Made by a program: the position numbers and the translations under genes. A stretch of DNA of 64,000 bases. Source: Podarcis cretensis. Lineage: Eukaryota. The DNA lies in the NCBI GenBank assembly GCA_951804945.1, contig OX638162.1, forward strand, positions 30,070,001 to 30,134,000. The letters are read 5' to 3'. The notes beneath the pieces were generated by a model. It was not told the DNA's origin. It ran no database searches and was given only the letters and a program-made list of their open reading frames with translations. Shown here piece after piece: positions 1 through 64,000 of this stretch (its first letter is position 1; each line of letters starts with the position of its first letter).

Positions 1-1539
1 GCCATGCAGACTTCTTTTGAGCAAGAATTCCAAAGATCCGGAGCCACTCCTAAAAAGGCCTCATCTCTAATGCCTGTTAGCCTGCTGTATCTGGCCATGA
101 GCCTGCAAGGAAGGCTTCTGGGGCCCAGGCAGCTTCATATGCAGGTGGTCCATCAAATAAAACCAACATTCAAACCATTTAGGGATGGAAAGGTCCAGAT
201 TAGCATTTTAAATTGAGCCCAGAAGCAAATCAGAGCTAAAGGCATCTGGTATGTAGTAGTGGTCACTTATTTATTTATATTTTTAAAAAAGTAATTCTAA
301 ACTATTTCAAAAATCTCTAAATAATGTACGTTATATACAATATAAAAACTAAAATACAGCCAATAAGACAATCTAAACACCTATAAAAGTAAATCAAGCA
401 GAAACTTAGGGTGTTCATACCCATAAAACAGGGTCCAAACCTATTGATCAGGGAAAGCCTAGGCTTCTTCTATGCTTTTTTATGCTCTCCTCCACATGCA
501 TTCCGTTTCACGTGAAGTCTCTATAGGCAGCCCCACATGGAGTGCATTACAACAGTCTAGTCATCTACTATAACATACCGTATTCTGCACTGGGGTCCCT
601 TGGAAGAGTTTGATCAATTGATCTAAAGAAATCTAAGGGAACCGGAAATCTGACATCTCCTCAATACCCTGCCTGGCCCTTGAGACATGGTGCACCAGAT
701 CAAGACGTTAGATGGCGCTAGAGCTCTGGACTAAGCTATGCATACTGTGGCTGGGAGTTCTTTGCATCCTCCCTGCCCATAGTTAAATTTATTGCAAGAA
801 AACCCCAGCCCCACCTCTACTTCTGCCTTCAAACACCCATGCAAATGGGGGAGGGTTCCACTCTTGCCCTTTGGAGAGGGGGCAGACTAGAAGCTGGGCA
901 AGGAGAAAACCCTTGGCCCTGCAAGTGGACAGGAACTCCTCTCTTTGTGGCTGACAATGTGTGCCAGGCCAATGGCTCCAGCAGGGCCAGACAAAGCACA
1001 AAGCCATCATCTGTTCTGGATTCCTGCATACCATTCTGATGGCTGCTGGGATTTGGCTCTGTGGCCGACCATGTGAAAAAAAAGAGAGAGTTTGACCCTG
1101 GAGGGGGGCAGTTTTGCCATCATCCATTCACTTCTTGGCACTGCCCAGAAACCTGTGGGGCTCAACTGATGAGCCCCCACTCTTTTTCCAGGAAGATGTC
1201 CACTCCTTTTCTGATTCTGCTGGTGGTGGTCTGCTTTTGCAGCACTTCACAGCAACTAGACCTACCTGTAGGATGACCTGTCAGTAGCTGATGGGTCAAA
1301 GAGAACTAGAAAAACAAGAGTCACCCACCCCCAAATGCCTAGGAATCTCTGACTGTGATGGGTGCAGTGATGTCAGCTTTGCAAGGTGGATGGGTGGCAC
1401 CCACACAGAGGAGGGAGCGCAGACACAAGGTGGGTGACCTAGTGAGCCTTCAGGTAATGTTTTGTAGATGGAGCCACTCAACTCCTGCAGTCCTCATCTG
1501 ACTCATCTCCTTGCATTTGAACAATTCTCATCCTAAAGG

Positions 1540-1970
1540 AGGGGCTGCACCTGGACTAGATTTTTTAAAACTTGTTCATTAATAAACTGCTCAGAGAAGT
1601 CATGCAAGCTTTGGGGATTTGATGCTACTGAGATGTGGGTGACCCCCAACTCTATATTTCCTTCCCATCTAAATCCATTATTTCCCCCCCCCCCAACTCC
1701 TACATTAGCATTTGCAGTTAGCATTGGATCAGAAAAGGGCTAACAAAATAATGCTTAATCCCAACAAGACAGATGTTTTCCTAGTCACAGAATGGCAGCT
1801 CAGGGAATGGGGATTCAGTCTGCCTTGGCTGAAGCTGCATCCCCCTTGAAAGCTCAGGTTTGCAGCTTGGAATGCTCCTGGATCCAGCCTTGGACACAGA
1901 TGTCCAGGTCCTGGCGATGTCCAGGAGCAGCTTTGCTCAGGTGAGATCAGTGGGCCAATTGCATATGGTG
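1540..1970 (+). mobile_element. L2 LINE reverse-transcriptase relic
   Basis: Degenerate YADDTQLYISF-like and LNPNKT motifs. Further L2 relics at ~120-240(-), ~520-565(-), ~9560-9730(+), ~18150-18370(+), ~44770-45050(+). Confidence 0.65.
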
Positions 1971-2019
1971 AATTCCTTTTGATGGATCTTTAGGAAAGTG
2001 GGGGGGAGGGAATCTCCCT

Positions 2020-2314
2020 ATATTGTAATGACTTGGTGCAACCACACTTGGAATATTGTGTACTGTTCTGGTTTATGTACCTCAAAAAGGCTATTGTAGA
2101 GCTGGAAAAGGTGCAGAAATGGGCAACCCAAATGAAGGAGGGAAGGGGTTGGCACAACTCCCCTATACAGAAAGGTGACATAGTTTATGGGGTGTTCTGC
2201 CCAAGTGATCCATTGAAATGAATAAACCTAAGGTAGTCATGTTTAATAATGTCAACCTTCTAAGTCTTTTTAGTTTAAGAAAAGGGTAAGCAGTGTGTGT
2301 GTTGGGGTGGGGGT

Positions 2315-2356
<42 letters not shown>

Positions 2357-2600
2357 TGCTAAACAGATATAACATTCAGCATGGTATGGCAAAATTAGAT
2401 ACACAGAAGTTTTTCTCCCTTTCTCATGATAGTAGAAACCAGTGGGTGTCATTCAATAAGGCTGAATGTTGGATGATTCAGGACAGACAAAAGGAAGGAC
2501 TTTCCCCCAAAATATATAGTGGAGCCATGGAATTTGATGTCCCAAGATGTTCACCAATGTAGATGGCACTGAAGGAGAATTATTAAACAAATCCATGAAC
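2020..2600 (+). mobile_element. CR1 LINE relic interrupted by a (GA)n microsatellite
   Basis: LVQPHLEYCVLFW...LKKAIVELEKVQKWAT is the CR1 ORF2 C-terminal motif. Other CR1 3' pieces at ~4085-4250, ~22050-22225, ~24830-25030. Confidence 0.8.
2317..2353. repeat. (GA)n microsatellite
   Basis: Seen directly. Confidence 0.95.
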
Positions 2601-4649
2601 GCTCTTTATGGCTACCAGTCAGGCTACCTGTACACAAACCTTCATGATCAAAAGATTTTGAATACCTGGGGCTGGACCTCTGAGAAACAAGATGCTGGCC
2701 TAGACATCTTATGTGCTTGTAACTCCATTTAAAGTTTTAAAATTTTAATTCTCCTCAGTTGGCGGCAAAATACAAAACTATTTTTTGGCTTTAGGAACAA
2801 AACCCAGTTCTAGTACTTTATCATATACTTAGGGAAAGTCTCCCTTTCTTTCTTTTCCGCGCAGTCTTTCAAGGTAGCTACGAGCATTTTAAGAGGGTAC
2901 ATCTTCTTGGAGGGCATTTGGAGGAGAGGCCCGATTGCTGCTATTAAATGTTGCTTAGTGATTTGTTGTTCTTTTAATGGACTGTGTTTTTTATGGATTT
3001 TTATTTACTTGTTCTATTGGGAATTACTCTGTAGCTTAGGGAAATAATACAAAGTTTTTAAAAATACCATGAAGAAAGCAGCCTTAAAATGATCAAGTAC
3101 AGGAAATGAGTCTCTCCTCCAGAACTCCATGAGGTGTGCCTTTGGGAATGCAAAATTATTTGCATCTGGAGTGCAAAATCCACTCCAAAATTTGCATAGC
3201 AGGTTGGCCTCCTACACTGGGTCTACTCTGGCTACTTTGGAACCACAGTGGAAGCAGTTGCCTTATACAGAACCAGACCAATGGGGTCCATCAAACTCAG
3301 TTTTTTATACACTGACTGGCAGCAATGAGACTCCAGGATGTCAGGGGACATTCCCAGGTCTACCTGGAGGTGTCATCAAGGACTAAGCCTGGGACCTTTT
3401 GCAGACAAAGGAGGTGACCTAAGGACTGAGACACTACTACCCTTCACCTTTCAGAGCTGGAGAAGCAGGCAAGCGATTCTGGATGCAAACTCTGGCTGTA
3501 TCCTTCTGCATAACTAACCCAGTCCTTACCCTCAGAGGTAATTTTACTGTACCTTGCCTTTATGTCTGAAGGAAGATTTAATAATTCAGTCCTACACACA
3601 CTTACCTGGAAGTAAGTTCCAGATAACTCAATGTGGCTTACTTCTGAGTAGCCAAGCCTAGGGTTGCAACCAGGCCTCCTGGCTCCCTGTAATGCCCTGC
3701 AACCTTTGGCAATCAAATTGATTTTCTTCTCTAGTGTTGAAGCGTTTGCAATGGATGGCCACAGGATGCCACTGGAAGCTTCTGCATGAGGAAGCAGCAT
3801 CCCCACCCCAAGATTTGGCTTCCATTCCATTGTGCCTGATAAAGAGGGGTGTATGACTCAAAAGCCTGTATCTCCTCCATACCAGCCAGCTGATCCAATA
3901 AAGATAATGCCTTGCTTAGGGCACAATCCAGTCAAAGCTAAGCACCTTTAAGCCCCACTGATTTGTTCTTAGACAGATGTTCCAGTAGCTTCAGATAGTG
4001 ACTTTCACAGATTGTCCACATGCAGGAAGAAAAGTCTTCCATCAGCAGGAGGCTTCTGGGGCCTCCTTTCTTTGGCTCAGCCAGGATGGTCCAGGCCAGA
4101 CAAAAGGAAGGACTCCTTCACACAGCAGCACAGAGTTAAACCCTGAAATTCACTCCTAGGGGAGGCAGTGATGGTGGCCACAAATGGAGAAAACTTGAAA
4201 AGAGGAGTGGACAACTTCATGGAGGGGGATAAGGTTACCAATTAGTGCAAGCAAAATGGCTGTGTCCCCCCCCCCCGGGTCAGGATGCTGAGGAAATGTG
4301 GAGGAACACTGTGCTCTTGTCCTGCTTTTGAGCTTCCCCTTGGGGCATCTGCTTGGCCACTGTGAGAACAGAGTACAGTACCAGCTGAGCCCCCTTAGGC
4401 CTGACCTTGCAGCTGCAGGGCTCCTCTAAAGTGCTTAGGACCCTTGATGTGGGAAGGGGCTTCCAAGAGGCAGTGGGACTGGGGTGGGTCAGAGTGAGAG
4501 AGAGCTTGACCTGACTGGCAGACAAGATGATGCTTGGCACTCAGTCCGGCCTCAGCCCCAGCAGCACCCTGCTGCTGGCATCCTCACTGGCACCAGAGGG
4601 TGGGGCACCCATGTTGGAAGAAGAGGGGGAACTCCACGGGACTAAGCTG

Positions 4650-5850
4650 AGACATCTAAGCAACAACGCGGGGAACGACGGGGGCTGGGCAAGCAGGCCA
4701 GAAGAAAGCATGTGCGGGGGGGGGGCAGCCCATCCCCTCGGGCAGTGCTTCTTTCCAATCCATCGAGGGCATCTCCGGCAGCGTTCAAGAGCTCTTGGAG
4801 AACATCCCCCCTCCCGCACCGCTTCTGGAAGCATCGGTGTCTGAGAAGGCGGGGGCTGGTCCCGGAGGAGGCGTGCTCCCAAGGGGTCCGGCAGGCCGGA
4901 GGCCGCCAAGCTGACTCCCTGCGCCCCCCACCCCCACCCCACGCGGCACTTGGAGCAGGCGGGCGCCAGCTGCAAAATTTGCCGCAGTGTGCGCGCCTCG
5001 CGTGCGCGCTCAAGAGCCTCCGCCACCGCGTCCCCCCTCCCCGGCAAAGGCGAAAGGGGGCGCTGGCCGGACCCTTTCCCGGAGGCCTTGGTGAGCAGGC
5101 TAGCCAACCAGCCTGCGAGCTGCCCCCTCCGGAGCAAAAGTACCAGCGCCTCCGCCTTCCAGTCCCAGGAGGGCTAGCTGGCCCATCTGCCCAAGACCAG
5201 TCCCCCGCCCCCCCGGGCAGGGATACCCCTCGGGGCACGTCCCCGCGGGGGGAAGCAATGAAGCCGGGGTGGGGGGGGAGCGGGCAGCAGCTGCGGACGA
5301 GGATGCTGCTGCGCCCCCTCCCTCCTCTCCTCCCTCCGCTCCCTTCCGGAGGTCGGGCATGCGGGGTGCAGCCCCCCTTCCGTCCCCCGACGGGCCTCCT
5401 CTCGGCCCGTGCGATGCGCGGAGGGCTCTGGCCACCCTCGTCCTCCCAGGATCCCACCCCTCTGACCGGCCGCGGCCGGTCCCATCCCCGCTCCCCCCAC
5501 CCCATGCACGTACCCGGTGAGGTGGCGACGCGTCCCTCCGCCCTCGGCTGCCCTCCACGACGATGCCGGATGGGCCTGGGCTGCGCCAGGCAGCTGCTGT
5601 CAGTGCAAAGCGGCGGCGGCGGCGGCGAAGTGGGGGGGGGGAGGAGGAGGGGGCGGAGCTGCTCCCCCCCCCGCTCCGGCAGCCTTAACCCCTCGTGAGC
5701 CGCGGCAAGGCCCAAGGCCTCCGAAATGCCCAAGCGCACGACTGAGCAGGAAAGGGGCAAGAGAGGGCTGGAAGTGGGGGGCGTTGCACGGCTCTTCCCC
5801 AGGACGGGAGCTCGCTCAGGTTGTGGATGCAAAAGGAGCCACTCCACTTC
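4650..5850. promoter_or_regulatory. Intragenic CpG island in MAP1A intron 2; probable alternative promoter
   Basis: Dense CpG and GC boxes; minus-strand donor CGG|GTACGT at 5514/5513. Confidence 0.7.
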
Positions 5851-8257
5851 CCTCCTGCAAGACCAGGGGAAAGGGAGCCCGCAAGTGCTGTTCTAGAGGA
5901 TGCATCAAGTCGTCTCCAAATTAAGTCTCGTTGTTTCCAATGGGGCTTCCTCCCAAGTCACCGAAACGGGCTGCTGTGAAAAGGGAAGAGAAGCCAGATT
6001 CCCTGGGAAATGTGGGGAGCTGTTTCCACACAAGAAAATGATGCCCATCTGCAGAGAGAATTATTTTTTTGTGCGGAGCAGGATTTGACATGCCTGAGCT
6101 GAGCCCCCATTTGGATGTGCTTTAGCATACATCCAGTGTCACCATTTGGTGCCCAAAGGGAACCACAACAGGAGACATCCTCCCATCATTAAACCATGCT
6201 TGGTCGTCATCTTGGGCCTGGAAATGAACATACAGATCCCATATGATTAAGAGAACCGAAATGAATTACAGGTCCTCTTAACTCCAGTTGCTGCCCGGAG
6301 GGTCTGCTAAGCTCTGCCAGGCTGCTCATAAATAAAAAGACAAGAGAGATGGGAGGAGTTCGGGGGCTTGAAGCAAGAAATTCTACTTCCGTGGCTAGGA
6401 AGCCACTCTGGCCTGGGAGTGCTGTTCACGGCTGTTGGAAGGATTTGCTGGCCTGGAAGGAAGCGGAGGGGTTGCCACATTCAGAGCAATTGGCAACAAG
6501 AAGCCTTTCAATTGGCCAGGCCTAGTATGTGCTTGGCCACTTCTGGTATAGCTTCTGCCTGTCAAGCCCAACTCAAACCTGGTCTAAATTAAGGTATCTA
6601 GGGAGATGTCCAACCTGGTCCAGGCAAGGGATGCATTTAGTGGACTAGTTCTGCTAAGGTTAACAAGAACAGGAAAGCAGTTAAAATGTTGCTGTTCTTA
6701 CTGATTAATTAATTTACATGTAGCACCACCATTAAGAAATCACCATTAAAAAACACTAATTCTTAATGCTGCCATTTCTGAGGTCTTATTCTTCTTTTGT
6801 GTAGAGGCTGGCCTGCTCATCTTACTCAAGATGTGGAAGATCAGATATTGTCCCAGAATATCTCTAGCAGTGGCAAACACACTTGAGTTGTACTTCTCTG
6901 TCCAGCACTGAGAAAGCTGAACAGGGAGACTGGGACATCATCTCCATCAGTATAATGTATTCCAGCGAATGCAGCAAAACTCCAGGAAATTAAGACATCT
7001 ACAGAACAGGATATCCAGCTGATTCCTGACAGATGACCAGCACATAAAAACTTGGTGCCTGTGAGGGTAGAGATATGATTTTCAGCTTGGGAAATACAAT
7101 TGTGTCTTAGAAGGGCTTTGTATATAATGGAATTCCAGCCTCTTCATGCAAGAGAGTAATAGGGAAAATTTCATGCCTCACCTACAGGAGTTGACAGGTG
7201 CCTATAACTGACTTGGAAGTGCATGTACTGAGCTGCAATGAGTACACAATCCAGGGAGGTTCTATATGGAAGCGTGTGATACTGGCTTATCTCATAAGAA
7301 ACAACAATTGCAAAAAAATATTACTTCACCCCAACTCCCCAATAAACATTGTATAGGTGTGTCATTCTCCTTCCCTCTCTTTGCAAAGATCAGGGGTGAG
7401 TACAGATCTGCATGAAGGCAAAACAGCACCATCCACTAGGGATGGGTGGGTATCATTATTTCAGTTTATCAGTTTTCCAGTCTTAAATTCAGATTTCCAC
7501 AGATTAAATTCAGATTTCAGATTGCTTCATATCCACGGAACCTGTGGTCACGGAACCTGTGGTCAGTTGGCAAATAAGGCATAAGGAGAGTAGGAGGTGG
7601 GCAGCTTGGCCTCTGTGCTGCTGTCTCCTCTTCCAGTCTCTCTTGATCCATTTCACTCCACTTTTCCCAGCAAAAGAGAGACACCCAGATACAGAAAAGA
7701 AAGAGATGACCATTGTGTTGATAGGCTAAACTGCTCGAGGGATGAAAGTAAGAGTGACCTATAGAAATTAATGGAGAAGTCCAATATTTTAATATAGATA
7801 GATTTGGGCAGCAGTGTGTCCATCCACCCTCCAAAAAAATGTTAGAGCAGAAACTCTTTCCTTTATTGCAAATTCATTTCTTATTTAGTGTGAAACATTT
7901 TTAAATTATCCCTGCTAATACAAACTCCAAAGCAAATACTGTTCATTAACCCCTTGGCAGGGGTTGTGGCTAGCAGGGAGTGGCAGCGCAGCTCACACTG
8001 AATCCACAGCTGTTAGGCCCCTGTTGCAGGTTGGGTGGAAGCTGAGAGTGCAGCTTACACTTTTGCCATGATATCCATCATTTTATGCTTGCATTGCAGA
8101 CTGAGCTGGGAAGCATTAAAACAAGGAGCAGCTCACTGTTATACCCCTATTGCTGACTGGAAGACTGTGGCAAGACAGAGTAGTGTATGGCAGACCTTCA
8201 ATGCTCTTAATATTTCAGGTCACCAGCAGGGCTGAGACAGATTTGGATTCTCATATT

Positions 8258-8975
8258 TGTCAGGTTGCAGCAAATCTGTGATACACTCAGCTCTCCATCG
8301 TGGCCTAGCCAAGCACTCGGCTGCGTGTAGAAGATGTGGGACATTAGCAGCCAAACCTTAGAAATACATATTCTTGCTAGTTAGCATGAGAAGGGGCTAA
8401 CACCACAGAGCTGTATTGTTGACAGGCAGATGCTCAGACCATAGAAATACAATTGGTAGACATTTCCCCCTCCTTTGCTGTAGAAGGCGCATGTAGCATT
8501 TCCTGCTTCTTCCTCCCTCCCTTTCTTTCTTTGACAAGCGTTGGATACATACAAAGCTTTGGGCACATGGCTGAGGCTGGTTATACTGTAGATATGAATA
8601 CATGTTTTACCTGCATAGTTTTTACTGCTGCCTTTACTGTGAACCAGTGGAAGGTTATAAAGTAAGTAAATCTTGTTTTAAACTTACTTTACAAGTTGTT
8701 TCTTGATTCTTTCTTAAGTGGGGTAAGAAACAGAAAACCAGGTTATTTCATAGCTGAACTTGCTCAAAAGTAGGCTTTACTGTGGACTTTAAAAGTAGGC
8801 ATTAAAGTAGACCCTCCTTCTATGGAGCTTTTTAAGCAGAGGTTGGATGACCATCTGTCATGGATGACCCTTGGGATTCCTTCCAACTCTACAATTCTAT
8901 GATTCTACAGCCTAATTCTTATGCTTTAAATTTTTGCTGCCAAGGATGGGATTTTAAAACTCTGTTCAACCTACA
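8258..8975 (+). mobile_element. Possible degraded solo LTR with an internal CR1 3' end (~8812-8907)
   Basis: tgtcaggttg...caacctaca ends, AGTAAA signal near 8665; TSD is not clean. The inner piece ends with the CR1 (ATTCTATG) tail. Confidence 0.4.
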
Positions 8976-9890
8976 CACGTGGGAGCCAGAAGGGATAAAT
9001 TGCAGTTACCGGTAATATATCCTCTCCTACCCATAAAACTCATCCTACAGAAGCCTCCTGTTCCATTGACTTGCATGGAGACTTTGAAATGTTAAAGAGG
9101 TGATGACACATGAGCTGAAATCTCCAGGGATCTTGCAGCCCAGAACCTGTTAGAAGCAAGATTGAGCTCTGTGTAGATCTAGCCATGAACCAAAGGCCAG
9201 GATACCATGGGTAATGAGCTGCACACAAACTCCTGACTCTCTTGCTATCCTTCCATGAAGGGAAAGCACCAGGAGACAGGCCTGTTTACATCTTTTCCTG
9301 CATCTCTGACTTCTTGCATTCTTCAGGGTTGTCTCGCCTTGCTTTAAACAAGCTGCTTCCCCAATTCTTTCATCAGTACTGACCATGGTTGCATGTAAAG
9401 AAGTGGATGTCAGTCACCAGAGCTTAGAAAAATAAATGAGACGTCAACAAAGAGTGTTATGGCAGTGCACACTCTTGGAAGTGCAACACTCTTTGTTGAC
9501 ATCTCTTTCTTTCTTAGTTCAGTTTGCTCTTTGAGATGTAGTAACATCCTTCCATGAATTAACTCCTGTGGTTTTGAAGTCTCTTTTCCATGGCTACCTC
9601 TTCTCAGGTTTCTCCTTCCATTTGGAGACCTGATAGTTCTCTGTTCTCAGCCTCCTCCCTTTTGTTTCTTCTAGGCTACCTCTATGGTGTTATGCTGATG
9701 ATATCTAAATTGATCTTTCCACCCTTCTCTCTTTATTCCTACAAGGCCAAAGGCCTTTTGGCACCATCCTGAAGGATGCCCAATTTCAGGCTGCATCTTG
9801 GGGCAGGGAGAGCACTGACCAGGGCAGCAGCTTCAGCTTTATTTAAAAAAAGAAAAAGAAAAAGAAAAAGAAAAAAAGAATAGTTGTAGG

Positions 9891-9999
9891 CAGTGCTATT
9901 TTTCTAGAAAAAGAGGTGCCGGAACTCACCTGGAACACCTCCCCTTGTTCTCTTATAATGGCAATGGGCCCACCTGAGAGGTGCCAGAACTGAGCACTG
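9891..9999. mobile_element. hAT-type MITE
   Basis: cagtgct...agcactg termini; perfect 8-bp TSD gttgtagg (9883-9890, 10000-10007). Confidence 0.85.
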
Positions 10000-10322
10000 G
10001 TTGTAGGAGATGTTGGCTCAGAAGAAGCTGCCAATACCCTGCTTCCGTCTCCTCAGGATGCCTACCATGACCCTGAACCCAAGCCGTTACCAGGAATCTT
10101 GAAGCAGAAGTGGAGAAGCCTGCTGCACCAGGCATAGCAGGAATACAAACAGAAAAGGGGCTAAACTTCAATTCCCAACAATGAGCCTTAGTCTGTATCT
10201 GACCGCCCTGTCACAGACAACTCCACAAAGATGGCACTTCCGGAGCCTAATTCCCACAAGGAACCCTTGACACCCCACCCCTACCCTACTCTCAAGCACG
10301 GGCAATACAGAAAGCGGGAAAG

Positions 10323-10341
10323 GATGATGATGATGATGATG

Positions 10342-10389
<48 letters not shown>

Positions 10390-10390
10390 T
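10323..10390. repeat. Compound (GAT)n(AAT)n microsatellite
   Basis: Seen directly; causes the poly-M/I and poly-Y/H artefact ORFs. Confidence 0.95.
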
Positions 10391-10532
10391 TTATATGCCA
10401 CTCATCTGGATTCGGTTACCCCAGCCACAGGGGTGATAGGTGGGATCCAGGCCAAAGGACTGGCTTCAGGGAGTCTCCACTCTTGAGGATCTGGGGGAGA
10501 GACTGAAGGAGTGGGGAGATCTGGCCCAAGAC

Positions 10533-11480
10533 CAGGGGTCCTCAAACTACGGTCCATAGGTCAGATTCGGCCCGCCAGGGTCCTAAATCCAACTTGCCCA
10601 GCCATTGCAGAACCCAAAAGAGAAGAGGAAGCAGTGGAGGGGAGGGAAGGAGGGTGTTTATGAGGCACCTGCTGCCTGCCTCAGCCCTCCCACTCCTCCT
10701 CAGCTGGACTGCTCTCCTCCTGCGAACGGTGGTGGGGGCGCAGTGGGGCCGGACCATGCAGTGGCAGTGGAGCCTCCTTCCTGTGAGGAGAAGCAAGGGG
10801 GCTCACCTCCTCATCCCCCCTCACTTGAATGGGCAGGTGTTTTATTTTTGGGGGGTGGGGGAGGAAAGGTGAGGAGGGTTCTCCCCCCTTCCACAACCAC
10901 TTCCCTCCTAAGGGTCAGGAAAGGGGAGGGGGTGAGCCGGATGTTTAGGGGGGTGCTTTTGGGTGGGAGGTTGTGTGGAGCAAACACCCCCCTTCCCCAA
11001 TGCTGCTCAGGCCCCCTGCTGACAAGCTGCGTGGTCTCCACTGTCATCCCTCAACTGCCATAGCCTTGGGGTGGGATAGCAGGCATCTCTTTCCCTCCCT
11101 CTTGCTCCCACAGGAATATCTCGCCCTTTCCCCTTCAAAGGTGCGTGTATTGAAATGGGAGTTTGTGTGTAACAGCACATTTTCGTAGCCTTCGGTGGCC
11201 TAACCCCAAAATATTATATGCAAATGCAGGAACTTCGAGAGGGGATCCCTCTACCCCACCTCACCCCCAGCTTGGGCCTGGCTTGTTTATGTTGATTAAA
11301 ATTGTTCTTCATTTTAAATATTGTATTGTTTTTTCCTGTTTTTTGTGCACTACAAATAAAATACTTGCAGTGTGCATAGGAATTCGTTCGTGTGTTTTTT
11401 TTTCAAACTATAGTCCGGCCCCCAACAGTGCCTGAGGGACAGTGAACTGGCCCCCTGTTTAAAAAGTTTGAAGACCCCAG
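10533..11480. mobile_element. Non-autonomous hAT-Charlie element, OposCharlie1 (OC1)-like
   Basis: TIRs CAGGGGTCCTCAAACT / AGTTTGAAGACCCCAG; subterminal ggaattcgttc...gagggacagtgaactggccccctgtttaaaaag as recalled for OC1; degenerate 8-bp TSD (5/8). Confidence 0.75.
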
Positions 11481-11532
11481 CCGTATACAAACATAATGTC
11501 AGTGGAGTGCAGCACCTCCAAGCTGCCAGTTT

Positions 11533-11553
11533 GGAGCTGTCCATGGTGCTGTG
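11533..11553 (-). promoter_or_regulatory. RE1/NRSE (REST) site in MAP1A intron 2
   Basis: Minus strand cacagcaccatggacagctcc versus consensus TTCAGCACCACGGACAGCGCC; both half-sites and the spacer are intact. Confidence 0.8.
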
Positions 11554-11836
11554 ACTGCAGCCTGAGGCTGCTTCCTAGCCCTCAACTTGGATTCCCTCCC
11601 CCAACTTGGAGGAGCCCATTGTGCCCCATAGACTCTCCCTTGGAGCTGGGTCAGATGCCACTAGCATCCCAGTGCACTCTAGGAAAGAGTAAGGCTGGCA
11701 GCAGGCAGAGCTCTGCTCCTATTTCTGAAGCCACCAGGAGACAGCACATCACCCCAGAAGCCTCCCTCAAGCCTGACAGTAGCTCTGGGCACAAATGCAA
11801 ATCTCAAAAATTAAGATAAACAAGGTGGGCACTGAC

Positions 11837-11938
11837 CTTTGACCTCTGATGAAAAATGTGCAAGATGACGTGTAACAAACAGTCTCAGTTGCTGATTAAG
11901 GTCACAGGAAGAGAGGTCAATGTCCCATGAGCGAAGAC
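11837..11938 (-). CDS. MAP1A: MAP1A coding exon 2 (102 bp)
   Basis: ctttctctcaacag acceptor and gtcagt donor; phase 1-1. Encodes (G)LRSWDIDLSSCDLNQQLRLFVTRHLAHFSSEVK(G), the conserved MAP1A exon-2 peptide. Exon 3 was not found in 1-11836. Confidence 0.95.
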
Positions 11939-12623
11939 CTGTTGAGAGAAAGGGAGAGAGGAATGAGTTCATGTGCTCTCCTGGAAGAGACCAAAGGTGT
12001 ACACTATGATTCTGAGGAACACAGGCCTGACTTGTACCTTGGGTGAGGAAGTGGGTTCAACCACCCAGTAGGAACAAGAGTCCTTTTCTGTGCATTGGAT
12101 GCTTTGCTCCTTGGATGAGAGTCCAACTCTAGTCCAAGCTTCTACTGCCTAATCACTTTCCCAAAGCCCCTGAGCATCCTGATAGCCTCAGAGTTCGCTC
12201 TTTAATCCACGTAATCTATGAGGGCTAATCACCTTCCTATCCCAGCAGGGTGCTCAGTCTGTCCTTCCAAACAGAAGTTTAGCCTCTCCAGGTAATCCAT
12301 GTGGCTTCCCCATCGTGCGGTGGGAGTCACCTTCAGGTCCATGAGGTGAGTTTCTTCCACACTGTCCAGAGAATATTCCTTCATAGGGACTGTTTGCCTC
12401 AGCCAAATGGCACTATGGAAAGCTGAAGAATGGGCTTGTGTATGCCCTATTTCATTTAGCACAGATTTATACTACACTGCAGTGATGTACACTGCACTGA
12501 CCAGCTTCATCAATGCTGATCAGCTTCATCGATGTTGCCTTGCTGACCAAAGCAGTTTTAGTCCTAAAAGTAGGCCAGAAGTGAGATGAAAGAAGTCCAT
12601 AACATCAGACCATTTAGAAATAT

Positions 12624-14714
12624 TTGGAGCCGGTTCATAAGGACCAGGCAGGCTTTCTCCCAGGAAGACATTTATCAGATAATGTAAGGAATACAATTGA
12701 CATTATGGAATTGTTGACAGTAAATATCAATACAAAGGCAGTTTTAATTTTTGTGGACGCGGAGAAAGCCTTTGATAATATTTCTTGGAACTTCATGAAG
12801 AAGAATCTCCATGGGATGGGGGTAGGTCAAAGGTTTGAAAATGGTATAGGTGCAATATACTCTGAACAAAAGGCGAAGCTAATTGTAAATAATGTGGTTG
12901 CTGATGAACTTTCTATAGAAAAAGGGACACGGCAGGGGTGCCCAATATCCCCATTACTCTTTATATCAGTCCTGGAGGTCTTGTTGAATATGATCAGGGG
13001 GGACCAGCTGGTGAAAGGAGTTCAGGTCGGAGCCAAACAATATAAATTGAAGGCATTTGCAGATGACTTAGTATTGACTTTACAAGAGCCAGACACTAAT
13101 ACAAAAAGAGTCTTAGAATTAATTCAAGTTTTTGGTCAGGTGGCAGGATTTAAGTTGAATAAACAAAAAACCAAAGTTTTGGAAAAAAACTTAACAAATG
13201 TTGAAAGAGAGAGGTTTCAAAGTGAAACTGGGTTAACGGTAGCAAAGAAAGTAAAATTTTTGGGGATTAATATGACATCTAAAAATGTGAATTTATTTAA
13301 AGACAATTATGACAAATGTTGGACGGAGGTAAAGAAAGATTTAGAAATATGGTCGAACTTGAAGCTTTCCTTGTTAGGCCGAATCGCAGTAATCAAAATG
13401 AATGTATTGTCAAGAATGTTATTTTTGTTTCAGACATTACAGATTGTGGATAAACTAGATTGTTTCAAGAAGTGGCAGAAAGATATATCCAAATTTGTCT
13501 GGCAGGGCAAAAAGCCCAGAATAAAATTTAAGATACTAACTGATGCGAAAGAAAGAGGGGGGTTTGCCCTGCCGGACTTAAGACTGTACTATGAATCGGC
13601 AGCTTTCTGCTGGTTGAAAGATTGGCTACTTCTTGAGAATACAGATATTTTGGATCTGGAAGGATTTGACAATAGATTTGGGTGGCATGCATATATATGG
13701 TATGACAAGGTTAAAGTTCATAAAGGTTTCAAAAACCATATTGTTAGGAAAGCATTATACAATGTTTGGATCCGATATAAGGATTTGTTGGAAAATAAAA
13801 CTCCTAGGTGGTTATCACCAATGGAGGCTAAGGAGGTGAAGAAGCTTAATATGGAATCTAAATGGCCAAAATATTTTGAAATTTTAGAGCAAGAAAGTGG
13901 CAAATTTAAATTACGGAGTTTTGAGAAAATAAAGTCCATGGTACGAGATTGGCTCCATTATTATCAAATAATGGAGACATTTAAACAAGACAGGAAAATT
14001 GGCTTTCAGGTGGAGAAATCGAAATTAGAAACAGAATTGTTAGAACCCAATACTAAGAATTTATCAAGAATGTACAATTTGTTGCTGAAGTGGAATACAA
14101 TGGATGAGACTGTTAAATCAGCTATGATTAAATGGGCACAGGACATTGGTCAAAATATTATGTTTGCTGACTGGGAACAGTTATGGACCACCGGTATTAA
14201 ATTTACGGCATGTAATGCCTTAAGAGAAAATGTTATGAAAATGATTTACAGGTGGTACATGACCCCAGTCAAGCTTGCGAAGATTTATCATTTGCCCAAT
14301 AACAAATGTTGGAAGTGTAATGAGACTGAAGGGACCTTCTTTCACCTTTGGTGGACCTGCCCAAAGATTAAGGTCTTCTGGGAAATGATCTATAATGAAA
14401 TTAAGAAGGTACTTAAATGTACTTTTCACAAGAAACCAGAGGCATTTCTCTTGGGCATGGTCGACCAATTGGTGTCAAGGAGGGACAAGACCTTTTTTAT
14501 GTACGCCACTACAGCAGCAAGAATTCTTCTAGCAAAGTATTGGAAGACACAAGAACTACCCACACTGGAAGAATGGCAGACGAAAGTGATTGACTTTATG
14601 GGATTGGCAGAAATGACTGGCAGAGTCCGTGACCAAGAGAAAGAGACGGTGGAAGAAGATTGGAAGAAGTTTAAATTATATCTTAAGAACTGTTACAAAA
14701 TTGAGGAGTGCTAA
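12624..14714 (+). CDS. L1 ORF2 fragment: reverse transcriptase plus C-terminal Cys-rich zinc knuckle; endonuclease missing, no true start codon
   Basis: QAGFLPGR, DAEKAFD, GTRQGCPISPLLF, FADD, FLGI and CWKC..GTFFHLWWTC motifs. The TTG 'start' lies inside the TSD. Confidence 0.92.
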   Translation: MEPVHKDQAGFLPGRHLSDNVRNTIDIMELLTVNINTKAVLIFVDAEKAFDNISWNFMKKNLHGMGVGQRFENGIGAIYSEQKAKLIVNNVVADELSIEKGTRQGCPISPLLFISVLEVLLNMIRGDQLVKGVQVGAKQYKLKAFADDLVLTLQEPDTNTKRVLELIQVFGQVAGFKLNKQKTKVLEKNLTNVERERFQSETGLTVAKKVKFLGINMTSKNVNLFKDNYDKCWTEVKKDLEIWSNLKLSLLGRIAVIKMNVLSRMLFLFQTLQIVDKLDCFKKWQKDISKFVWQGKKPRIKFKILTDAKERGGFALPDLRLYYESAAFCWLKDWLLLENTDILDLEGFDNRFGWHAYIWYDKVKVHKGFKNHIVRKALYNVWIRYKDLLENKTPRWLSPMEAKEVKKLNMESKWPKYFEILEQESGKFKLRSFEKIKSMVRDWLHYYQIMETFKQDRKIGFQVEKSKLETELLEPNTKNLSRMYNLLLKWNTMDETVKSAMIKWAQDIGQNIMFADWEQLWTTGIKFTACNALRENVMKMIYRWYMTPVKLAKIYHLPNNKCWKCNETEGTFFHLWWTCPKIKVFWEMIYNEIKKVLKCTFHKKPEAFLLGMVDQLVSRRDKTFFMYATTAARILLAKYWKTQELPTLEEWQTKVIDFMGLAEMTGRVRDQEKETVEEDWKKFKLYLKNCYKIEEC

Positions 14715-15005
14715 AATGTCAAGGGGAGGGAAGTGGCAGAATTACAGCTGAAATTGTTTGATGATTTAAGGTGAAATTGAGAAAGATAATAAGTTTAAAT
14801 TTAATTGGTAAAAAGGGTTGCTGAAAAACTGTAAAACAAGGATGCAAAAAGGGGGAGGTATGGAGAAGTCCGAGAAAGGAGGTTTATGAAAATGAGGTTA
14901 AGAAATTATATTTGTGTGTTTGTTTGTATTTGTTGATGTTTGTGTGTTGTTGTTGTTTTGTTTTAATTGGAAAATTAATAAAAATTATTATATATATATA
15001 AAAAA
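12634..15005 (+). mobile_element. Young 5'-truncated L1-clade LINE in MAP1A intron 1 (antisense to MAP1A)
   Basis: Perfect 18-bp TSD agaaatatttggagccgg (12616-12633, 15006-15023) at a TTT/AGAAA L1-endonuclease-type site; uninterrupted ORF2; 3' UTR; AATAAA at 14977; (TA)n/A tail. Confidence 0.95.
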
Positions 15006-15189
15006 AGAAATATTTGGAGCCGGGTCCTTACCACCAATTCAAGCACCTGTATCAATGAGTAAGGCTGGACACACAAAGAACTGGAAGGCACCCCAGCTCA
15101 GCCCCACTTGTCAGTCTACTGCTAAAGCATTTATGATGGGTGACCATACAACTTGCACTAAAAAATCAAGGAGAGCCTTCCAAGGCAGT

Positions 15190-15650
15190 CTTTTCCACCA
15201 CTGAAAGCTCTTTCTAACGGTTAGTAGAAATCCTGTTTCCTATAATTTTAACCTATTAGTTCAGGTCCTATTCTCTGGAGAAATAAATTGCTCCATTATC
15301 TATGTGACACTCTTTAAGTATATGAACATGGTTTTGTCTCATCTCACCTCTTAATCGTCTCTTCTCCTGGCTAAACATACCCACCTCCTTCATCTTTTCC
15401 TCATAGGATGTGGTTCCCAGGGGCCTCACCATCTTTGTTGCCCATTTCTGGGCACATTCCAGTTGGGCACTCCTTCAGCTGCTTTGCCCACCACAGCTGG
15501 ACACAGGTAGGTCTAGATGAGGTCTGACCAAAGCAGAATAGGGTGCCATCATTAGTTTTGTGGTGTGGACATTTTATACATTAGTTAATGCAGTCTAGAA
15601 CTGTATTGGCTTTTTTAGTTACTGCATTGGATTGCTGATTTATATTTAGC
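15190..15650 (-). mobile_element. CR1 LINE relic
   Basis: Reverse strand carries YSALVRPHL and LGMFSQEKRRLRG-like motifs. Confidence 0.75.
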
Positions 15651-16337
15651 TCATGGTGATGGTCCAAGGAAGGTTTATTTGGCAGCAGCTTCCAACAGAG
15701 CACAGAAGTGGGAAACTTTGTCTCTCCATGCATCTGTCTTCACCCTCTGGCTGCAACAACTGAAACTCATCCAAGCAAGTGCTACCAGATGCAGCCAAGG
15801 CAGCAGCCCATATTTTTACAGTATTCAAAGCAGAACCCAATTTGAAGTTATTTGCAAGTAAATTACAGTGGACTACTGAAGATTTATGACCACAAGCTCC
15901 CTGGAGTACCAGGGGACTGACCTGGAGCTAAAGTATTTATTTTTTCTAACACTATTGGGCTTAATTTGTTTGAATAGACCGGGGGGGAGGGGGGAGAACA
16001 CCTTTCAGTGCAATGGGGCACCCTGAATGAAATGCATCTCTTCTACCCTGGGCTATCCAGCCTCAGGTTCTGGTCAAAATTGTACACAGAATATTCCAAT
16101 TTCAATAAAGACTAAATGAACTGGGATAATGAAGAATGAAACTGGGACCACCCAAGTCAGGCTCTCTAGTGGATTGTAGTTTTTAAGGTTATTTAAAATG
16201 TACAAGACATACACACAAGAAGCAAGCATGTTCAATTTGATAATGACAGAACAATTTAAGACCAAACAATATGCACTAATTTCAGTTGCATACATTGTAA
16301 TCTACACTCCATACAAAACAGATTTCCTCATTATGTT

Positions 16338-16608
16338 TTTTTTAAAGTAATATTTATTACTTTTCCAACAATTTAAACACTACAAAGAAAGAAAAAGAAC
16401 AATACAATACAATACAAAAACACTACATAACACTAACACATTAAACTAACAAAACAAAACAAAAACAGTTTAAAACATATCAAATAATTTCAGTATCTTA
16501 TCTTTCACTTATTTCCACGACCTCCTCACACCTCCCTTTTGGTATTCCACTTTTGTTAATTGTTTCAGCAATTCCTTTCCATCTTCCTCTGTTTTCTATC
16601 CTATAATT
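16338..16608 (-). mobile_element. Short L1 3'-UTR insertion
   Basis: 20-bp TSD acagatttcctcattatgtt (16318-16337, 16609-16628); poly-T and tttatt at the left end; reverse complement resembles the 3' UTR of the 12.6-15 kb L1 (aaaagggaggtgtg / aaaagggggaggtatg). Confidence 0.8.
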
Positions 16609-16717
16609 ACAGATTTCCTCATTATGTTCCCTAACATTCAGTTTATCATGGTGCTGCTGGAATGAACGAAGTGAAAGTGGGAATCAGGAAAACGTCCCTC
16701 AAGGACCTTCAAGTCTT

Positions 16718-17170
16718 CCTTTTATTAAAGCTTGAAAAACAAACAAGGAATAAACAATATAAAGAATTCAACATTAAATTTCCAGCATTTTTAAACATAA
16801 AAGCTAAAATAAATAAGTTACAGAAAAAGAAGGAAAAAAGAAAAGACTTCCAATTCTCCATCTACAGTATTAGTTTTAAAAGCTTGTGCAAAAACTTACT
16901 CCATAATAACATCCAACTCTTCTACTTTACATAAACCAACTTTTTTCAGTCTTCAAAATGTCAACAATGATTTTTCCCTAACATGTCAACTTTGCAATCT
17001 CAGCCAAATCCATTAATTTCAATAACCATTCTTTCATAGTAGGTAATAGTAAGTTCTTCTGTCTTTGTTGTGCTTATTAAAATCTCACTGCTGTGATCAT
17101 ATATTGTATTCCATATTCTTTTTCTAGTTGTACAGCCATTAGTCCCAGTAGGAAGAGTTCTGGTTTCAGG
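16718..17170 (-). mobile_element. Older degenerate L1 3' end (ORF2 C-terminus and UTR)
   Basis: Reverse strand shows KPELFLLG and YMITAVR-like remnants, matching KPEAFLLG/MYATTAAR in the intact L1; T-rich tail at the left end. Confidence 0.65.
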
Positions 17171-17468
17171 TGAACAAGAGGAGCAAATACTGTAGTTCTG
17201 AATAGGTGTCAGAGGTCAGTAATGGATTGGATGGGGGGTTATATACTATGTGAGTCCAGGCAAGGCAGAACTGCTGTGGAGAGGAATTTCATCTAAGCCA
17301 GAATGGTATAGAAGTTAGAGTGTCAGAATAGGACCTGGAAGACCAGGGCTCAAATCCCCAATTGGCCATGATGCTCACTGGGTAACCAGGGGTCATCACT
17401 GCTTCTCAACTTAACCTATCTCACAAGGCTGTTGTGGGAATTAAATGAAGAAGGAGGGTTATGATGTA

Positions 17469-17792
17469 AAAGGTAAAGGTAAAGGTACCCCTGCCCGTAC
17501 GGGCCAGTCGTGACCGACTCTGGGGTTGCGTGCTCATCTCGCTTAAGAGGCCGGGAGCCAGAGCTGTCCGAAGACACTTCTGGGTCATGTGGCCAGCGTG
17601 ACGAAGCTGCTCTGGCGAGCCAGCACCAGCGCAGTGCACGGAAACGCCGTTTACCTTCCCTCTATAAAGTGGTACCTATTTATCTACTTCCACTTAGGGG
17701 TGCTTTCGAACTGCTAGGTGGGCAGGAGCTGGGACCGAACGATCGGCAAGTCCTAGGCACTGAGGTTTTACCCACAGTGCCACCTGCGTCCC
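17469..17792 (-). mobile_element. Sauria SINE (internally deleted), nested in an older tRNA-derived SINE at ~17305-17870
   Basis: GGGACGCAGGTGGCACTGTGG head, (ACCTTT)n tail, ~13-bp imperfect TSD ggg(t/g)tatgatgta; homologous to the copy at 53563. Confidence 0.9.
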
Positions 17793-20049
17793 TGGGGTAT
17801 GATGTACACCCCTCAAACTCCATGGAGGAAATGGAGAGTTATAAATGCAATAAATTAATAAACAAATAAAATGTGACTAGGAAGACAGTTTTGGCCTGTT
17901 CTGAATGGGATTATAGCACAGAATTTTGGAGTGCTGTTAAATCCTTCTAATAGTTTGGATATCCTGGGGCATCTGCATCATCAGACTAGTCAGGTTCACT
18001 AGCTGTGACCCCTTGCCACTATTGCCCATCTATCTTTAGATTAAGACAATGCAGAAATGTAAAATGCTGCAGTTTAGGTTACTGCTTGGTACTAGTAATG
18101 AGGAACACACCATTATGTTCAAAAATAGCTCCAGATTTTCTATTTCCCCAGGTAAACTGCTAGTCTTAACCTTTAAAATCATTTATGCCTTAGAACCTTG
18201 GTGTCTGGAAGACCACCCACTCCTATGCAAACCTTCCTCTGCCTATAGAAGCAAGGCAGGTGGTAGCTGGAGAGATTATGTCCCATCACTGCAATGCCCT
18301 CCATATACAGCTGCTCCACACGTTTGCTAAGTTTTCAGTGCCAGATAAAGACTGTTTCATTTGTAGGAGCTTTTCATGAGCAACATTTTAATTTTATTTG
18401 CTTAATTGTGTACAGCCTGTTTTATCTTCCTTGTTATGCTGTCCAACTTATTTTATTTCCACTGATCTTTTGAGTTAAAAATTAATAATAATGTGTTATT
18501 CCATTTACAGTACATTGTGCTCTGTTTTACCAGCATTGTGCATTGCTTTAGAAATTATTTAAATTTTAAAACAAGAGATATGCATTTTTGAAATTAAATA
18601 AGAATAAAGCAATGCCCTTCCAGACTTACAAAGACAGCCCCTCTCCAAAAACCCTGCAGTGTAAGACTGCTTTAAAAGGATTCAGCCAACCACAGGGGAG
18701 GAAAATAAAAGAAAAGGAGGTGATTTCCATGTGTCCAAAGGAGGAGTCAACCACAGTGGCAATTCCTCTTTCATTCCCTTGAAATGACCCATTCACATTG
18801 ACAAGGTGCTACAAATATCACCCTAAGGAGAGACGAGAGGGCTGCCTTTACTCCATTCCTGGAGAATGCCAGGTAAGAAAAGAGCCCTCACCTACTTCCT
18901 GCTCACTAAGGAGGCACTTTCATGCTGCTCCTGCTTCACACTCACTGCAGAGAGAAAGTCCAGGAACTAGCAGGAAAGAAAGCTGCACTGCAGCACCAAC
19001 TACACACCACAGCAGCAGCTGCAGCAGCAACAGCAGCAGCCACTACCTGCCTCTTTCCAAGCTTGCCAGCTTGCTTCCATCTGCTCCCCTTATGTGCAGC
19101 AAGAAAGATGTGGGTTTCCCATAAGTTGCTGAAAATCAGAGCTGCAACTAGGAGGTCCTTGAATAGCACTGCGGTGTCAATCCCATGACACTGATTTGCA
19201 TTCTTGGGGGAGGGCCAATATGGGACATTTTGCTGGCAGCAGCTGGGCAAGCACCAGCCACACCCTCCAGGCTGCAGAGAAGGGGAACCTTCCTCACTTA
19301 CCTGGATACATGGTCAGTGGGTTTGCATGCCTTTCCCCCCTGCCAGGCTGGAGTTCCTGAGGAGAGAGGGCATTAAGGGTTCCACCCCAGCTGTAAAGCC
19401 TTATTGGGAGTGCACTTATTGTCTCATTCCTTATGCCCTTTGCAGGAATGATTACAGTATATGCTTTGTATTTGTTTACTCCTAGCTTTATACTCCATCA
19501 TTCCCACCAGTTCAAGCAGCAGCAGCATTGTGCCAGATAAAAATACAACTACAAGTCAGTTTTCTTAAGAAAAAGTCATACCAGACGAACTTCATCTACC
19601 TCCCCGTTTTTACAGCTAACTTGATAGAACAGGGGGATGGTACAAGATGTAGTTTAGCTTGTTTTCAGCAAAACTTCCAACAAGCTACTCCACAATATTC
19701 TTGTTGACAAGCTGCTAAAATGTGTGATAGACTAAGCTTGGGGACTCTCGGATTCAGGGACAGAACAGAGACTTCCAGAACTCCTTATCCAACTCTTTAG
19801 ACTTTCCCCAAGCCAAAACCCTCAAGAGCTCTGGATCCAGTTCCTCCTATGGGGCTTTTGCCTGGCTGAAATGTGCCCTTGAATTGTGTCAGTGGATGGA
19901 GAAGGGTGTGTGGGGAAATCATTGACTTGATTGTGGCAGGGCTGTAGTCTATTGTACTAAGAAGAGTCACATCTGTTGCTCATTTTGCTTCTAGTCCTGC
20001 CCACCTTTGGCAAACAGTTCCCAGAATGCTGCCTATGAAGCTTCCCCAC

Positions 20050-20490
20050 CCCCACATGAAAGACACTGCTACTGTTAGGCAGATGTGTAGTTAGTGACTC
20101 AACAACTTTGTATAAAAGACTTGGACACAAAAAGTAGAGAAAATGTTCATCAAATCAGTAGATAACACCAAACCAACAAAATTCAAGGTGAGTCTAGCAT
20201 GATGAAGAACTGGACCAAAGTAACAAATTTAATTTCAACACAGATAAAGGCAACATTATGCATTTAGGTAGGAAAATCAAGACACACAAGTGCAGGATGG
20301 AAAGCGCCTGGCTTGACAGTAGAGCCAGGTTTCTTAGCACACCATGAGCTAAAAATGAGCCAGCAATGTGATGCCGCTACTAAAAAGGCTAATACAATTC
20401 TAGGCTACAACGGAAACATAGTGTCTGGATCACGAGAAGCTATGGGACCGCTAAATTCTGCTTTGGTCAGTCCTGTACTACTGTGCACTG
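20050..20490 (+). mobile_element. CR1 LINE relic
   Basis: LKMSQQCDAATKKANTILG...SALVSP motif. Confidence 0.8.
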
Positions 20491-20589
20491 CAGCAGTTTA
20501 AGAAGAAAGGACTAATAGACGAAAACGATGACAGTTCCCGGGCTCTCCCATAGATGACAGAGCAAATTTGTCTTCAGTTACTCCCGAAC

Positions 20590-21860
20590 CGGCAAGATCA
20601 AAATAGCAAGAAGACTGACCGCCAGGTGGATCTTCCAGGGAGCGGCGCCTCGGGGGCTCCTGCCCAGGCGACAGCGGACAAGGAGAAGGGTCCGGCCAGA
20701 AGAAGCCGCCCCGCTCTGGGCAGGTCCAGCGGCGGCGGCTGGGCCTGGCGACCCGCTTATCCTTCCTCCTCTTGGCGGCCAGAGTCCCGCCCCCTCCCCG
20801 CCACGGACTCTCCAGGGATGGGGACGCCGCCGCTCTTGGGAATTCCGGTCCAGGGAGCGCCGCGCCAGGGCCAGATCCAGCCGGTCCCGCGCCCCTCAGG
20901 TGCTCCCAACTGCGGCGACACGGCAGGCCCTCTCCAGGGTGCTGAACGCGGAGGCGGCGGCGGCTTCCGGCAGGCCTCCCCATCTCCCTCCCTCCCTCCC
21001 TCCGCCCGTCCTTACCGCGCTCGAGGCTCCGGCGCAGCGTTTCCCGCTCTTGCTCGGTGCCGACCTCGCCGATCACGGCAAGCACCGCGTGGCCCCGCCG
21101 CTGCCTCCCCCGCCTGCCGCTGCCGGGCGCCGCCGGCGTCTCCATGGTGACAGGCCCGGCCGCCGGCGTCCCCATAGCAACTGGTTCCCAACTCCGCAGA
21201 TGCCGCAGCAGCCTCCTGCGCGCGCCTCTTAAGGGGAGAGCCGGCCGCGCGCGGATTGGCTCCTCAGAACGCACGTGCCCCACGAGGCGCTGGGGCGGGG
21301 ATTCCCGTGGCCCCGCCCCCGAGGGCGTCCCCGCCCACCTACCTAGGCGTGCTTAGAATAAGCAGGGCGTGGGGCGGAGTCACAGAAGGGGCGGGGCTCT
21401 TTCCCCTCCCCGCGTCGAACGGGCTGGGAGGGGCGGGGCGGAATTGCATCTTCCTTCTCCTCTCCTGGAGAGATATACACGCTTCTTCCAGGACCCGAGG
21501 CGATCCCAGCCGCTGTCTTGCAGCCCAACAGGCGCTTATCTCTGTTAGCGGAGCCCCCTCCCCTACGCGCCAGGGTTTGATCCAGCTTTTGCTCCTGCTG
21601 CTGGGTTCCGGTGATGTACCCCCAGCCGGCACCGAGGAATGAGGGCGACCCTTCCCTCTTTTCATCGGGTGGGGCAAAGGAGAGCGAACCCCTTTGCCTG
21701 CCGCGAGAAGGCGATCCCTCCCCGCCGGCCAGAGGTCTGCCCCCCCCCCCAGTCAGGCCAGCGGCCTCCAAACGAGCGGAGGTGGGGAAGCTGCCTTGGC
21801 CCCCAGCTGCAGCGCCTGTCTACAATGCAGAGTGAGGGGCGGCAACCCGCGGGGCCCCTG
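20590..21860. promoter_or_regulatory. MAP1A CpG-island promoter
   Basis: X-boxes at 21138-21151 and 21168-21181, CCAAT(-) at 21255-21259, E-box CACGTG at 21272-21277, several GC boxes. Confidence 0.85.
21016..21175 (-). CDS. MAP1A: MAP1A coding exon 1 (long N-terminal isoform)
   Basis: Reads MGTPAAGPVTMETPAAPG...HAVLAVIGEVGTEQERETLRRSLERG, resembling the MAP1A/MAP1B N-terminus (HSLLIVIGDIGTE...LEQG). Ends at a phase-1 G|GTAAG donor. Lies in a CpG island, divergent from TP53BP1 as in mammals. Second in-frame ATG at 21145. Confidence 0.88.
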
Positions 21861-22631
21861 CAATGCTGGTGACCCTATAGCCCTCTTCCCTCAGAAGGGC
21901 AGCCCTGCCAGCCAGTTCCCCGACCTTCCTCTTTTACCTCCACGCTGGCAGCTGGTGTCCATCCCCAAGGGGCTGCAGGTTCTTGGCAGGGCAGAAGGTG
22001 GTGCTGAGCACTGAGGGCTTCTTAGCTTAGAAAGAAGAAAGGCAGCAGAGAAGTGACAGATAATTATACATGGTGTGGAGAAAGGGGACAGCTGCCCTTT
22101 GCCTTCTTTCAAAATATTAGATCCTAGGGACATACAGTGAAGCTGAGCATTGGAAGATTAAGGTCAGACAAAAGGAAGAATTTTTCACATGGCACGTAGT
22201 TAAATGATGGAATTCACTTCCACAACAATAATTTAATTTAAAAAATATTATTTATATGCCACCCATCTGACTGGGTTGCCCCAGCCACTCTGGGCAGTTT
22301 CTAGAAAATTATAAAACCACAGTAAAACATCGCACACTATAGGTGTGGCGATGGACCAGAACTCAGATGCCTTTGAAAGGGAATAAGAAAATAAGAAAAT
22401 ATGGAAGACAATCACCTTGTGTTTTGCCTGTTGTCGGACACTCCTTGGGGCACCTGATGGGCCACTGTGGGAAATCAGATGCTGGACCAAACGAGACCTC
22501 AACAGGGCACTTCCTAGCTCTTTTTCTTCAAAGAACCTGAAGTGGGCTGCTAATTTAAGCAGGGAAACAGCACTGAGGGGAAAGCTTTTAATTCTCTCCC
22601 CCTGCCCTTTCCTCAATTGTAAGAATATTCC

Positions 22632-22772
22632 TAATAATAATAATAATAATAATAATTTATTATTTGTACCCTGCCCATCCGGCTGCGTTTCCCCAGCCAC
22701 TCTGGGCGGCTTCCAACAAAGATTAAAAATACATTAAAATGTCACACATTAAAAACTTCCCTGAACCGGGCT
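22632..22772 (-). mobile_element. L2-like 3' end with (TTA)n tail; related copies at ~10340-10430 and ~22245-22330
   Basis: Shared core ccatc..gctg.gtt.ccccagccactctgggc adjoining AT-rich/(AAT)n tails in three places. Confidence 0.65.
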
Positions 22773-24549
22773 CCCTCATGCTGGCATATACACCACTGGA
22801 GAGGAGGGTAAATACAAGCACCTGTTGCCCCACACCTTTTGCCAGAGGGAGACGACTTGGGACAGGTACAAATAGCATATGTCCACCAGTGCAATTTCAG
22901 TCAATGTGGCAACTATTCTGAAGAAAATAAAAAGACACCAGGTGATCAGATTATACACCTCCCACTTCCCATCTTTGTTGTAAAACAAGGAAGCAAAGGA
23001 AGGGACAGCAATAGAACTTGCAGGACCAAGGACAGTTCCCAACAGCAAAGAACTTGCTCCAAATGGTTTCAAGAGCTAAGTACTTCTGATTTTTCATCTC
23101 CCAATCTTATTGCCTTTCTCAGTCTTTTAGATAGTCCATATCTATATAGTATCTTTACTGCTATATCCTAGTTTGTTATTAACCAATAAATTATGTTCTG
23201 TATCAGGGCACCTAGCTCCTCTGGATGGATGACCATAGGGCCTCTGGTGTTCCCTTGTGATCAGTGTCTGATCAATGCATCAGACCAAAGACAAGACAGG
23301 GGCCTCCAGTTATAGATTATCTATCTGGTATTGATCCAGGATTAAATCCCTGTTCAGGGAGCTGGAGTACAGCATCATATGAAGGGGCAGAGGTTGTCCA
23401 CCTCTGGTGGTATGAGGAGTCTCAAACTTGGCCTGAGCTCCTTAGGGAAAAAGAGGAGAGGAAGGAAATAATGTGAAATAAGTAAAAATTGACAAATGTC
23501 CATATATCTCTATCTCTCTCTATCTATTTGACAGTCACAGTTCAAGAATCTCAATTCCTGCAGTGTGTAAGTTACTAACTGGAATACACTGAGGCTAGAC
23601 CACTTAAGGCTGTGCTCATGTGGACATTTACCTGCACGCAGGTTCCACTGATTTTAGTGGGTTTCAAAGTAAACATGCCTTTTATCAGGCTGTATTTATT
23701 CAACAAATCTCTTTCTCTTACCCAACAAAACTCCTTAGTGAGCAAACAAAATGTGATTGAACTGGAATTCAGCAGCAATTGAATAGGAGCCTAACTATAT
23801 TTCTTCCAAAATCTAACTGCTTCAATTTTAATTGGAAAAACAAATGCTTTTTCTTCAAAGTAATTATTTATGGAGGCAATGTACAAAGACCAGTATTTCC
23901 TGTTTTACCTATCATGCAGGACCTGGTTCCAGAGCCATCTCTTTCTCTTCCAGGAGTAAATGGCATCATAGAGAATTGATGCTTAGAAGGAAGGCAGTTC
24001 CTGCCCAGCTCTGCCTCTTTTAGTTTTGGAATACCAGCATTTATTGCAGGAGAAACCAACTATAGAACAAAAATGTCATCTCTTAACAGGTAAAGAACAT
24101 TCTGTTTATTTTAAGAAACAGACTAACTTTTCTTCTTTCTCCTTCAGGTGTTTTGTTTAAAAGGAACAGGCTGCAAACTGGTCTCCGGAGCAGGGTGGGC
24201 AAGGCTTCTTCCTAGAATGCAAAACGCATCTCTGATGACAAAACCAGACATAGCCCTTCTCTTCCCCGTGTAGCACCTCAGCACTTTAAAATGTGACACA
24301 GTAGGGAGGGGCAATCATCTGGTCCCTCTGGCTCAGAAACAGGCAATTACGTAGGAAGAGCCTTGCTGCTGGATGAGGCCAAAGGCCCACCTAATCCAAC
24401 ATCCTGTTTTCACAATAACTGACCAGTTGCCCCAATGGGAAGCCCACAAGCAGAACTTGAGGGAAACAGGATTCTCCCCACTTGTAATTCCCAGCAATTG
24501 GTATCAAAAATCATATAGAAGAGCATTACAAAGCATAAAAAAAATAAGT

Positions 24550-24690
24550 CTTGCTGAAGATGAATCAGCATGGCTTCTCCATGCACACGAAAGCTTATAC
24601 CCAGAACAAACTTAGTTGGTCTCTCATTTTTTTATTTTATATATATATTTCGACTGCGTCAGACCAACATGGCTACCTACCTGAATCATT
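24550..24690 (+). mobile_element. Penelope-like element terminal fragment
   Basis: gcacacgaaagcttatac...ttagttggtctct...agaccaacatggctacc resembles squamate Penelope ends (recalled). Confidence 0.6.
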
Positions 24691-25511
24691 AACCTTTTAG
24701 AGTGTCAATAACTACTTTTTTGTTTATGTTATTGACACTCTAACGGTGTTATCTGGTAGACATTGTGTACTTGGAAGAAATGGGATTCCCCAGATATCTG
24801 TACTGGGACCTGTGCTATTTAACTGGTTCATAAGTGATACGGAGTCAGGATGAACATTGAGGAAGTCAAGTATGCTGAGGACACCTAGTTATTCAGGATG
24901 TTAAAAACAAAACGGGATAGTAAAGAGCTCCAAATGGATATTTTCAACCTGGGGGAAGGGGCATTAAATTTGCAACACTGGTTCAGTGTAATCAAATGTA
25001 AAATGATGCACATGGGTAAAAAATCCTATGTTTACATCTATATATCTTGGAAAGTTGACTGTTTGCTGTGCGTTTGGACACCTCTTAAGATATCATGACC
25101 AAATTGTTTGTTCCTGAGATGGAGGTTTTTGTCTATGTTTGGATACAACTGGATGCCATTTGGAATCAATATTTAAATAGCACCAATTTGATGGGCATGG
25201 CTTGAGGAAAAAGGCCTTGTGACCAAAAGTAGAATCCCTGCCAGGTCTAATTTGGCCTGGAGGATCAGAGGCTCCCCTGCCAGCTCTGTCATGTCCCATC
25301 TTACCAAACTAAAACATCCCAAATGTTGTAACCTTCTTCTTGCAGGGGAGTTGCTTCTGCCCCCCAAATTGTTGCTTGCCCCGTTGTGATCCTGTACCAG
25401 ATCTACACCATCCTGTTCCAAATATCCCATGTATGGAATTATGACCCCATAGAGAAGGGCTGGAAGGAAACATGAAAGACTCAGCTCCACCTTTGTGGCA
25501 GGGGCATCCCT

Positions 25512-25674
25512 CATGGGTGTAGCCAGGGGGGTGCACCTGCCCTTCCCCAAATCAAGTAAATACTGTAAATAAAAATACTTAACTAACTGACCAACAGCAT
25601 CACAGATAACTCAGTTCTGCCCCCCCCCCAATAATGCCTGTCTCCCTCCAAAATAAATCCTGGCTACGCCCGTG
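25512..25674. mobile_element. hAT-type MITE upstream of TP53BP1
   Basis: 16-bp TIR catgggtgtagccagg / cctggctacgcccgtg (14/16); 8-bp TSD 6/8. Confidence 0.7.
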
Positions 25675-25889
25675 GTACCCCTCCTTCCTCTGTGGGCGCT
25701 GCTATGCCCTTGCACAAAGACAGTTCTAGGAGTGTGCCCTTGGTATCTCAGGTGTGCGGCCAGCCGGATAATGCCAAGCGTCTTTCCATCAAAATCCCCC
25801 TTCGTCATCTGTGCCATCTTTGACAATCCACCTGGTGGAGCTGCATCTATTATATTATTATCGTTCCCTGTTCTAAAGGTGACCGGGCA

Positions 25890-27060
25890 CACGTGACCCT
25901 CGCTTTGGGGAGCTTGTGCACTGCTGCCTCCTGGCGTGCGCTGCTGGCGACCGGGCCTTCCGAGCCAGCTTGGACTCCCATCAGCGCCACCACCCGCGAC
26001 CACAGACCATTCTCTTGCTTATTTATATTCAGGCCTGGCATTGGAAGCGGGGAGGTGGAGCTTTCCGCGAGCCCCGCCCCCTCTCTGGCCTTGGCCGGGG
26101 CATGTGGCGCCGCGTTGTCACGGCAACCCCCGCGCAGCGCGGAACGCGTGGGGGCGGGGCCTGCAGCGTGGCCGGCCGGAGCCGCCGCGCGAACGCCCGA
26201 GGGGGCGGGGCAAGGCGTTCTTCCCGCGCGTGCGCTCGCTCCCCGACTTTTTTTTTTTGCCTGTGCGCGCGCTCTCGCTCGTCTCTGTGTCTGTTGGGGG
26301 AGGATTCGCAGCTCACGCGACCCCCCGTCCTCCCCTCCGAGAGGCCTCCTTCTCCGCCTGGCGCAGGATGGACCCCGCGGGGAGCCCGCTGGACTTGGGC
26401 TTCTGCCCGTCGGCGCCCTGCCTGCTGGTGGAGGACTCGCAGCCGGAGCCGGACTCCGCCCAGGACGACGGCGAGGAGCCGCAGGCCCTGCCCGGCCTGA
26501 AGAGGAGGTGGCGGGGGCCAGGGGCGGACGACGAGACGGATGGGCCGCGGGTCGTTCCGGGAGCGAAGGCGGCAGGAGGAGGCCCGGAGGAGCAGCAGGA
26601 GGAGGCCCGGGGCGCTGAGGGGGCTGAGCGGGGTCCCGCAGGGGGCTCTGGGCCCGCTCGCTTGCCGCCTTCGCTGCCGGCCTCCGACTCGCCCCGCGCC
26701 CTCCTCAGCCAGGTCTTGGAGCAGCTGCCGCCGCCGCTCGCCAGGAACACCAGGTGGGCACCGCCATTCCTTCTCCGCGGGCGGGCTTTCGGCCTGCTTG
26801 ACCCCTCTGAGACGTTGCTTGTCTCCCTTGCAGGGCGGCGGACGACCCCTGCGGCGGCGGCGGCGCTGCTGCTGCACCGGGCTCGCTCTGCGCGGAAGGT
26901 AAGTGGCCTCCTCCGCCTGCTGCTGCTGGGGACGGCCCTTGGGGGCTGCCCCTTCGCCATTGCTGAGAATCCAGCCCCGTGGTTGGGGGGGGGGGGGCTG
27001 CACAGGCCGTCGTCTGTTCTCGCTGGAGGCTGTCCTTGAACGGTGGCGGGGGGATCGGAG
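25890..27060. promoter_or_regulatory. TP53BP1 CpG island/promoter
   Basis: X-box GTTGTCACGGCAAC at 26114-26127, E2F-like ttcccgcg at 26221-26228, GC boxes; overlaps the first coding exons. Confidence 0.85.
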
Positions 27061-30000
27061 TCCCCTCCTGACTGTTCTGCAGCCCTCTTGGGTTCACAAG
27101 TAACCTTGGCGGGGTGGGAGAGGGAGGGGTTGTTTGCCGGGCCCATTTCCTCCCTTTGGATGCTGGAGCCCTTCCACATGTGCTGAGGAAGTTCTTATCT
27201 TCTGATGCTAGAATCAGGCATGTCGCAGCTGGGCTTCGGTGTTTTGGAGCTCTCCCAGAGCCAGAACCTTGAAGGAGACTCCACAGCTAGTGCGGTTAGT
27301 GATAAGGAGCAGCTGCAACCCAAAGTGGCCTTGGAAGAAGAGGAGCAGGAGGAGGATTCCAAAGGCGGTAGGTGAAGTGGGGGCGGCCTCCTGAGTCTTT
27401 AGCTGAGCAGCCCTTTCCTCTGGGATAGGAAAACTTCAACTCTTCTGTTAAACTACTCACACTGCCTCAAAAGGACTTCGGGCCCAAACTGAACCTTCTT
27501 TCTTTTAAACCATCCTTACTTGTTCATTCATTCGTTTGAAGAACATTTTACCCAGTTTACAATGTAGATGGCCAAAGCTTCCAGAATGGCTTACAAAGTA
27601 AGCGGTCCCTTTCCTTGGGCATACAGTCTAAAAGACATGCATTGGGCAGTGGGGTGAGTGGGGGAAAGCAAGCTCAGGCACCAGGTTTTAAACGTATTAT
27701 TCTTACAACAAGCTGGGATAGAGACAGGCCAGTTACTTCCCCTTCCCGCTTTTCTGCAGCTGGATGGATTGGCTGCCTCTGGGTGGCAGATGGGAGCCTT
27801 ACAGTTCTTTTCTCCTAGTACTTATCAATAAACTGAGTCTCTGGAGTAACAGTACTTTTGTATACAGTATCCCTGCAAGGCACTTGAGGGACTGTAGCTG
27901 CCAGTGGTAGAGCATGTAGTTTGCAAGCAGAAACAAGGGAGCTTGACTGAGCTTGAGCCCTGGGAAGCTGCTCTCAGAATAGACTATCCCAGACTAGGGG
28001 GGGCAAATAATCTGATCACATATCAGGCAGCTTCTTATATTCCAAAATCTTTTGAAGATAGTAATGCTGCTTGGATTGTGGTTGGATGTGATGTTATAAG
28101 TATCTTTTGGGTTGGCACTCACTGCTGTCCTGTTGTCTTCTCCATTGGAGATTGTCTTCTAAACTAACATTGAGTTGTATCCATTGTTAGTACTACTCTG
28201 AATAGACCCATTGAAATTAGTAGACATGAGTGATCTAGGTTCATTAATTTAAGTTAGGTGCAATCTTAGCAGTGTACATAATAAAATTACCAATAAAATA
28301 CATATAAAACTAGCAAAAAAACCAAAGCCCATAATAGATAATAGGTCATACAGGGAATCCAAGCAGATTTTGACTTAGCACCTAGATCAAAATCAGATTT
28401 AGTAATTCTCTGGAAAAGCCCTTAGAATGCAACATAGTGCAGTTGTGCTCTGGTATTTCAAGTGAAGCACTAATTCCTGATGCCTTTTCTGCTCTGCATG
28501 CAGATCCAGATGAAGTGACAAAGTCTGGGAGTGACTCTCCTGATAGGTAAATATCTCATACTTGTTGGCTAACTTGTTGCATGGTTGAACTTTCAGGAAA
28601 GGGGGCATGGAGAGCTTGCCCTCTCTGTAGGGGGTGCAGTTTCTTTGCCCATTAAACCAGCTGTGAAGCACATGTGGTTCCATGAAGTCCTTGCTGTCAC
28701 ACATGTGCCAAACATTCCTGCTGCTGGTAGGAGAGAAGCTGCTACTACTTTTCTGCCTTGTTCTTTGTGAAGGAAAGATATTTTCATTCCTGTTAGTTGG
28801 GATTCGGCTAAAAGTATTGGAGGAGCCTTGCTGTTGCCTCCTGGCCAAGAAGGAAAGAAAGAAGGGACAGACCTTCCCATTGGGATTTTGCAGGAGGGGG
28901 TTGCACCAAGGTGCTGCTGGCACTCTTATTAAACCTCATTTGAATGAGAAAAAAGTTCCCTGACTGTTTTCTTTTTTGCATTACCTAAAGAAATGGTGGA
29001 GTAGCTTATAGCCATTCCCACTGGTATTTTTCAGGCCCAGCAGCAAAGTTCTGTTTGCACCTTTGGCAAAACTCAGCACAAAAGCAAACATTCCTCCACT
29101 CCCCAAGTTCTGTGCATGCTTTGTGTCCTGTTTTTAATCCCCAGGGAAGCTATCAGCTTATTTGTGTGGCATTCTTTCAGCTTGTTGTATTGTTTTTCTC
29201 AAGATGTAGTCCACCCTGGGGCCTTACAGTGAAGAGCAGGCAACAAATATAAACAATGATACCCTGGGGAATATTGATTACACTTATGTTCCCAGCAGCA
29301 CCCCAAAAATTCTGCAGTTCCATAAAGAACCTGCAAGGAGTCCAACTTCTGCCTGCCATCCACTTGACAGAAGGCCACAAGGGACGGATCCCTCTGGGTG
29401 GCATACACAGGATGCTGATGTCTTATCCACTCAGGAGGACATGTTTGGCCAGAGCAGCAAAACAGGTGAAAACAGACTGCATGCCTGTGCCGTGGCCCCT
29501 GCGACCCATGAGGGGGAAGCAGGTGCAGTTTGCTGAAGCTCTGCCTATCCTGATAGTAAAGGAAGGTTTCCTACTTGGTTACTATATAGATAGTGCTACA
29601 TAGGTTCATGGGACCACATAGACAGATTAGTGTATGTCTCCTATGCACGGCACACAGTTGCTGTGGGAGGAATGGTAGGCAATTGCTTTGTGGATGATTG
29701 GAATTCCAGTGGCACTGATAAAGTTGCCTTTTCAACGGATGTGTTTCTCTGTCACCCTTTGCTGTTGCTGCATTTTGAAAATGCCTCAGTGTTTTGAATT
29801 CTTCAAATTTTGCCTCTTTTGTTTGTGCAGATGGCTTTGAATATGTAGTGGCACAGATAACCAATGCTGAACAAGTTGTACAGGGTTGTCAGATTCTAGC
29901 ATGGGCTGCTCAAAATGTAGCTCATCAGTTGCATTGCTGACTTGCGTGCAGCACCCTGAGAGTTCTAGTTTTCAGGCAAATATGCAAAATCATTCTTTGG

Positions 30001-33000
30001 TGACAGCATTAAAACCTGCCAGCTGCCACTGTGGCTGAAGGACATACCATTTGCCCTTCCAACAGTGGCCAATCAGGTGCCCAGGAATAAATTTCTCTAG
30101 ATTTAGAGATAGCAGCTCTCTGGGAAAATCTCAACCGATCATCAATATTTGATGGTGTTGCTGAGGAATGTAAATCATTTTCCATCCATGTTGGGTTTAC
30201 TTAAATTTACAGTTATATTTTTGCACACCACAAATTGTGGGTGGTCTTCTGCAATTCTGAGTAGTTGCAACAAGGTATTAAAATTGACTTTAATATAGGG
30301 GAAAGATCAGTGCAGCTGGGAGACAGATTTTCAAGGCAGTGTTCATTGGGTTGCTTGACAAAACTGCTAAATGGTTTTGTTAATTTTAATTGCCTTTGTT
30401 CCAGATGGTGACAGTAATGTGTCCAGAGTGGAAGCAGCAAATTCTCCAGTGTGCACTCCTGCCGATTCTCTGCATGTCCTTCATCTCTCTGGACAGGGAC
30501 CTCTTTCCATGTAAGTAACAAGCCTGCTCAGGTTGTTTTTGTTACCTGTTTCCCTGAATAATTGCTTCTAGGAAGCTGCCTTACACTGAGTCAGGTCCCT
30601 TACACTGAGTCAGGTCCATCTAGCTCAGTATTGCTCACACTGACTGGCAGAAGCTTTCCAGAATTTCAGATGGGGGGCATTCCCAGCCGTGCTTGGAAAT
30701 GCAACCCGGAATTGAACCTTGGGCCTTCCTCATATGAAGAAGGTGCTCTTCCACTATGACCTTTTTCCTTCTCGGCTAATTGATGATCCACTTATTACTT
30801 CCTTGCCTCCTGAATTCACTAATTGAGTCAGTTGTGCAGTTGGTTATCCCTGTATTGATTGGCACTTATGCTTTCATTGATAGTATCGTAATTGTGTCCA
30901 CCTTTCAAAGTAACTGAGCTTTCTTTGCCTCTACTCCTTCTGTGATCATTGGTCTTTGTTGCCTTCCTTTTTCTCCTTTCTGTTCCCTGATGAGGCACAC
31001 AACCGAGCGCTGCTTGTGTTTCATGTTCAGTGGGAGGTACAAATGTGGCCTGTGCCTGTGAGCTGAGCCTTGGCTTTGGCCTTCAGATCTTCGGAATAGA
31101 TTAGCTCATTTGCTTTTTTCTTGTGACCTTGCATATGCAGACAGTGAGGCAACCGAGTGTTCTCTTTTTCTTTGTAGTTGTGCTTCAGGCCTTCCTACGC
31201 CATCTCCTGGCATCTCACATTCTGTACCCCTCATCATTCCAAGAAGCCCAACAGAACAGGGAACAGAAGGTAAGTCAACTCTTTCTGCTGGAGGCCTTGG
31301 TAGCCCTTGGCCCAAGCTATGGTGTTCAAAAAGACAACTTAGTAATGGTGACCCAGGTTTCTTTTCTTTCATTTCTGAATGTGGAGGCCCCTCCTCTTTT
31401 TGAGCACTGAAAGAGGGGTGCAGAGGGCCAGTTGGTGCCCTTCAGCTTTTTTGGCAATGAGGTGTTCTGCTCCAGCAGCAGGAACAAGGCTGTCCTCTTT
31501 TGCTTAGGCAATAACGTTAATTTATCCACCATCTTCTGTTGCAGCAGCAGCAACAGGAGGAGGAGGAGGAGGGAAGCAAGAAGAAGAGCCAAAGGAGACT
31601 CAGACTCCAGGTCTTCCTCAGTCCTCTACACCTGTCGCTCAAGATGCGCCAGCTTTTACTCCAGCATTCACTCCCATACCATCACAACCAGAGTTCTCCC
31701 ATGTGAGTGGTCAGAAGGTGCCCAGCACTGAGACTGGTCTTCTCTGTGCTGTGTTCATCCTTGGTAGAAGTAAGGAGGCCCCCACGCCTCTTGCCCTACA
31801 GTTTGACAATCCTTTCCTTCACTTGTGCTTTTTTGTCATAGGATTTTCGAGACATTCACAAAGCGTTAGCCTGGCTTTGTGTATAGAAGGGCAAATCTCC
31901 TGGCCACCATGTTGGTTGTGGAAAACAGGAAGCAATACTTTATGAAGCATCTTGCTGTGTGATTGCCCTGCTGGTGTGTCTTGGTTGCAGTGTCAAGAAT
32001 TACTTCTGGTTCTCTTGAGAGCTGGCCTGGTTGCAGAATCTCAGGTGTGGAGCTGTCATATTCCAATCTATTTGTGTTTCCCCCTGTTTTAGGACACTTT
32101 CCTCCCAACTCCAAGCTTAGAGAAAGGGCCTGAGGCACAGACAGAGAAAGGAGATGATTGTGGTATCAGTTTGCCAGCAGACAGCTCTGAAGTCCCTGAG
32201 GCACCTGCATCTGTTGTGGAGGGCCCCTTGTCATGGCCCTCGGGTGAGGCCTGCCTATTGGCGCTGTCTGCTAGTGAGTGCAGCCAGTCCACTGAGGCTG
32301 TGCAGCCTGAGGAAACAGCCATGGAAGCTCATGGTCCTCCAGTGGAGAAGCTTGGCTTGGATGGTAGATGTAGCGAGCAGCAGCGGTTTAATGAGGACAG
32401 CCATGCCTCAACTGGGCAGCCTGCAGGAAGAGGTTCCACTGCCCAAGTTGGAGTTGGAGATGACCTTGCAAGTCAGGGCCACCTCTTGTGCCAGGGGTCT
32501 CAGGAGCCAGAATGTGAAGCTGTCCCAGAAACGCCTGGTGAAGCGCAAGGAGAAGCTGAGCTGCTGAGGGACGGAAGGTCTTGCCTTCACTCGACTCACT
32601 CTCAGGAAGAAAAGGTGGACCAGCATGTGGAACCTGCTGCAGCCAGAGAAGACTCTGAGAATGTGCTCCAGGCAGCTGGAGAGCCTGCACACCCAGATCC
32701 AGGAAACTTAAAAGAAGACCCCTTGGAAGACTCCAAGGAGGAGGCTTCCCTGAGGATCGGCCCTGGGGTGACACTGAAGCTCTCTGACTCCCAACCAGAG
32801 CTGGAGGGAAGCAGGTCCCAGGGGAGGTCCAGTGTTGCCCCTGGAGTGGGGCTGCCTGCTGCCATCTCTCCAGGCAGAAGCAACTTGGGAAGTGTGCTGG
32901 AGGAGGAGGAGAGCTTGCCACTGCTGCCCCCCCAGGGGGAAGGGAGCGGTGTGCCAACAACAGCCAAGGAGGATGAAACTGCAGAGAGCCAAGCAGCAGC

Positions 33001-36000
33001 AGCACCTCCAGAGCAAGGCAGTAGGAAGTCTGCTACCCTTCCAGGGAGCCCATCAGTTACTGCAAGGGAAGATTCAGAGCTGGGGCCCTTGCCTGGGAAG
33101 GAGAAAGCACCAGCAGTGACTTTGGAAGAGGGATCACATCCTGGGAGTGCAGAGGACCAGAGGGAGATCCAGCAGAAGCCATGTGGGCTGGAGAGAGAGG
33201 TGCAGCTGTGCCAGAGGGGTCCTGAGCCACCTGCTAGCCTGCCCAGCGGTAAGTGGTTCTGGAGAGTAAGAGCAGCAGTAGAATTGCATCATTGGAAAGC
33301 ATCCCTGTGGAGTGACCCAGGCTGCCTAGGCTTGAGCCAATGTGGCTGAGAGAGAAAGGAGAGTAGCCTTTTGCAGCTTAAGAAGATAATTTCTCTTGCC
33401 CCCTCCTCTCCCTATCCCTCTGCTCTATTGTGTGAGTTCTTTCCTTGAAATACTCTCTAGTGGTTGCCAAAGGGCATGATACACATAGACTGAGATGGAG
33501 GTTGTTCCCTTCCTGCCTCTGTGCCTGTCTGGTGTGTGAAGGGTGCATTGCATCTGTTCTCACAGAGGCTGCATTGGCCTGTTGGCTTTTAAATGCTACC
33601 TTATTTATTGCTTATTAAGTACATATGTGGACTGCCTAATAGCCAGAGCTCTCTGGGCAGTTCACAGAAGAGAAATGGAAGTACAGGCATAATTCAAATC
33701 AGCTCAGACTCCTTTGCAGCTGCAGTGAGAGCCTTCCAGGCTGTTGGAACAGTGTTCTAGTGCTCTCTGTGGCTTGATGACTGGCAAGGTCTCACCCTCC
33801 ACCCTGCTATCTTTCAGCAGTTACTGTTATCTGTTTTCGGTGATTACATTGTTAGAGAAGCACAGCATGTTCTGTAAGTGCCTGTCTAGAGTACAATATG
33901 TTTAGCGTAGGTGGGAGGAGCTGGGATGTTTGTGCATTGGGGACTTGGGCTTTGCTCTGCCCATGGTTTCAACCTTCTGGACTAGAAACTAACCCCCCCC
34001 CCCAAAAAAAAAACATAAAACAGACTTCTCCAGTATCTGTGCCTTGTACCAGCCTCTATGCAGCACATGGCAGGAAGTAAGAGGCCTGGGCACAGGATTT
34101 GCAAAGGAATCTTCTTGCCTGGTCTCACTCTCTGGAATTATTGTTAAAACAGTGTTTATGGAAGACAATCTTACTCGACTACGAGTGATCACCAAAGAAG
34201 ATGACCTTGCCTGGTAGTGTGATGCCATGCTGTTTTCTTCCAGTTGGGGCCCTTGGCTCACTATTTAGCTGCCGAGAATTTGTGGCAAGGAGGGTGCCTA
34301 GTAGCAGAATGTGAGCTTACCACCTGTCTGTTGTAATACCTTGTTCCAGGAACCCCCTTTCATCTTGCCCTGCTGAAGGAGAAGCATGTGATTGAGCCTC
34401 TGACAGGCATCACACCACCTCACATTGGCCAGCTGAAGAAAGGCCCCAGGCGACACAGCACTCCTATTGGTGAGTAGGAGATGTGGGGTGGGGTTTCTGT
34501 GAGTGATAGAGATGGGCACCAGCTGCCTTCCAGCCTTCCCAAAGTGGCCATCTTTCATCCTTCTCTTTGTCTTCAGAAGTTGTGTGTGCTGGTGGAGAGC
34601 AAGGAGGGGACTGATCCAAGCAGCCATCAGTATAGCAAAACCCCAGTGGGAGGGAGGCCCTGTGGTAGCTGTTTACATATTGCCAGAATGGTGTGAGCCT
34701 GGAAGATATGACCTTACATTGTGCCATATTGCCTGTTCATTTTGCTCTATTGTCATATCTGACTGGCAGCAGCTGGGGCTTCAAGTGTGAAGAGGATCTC
34801 ACAGCACCAGCTGACTGATCCCTCTAACTGGAGGGACTGCTAGGGATTGAACCTGGGACCTTGTGCATACAAAGCAAGTGCTCTGCCACTTCCTCTGCCA
34901 TTTGGAAGGAGCTACAGACCACAAAGGGAATGACAGACTCTGCCCTTGGAGCAGCTGAGAAGTGTGGACAGTTGCTGTCTACACTGTTATAATCTGAAGC
35001 AAATCTGGATGCAGCTCCAACTGCTGCTGTGGCTTCCTCCACAGAATTCCAGAAGGTGCAAGGTTTCAAGGGCCCAAATTCTTCTTGGCTCCCTTGCAGA
35101 AGTACAACCCACATAGCTTGGATTGGGAGCCCAGCTCATTCAGTTTCTTTCTGATATTAGAGCAGTTGGCCCAAGGGCTAAGGCATATTCTGGTGCTGCA
35201 GAGCTGCGATCTGCTTGGGGGTGGCCAAGAGGCTTTCTGTGCTGGTTCTTTCCAGTAAGCCTGGGTGGCTGTTGGTGAACCTGCCATCTTGCTTTGCTTG
35301 TTTCAGAGGCTGGAAACTGCCCGGACAATACCATAGCAACCAGCGATGTCACAGCTGAGGGCACCAACAATGTGACAGTGGAGAGTGCTCTGACCTCTGT
35401 TGAGATGGAGGAGAGTGGCAAAGGGAGCGCTGAGGCCGCCTGTGAGGAGCAGGGGAAGCTGTCCTTGCGCATGAACCTTGTGACCCCTGTGACGGAAGAG
35501 AGTGACGAGTCCCTGCCCTTCAGCCTGGACAGTAAGAGATTCAGTGCAAGAGCAGTTGCGGAGCGATGGTCCCCTGCCCTGGACTAGTGACTCCAAACAG
35601 TACTGACTACTTGACTAGCAGTCTTTATAGTACTCATGATTCCATCTCTGCCTGGGAAGGGCTGATTTGGCAGTGCTGTTGGAAACACTTGCAGAAACCT
35701 GGCCCTTTAGGCAAGGAAGAGGTGGTCCTTGTCCTGGGCAAGTTGTGAAGAAAATGGCAAGGCTTTCTAACTGGGTGGTGACTTTTGATCCAAAGTGTTT
35801 GGGAGGGGGTGGAATGCTTCTAATGCCTTCCTCTTTGCCCCCAGAGCCCACATCCAGTGAAAAGAAGAACGGGTCTGTCACAGGAGTTGTTTCCAGGTAA
35901 TAGGCAGGTACTGGTACTTAAGCCCTTTGTGACAGAGCTGAATGGCATCTGCTGGGAAAGGGGTGTGTGTGCTTATGTGCCATCCTCCTGCCATCCAGTT

Positions 36001-39000
36001 TAGGCCCAACTGGGCCAGACTGACAATATCTCTAGGGCTGCTTTCATCAGTTTTCCCCATGCGTGGGTGAACTGCCCATGTCAGAGAGGGCTGAGCCCCA
36101 GAGAGGTATTTGGAGGGGCAGGAAAGCGTGTCTTGCTCCCTCCATCCTTCCAGATACTCGTAGCTGCTGCTAGGGAGGTGAAGGATGTTGGTATTTAATG
36201 GCATCTGAGGGGTTTTCTGAACTAGAGGTCCTTGTGGGTGCTTGAGGCCCCAGCATTCTGGGGCACTTTCTGGGGCCACCAAATACTGGCCAGGTTGCTT
36301 CACTGCTAGCAGGCTCATAGGCCTTAGCTATTTCTTTGGCAGGATTGATACTTTCTGAGCCTGTCTCTCTCTTCTGCCTATAGCTCCCGGAAGGCGCCAT
36401 CCGTCTTCACTCGAGTCTGTGAAGTACAGCGTGAAGAAGACAAGGCTCAGCGCCCTGAGCTGCCTTGTCCACTATTCAGGCAAGTCCATGGAAGGCCTCC
36501 CTGGTGCTGTCTCTAGGGCTGTCTCTGCGCAACTTCCCTTCCACATGAACTAATAACTCATCCCAGTGTGGGAATGTTCAGGGATGCAGGAGAGGATATA
36601 TTGTGTGATTATATCCTTATCCAACTTGTGTTAACAAGTTCCCAATATCAGCAGAGTAAAAACATTCTCCTTAAAGTTTGCAACGGTAGCTTCTGCTCAG
36701 GTTCGCTAGAACCTCTATAATAATTACTCTGGTAATTTCCCCTTTATTCCCTCTTAAAATACAAGACACGACACAGTCCTTTACAAAATATAAAAAGAGT
36801 TTACTCACATTCTGTTCACAGTCGGATCCCAGAAGGCAGACAGGCTAATAAAGAAATATACATTTGGTATCTACCTTATAAGAAGATAGTCTCTTTCTCC
36901 TCTCTTGGTTGGGAGCCAAGAGGGCATCTTTAGCATAGCAGATGTTGCTTCTTCGAAGGAAGAGAAGAGAGAGAGAGAGAGAGATGGCTGCCCCTGCCCT
37001 GTGCTTCTGTTGTTACCTGCACAGGTGAGGCCACACCCACCTCTAGTCACATGTGGAGGAAGTCTGTCCCAGGAAGTTTACCTGCTGGCTGGACAAACAT
37101 CCCTCCCCATGTCTAAACACATACACTCTAGGAATGTTGTAATTGACTGCTCCTGTGTTTTACATCCCACACCCAGGCCATGTGCTGCTTTCCTCTGTGT
37201 GCAGTAGATACTCCTGGGAAATCCCTCCCCTAGCTAAGGTGCGTCTTGGCTTTGCTGAGCCACCCCAAGTTCTGCCTGTTGGAATCATATGCTTGTGCCA
37301 GGCCTGTTGCCAGTTGTGAGGCAAGCAGGATACACCTAGGACATGCTCAGTGGGCGGTGTTTGTCCCAGGGCAGCTGGTCTTGCAGGGTGAGGGCTATAA
37401 AACAGCAGCAGTTGAAAGATCCTTTTTCTGAGCAGGTCTCCTGGACAGCCAGGCAGCTTATTGGGACAGTTGGCATCACGCAAATGCGATAGATTGCGGG
37501 ATATTTTTCTGAATGCTCTGTCCCTTTGTGTGTGTTCATATGCATGCATGGCTTGTTTAGTCATTGGATATACCTGTCAACAGCAAAAATACACCTAAAG
37601 TAAAAATATGCCTATGTAGTCTCTGTACAATATGAAATTCTGCATACTTGATGGTTTATGTACAGGGATTAAAGGGAAGACTCCAAATCACAGACCCTTT
37701 TAATCTTGAATGGGTAGCCATGGACAAAGCCATGAACAAAAGGTCTTTCAACACAGTCATTCCAAATGGGGCTGCAGGCTGAGAATCAGCTTATCTCTTA
37801 GTAAGGGAGAACTTTGCCTTTGTATCTGCTTCTGGGTTCCCTAGGAACATCTGACTTGCCCCTGCTGGTAACAGAAGACGAGATTTGGATGGACATTCAT
37901 TGTGATCTGGCAGAGCTCCTCTCATGCTTTTCTGATTGCTTTCAGGGGTGACCTGTTCAATTTCCCAAGTTCCCAGGAGGAGCAGGAGCCACCTGCAACC
38001 TGGCAAAGCCAGCGAAGGCTTGTGCCGCTGGGTTGTGGACCAGTCCAGGACTCTGGCTTGAGCGCTAAGCGGACAGTGGGTTGTGCAGAGGAGGGAGAGG
38101 ACATGGAAGTTGAAACAGCAGGAACTCAGGAGCAAAAAGAACAGAGGGCCCCCCAAAAGGCAGCTTCCGTTCTGGTGGCTGCAGGGAATGATGGAGCTCA
38201 AACGCCAAAATCTGGCACCAGCAGCAAGGGGACGCAGGCTGTGGCAGAGTTCCTTCGAGGGCCAGCGGAATTCACGTCAGCAGCCACACAAACAGTGCCT
38301 ACTGGCCAGGTGGAGGTGGGGACCAGCACGGCTGGGTTGTGGCCTGGACAGCAGGACACTAAAGTGCAGGTGGAAGAGGACCATGGATCTAGGCCTGCCA
38401 GGGCTGGGCATGCGCCAGGGACCCAGCACAACCAGGTGAGAGGGAGTTGGATCATGTACTTGGAAAAGGGGGAGGGGGGAGAGAGGTGCAGCTGCCTGTG
38501 GCAGGGGCAAAGGATTATCTACTACCTCCTGGTCTCAGCTTTTAGAGTGGGAGGTGGCAGTTGCCACATGTGCCTCCCCCAGACTTTCCAACTCTGAGCA
38601 AGGTGGGAAGAAGCAGCCTCATCAAGAGAAGCACTTTGATTGGTCAGCCTAAAGGTCCACCAAGTCCCCCTCACAGTAGTGATCAGCCAGGTGCTAGTGA
38701 GAAGCCCACAAGGGTGGCAATGGCTATCCCGGCCTCTGAACGTATTTCGTTTGTTTATATATAAATACAGTCAAACCTCTGTGGAAGACCGTTCGGCTTC
38801 CAAAAATCATTCAAAAACCGGAGCAGTTACTTCTGGGTTTTCGGGAGCTGAGGTTTGGCTGTATGAGATTTATATTTAAATATATTTATAAATTTATTTC
38901 ATATGTCACGACATGCCATATAGGTGAAAACTGCACAATTACAGTCAAAATGTCAAACAGATCAGGCAGAGCTGTCTGACAAAGAAATCTCAAACTATTG

Positions 39001-42000
39001 CCATCATAGGTGAATGGTTTCTGCAAGTGCATGTGATGACCCTGTCCTGTGACAGTGAATTTCAGGAGGGCATGATTGTCCAGATGCATTTTGGGGCATG
39101 TCCTGCATTTGCTGCCAGTTGCTTGTATTGGATAATTCTGGTGCTGCAGGAGGCCTCTCTTGTCACCAAGCCATTTTTAGTTGCCCTTTTATGTGCCATT
39201 TGCAGCTCTGTGAAAGCCGTTCGTGCCTCTAATAGCAAGCTCAGGTGGTGAGTGCTGATGGGATTCGAGCTAAGAAACAGTGGAGAGCTGCTGTTGCCTG
39301 TTAGTGTCCAGATGGTACTGAGCTGGATTGACCAGTGCTGTTTAATTCTGTATAATGCAGTCTCCTGTTCCTCTGACAGTGATGTTCCCCTTTTATTCCA
39401 AACAGCAGTGTGCTGTGGAGGAATCTCTGAAAACTTTCTGCCTTTTTCTTTTCTTCAGCACGAGGAAGGGTTTGATTTGCCTCGCCCGCCCCCAGGCAGA
39501 GCCCTCCGGCGTCATATACGGACCATCCGCGAAGTACGAACTGTTGTCACACGACTCATCACAGACATCTACTACAAGGATGGGGCAGAAGTGGAACGCA
39601 AGGTAGTGGAGGTAAGGCGAGAGATGTCAAGGCTGGGACAGTTCAGAAAACTTTCTGCGTTTTTTAAAGAGAATTTTTCCTACTTTTTCCAACCAATAAT
39701 TTTGCTGTTTTGGAGAACACTGAATAAGACTCAAATAAAATGCTTTCTCCTTTGGATTAAATAAGCAAGACAAACCTGTTACTCAAAATGAGTTGTCAAA
39801 CACCAGCACTACCTATTCCTGTACAGGAGAATTCATCATTAAACCCCCACAAGTTCATTCCTGTAGCGGACAGGGCATGCTTGCTCTTGTTCCTTTGGGC
39901 TGCCAGATGGGTGTGTGGACCTCAGAAAGGGAAATCTCTGACCTTATCCCATGTGATCTTGGGACAGTCACTTGCCCGCTTGTTGTCTCTAGGCCTCCAT
40001 CTCCTTTTCATTGGTTTCCTAGGGCTTCTTGTGCTTTGCCAGTTGCTTCTCTGAGTTTGCCATATTGGTCCCCTACTTGATAATACACACTATATCATAC
40101 GCATCCAGGCCATTTTGGAGCCACAAATCCTGCTCCCTATCTTGCACCTTTGAGTGTTGGACCTGTGAACCTTAAGGTACTGTGATCACAAATTACCTAT
40201 TTGGTGCTGGTTGTTGACATGTGAGCATCTACTCTTGCATTGTATTCTTTTTAAGACTTGCAGCAGAGTTTCTTTTACAGAGAATCTTTATTATATACAA
40301 AAAAATTACACCGGTCAAATAAAACTAATAAAACAATATAATTCCTTCTCCTCTAGCCATCTGACCAGAGACTCAATTGCTGACTCATTTACAACTTTGT
40401 TCATTTACACACTAACTGACCTTTATTGACCACATGCACTTAATAAAGGCACCTGTTGCTGGGGAGATTTTTCTGTTGCCTAGCAACCTGTTCAAGACCA
40501 ATTCTCAAGTTCTTTCTAGAATATTCCAGCAGCCCTCCTAACTTGAAATTCTGTCTTTAACACCTGGCAATTTTTTTCTGCTTTTACTCAGTAAGACCCA
40601 ATTCCATAGTCAGCATTTTAAATTTAAAGGCTTTGTAAAAATATATGCAATCATAAACCCTGTAGAACAATACCTAAGCTTGATCCATCCTTTTAAAATG
40701 CAATCTTTTACATGTGCATAGCATATATCTAAGTGTTTTGGTTTCGGTTTACATTTTTCTGTCTTTCCTGCAACTGGACTATACACACCAGAGTTTCCTG
40801 CAAGACTCTTTCAAGATCAGATAGGCATTGTGTGGGGTGTTTTCACCATCAGCTTATTTCTCTGAGTTTTCTCTGGCTGCTAATACTGTTAAGGCAGGTT
40901 TTATTTTTAAATTGCTTCTTGAAAATTTAAAGGAGCTTTGGGGAGGTAGGGAACCTTGGAGTAGGTGAGCTTTTGTCAGGGTTTGCTTCTGCAGTTCAGC
41001 TCTGCTCTTTTGAGATGGGCGCTTGAAGTGCCTTCTCCAGCGAAAAGAACATCATTTTGCCTGTTCTGACCTTACAGGTAAGTATTTTATTTTGTTGAGC
41101 AGAGGAGAGTGGAATAAAATGCCTTGTGGCTAAAGGGTGCGGCACTTTCTCCCTCTTTCTCTGATAGAGCTGAGCATCAACAGGATGGATACCCAAAGAG
41201 TTTCCTGTTTAGAATGTCAGAAAGTAGCTCTGTTGTGGGAAGAGCACTGCTCTGGGAGCTTTGCCCTGCCCTACATGTATCTGGCTGAGAGGGACTTGAC
41301 TGTGGATGGATCCCTCTTGGGATCTGAAAGCGCTGGTCCTAGGGCATCTCTCCCCTTGTATCTGGCACCTGGCACCTTCCCTCCCTCCCTTGAATCCCAG
41401 TCTGCTTTTCTTTCAGGAGAGAGAGGACCCCATCATGGAGTGCCAGGAGAGCGAGGTGGACGTCTCCCCCTCTCGCACGGGAGGCTCTTCTTCGCTTGCC
41501 TCTGGAGACCTTGGTGACATCAGCTCCTTCTCATCCAAGGCCTCTGGCCTCCAGCGCATGTCCAGTGGAGGGAGCAGTGCCTTGTCCGTCACACACAGTG
41601 GGACAAGTTCTGGGCAAGGAGGCACTCTTCTGAGAGGAGGGAGACCTTGCCAAGGAGCCGGGCCTGGAGACTTGGCCTTCCCAGGGGTCAGAAAGCTCAG
41701 GTGGGTGCAGGGCCTCTGGGAAAAGGACATCAGAGGAAGGCTTCACTTTGGGGGAACAGCAGGGTGGAAGAGAAAGAGGCCATTTTGCATTCTTTGGAGT
41801 ATTGTTTCAGGTGGGGCATGAATATGACTCTGTCAGTGTGTTGTTTAACCAGATTCCAAACTGAAAGCCTGTGCTATACTTTTAAAAGGCCATGGGTTCT
41901 AAAACGAATTGAATTTATTCACAGTTGGCGAGTTAATATTTTTGATGTCAAGGTTTTAAATACTTGAAGGTTGGTGTTGTATTGAGTGATGTTTCAAACT

Positions 42001-45000
42001 GGGGGAACAATGCGGCAAATCATGTTGGGTTGCCTTGTGAGCAGCTTTATCTGGGCTTTGCTGTTTACCTTGAAATGCGAGGGATAAATTCTTTGTGCCC
42101 ACAGTTCTGTGCCATGACCCTGGGAGCATGTGTGGGGCCTCCAGGGCATTGTGGCTGGCAGGCAGGCTGGCTGTGCAGAGGTTAACGCTGCCTTTGGTTT
42201 CCCTAGCCCTAGGAAGGGGGGCAGCCAGCCTCAGTCTCCAGTCCAGCCTGACCATGCAGCAGTTACTGGGGTGTGTGAGGAGGAAGCGCAAGGCATGATC
42301 AACCAGAGGAGTGGCAGAGCCCCTCCAACTCCTCGCAGACGAGGGCGAAGGGGCCGCCTCACATCGCGATCGGCCGGAGCCAGGTAGCGTGGTGAAGGTC
42401 AGCTGATGCTGATGAGGGAGGTGACCCTGGTGGGGTGGAGTAGCAAGAGCTAAAGGCCCTTGCAGCTTCTCCAGCTGTTTCTCTCCCTGGATCTGCAGGG
42501 CCAGCTTGCCAGCTGTGGAGGATCTGTCAACCACAGCCTTGCCAGAAGAGGACTGCCACACGCATCGCCCTTTGAAGGGGCAGGACCGCAGCATCTCCCC
42601 TGAAATCCCCTTGCAAGAGCGTCTGGGGGTTTCTACCAGCACAGAGCTTTCCTCTGCCGCCGCCACCTCTTCTGCGGACAGCTTTGTGGGCCTCCGGGTG
42701 GTGGCAAAGTGGTCCTCGAATGGCTACTTCTACTCTGGGACTATCACACAGGATGTAGGGGGTGTCAAATATAAGCTGCGCTTTGACGATGGCTATGAAT
42801 GTGATGTTCCAGGCAAAGACATCTTGCTGTGCGACCCTCTCCCCCTGGAAACAGAGGTGACGGCCCTTTCGGAGGACGAATACTTCAGCGCAGGTAACTC
42901 GTCTGGCTGGCAAGGGACCTGCAGTGTTTGGGGTGGGCGGTAGGGGGGAGTTGGGTCCCAGGCTGTGAGCTGCCCTTATGATGCCTTCTGCCTTGGCTGC
43001 AGGGGTAGTGAAGGGGCACCGGAAGGAGGCTGGGGAGCTGTTCTATTGCATTGAGAAGGAGGGCCAGCGGAAGTGGTACCGGCGGAGAGCAGTCATCTTG
43101 TCTTTAGAGCAAGGGAATCGGCTCCGAGAGCAATTTGGGTTGGGCCCCTACGAACCCGTCATGCCCCTGACAAAGGCGGCTGACATCAGCCTTGGTAAGC
43201 AGCCTGTAGGCAACTGCCCTGTGGGTCTGGCCAAGAGAAATGGGAACACCTAGGAACCTCTTGAGGGCTGGAGCTGCAGGATGCTGGCCTTGGGTAAACT
43301 CTTCAGTTTTAAGAGGCGCAAGTGACTTCCTTCTGCTACCCTGCAGAAAACATGCAGAGGGGCCTTGGTGCTGCTGCGTGTTGAGGTGGGAGCTAACAAC
43401 ATTTTCCTTGTGGGGCTAGATAACCTGGTGGAAGGAAAGCGGAAAAGGCGCAACCTTGGCTCCCCCAGCACCTCCAACAACACAACACCCACCCGCAAGG
43501 GCCCTGAGAGCCCCCAGACCCCGCACAGGCTGTCTAGCAAGAGGAAGCTAGTTGCCTCAGAAGAGGAGAGATCCCCTGCCAAACGAGGGCGGCGGGCAAC
43601 CCCTACAAAGCCAGGTCAGACTGTTTTATGTCTCCTTGTATTGCATCTCTTCTCCCTGGACCAGATTTTCCCTTCTTGGTCTTCTCCAGCCTTTCCTCCC
43701 AAACCAGAGGAGCTGGAGCTGAGCTCTTGCACCTGGAGGATCAAGGCTCCCCTCCCTCTCCATGACAGAAATTCTAAGTTGAGGCTGCTGACCTGCTGTC
43801 AGGAGGCAGCCACAGGACTTTGATTTTCCTCCCTCCCTCCACAGGGGCTGCCTGTTCCAGGGAAGCAGTGAGCCCATCTGTCAGTGGAGGGGACTTGGGA
43901 GATATCCCGGCACCAGATGACCGATGGGGGCCTATGCCCCACAACAAGACTCTCTTTCTGGGCTATGCCTTTCTCCTCACAATGGCAGACCCCACAGATA
44001 AACTCTCCAGTTGCCAGGAGCCTGCAGTGAGCAGCGAAGAGGAAGGTGAGTGCTCCATTGCTCCAGGGAGGCTGTTGGGGGCAAGGGTGGCCCTCGTTGA
44101 CTGAATCTGGTTAAGCCATTGCTCATTTAGGGTGGTGACAGAGAAGTGGGTGACAGAGAAGGCAGAACTAGTAAGGGACCAAAGGGGGCCCACCTAGTTC
44201 AGCATCTTGTTCACATGGGGGCCAAAGGAAGGCAGCTTGGCCAAGGATCCCTGGTAGGGATTCTGCTAGCTCTGGTTTCTGTCCTCTTTGCAGGATAGTG
44301 GTGTGCCTACAAGGGCTAAGGAAGTGGCAAGTTGTGGGGCTGCAAAAACTTGAAGTCAGCAAGCCAGTATCTTACTGCACTTTCCAAAGTTAGTTTATTG
44401 AGGGGATAGTTTAACCTGGGACTTGGTAAGACTGGCTGTATCCTTGCACCTTGCCAGCAGTGTGCAAGCACATCACAGGAGGGCTGTTGGGCAACATGAC
44501 AGTGTGAAATCCCTTGAAGGCTACTTGGGGAGCCGTGCCAGGTGGCAGTCATGCCTTCTGCTATTCCAGGTCCTAGAAGCCCCAAAGATAAGGAATTTCC
44601 AATTGTGGGGCAGAACATGTTTGCCATCTTGTGGCCCTTTAAGAGAAATCAGTGATTTGGGAATGAGCTGCAGATCTCTCCTACAACTTTCATGCTCCTT
44701 ACAGCTACCATTTGGGGCTCGCTTTAGGGCTCAAAAAATAATTTCACTAACTTAACAGTCAATTTCTGAACATGGCTCCAAGTGTTGGTGCTTACCTTTT
44801 AAAACCCTTTGCAGCAAGGGGCTTGGATTTTTGAAGGACCACCACCTTCTGAACGAACCAGCCCAGGTACTGAGGTCATCACTGAAGGCTCTTCTCTGGG
44901 TTCCGCCTCCTTCTCTTAATTGCATGTGTGCTGTCCTGAAGGTTTTCTTGGCAATAGCACACCCCTTTGGGTCACTTTCCTCACCTGTTACTACTATCTC

Positions 45001-47031
45001 TTATGTCATCTTGGCACTAGGTGAAGACCTTTCTGCGTTTCTCTAGGCATCTCTAAATGTCTAAATAATCTGTGCTGCACACACGTTCTTGTCAATTGTA
45101 TTATTTTCTGTTGAGTATAAAAGCAGTTCTTAGAGCACATTACTGAACAGTGGAGAATAATTTTTAAAGTGAATAGCTGTTCCTAGTTATGTTTTGTCTC
45201 TGAACTGAATTTCAATGCAGTTGTTTTAATGTTCTTTATTTAACAAAATTCATAGTTTACAAAGAAAAATCAAAATACTAACTTAAAAATTGACAGAAGC
45301 GAGCATTTAAAAGAAGTCAACATGCAGCTTTTAAAATAGAAATAAAAATTGAGATTTTGATTGTGTGGAAATGTTTCACAGTTCTCCTGCAAGGGAAGAG
45401 GTGTAGTGCTCTATTTATGCTAAAGAATTAACTCCGCTAACTTCATCCTGTTTTCTAGACTTCTTGGAGGTAACACCTTACAACAAACACTACATTGGAC
45501 TGCAGCTGCAAGCTGGAGGTGGTTTCATCCTGGAGGACTTCAATGAAAGCCAGGTCAGGAGCCAGAGCTGGGGATACATGAAGTAGCATCACCTAGGTTG
45601 GCAGTGGAGATTTATTTAGAGAGGGTGTTGGTGCTTTGCTGCTGTTTTCCTTTTAATGATGAAATGGATGCTTTTCTGGGTGTGGTCCAAGGGAGGCAGG
45701 TGCGTGACGGGTGGCAGCTTCACCTGCACACAGGTTGTCAAATGGGAATTGCCAATTGTTCTCCTTTCAAGACCTGGGATGAGAAAAGGAGGTGCCTGGC
45801 CATGATGCCTCTTGGAATGGGACAGATCTTGATAGGAGCTGCTTGAAATAGAGGCAGAGAGAGCCTCTTTTCCTTCCATTGGCACATTTCTAAATTCTCT
45901 ACTTCTGCCAGTACTCAGCCTTCCATTTTGCAGTTAGCCTGGCTGGCTAGTTGGTGTCAAATAAGCATTTGACCACACCCGGTGTTTTATACTGAACCTG
46001 CAGCCTCTTCCAGGGCTTTGTGTTTGTATGGAAGCCCAGGTCTCAGCCTCCACTTCCTTTGTCCAGTGCAGTGCAGCCTACAAGTGCTTCCTGATAGCAG
46101 ACAGACACTGCCGCAACCGGATTTACTTTCTGTGCCTTGCCCGAGGAATCCCCTGTGTGTCTCACGTCTGGGTCCATGACAGTTGTCATGCCAACCAGCT
46201 GCAGAACTACCGGAATTATTTGTTGCCAGCTGGTTATAGCCTGCAGGAGCAGAGGTTGCTGGACTGGTAAGTCCGTGAATGTTGGAGGGACCATGAGCAG
46301 CTTACCCACTTGGTGCAGGTGGAACAGGGTGGCATGCCCAGTTTCTTTGCAGTGGAGCTGCCTCTAACTTTTGCTTCTTTCTAGGCACTCCCGTGAGAAC
46401 CCTTTCAGTAAGCTGAAGGTGCTTCTGGTGTCCAGTGAGCAGCAGGACTTCCTGGAGCTCTGGTCTGAGATTCTTATGATGGGGGGCGCTGCTTCTGTTA
46501 AGCTGCAGGAATCTGCCTCATGGAGCAAAGGTACAAGCCCTGGAAGGCAGCCAGCTGGTTTCTGTGGCGGGTAGATTGGCAAGAGGCTCTCCGTTGCCCA
46601 CTGAGACATACCAATCCCCCTGTGCAGAAAAGAGGCCTGCTTTAACTTATCGATTCCTGAGGGTTGCTGAGAAGTTGGATGAGGCAGGGCAAGAATTGAA
46701 TGGCTGCTTCTCCCTTCACCCCTTTCCTTGTGTGGAGCTGCCATCCATCCTTTTCCAAAGGCAGCAAGATCAAGTACCTGGTGCTGTGAACAAGCAGGAG
46801 GAAAGGTTTGACCACACAGGGCAATTCTTGTTTTCTGTTTCCACAGATGTGAGTCTGGCTGTGTTTGATGTCGTGGTGACTGATGCTTCGTGCCCAACAG
46901 CTTTCTTGAAATGTGCTGAAGCGCTACAGCTGCCAGTGGTGACCCAAGAGTGGGTGATCCAGTGCCTCATTGCGGGGAAGAAAGTTGGATTCAAACACCC
47001 AAAGTATCAGCTTGATTCTGTCCCCAGTTGA
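26368..47031 (+). CDS. TP53BP1: TP53-binding protein 1 (53BP1), 25 coding exons, ~1844 aa
   Basis: Phase-consistent exons: 26368-26753, 26834-26898, 27212-27367, 28504-28546, 29299(or 29296)-29465, 30405-30510, 31178-31269, 31545-31702, 32093-33248, 34350-34469, 35307-35531, 35845-35896, 36384-36479 (GC donor), 37946-38435, 39459-39611, 41417-41700, 42207-42383, 42499-42893, 43003-43194, 43420-43614, 43845-44045, 45459-45553, 46067-46266, 46385-46530, 46847-47031. Motifs: [28 protein letters not shown]8 site SAATQT, oligomerisation domain ([15 protein letters not shown]), GAR, tandem Tudor ([16 protein letters not shown]), UDR ([20 protein letters not shown]), NLS, tandem BRCT. Structure of the first exon is least certain. 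Confidence 0.96.
34825..34890 (-). mobile_element. tRNA-derived SINE head; similar fragments at ~3260-3420, ~27885-27930, ~30570-30760, ~54600-54780
   Basis: Reverse strand shows A-box agtggcagagc and B-box ggttcaatccc. Confidence 0.6.
36567..37171 (-). mobile_element. Solo LTR (605 bp) in the TP53BP1 GC-AG intron
   Basis: TGTGGGA(A)TGT...ACATCCCACA terminal inverted repeats with TG...CA ends; 5-bp TSD CCCAG (36562-36566, 37172-37176); TATA-like and polyA-like signals on the minus strand. Confidence 0.85.
38768..38861. mobile_element. Tc1/mariner (Tigger-like) MITE
   Basis: 12-bp TIR cagtcaaacctc / gaggtttggctg (1 mismatch), flanked by TA on both sides. Confidence 0.8.
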
Positions 47032-47141
47032 ACCTTTTTGCTTTGTGGAGGCTGTCATTGTCACCAAGGTTTTAAATGTCTGTGTCACTTGAACTGTGCA
47101 TGAAGTGCTGTATATAGTTTTAACTTCTGGACTTTTATGAT

Positions 47142-47147
47142 AATAAA
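47142..47147 (+). terminator. TP53BP1 polyadenylation signal
   Basis: AATAAA 110 nt after the stop codon, followed by a T/GT-rich tract. Confidence 0.7.
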
Positions 47148-47697
47148 CGTCAATTTTCTTGTTGCAGTACCTAGGATTTCTCCTCTTACCAACTCTAAAG
47201 TGGCCCAGCATGATTGCTTGCAGCTGCCAGTGGAGGGAAGAAGCGAAAGTTGCTCATTTAATAAGCTGACATCAATTGCTGTAGATGGCCTGTCCTTTTT
47301 ATCCCTTGGTCCAAGAACTGGGTCTCATTCAAGGGTTCCCCAGAGTTCCTTACTCAGTTATACCAGCCTACACTCTGTGTAGATGCAGACTAGGATATGC
47401 CAACAAACGTGGAGGTGTTTACACATTGTTGGTGTAGGACAGCTCATGAGTGGGAGGGGCAATCTCCTTGTGGAGACTCCTGCCCCTCAGATAAGAAAAA
47501 TATATATACACAGTGGATTGGGCACTAGCTAGAGTTCTTCCATGGTATGCTTTTGCTGCTGAACTTGGAAGAGTAGAAAGAAATGTGTGGGCTGGAGAGA
47601 AAAAGCAAAAATAAAACTGATGGCAGAAGAAAATGAAACAAATAGGGGTGGAGGAGGGCAGGTTACCTGAAAGGCACCAGCAGTCTTGCACCACCTG

Positions 47698-47703
47698 TTT
47701 ATT
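47698..47703 (-). terminator. TUBGCP4 polyadenylation signal (probable)
   Basis: First minus-strand AATAAA I noticed after the proposed stop (~590 nt downstream); T-rich sequence follows. Confidence 0.55.
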
Positions 47704-48291
47704 CTCCTCCTCTCCCTCACCGTGTGTGTGAGGAAAAGAAGCTGCACCAAACCCCACACACAAAAAAGTAGAAGGAACACTTTCATTGGCAGACTCAGCC
47801 CAGAATGGAAATATTCAGTATCTTCTCCCTGCTTCCGTATTTAGAGACACGAAATTGCATTTTCAAAAAAGCAACTTTCCTGCAGTTAATCACACTTTCC
47901 CATTAAGAGCAGGTCAACGCTCACCCTGATTTGCACAATGTGGCTCCTGGATGATGAGGGCAATGAGAGAACCTCCTTTGCTCGCAGCCTTACTTGCAGT
48001 GCTAGCAGTAGAAAGAGCCAAATTCGCTGACAAGTGACAGCAGCATTTGAAAACAATTCAAAGTCAATGCTAAGCAGCACTTTCACTTCCGGAAAAACAT
48101 GCAGCATAAGGAGAGCAACAGTAGAGACACATATAATGAAGCACACACTGACCGAGTCCTTTCTGAGTGCCAGGATAAGGTCCTAATATCTCTCAGCACC
48201 TTCCCCTCCAGAAGTCAGAACATGTATCCTGACCAGAGCAGGTTTGCTTCCCAGAAAAGGTGGCAACGGCCTTCATTGTGAGACTGGTGGT

Positions 48292-51200
48292 CTATTCTAA
48301 TCCCACACTGTAGAGAAAGAAGGGGCAGTTAATTAGAGGAAGGGCTGTGTGGCTGCAGCAGGGAGAAGGGTTGTGTAAATTGGGCACAGTAGCCAAAACT
48401 GCATGATGTTAGAGATGCACACACAACCAATTTCATATTATTTACAGACCACAGTGTGCAAAGTTTGAATTGCATTTTTTAACATTGCACACAGCTGGTT
48501 ATAAATACATTTATATCCCACCTTCTAGGTCCCAAAACAGAAACAGCGGAAAGTCTAGATTATGCCTAATCATCACATCCCTCTCACCAGCAGCTCTCAA
48601 ATAGGCTTAAGACCTTGTGTGTTTCTGGTTAGTAACAGGCCTGTGTAATTAAAGATTCCCAGTCCTTGGGAAACCTTAAGCCCTAGAAGGCAAGGAAACC
48701 CAGGCTAAGGATGGCTGTAGAAGAGTCCACATTCAGGCAGAGCCCCCCACCTCCCACCACCAGCAGGAATATAACTAAAGGGGCTTGTGTGGTTTCCTGG
48801 CACTTGCCAAGGCCTACCTGCCCAAGGTGCCTCCAGCCTGGGTATAGTATTTGTTGTAGTCAAGACGTAACAGCAACTGAGCCAAGTCTGAATTGATCTG
48901 GTGATTGTGAACACTGGAGAGGATCTTGAAAAGGAGTGAAGACTGACAGCTGAAGCCCTGCAAAGGTAAACGGCACCCATGAGCCATAAATTGAGGGCTC
49001 TGCCTTAGCAGAAAGGGCTGAACAGAGATGACTAGAAGGCCACTCGAACCCATATGGGGAGGAAGCATCCCAGGCAGCTGCCCCACCTCATCGCTCACCC
49101 TTTGGGAACTGCTGTCCTGGAGGAGGAAAGGCCCCAGCTGTTGCTGCCAGTATGCCACAAGGGCCTGACCAAGGCTGTTTCTGATGAGCTTCATGGAAGA
49201 GCAATGGCCAGACGTCTTGTGTTCCTACCCCCACCCCATGCTGAATTCATCAGAGAGCTGCCTGCTCTGAGTTTCCAACATGCTTCCACAGGAGAGATGC
49301 CCCCAAAGCTTTGGGCGATGTTTTTCAGGTAGAAAAGTGCAAGGCGCACCTTGGCCAGGATGCTCAACTGGGCCGTCCCCCGCTCATCCAGTGGTCCCCG
49401 GTTCTGGCTGACAAGTGAGCAGAAGCTATGGCATAGATCCAGTATTTCATTCAGACAGTGGAAAGCCTGCAAAACCAAAGAGCAGAAAGGAGATGGAGGG
49501 CCTCACCAGAGCAGAAGCTTCTCGTCTTGCCCTTCCGCAGGCTGAGATAATGACAGGATTCAGCAGGATTATTGGACTGGTTTACTCAAACTATTTCACT
49601 TCTTTCTTAGTAGAGCAATTCTTAAGGTCTAATGGAGCTGAGGCAAACAAACAAAACAAAAATCTTCATACACTGCACAGCAGCTACCAAAGCCCGAAAT
49701 TTCTGTTCAAGCATCATAAGCTGCTCTAAACATGAGTTTCCAAGACCAATGAACATACTTTGATAGGCTTCTCCAGATTGCCAAATGCTACCAAGTCACC
49801 AGGAAGACACTCCCCCCCAAAAACACATGATGAAGGCAAACTGACACAGTTGCAGTTCATTTATTTTCTATCCTGCTTTTCTGTACAGACCTGTACCTCA
49901 CTATTCACTTTAGCAGGTAAGGGCTTTGGTTGTGCTCATGGCCAAGCAACACAGCCATGTTCACAAGGGTCTGGGTTTTGCTTTAGTTCCTTCTTGCCGT
50001 GTTTGCATTGAAGTGAGCTAGGAGTGCTGTACTGGATGGGCATTTGGACTGTTCGAACAGGACCAATTCTTCTCCTGGGGACACAAGGCAAACAAACTAT
50101 GGGGATCACTCACTGGTTTCAGCAGAATGAAGGACTGTGCTAGGAGATTGCTCAAGAAGTGATCATGTGCCAGTCGAATGCTCTCAAAGTCACGGGTGGA
50201 GTTGATCTGCTGCAGAAGTTGGGAGAACTGAGACTCCAGAACATCCACCTGAGGATACGGAAAAGTGAGGGAGAAGATACTGCCTGCTGTTTCCAGTCAT
50301 TACTAGCCACCAATTTTTGGTGGGAAATTTAGGGTATCGCTGGGAGAACTGGCTGGTGTATATCGCCTGGAGGAGTAGCACCGAAGCCTCAGAGTTAGCC
50401 CCTGAGACCTGTGTTGCTGCTCACCTGCAGGTAGTACTGCAGATTGTCTACAAGGAATGTCATGTGATGGCGCAGTTGCCACTTGATGGCATCTGTCCTG
50501 TTGGATTCCAAGCGCTTGCACCACATCTGTAGAGCCCAGCAGTGCTGCAGTTCAGCCTGGACTCGACGCACACTTAGCAGGTACTTGAAGACCACATTGT
50601 ACCTGCAAGCCAAGAGGAAGGCAAGCAAAAGATAGCTGGGTCAGACCAGGCCAGCATCTCCTCCTCCCACCCAGGAAATGTGTGCTCTGCTACAATCAAC
50701 CTTTGACACCAAAATGCCACAGAATCCACCTGGAAACAGAAACAGGGATAAAGCGGCCCTCACTTTTCCAGGACGGCAGGAGTAAAGAGGATATGCAGGG
50801 GCCACTGCACTCTGTAGGAGAGCCCCAGAGCAGCCCAGCCTGATGCGGGGGATTCATGGGGAGACAGTTCCCGAGAAGGCGTATCTCGAGCTTGAGCGGC
50901 ATCTGAAAAGGAAGCCAGGAGGCAGGTGGGCAACAATATGGCTGCAATCCTTGCTGGACCCCACCCTCCTTCCCTGCCACCCTCCTCCTCATTTTATCAA
51001 TGGGCAGCCAATGCAGATGAGAGACTTGCTCCAGGCCACCCAGGGGGTTAATGAGACTGGCCTTGGCTTTGAACTCCCAGCTTCCCAGACCTAGGGCTGC
51101 CATTCTGCCTCTATGGAACCAAATTGGCTTTGTGGCTCTGTGCTTGCAGTTGTGGTGGGGCCTAAACCTGCCCTGCTCAGGGCTGCTTGGCTCCCTGGCA

Positions 51201-54200
51201 CCAGCACCCACCTCGGTGCTCCTTTCCATAATAGTGGATGGTCAGGTGAAGAAGAGGAAGCAGGTTGTCATCGTCAAGCAGCACTTTGTGGGCAGATTGC
51301 TGGAAGGCCACATTCACATCTGAGGAGGAGAGCCAGACCAGAATGACTTACTCCAGACGAGCGCACAGTGAGCAAGGAAGACACAGTCACCTGTTTCCAC
51401 TCTCCCACCCCCATGCCCTTTTCAGTTTGTGCCACAACAGTTTACAGAGCCAAACTGTGCCTATGCAGGAGCCAAGAGTTTTGGTAGAAAGGCTTGGGAA
51501 GCAGGTAAGTATCTGAGTAGAGTTGTCGGTCTGATCCACCAATCTCACCATCTCAGCCTAACGGAGAAGCCAGATCCCATGAAACTCACCATGTTCTGTC
51601 ACTGCGGTGGGAGGGGTCTTCAGCATCTGCTGTGCGGTGTCAATGAAGGCCTGAAACAGTTCTCCTCTCCCCAAGAGATAAAAATCTTTAATAATCTAGA
51701 AAGGAGGAGAGAATGACTAAATGCATCAGGATACAGAACCCATGGGCCCGACAACTCTACTGGCAGGAGTGGGTCTCCTCCTGCACAAAGAGAGAGGATC
51801 AGCTTTGGAAGCTCCATATGGAGGTTTGCATGTACCTTCAGTTGTCCTATTAAATCTGATTCTTCCACCATGAGCTTCCACAAGTGCTAAGGGAGAGAAA
51901 ACAGTCCATCAGCATCAAGAACCAGGGATTCTCAGCAGCAGCAGCTGCTGTGAGCACCTTCCACCCTACTGCAGCCAGGACTTGATCTGTTTGCTTTGAG
52001 TGACAGAGACTACTTGCCCATTGCTGGGCAGGCTCTCCATGCTCTATATGGCAGGACTGACAAACAGCTGGTATATGGGATATTGTAACAGTTGAGGCTT
52101 TTTAAAAGCTTAATTATTGTGCAAGGTGCATTAGCAAAAGACAAGTGTTAATTCTGGATCCCCGCCTGTCACCCCTCCCCCCACACCAATTAGACTTTTG
52201 AAAAGCAGGAGAGAGGGCTAATATCACCCCCACCCCACTTTGATCTGCCATTAAAATCAAATCTCCCACACAGAGATTAGGCTTTATTAAAGCTTTTATT
52301 GTTGCTAATGGGAGCTTTTAACATAGTGAGGCTTTCTTGAGAGGGGAGAGAATTCACTAAATGGATGCTGGTGGTGGTGATAGGGCTGCTCTGGCCTGGC
52401 CTGGTCCTTTTGACTCCATCCCTGCCACTTTCCCAGCATGTAATCCCAAGAAGGAATGTGGCCCTCAGCCTGAAAAAGGTTTTCCAGCAAGCTCTGGCCG
52501 AGGGGTTTGCAAACGGCTCCCTGCTGCTACTGCACAAAGAACTTAGCACATGCAACTCTAGAGCTACGGCTGACCTCCGCCACAGTGCTCCGTATCCAGT
52601 CCACCACTGTCTCAAAGTCCACCAGGTTGAAGAGAGGCTGCTGTTTGAGGCGATGCAGCTCAGCCGCAAAGGTGTCCTCCTGGTTCTTCAGGATGGAGCC
52701 TGTGAGGCAACGGAAGGCAAGGAAGAGTGGCCTAACCTGGACACAAGATGCCAGTCATGGCCTCTATCAGCAGAGCTTTGCAGAGGACAAAGGCTGTTCA
52801 AGGCTGCACGAAGATCCAGCTTGGAAAAGTGGAGGAGAGGAAAAGGGGAAATTGCTCTCCCACTTTTTCAAGCGAGTTCTTGAATAGGTCAGAATTTAAT
52901 ACTGGAGAGTGTTTGAATTGTAAGAATTTGAAGCCTTTCAAGCTCCTGAAACACACTGAGCTTCAATGAAGTTTTGCATCTGTGAGCACCAGAGCCTGTT
53001 CTCCTTTTTGGTTTGTGGCTGACAGATGCCAACAACCCAAGCTTATATAGTAGACGACCAAGATGCTTCAAATATTTTAAACAGATGGAAATGGAAAACA
53101 GCTTCACTCCAGCCCACTGAGGACTGTGCAGTGCATCTGATGGCAGCAGATGCAACTACAATTTGGGAAACCGGTAACAAAACAGACAATGGAGGTGGGC
53201 TGAGGACGGTCTGCCTTTGTTTTCTCCTGGAAACAGCTGGCTGGTATTAAGTCAGAAAACCTCTTGCTGTTCCAAAGTGGCCTTCCTGAGAGGAGGGCAC
53301 TGTGGCTCCAAAATATTTTCAGTGCTTCCCAGTTGTTCTGTATTAAGTACAAATACCAGAGCTAGGAGGAAGCAGGTCCTACACACACACACACACAGCA
53401 GCCATCAGAAAGCAGCCTGAGAGCTAGACCCAGCAGGAAGAAATTTTAATTCACTGTAAACATTAAAGGCACCTCCTTGGGGGCTGTATTGGTGAGGCAA
53501 AGCACCAACAGGGCCTCACTTTTTCTTTTCTTTTTACCAAAAGCTATGGAGCCACCATAGTAGGGACACAGGTGGCATTGTGGACTAAACTACTGAGCCT
53601 AGGGCTTGCCAATCAGAAGGTCAGCGGTTCGAATCCCCGCAACGGGGTGAGCTCCCATTGCTCGGTCCCAGCTCCTGCCAACCTAGTAGTTCAAAAGCAC
53701 ATCAAAGTGCAAGTAGATAAATAGGTACCGCTCCGGCAGGAAGCTAAATGGTGTTTCCGTGTGCTGCTCTGGTTTCGCCAGAAGCGGCTTAGTCATGTTG
53801 GCCACATGACCTGGAAAACCTGTCTGCGGACAAACATCGTCTCCCTCGGCCAGTAAAGCGAAATGACCGCCGTAACCCCAGAGCCATTCGCGACTGGACT
53901 TGGGGTCCTTTACCTTTACGGAGCCACCATACTCTACCCCAAGGAAAGAGTGGCAGAGCAAGGGGGAGGGGTGGCTTGAGTGCTTTACAGGGAGGGTCCA
54001 TTCCATCTTGCGCAGACACCTAGTGAGGCATCCCAGCACTTCCCTGCTATGTCCCAGGGTGCCCTTATGAATGGACAGCCAAGAAACAACCACCCTGCAA
54101 CTTTCAATCCTTGCTGCCCCCATGCAGAATGAAATGAGGCAAAGTGTCTCCTACCTTTTTTGGTAAGGCTCACATTTTGACTCTCAAACATCTGGACAGA

Positions 54201-57200
54201 CTCTCCCACAAAAAGGATCTTCTCAGCAACTCGCACAGGGATGTAGGATGGCAGCATTTCAATCCGCAGAGAGAACTGCTTTGGGGATGGTGCCAACATG
54301 TTCTCCTCTTCAATCAGCCGCTGTTGGAAGGAGAGGTGAAAATGGGGGAAAGTCAAAGAACCCCACACACAAACGTGGGGGCTCCAAGTAGAAAGCTCCG
54401 CCCCCAATCCTGAGGACTGTCCATTGAAGGGTAGGTATGTGTTAAGACTTAGTTGGAACCACCAAGCTGTGTCAGCGGGGAGCGGAGCAGGCTTCTTGAT
54501 CCATGAAACAATGGCTGAGGAGTCAGAAAAGAATACTTGAGCTATCAAAAAATAAAGTTCTAGACCCAACTACAAAAAGATGACTGGAGGGGACTGAACA
54601 GGTTTCACAAGGCAAGAGAGCACCTGGCTTGATGGCTGAGCATCTGCTTTGCATGCAAGCAGCCTTGCATGTCCCCCCAACAACATCTCCATGTGGGACT
54701 GGGAGAAGCCTGTGAAGCCCTAGGGAGGGGCTGCTAGGCAGTGTGGACTATGCCAAGCTAGAGGGATTGGGTGGCGGATTCAGCTTCCTTTGTATCTAGC
54801 ACCCAAACCTCACCATGTCCTGCAGCTCTCGCAGCTGTTTCCCTGTCAGCCCTCCGATCCCCAGGTCCTCCTCCTCCTCTTCGGGCTGGGCAGGGACAGA
54901 CCCTGAGGAAGGGCCTTGCTTGATGAAGAACTCCTCATGTTGGTCCAGGAGCAGCCCATGCAGCATCCAGGCAGAGAGTTGCTTGTACATGGCAGCATGG
55001 CACATGGCCAAGACCCTGGAGTGGGGGCACAGCAGCAGAGGGAAGGGGGTTTTGACCAGGCTGCAGCCACAATGGAGCTGGTGCCATTGGTGGCTGGGGA
55101 CAGGGAAATAAGCACCATCCAAGGCAACAGTGGGACTTTAACTTATTCAGGGGACCCATAACCTGGCATTCCTCTTTAGCGCTTGGGCAGGAGCCTCCAG
55201 GAGGGTTTCTTACTTTTCCAAAGCACGGCGCACGGGTGGCAGGCCACCTCGGCTGTGTCTGTGAACCACCTCCAGGATTTGACAGCCATGAATCTGCAAA
55301 GGAAAAGCAGATCCCTTGCAAGAGCTGACGTTGCCATATGTTCCTACAACACTGGCTGGCAGCTGGATTATGGAAGGTCCAGAGAAGGTCCAGAGACCAG
55401 CTAGCCTAGATGGAGGAAGAGGAGCCCATCTTAAGCTCCTCATCCACATGCAGGCAGCATTTCCAGCTCCCTGCTCTACTTTTCTGCGGATGATGGTACC
55501 AGAACTCCTACTTCCCATTTTTCACCTCCACTGAGGTGAGAGAAATCAGCACCATCTCAGTTACACACAAGATTTGCCCTCTCTTTTCAAATCAAGCCAG
55601 GCAGGTGCCTATAAAAAGAGGGCCACCACCAAGGGAGATCAGGATTCTCAACTGTACCTTCTGGGTCTTTATTTGCTCCACCACAGTCATCAGTGAGGGG
55701 AAAAGGAGCTGGAACTGCAAAACAAGAATCAGCTGGTGAGGAATGATTTGCTAGTTTGAGACAAGGATGGGGAAAAAGAGAACAGAGTGTTGTACTTAAT
55801 GTGACAGACAAGATCTTTTTCTAATGTGGGTTGGGAATCCTTCTATGAACTGCTCCTCCCACTCACTGCAATAGGGAAGGCTATGCAGAACAGCCTGTGT
55901 GGGAAAGAGCCTTTCCTAATTTCAATGTCACATAGCAAAATGGAAGTATCTTCCTTCTTGCACAGGGGCTTCATTTGTGTGTGGCCTTCATGCTTTGTCC
56001 CCACCCCCACCCCTGCAGTTGGGGCTCCCCCCCCCCGATAGTCTACCTAAATAAGTAGACATCTACTAAGATGACCTCCCTAACTTCATTAATTCTTCAA
56101 GGAATGTTATTTGCCCCCTTTTAAGGTGCAGACACTGTACCTGCTGTGTAGGAGACACTTAAAGATAAAAGTGTCAGATTTCTCTTGCTTAGGACATCAG
56201 AAATTGGAACTGGCTGCCAAGATTCTACTCACAGAGATTCACTCTGCCAAGGTACGTTTCCTAAACCACACACAATTACTTGCACCACACTTTAGGTTTT
56301 TGCAAACTTTCCGCATGATCAGGATCATGTTCCTTAAGATAATGCCTGTGCAAGCCTTTTTCTTGAAACGAGAAAGGAAAGGCCTTCCATGTTGCCTATT
56401 GAACATCAGGCAAGAATGCAATAACTAACAAGGATCAACATCAATGCAGGCTATAAATGCAGTTCGGAAGACTAAGCTTCCCTTCAGACCCAAAGTACAT
56501 ATTAAATACTGCACAAAAGATGTGCCACCTTAATGAACCTGTTGGAAGAGGCATGTGGATTGCAGCCTTCTAGTTTCTCTGCGTGTCTACAGAGTTTCCT
56601 TGTGAAAAGCTCTGATGCTGCTGCCACCACCTGGGCTGGGTCCAGAATTTTGCTATTATCACTGAAAATGGGCATCTGCCTAAACTAATGTTACCTTTCA
56701 TGAGCAGGCCCTTTGCTCATAGGATGGGTACTCTAGCGAAAACTGAGCTTGGCTAGGCAGCCCCCTGTCCCACAAGAATGTGGTCTGATTAACCCCCTTG
56801 TCTTCCTTCAGTGCAGCCTGCAATGTAGAATAATTTTCAGTGGAAGGTAGCCAACAGGAGTTAAGAGTGATGCATACATAATCATCCCTAGGCAGCTCTC
56901 CTTTCTCTTTGGCGGGAAGAGAGACCCCTGTCAGGATCCAGCCTCTCCAAACTGACTAGTCCCTTAAGCAGGTGAATAAAGGTGCTCTGGTGGAAAGCTG
57001 GTAAGTGGCGCCTCAGATGGAGCCAGAGCTCTTGTATAAGACCCTCCATTCTCATATTCTAGTCACTCAGGATGATAAACCTTGTATCTCTATTTCCAAG
57101 CTTCCTGTGTCCCAAGAGCCTCTCTCTGAGAGACTCAAGAAAGTACTCACCCATTGCTCACACTGGCAGTTCACAGGATGTCCCTTAGGGCAGGAGGGCC

Positions 57201-60175
57201 CTTACAAAGATTGGGATAGCCAATGAATCAGACTGAGGGAAGGAAGAGAATCCTTGCCTTTATGGAGGTTGTGTCAAGGCTTGCTCCTGCCTCAGATTTT
57301 TTATTTATTCCACTGCAGGAAAAGGATCGGAGACAGGAAAGTGGCCGTGGAGCCCCATCCCTTGTGCTAGAGCTCCAGGGCTCAGCCAGACAAGAGCAAG
57401 AGCAGTTGAGGTCCTGCCCTTCAAAACAGACCTCCAGACCTTATTCAAGTCAGTGTGAACTAATACAGCTCACTTATATATACAAGCCTCTTTTCAGCAG
57501 GCAACCATGAAGAGAAGGCACCATTCAGAGAAGGCAGCTCCTCTAAAAGAAGAGAGGTATGGACAGGGAGAACTCACTTGATCCAGCGAATAATTGACAT
57601 GTGAGATGGTAAGGTGAGGATCGGCCAGGAACTGTAAAAAATGAAAGGTGGAGGTAAAGGTAAGAGACTGGAGTAAGTCTTTGTTTTGACTTGTTGTTTT
57701 GCAACCCCTAAGTTGCACAAGCAGGGAAGGAGCACTCCCTGGAGCTTTTTTAATATAGCAGTTATACGGATGGCACTGTTTTCTACAGAGATCCAACATA
57801 CATGGGTGGTATTAGCAATGCATGACACTGGCTGGCATGTCAAGAACTGTCTGTGTCCAGACCTTTTAGGTCAAAGCGGTGGGATAACAAAGCAAGGTTT
57901 ATTCAGTATATTCGTTACCTACACTGGCCTGTTGCCTTTAAATTACAAATTGGTAACCGCTGCTTTGAGGCATAATCTTTGGCTGTGGAGCCCTATGCCC
58001 GAAGCCAGGGAAAATACAGAAACTTGGTGCAGGTTGGCTTGTCAGGTAAGCACCTGCTGGGTCTGGAACCACCTCCAGGCTTAGCACCTGCTTCTGTGGG
58101 GAAGGGAGCCTCCTCCACCCTGAGCTTTCAATATTGCATTAAGCTCCTCATGCCCATTTTCTCAACTAGGCTTTTCTCACCTCCTCCTTCTGCTCCTTGC
58201 CTGCTCTTCTCCCCCAAAAAACCCCCATGTTGCTGCCTGTTTGGAAGATTCCTTCATCCTCTTCAACTGTGCTTTCCCTGCTCTTGCCTTCCAGGACTGT
58301 GCACCTGGGAACTCATGAGTTGGTGCTTTGGGCATCATGGTCAATGAGTTGCCCCAGCCCTGCACTCACTCTGGGCTCATTTTGGGTCTGTGGCTGCTGC
58401 CGACCCTTGACTTACACCCAGAGTACTAGGCTGGAACTGATTGGCTGCCAGTAACCAGATCCCCTGGGACGTTTTAGAGCTTGGTGTTAGAAATGCTGTC
58501 CTTTTATAGACATGTCTCTCTTTCCGTAACCCCCACCCCCACCCCCAAAGCTCAGGAGGTAGCTGCAACCAGTTCTTCTCTCTGAGCTTCAATTTTGCAA
58601 CTGGCTCAGATGGGTGGATGCCGTGACCCTGCTGCTTACCAGAAGAGAAGCCTGTCTTCTGTTGCTTCAAGGGGCCAACACCTCCTCTGTGGTTTAGCTG
58701 CTACAGAGCTACGCAGCCATAGTGCTGGAATTTAATGCTCATCAGCATTTTTGTCTGCATGGCTAATGATTTTGTCTCTGCTTATAATGAAGGACATCAT
58801 CAACAGATGCAATTTGATTGGTACTCTCTCTGCTAAGCAAGCAAGCAGTCATTTATGCTCTATTCTTGTACAATGTCTAGTTGTGGGGTGGCTTAGTGAA
58901 AAGGAGTCATGAATACAGATTAACAAACCACTATTAGTGGCAAAAACCTGCAGTTGGATTTGATGGGCAGAGCATCATGCAATATTTACTACAGAAACCC
59001 ACTGTGCCCTCCTTACCTCCTGCTCCAAGTCAAGCAGGGCCTGCCGATATGGACGCAGCACGGCATCAAGCCCAGTGCAGAAAGCCCGCAGATAAATCCC
59101 TTGCTGGGAGGGGTGCAGATCCTGAAAGTGGATCAAGGAAGGGTTAATCTCCTGACATGCATAAGGCCCTAGAACCACCTCTATTGCCATGAGTAGAAGT
59201 GACCCAAAGGCCATGGCAATGCAAACCCCCCCCCCCCCCGTCCCTGCATTGTTCTGGGACTGCATCCTGCCACAAAAGCCCTTGCACAGGAGGTGCAATT
59301 AGGAGAAGGGCTTGTTCAATAAATGCACACCTTGCTTTTCAAGAAAGCTCCTCTGTAAACATCACTGTTTTTTGACAGCAGTATTACAGTACAACGTTCT
59401 TCCATAAAAGCAGCCAAAACAATGAACACCCCCAAGGCTCAGCAATTGAAAAAAGAAAGCCAAGGGAAAAATAAACCCCGGAGGACCTCATGGACAGGGA
59501 TTTGGGGCCCTTCTGGGTAGTGAGGGGCAGGAGGGAGAGAGATGTGGAGGCGGCCGGCTGCAGCCCTTCATGTTCTGGCTCTTTTGGGCCTCGAGAATGG
59601 ACGGAGAGAAACAGCCTGTGAGGGAAAGGGCCGAGTCGCTTCCGCAGAGGGTCACTGCCCATAAACGGCCGGAGAAGGGACAGGCAAGCGGGCAAAAGTG
59701 GGAGCCTCGCTTGCCTACCTCTGCACATGCTCAGGGGACCGCTCACCTGCGGCTGCACGGGCAGGGCTGCCGCTGCTGAAGGGGCTGACGGGGCGCCGGG
59801 GGGAGGCTGCTGCTGCTGCCCGCCCTGCGAGGGGCCTCCTTGCGAGGGCGGCGGCTGGACGTGCTCGGCTGCGAACTGCTCGACGAAGTCGCTGAAGCGA
59901 ATGTAGAAGGCGCCGAGGCGGCAGACGCGGGCCAGGAGGGCGGCCTCGCTCGGGTGAAGGAAGGGCGGCAGCACCGGCTCCTGAGGCACCTGCGGGAGGG
60001 GAGGGCAACGAGAAGCCGGTTAGGGTGGGAGGCGGCGGCGGCGGCGGCCTGGGGCGCCTCTTCCCCAGGGGCCGGAGCGGGACGCCACCTGCAGGCAGAC
60101 GCTGCCGCCGCCTCCAACGGCGACGAAGAGGCCTCCGGTGTAGCCGCGCAGCGCCAACAGCAGCTCGTGGATCAT
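48292..60175 (-). CDS. TUBGCP4: Gamma-tubulin complex component 4 (GCP4), 18 exons, ~702 aa
   Basis: Exons (high-low): 60175-60089, 59989-59747, 59121-59017, 57631-57578, 55714-55658, 55293-55214, 55015-54814, 54320-54155, 52699-52575, 51886-51836, 51695-51590, 51319-51212, 50902-50764, 50602-50425, 50248-50114, 49466-49350, 48957-48818, 48307-48292. Starts MIHELLLAL; contains [46 protein letters not shown]. All introns GT-AG and in phase. The terminal mini-exon (SVGLE*) was chosen for its strong branch point and pyrimidine tract and is less certain. Confidence 0.96.
53563..53919 (+). mobile_element. Sauria SINE, full length, in a TUBGCP4 intron
   Basis: A-box head, B-box GGTTCGAATCC, ACCTTT tail, 12-bp TSD ggagccaccata (53548-53559, 53920-53931). 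Confidence 0.93.
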
Positions 60176-60660
60176 CGCGGCGGCCGGCGAAGAGCGAACG
60201 ACGGCGCCCCGCAAGGCCCGACGGGAAAAGGAGGGGGTGCGCGCGCCTACCGCCTCCGAGCGCATAGAGCTAGCAAAAGGTTGGGAAGGGCAGGCGGCCC
60301 TCACCGCGCGTGGCTCGTTGGCCGGGCACTTGCAAAGCTGAGCGGGACAGCGCTTCAAACCGCGAGGAAAGCGGTAGCGGAAGATCTGTGCGCGGCTTTG
60401 CAAAAAAACGAAACACGGGCGAGGAAGCCAATCGCAGCAGGCGCTGCAGGGAAGATTTGGGGGGGGGGGCGAGGCGGGAATGTGCTTTCAATGCACTGCT
60501 TGTACGTGTAGAGCTAGCAAAAGATAGCAGAGGCAGGAGGCTCTCGGCTGCGGGGCTGCGTTCAAACCGCCCGCGACTTTGGATGGAGGAGGGGCGGGTT
60601 TCAGAATGGAATTCGTAAGGTGCCCCGCGTGGGCGTAGCTAGGATTTGGGGGGCGGGGGG
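59540..60660. promoter_or_regulatory. TUBGCP4 CpG island/promoter
   Basis: Two CHR-like TTTGAA(-) at 60354-60359 and 60561-60566, CCAAT at 60428-60432, E2F-like ggcgggaa at 60473-60480. Confidence 0.8.
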
Positions 60661-61152
60661 AGCAGGACACTCACCTGTCATCATCCTCTGTCTGGCTCTG
60701 TCTAGCAGATTCGGAATTAAATGTCCCAACTACAGTTGTTTTAAATTACTTTCTTTGGCCCCCAAGTGTTCAGGAAAATCTCAAAATCTTCAGTCATTTG
60801 AAAACCAGAAAGTTAAATAAAATTAACATCAGGGAGTACCTTTCTTGCGGTTAACGAGTATATTTTGCAAAATTACAAAGAATTCGCTTTTTAGACACTA
60901 GAGCATTTACCACAGGTTCCAATAAGGCAGAATATTTGGCTAACAGAGCGGCAGCAAGGATGAATTGAGCTTTGGTAGCAGCAGAATCTAGCTGGAGTGT
61001 CCATTTCCTCGTGTTGCCATTTCCTTCTAGTGATAATCTCTCCAACCCTTCAATGATGCTCATAAAATGCTCTTTAAATTGCTCTTTGAAAACTGCAATA
61101 CTTTTAATTATTTGATTTGGGGGCAGCAGCTGCCCCCCTGCCTACACCCATG
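60628..61152 (-). mobile_element. Internally deleted hAT transposon with probable transposase remnant
   Basis: TIR cgtgggcgtag / ctacacccatg; TSD gtgccccg/gtgccacg (7/8). Minus-strand ORF 60851-61063 (IIEGLERLS...FILAAALLAKYSALLEPVVNAL) looks like a hAT transposase helical segment. Confidence 0.7.
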
Positions 61153-61524
61153 GTGCCACGAGGGGGGGCAGCAATGACATCCACAGCCACCGGTGAACTG
61201 CACGTGGCTATGTAAAAAAAAAGAAACACTTTCCAACCGCTTGACAGATATATGGGGGACTCCCATTAGTGGAGACACGATGTTGGGGGGGGGGCAGGCT
61301 TTTGTGTCCGGATTTTCACTTTTTGAAATATGGAAACTCTAGAGAGCTCTCAGTCGGAGAACGATGGTGGACTGGCTGCATTTGCAGGGTCATTTTAAAA
61401 ACGTTTGTAGCCTGAAATAATATATCCGGAGGTTTAAATCAGAACTAAGTTACAAAGAGGAGGGACTCTGATATTGGCTGCTACACGCGCATGTGTTAGT
61501 GTGTGTGTGAGAGAGATTGCTACC

Positions 61525-62014
61525 CAGCGCTTTTTTTCTGGGGAGATGCATACCCCTAAACATTTTGTGAATCTAAGTTTGGCCTCATTGAGGGGCAGTA
61601 TTTCAATATGAGTAGGAAAATGAGAGTACCCCTAAAAAAAACAAAAACAAAAAAACAATTTATTTAAGGTAGATAAGGACAAGATGAAATTATACAATAT
61701 AAATAGATAGTATTGTGAGTACTTATCTACTTTTAAAAATTTTCACTTATGATCTTTTTCTCTTACTTCTTTATTCTTTCTTTGTTCTTTTTTTCTGATA
61801 TCTTTCATTTCACTGCTTTATTGTGAATAGCATTTTATAGAGGTATAAATAACTGTAAATATGAAAAGAGACAAAATATTCTCTATTTTTTTTCCCCTTG
61901 GTTAGATGTATTTTCTTTTGTTGTGAATATGTATGTTTTCTAATTTGTACTTAATAAAAATATATTTTAAAAAAGAGAGTACCCCTAAACATTTTTTAAA
62001 GAAAAAAAGCACTG
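61525..62014. mobile_element. hAT-type MITE containing a nested retroposed insert (61637-61974)
   Basis: cagcgct...agcactg termini with perfect 8-bp TSD ttgctacc. Inner insert flanked by 15-bp TSD gagagtacccctaaa, with AATAAA (61953) and an A-rich tail. Confidence 0.85.
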
Positions 62015-62067
62015 TTGCTACCTAATAAAAAAAAATCTGAATTTTTCTTATGGTTTCCAGTTGGCGG

Positions 62068-62415
62068 CAGGGTTGCCAACTTGAATAAAATATGGGAGGG
62101 CAGGCAAGCCCCGCCCCGCATAATCGATCACATGACAGGGTGCAGGCACACAATTTGAATGGCAATAACCATAGCTGTCAACCTTCCCTTTTTTTTTTGC
62201 GGGAAATTCCCTTATTCCAGCGCTGTTTCCCGCTGCTATCCCGGATTGTTAGATATCCCGCAGGCTGTCCCCGGGACAGGTGAGGCTGCTGATCGCTTAT
62301 TTTTGAGGCTACTGATCCCTTATTTTCAAATCTGAAAGTTGACAGCTATGGGGGGGGCTGGATCCCTCAAATATTTTATTGGGGGCAGCGAAGACTCCTC
62401 GGCATGACTCCTATG
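62068..62415. mobile_element. Composite hAT-like relics; inner element 62170-62350
   Basis: Perfect 13-bp TIR catagctgtcaac / gttgacagctatg inside a sequence starting cagggttgccaac; no TSD seen. Confidence 0.6.
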
Positions 62416-62569
62416 AGGGGAGGGGGAAAATTCCAGCAAACCGAAATACGGCCTTGTTTCTTCGTGGGCTCGCCAAAATCTGCCATCATTAAAGAAAACG
62501 AACTTTCCCTGCCCTACTTCTATCAATGTGCCCCGTTGTGAGTTTGATTCCTCCCGCTTTGAGGTGCCA

Positions 62570-64000
62570 TCCTCACCCCCGAGCATGCGCAGAATGTCTC
62601 CTCTTTCCTCAGGGAACAAGCAACCGATTTGCTGCCAAGCAGGGCTGAAGCCCTCCAATGCCTCTCATGCCCGCATAGTATAACTAGATCGCCCTGAAGC
62701 TGCCTTTATATCGGTGGGGCTCCCTCCTTCCCGAGGAAGCAGAGGCAGTTGGCTCCGTGGTGGCGTCCGCCTGTTTCCTGCAGATCCTTCGCGGTTGCAC
62801 TGGGCGAGGAGTTAGCAATGCAGAGTTGCAAACTGCAACGGGGCAGAACACCACCCCCGCTTCCCAAATGGGTCCCTTTGCCCCAGTGTCCTGTTTCCAA
62901 CCGCAGCTAGCCCGGAGCCGCAACAACGGGGTATCTTGCCTCTGGACATGGAGGTTCTCCGCGGAGGCGCGCGTCTTCAGGAAAGGGGCCGTGCATCGCC
63001 TCCCCGGCTCTTCTCCGGTGGGAGCCCTTTCCCCGCTGCGGCGCTCCCCGGAGAGGCTCCAGCCTCCAGCCGCCGCTTCTTCCAGCGAGTGCCCACTGGG
63101 CGGGGCGACCTGGCGGAGGCTCCTGCCAAGCTGGTTGGGCTGGGAGGTGCAGCCGGAGACACACCCCGCTAGGCTGGCCCGACAGCGCCGCCGCGCCAGG
63201 AAGGAGAACGGGCGGCCGCTCCCTACCGCCTTCCCCTCCGCCTCCACCTCCTCGCCGCCGCCCAACGGACGGAGCGGACACTCCCCTCCCGCGTTCCGAG
63301 CAGCCGCCGCAGCCTGAGAAACAGCAGCAGCCTTCTCGTCCTGGCCGGACGACCGACGGGCTCCGACTAGACGGAACCGCCGCTGCTCCCTCTGCCTTGG
63401 CTCGTCCTCATGGCCACCCCGGAGGAGATCGACGGGGCGGGCGTGGCCCGGCCCCACTACGGCTGTGAGTCTCGGGCCGAGGGAGGGAAGGGCGCGTTGC
63501 TTGCGGCTTGAGAGATGCCTCGGGCCGTCGGTTTGGTGCCAGCGTCTCCTCCGCCGCCGCCGGGGCCGCTTTGTTGGAGCTGGCGCCCAGGCACAGCCCT
63601 TACCGGGCCCGGAGGAATCGTTCCGGCTGGCGGGGAAGGAGGACGCTGGCTCGCTTGGCCCGGGACTGTGGGTTTATTTGGCCGAGCAGGAAGCTGTGAA
63701 AGTCTTGGCGCCCCCTGCCTCCCCATCGCCCCCTCAACATGGCTGGTGGGCGGGCGGGAAGCAGCGCTCCCCGGATTGATCGTGTGAACGGCCTGCCTCG
63801 CCGAGCGGCGCGCGTTTCTCTCGGGCTCGTTTGCACGCGCTGTCGCTTTTCGCAGGGTCACGGGCCGGGTCCCCTGTTGGGCATCTTTGAGCGAAGCAGC
63901 CGCTTTCTCTCGCGCTCTTTCTTTTCCCGGGAGGGCCGGGGGGGGGGAGAGAGGAAGAGGAGGAGGCCCGATTTTAGGGGCCGTGGGGCGGGGTAAGGAC
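62570..64000. promoter_or_regulatory. IQGAP1 CpG island/promoter
   Basis: Dense CpG around exon 1; NRF1-like gcatgcgca at ~62583. Confidence 0.85.
63410..63464 (+). CDS. IQGAP1: IQGAP1 coding exon 1 (gene continues beyond the window)
   Basis: ATG at 63410 gives MATPEEIDGAGVARPHYG(S), matching the IQGAP1 N-terminus (human MSAADEVDGLGVARPHYGS, recalled). 55 coding nt, then a T|GTGAGT donor; within a CpG island. Confidence 0.9.

What the first reader, a model, noticed from the sequence alone, without database searches (positions are those of the whole stretch)
46112..46123. 53BP1 BRCT1 phosphate-binding motif appears lost: RTRK -> RNRI
Seen: codons CGC AAC CGG ATT give [11 protein letters not shown] in an otherwise near-invariant exon. 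Known (numbering recalled): human has R1811-T1812-R1813-K1814, the R-T-x-K motif of phosphopeptide-binding tandem BRCTs (BRCA1 R1699/T1700/K1702), and K1814M is the standard mutant that abolishes gamma-H2AX/phosphopeptide binding. The p53-contacting residues in the same exon (V1829, D1833, N1842-Y1846, R1858, D1861 equivalents) are all intact. Inference: a natural separation-of-function 53BP1 that keeps p53 binding but not phospho-reading, possibly altering gamma-H2AX or USP28 signalling.
Basis: partly seen in the sequence, partly recalled or inferred. Interest (0 to 1): 0.78.

Follow-up and report, generated by a model that had tools for sequence, protein, structure and literature searches.

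The report
Lizard 53BP1 lacks phosphate-binding lysine
Wall lizards and their close relatives carry a DNA-damage protein, 53BP1, in which the lysine that grips phosphate has been naturally replaced, the kind of change laboratories make to switch that grip off in the human protein.

Summary
Window 46112-46123 (+) reads CGC AAC CGG ATT (RNRI), inside the TP53BP1 BRCT1 exon 46067-46266. Solved human 53BP1 structures have RTRK at that place.

It is not an assembly error. Contigs of two other samples agree. NCBI/UniRef models of Podarcis muralis, P. raffonei and P. lilfordi also read RNRI.

It is not private to one species. Lacerta agilis and Zootoca vivipara have RNRM, which is the laboratory K1814M change as wild type. 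The worm lizard Rhineura has RTRL. Tuatara, geckos, skinks, iguanians, Varanus, most snakes, most birds and marsupials keep RTRK.

A tree built without the motif columns joins Lacertidae and Rhineura (95/87). It needs two Lys losses among 38 taxa; the second is Candoia. The domain otherwise evolves slowly in lacertids.

T1737, K1773 and R1811 are kept, as are the p53-contact residues.

Most likely the canonical phospho-ligand grip (gamma-H2AX, PI(3)P) is lost or much weakened, while p53 and USP28 binding persist. This is inferred from human mutants and is untested in lizards.

Similar natural losses occur in tinamous, gobies, a knifefish and cyclostomes. The finding is therefore one case of a recurrent pattern and is of moderate interest.

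The parts
46112..46123 (+). Four codons CGC AAC CGG ATT = R-N-R-I, at the place of human R1811-T1812-R1813-K1814 (T1812N, K1814I).
   Evidence: Contigs of X1 and X3 are unchanged here.
46067..46266 (+). TP53BP1 exon coding the second half of BRCT1 (human 1796-1862, with the final Trp codon split over the splice site). It holds the pocket motif and the p53-contact residues.
   Evidence: One search gives a 67-residue ungapped alignment to 1gzh_B/1kzy_C/5ecg_C. The splice joints 45549>46063 (cut +4) and 46265>46384 (cut +1), GT..AG, come from X15 contigs. Pfam BRCT_2 matches weakly, E 0.0027, below its cut-off.
43845..44045 (+). Exon coding the start of BRCT1. It holds the kept phosphate ligands T1737 and M1738. 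The 5' end is approximate.
   Evidence: One search aligns it to 5ecg_C 4-40. The 3' joint is 44043>45457 (cut +2). The 5' end was placed by eye against the P. muralis model.
45459..45553 (+). Exon holding the kept second phosphate-contact lysine, K1773.
   Evidence: One search aligns it to 1gzh_B 43-72. It is 30 of 30 identical to P. muralis.
46385..46530 (+). Exon coding the start of BRCT2. It holds the Tyr142-pocket residues: N1883 is Asp here and L1887 is kept.
   Evidence: One search aligns it to 1gzh_B 141-185. Pfam BRCT_3 matches at E 8e-8.
46847..47031 (+). Last coding exon (rest of BRCT2), ending in the stop codon.
   Evidence: Pfam BRCT_3 matches at E 1e-19. The ORF ends at 47031. The joint is 46528>46845 (cut +2).
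42686..43172 (+). Two exons of the 53BP1 tandem Tudor domain, which identify the gene. Bounds are those of the stretches searched, with an intron between them.
   Evidence: Pfam 53-BP1_Tudor matches at E 7e-40 and 2e-25.

Best explanation
The window carries the 3' end of the TP53BP1 orthologue of a Podarcis wall lizard.

In the lineage leading to Lacertidae, and probably already in the common ancestor of Lacertidae and amphisbaenians, the alpha-2 lysine of the BRCT1 phosphate pocket (human K1814) was replaced by an uncharged hydrophobic residue. It is Ile in Podarcis, Met in Lacerta and Zootoca, and Leu in Rhineura. Lacertids also changed T1812 to Asn.

In the human protein K1814 makes a charged contact with the phosphate of H2AX pSer139. 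K1814E or K1814M abolish that binding, and binding of PI(3)P as well. So the lizard tandem BRCT most likely no longer reads these phospho-ligands, or reads them far more weakly.

The rest of the domain stays under purifying selection. This includes R1811 (needed for USP28 binding) and the p53-contact surface.

What is shown: the substitution, its taxonomic spread, and the conservation of the other residues. What is inferred: the loss of binding and the retention of p53/USP28 binding.
For: Sequence and alignment to solved human structures.

Not an error: contigs of X1 and X3 and three independent Podarcis assemblies.

Spread:
- Among the 120 proteins listed, one search counts RTRK 106, RNRI 3, RTQK 3, RTRT 2, QTRK 2, RNRM 1, CNRK 1, RTRL 1 and RTRQ 1.
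- Tuatara, platypus, amphibians, lungfish and coelacanth have RTRK.
- In 113 distinct C-terminal tails, the position is K in 104 of 107 rows that are neither lacertid nor Rhineura.

Tree: built without the four motif columns, it gives Lacertidae 100/100 and Lacertidae+Rhineura 95/87, with a minimum of 2 Lys/non-Lys changes in 38 taxa.

Purifying selection: lacertid tip branches are 0.004-0.03 and the stem is 0.10, no longer than in other families.

Function of the residue:
- PMC4688034 (passages): the phosphate is bound by T1737, the M1738 backbone, K1773 and K1814. K1814E and R1811E abrogate gamma-H2AX peptide binding.
- PMC5065530 (passages): K1814M blocks gamma-H2AX binding, enhances p53 binding, leaves USP28 binding intact and rescues Nutlin-3 and IR phenotypes like wild type.
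- Preprint 10.64898/2026.04.18.710733 (passages): neither R1811A nor K1814M accumulates on PI(3)P vesicles.
Against: - No binding measurement exists for any lizard 53BP1.
- Three of the four phosphate contacts (T1737, M1738 backbone, K1773) and R1811 are kept in all 5 lacertids and in Rhineura. That could mean the pocket still does something.
- Lacertids gained an Arg at 1808, three residues before R1811. It might compensate.
- The lacertid stem also carries 8 other changes at otherwise conserved sites of the tail. Two of these are at sites invariant in 107 of 107 other rows. So the Lys is not the only unusual change.
- No DNA of relatives could be fetched, so there is no codon-level test.
- Teiids, gymnophthalmids and other amphisbaenians are unsampled, so a single origin with Rhineura is parsimony only.
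Confidence: 0.65

Rival explanations
1. The pocket is compensated. The lizard domain still binds gamma-H2AX or another phospho-ligand. It would use the kept T1737, K1773 and R1811, plus the lacertid-specific Arg at 1808 or another nearby basic side chain.
For: T1737, M1738, K1773 and R1811 are conserved in 5 of 5 lacertids and in Rhineura, whereas K1773 is Q or R in Anolis, Elgaria and phrynosomatids. Q1808R is lacertid-specific; the position is Q in 104 of 107 other rows.
Against: Single K1814E or K1814M changes abolish binding in the human domain even though K1773 and T1737 are present. Rhineura lacks the Arg at 1808 yet also lacks the Lys. I had no coordinates to check whether residue 1808 can reach the phosphate.
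Confidence: 0.18
2. The loss is a neutral consequence of weak constraint. Phospho-reading by the 53BP1 BRCT pair is only weakly selected in vertebrates, and the lacertid change is one of many drift events with no special biology.
For: The Lys or the Arg was lost independently in these lineages:
- Candoia: RTRQ
- two tinamous: RTRT
- Brachyhypopomus: RTRT
- Periophthalmus: CNRP
- Neogobius and Hemicordylus: CNRK
- Sapayoa and Dryobates: QTRK
- lampreys: RSRE/HSRE
- hagfish: HGRS

K1814M behaves like wild type for IR resistance and Nutlin-3 sensitivity in human cells.

This reading is compatible with the best explanation. It differs only on the cause of the change.
Against: The Lys is kept in 43 of 46 representatives at 55% identity or more, and in 83 of 102 more distant ones. 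So it is constrained in most lineages. Four of the 12 lacertid-specific changes at conserved sites fall within residues 1803-1814, which looks clustered, although that window was chosen after seeing the data.
Confidence: 0.45
3. The reading is an artefact: an assembly or sequencing error, a pseudogene or a paralogue.
For: One neighbouring codon of the window (46082) does differ from all four runs laid on it.
Against: - Contigs of two samples match the four codons.
- Three other Podarcis assemblies give RNRI, and two other genera give RNRM.
- The frame is open through all BRCT exons.
- Spliced contigs in a relative use this exon.
- Tudor exons lie upstream and a GCP-family gene lies downstream.
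- Lacertid branches are short.
Confidence: 0.01

Closest known systems
Human 53BP1 K1814M / K1814E engineered pocket mutants
   Same: The same residue of the same protein loses its positive charge. Lacerta agilis and Zootoca vivipara carry Met itself at this position. R1811 and the p53 surface are intact, as in the single mutant.
   Different: The lizard change is natural and fixed in a family. In lacertids it comes with T1812N, Q1808R and L1803F. Podarcis has Ile and Rhineura has Leu. Its biochemical effect has not been measured.
Other natural 53BP1 pocket variants found here
   Same: These are orthologues named TP53BP1 by their sources in which K1814 or R1811 is replaced while the rest of the exon stays alignable. 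They are Candoia aspera, the tinamous Nothoprocta and Eudromia, the knifefish Brachyhypopomus, the gobies Periophthalmus and Neogobius, lampreys, hagfish, Hemicordylus, Sapayoa and Dryobates.
   Different: The replacement residues differ (Q, T, P, E, S), and in some lineages it is the Arg that is lost. Most are single species or genera in my sample. The lacertid case spans three genera and has a likely shared origin with an amphisbaenian.
Pocket-lysine mutants of other tandem BRCT phospho-readers (BRCA1 K1702, MDC1 K1936, fission yeast Crb2 K619); residue numbers recalled, not from any call
   Same: They share the Ser/Thr ... Thr-x-Lys pocket architecture, and the Lys-to-Met change is the usual way to kill phosphopeptide binding. 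This is recalled knowledge.
   Different: They are different proteins, and they are engineered or disease variants, not fixed wild-type states.

Membership tests
TP53BP1 orthologue | 53BP1-type tandem Tudor domain upstream on the same strand | tested here: met
   Pfam 53-BP1_Tudor matches at E 7e-40 and 2e-25 for 42686-42901 and 42978-43172.
TP53BP1 orthologue | C-terminal tandem BRCT matching solved 53BP1 BRCT structures | tested here: met
   Four exons, searched one by one, hit only 53BP1 chains 1gzh_B, 1kzy_C and 5ecg_C at E below 0.001. Their E-values are 2e-38, 2e-15, 2e-10 and 7.5e-7. Pfam BRCT_3 scores above its cut-off for the last two exons.
TP53BP1 orthologue | Nearest full-length relatives are named TP53BP1 | tested here: met
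   Compared with the P. muralis TP53-binding protein 1 model, the window's exons are identical at 66 of 67, 30 of 30 and 50 of 53 residues.
TP53BP1 orthologue | Conserved neighbour gene (human TP53BP1 lies next to TUBGCP4; recalled) | tested here: inconclusive
   A GCP_C_terminal gene lies on the minus strand at 50021-50628. The human gene order is recalled and was not checked here.
Phosphopeptide-binding tandem BRCT (pSer pocket) | Ser/Thr at the end of beta-1 that binds the phosphate (T1737), and the next backbone NH (M1738) | tested here: met
   Both are kept. Their role is taken from PMC4688034.
Phosphopeptide-binding tandem BRCT (pSer pocket) | Lysine of the Thr-x-Lys motif at the start of alpha-2 (K1814) | tested here: not met
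   The window has Ile, coded by ATT at 46121-46123. Other lacertids have Met and Rhineura has Leu.
Phosphopeptide-binding tandem BRCT (pSer pocket) | Threonine of the Thr-x-Lys motif (T1812) | tested here: not met
   The window and 5 of 5 lacertids have Asn. Rhineura keeps Thr.
Phosphopeptide-binding tandem BRCT (pSer pocket) | Arg that reads the ligand's C-terminal carboxylate (R1811), and the second phosphate lysine of 53BP1 (K1773) | tested here: met
   Both are kept. Their roles are taken from PMC4688034.
Phosphopeptide-binding tandem BRCT (pSer pocket) | Measured binding of a phosphopeptide | not testable with these tools
   This needs recombinant protein and FP or ITC measurements.
   All are identical to human in the alignment and in 5 of 5 lacertids, except that Lacerta has Ile at 1829.

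The most novel reading that the evidence does not exclude
Lacertoid lizards are a long-standing natural knock-out of phospho-reading by the 53BP1 BRCT pair, perhaps older than 100 million years (date recalled, not computed).

The hydrophobic replacement (I/M/L), together with the clustered lacertid changes at 1803, 1808 and 1812, may not be drift. It could be a retuning of the pocket: towards stronger or constitutive p53 binding, since K1814M enhances the p53-53BP1 interaction in human cells, or towards a new ligand that is not phosphorylated.

If so, gamma-H2AX reading by 53BP1, conserved from yeast Crb2/Rad9 to mammals, would be shown dispensable in a whole vertebrate clade. These lizards would then be a ready-made system for separating the repair role of 53BP1 from its p53 role.
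Probability: 0.15. Interest if true: 0.7.

Novelty: new variant of a known kind. Interest (0 to 1): 0.5.

Why it matters
How much the gamma-H2AX contact of the 53BP1 BRCT pair matters is still argued. Pocket mutants lose ATM foci and slow heterochromatin repair (PMC4688034). Yet they behave like wild type for radiation survival and for the p53 response (PMC5065530).

Here a whole lizard family, and probably its worm-lizard sister group, has lived without the pocket lysine. It has kept the rest of the domain under tight constraint. This is nature's version of the separation-of-function mutant. It suggests that the p53/USP28 surface, and not the phosphate pocket, is what selection holds most firmly in these animals.

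Parallel losses occur in tinamous, gobies, a knifefish and cyclostomes, so the loss is recurrent. These species give ready material for testing what the pocket is for.

Tried and rejected
1. Exon-level search of the 5.8-billion protein set gave only 3 hits (quail, pangolin, one Logan ORF), all RTRK. It was too few for a comparison. I therefore used the representative search and then a full-length search with the Rhineura model that the tool returned.

The idea that the ancestor carried ATG (Met) stays open. Both AAG>ATG followed by ATT or CTG/TTG, and AAA>ATA followed by ATG, ATT or CTA/TTA, are equally short paths.

3. Reads of relatives at the site. X5 and X15 cover it, but the table leaves 116 differences unshown. 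I make no claim for them.

4. Ligand side (H2AX tail and MDC1 in lacertids). I had no query sequence from any tool, and I type nothing from memory, so this was not done. The search of earlier findings by words found nothing.

5. Structure prediction was not run. At 85% identity to solved structures the fold is not in doubt, and the tool returns no coordinates with which to test whether residue 1808 reaches the pocket.

6. Paper searches for earlier reports:
- '53BP1 BRCT lizard': 4 papers, none on this by title or abstract.
- '53BP1 squamat': 1 paper, on elephants.
- '53BP1 BRCT phospho-binding pocket evolution': 4 held, 3 listed, none on this by title or abstract.
- One search was badly formed (min_terms 2). 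It returned only lizard papers and says nothing.
I saw only listings for these papers. Subscription journals are not covered. Supplements were not opened.

7. I first took N1883D for a third pocket change. I rejected it as special, because Asp is common across geckos, skinks, Anolis and Elgaria.

8. The tree still held the motif columns. I repeated it without them, and I cite for the counts.

9. The window's exons were searched one by one. I never joined them into a spliced model. Full-length comparisons used only models that the tools returned.
Full report
WHAT IS AT THE SITE

Window 46112-46123 on the + strand reads CGC AAC CGG ATT. In the frame that starts at 46067 this gives R-N-R-I within a 67-residue stretch.

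A phmmer search of that stretch against all PDB chains finds only human 53BP1: 1gzh_B residues 73-139, 1kzy_C and 5ecg_C, at E about 2e-38. The alignment is ungapped with 57 of 67 identities, and human has R-T-R-K where the window has R-N-R-I.

I searched the neighbouring exons one by one. They hit the same three chains, and Pfam gives BRCT_3 for the last two. Upstream on the same strand are two exons of the 53-BP1_Tudor domain. Downstream on the other strand is a GCP_C_terminal gene. The gene is therefore TP53BP1. I never joined the window's exons into a spliced model.

NUMBERING

I took 1gzh_B index + 1723 as the human number. The alignments then put the expected letters at T1737, M1738, K1773, R1811, K1814, N1883 and L1887, and also at N1845 and D1861. 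The first seven are named in passages of PMC4688034 and the last two in passages of PMC5065530.

- Kept in the window: T1737, M1738, K1773, R1811, R1813 and L1887.
- Changed in the window: T1812N, K1814I and N1883D.

IS IT REAL?

One read-laying run on 44000-48000 was accepted. All four runs are kept as contigs.

- Run X1: one contig covers 44284-47423 with 9 differing letters. All 9 are listed and none is at the site.
- Run X3: one contig covers 44176-48000 with 19 differing letters. All 19 are listed and none is at the site.
- X1 and X3 are two samples of one study under one species label.
- X5 and X15 are other species labels. They cover the site, but 116 differences were not printed, so I say nothing about them.

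X15 holds spliced contigs with GT..AG joints. These fix the exons at 45459-45553, 46067-46266, 46385-46530 and 46847 onward, so the exon is used in transcripts of a relative.

Independent genome annotations also agree. The TP53BP1 models of Podarcis muralis, P. raffonei and P. lilfordi read RNRI. They match the window's exon at 66 of 67 residues. The single difference is Gln for the window's Lys at codon 46082, and all four runs also read C there instead of the window's A. The window therefore comes from a Podarcis lizard. An assembly error at the motif is excluded.

HOW FAR DOES IT REACH?

The representative search with the exon turned up a 1833-residue protein, 90% identical to the exon, with R-T-R-L. 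It is Rhineura floridana. Searching with its BRCT region gave 841 proteins, of which the best 120 were listed. The motif counts among those 120 are:

| Motif | Count |
|---|---|
| RTRK | 106 |
| RNRI | 3 |
| RTQK | 3 |
| RTRT | 2 |
| QTRK | 2 |
| RNRM | 1 |
| CNRK | 1 |
| RTRL | 1 |
| RTRQ | 1 |

With the cluster look-ups, the states at the Lys position in squamates are:

- Ile in three Podarcis species.
- Met in Lacerta agilis and Zootoca vivipara.
- Leu in Rhineura.
- Gln in the boa Candoia aspera.
- Lys in the other 27 squamates tabulated: geckos, skinks, Hemicordylus, Elgaria, Varanus, four iguanians and ten other snakes.

Outgroups with RTRK are tuatara, chicken, ratites, marsupials, platypus, four amphibians, lungfish and coelacanth.

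I built a maximum-likelihood tree of the last 290 residues with the four motif columns removed. It recovers Lacertidae (100/100) and Lacertidae plus Rhineura (95/87). It needs a minimum of two Lys/non-Lys changes among 38 taxa, and three Thr/Asn changes at 1812.

The simplest history is one loss of the lysine before lacertids and amphisbaenians split, followed by swaps among Ile, Met and Leu. Teiids and other amphisbaenians were not available, so this rests on parsimony alone.

IS THE DOMAIN DECAYING?

No. Lacertid tip branches are 0.004-0.03 changes per column and the family stem is 0.10. These are no longer than in other squamate families, and the root-to-tip path is among the shortest.

Against 107 other distinct tails, lacertids have 12 family-specific changes at sites that are at least 90% conserved. 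Four of them lie at 1803, 1808, 1812 and 1814 (L>F, Q>R, T>N, K>I/M). Two others hit sites invariant in all 107 rows.

The changes therefore look clustered near the pocket, but I chose that window after seeing the data. The lysine is also not the only unusual lacertid change.

WHAT IT MOST LIKELY DOES

From passages of PMC4688034:
- The phosphate of H2AX pSer139 is held by T1737, the M1738 backbone, K1773 and K1814.
- R1811 holds the terminal carboxylate.
- K1814E or R1811E abolish peptide binding.
- In cells these mutants fail to restore pATM foci.

From passages of PMC5065530:
- K1814M blocks gamma-H2AX binding.
- It enhances p53 binding and leaves USP28 binding intact; USP28 binding needs R1811.
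- It restores Nutlin-3 sensitivity and radiation resistance like wild type.

A 2026 preprint (passages) reports that the BRCT pair binds PI(3)P and that R1811A or K1814M lose it.

An uncharged Ile, Met or Leu cannot make the lysine's contact. The likeliest reading is therefore that lacertoid 53BP1 has lost or greatly weakened its canonical phospho-ligand binding, while keeping its p53 and USP28 surfaces. Lacerta and Zootoca carry the laboratory mutation itself as wild type.

The binding loss is an inference. The other three phosphate contacts and R1811 are retained, and lacertids have a new Arg at 1808. Both leave room for residual or compensated binding.

The papers I read do not support it. 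USP28 binding depends on R1811, which is kept, and not on K1814.

NOT UNIQUE

The same pocket has changed elsewhere.

| Lineage | Motif |
|---|---|
| Two tinamous | RTRT |
| Knifefish Brachyhypopomus | RTRT |
| Mudskipper Periophthalmus | CNRP |
| Goby Neogobius | CNRK |
| Cordylid Hemicordylus | CNRK |
| Sapayoa and Dryobates | QTRK |
| Lampreys | RSRE/HSRE |
| Hagfish | HGRS |

Even so, the lysine is kept in 43 of 46 representatives at 55% identity or more, and in 83 of 102 more distant ones. The pocket is constrained in most lineages but has been given up repeatedly.

KNOWN OR NEW?

My paper searches found no report of this (one search was badly formed and is uninformative). I saw listings only, and subscription journals and supplements were not covered.

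I file it as a new natural variant of a known protein and of a known loss-of-function state. Interest is moderate. It is a clean, old, family-wide natural version of a standard separation-of-function mutant. But the human mutant is mild in most assays, and parallel losses exist.

LIMITS

- The H2AX side was not checked.
- No structure was computed.
- Divergence dates are recalled, not computed.

Noticed in passing
window 46082: The window has A here (codon AAG, Lys; human position 1801). All four runs laid on it read C (Gln), and so do the three Podarcis protein models and human. It may be a private allele of the source animal, a species difference or a single-base assembly error.
   Followed up: partly
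It is Met in 5 of 5 lacertids and in Tiliqua, and Ala in Lerista. It is Thr in Rhineura, Phrynocephalus, three geckos, tuatara, birds, a marsupial and platypus. My pattern found no match in 11 of 29 proteins tried.
   Followed up: partly
window 50021-50628 (minus strand): Exons of a gamma-tubulin complex component lie tail to tail with TP53BP1 (Pfam GCP_C_terminal, E 1.5e-5 and 1.8e-10). I recall TUBGCP4 as the human neighbour.
   Followed up: partly
window 44134-44267 (intron): Summed contig depth jumps about tenfold here (715 against 69 in X1). Many short contigs end at 44176-44223 with unlike flanks in three runs. This looks like a fragment of an interspersed repeat.
   Followed up: no
window 46442-46445: Contigs of X15 leave out three letters here. 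The P. muralis model lacks one Gln of the S-S-E-Q-Q run just before residue 1883. This is a one-codon length difference among close relatives.
   Followed up: no
P0159 (Hemicordylus capensis), P0019 (Heteronotia binoei): Thr1812 to Asn arose independently in a cordylid, together with R1811C, and in a gecko, with the Lys kept. Gobies also show Asn at this position.
   Followed up: partly
window 4001-6000, 20001-22000, 26001-28000, 62001-64000: These 2-kb bins have G+C of 0.62-0.65 against about 0.45 elsewhere. I did not look at them.
   Followed up: no
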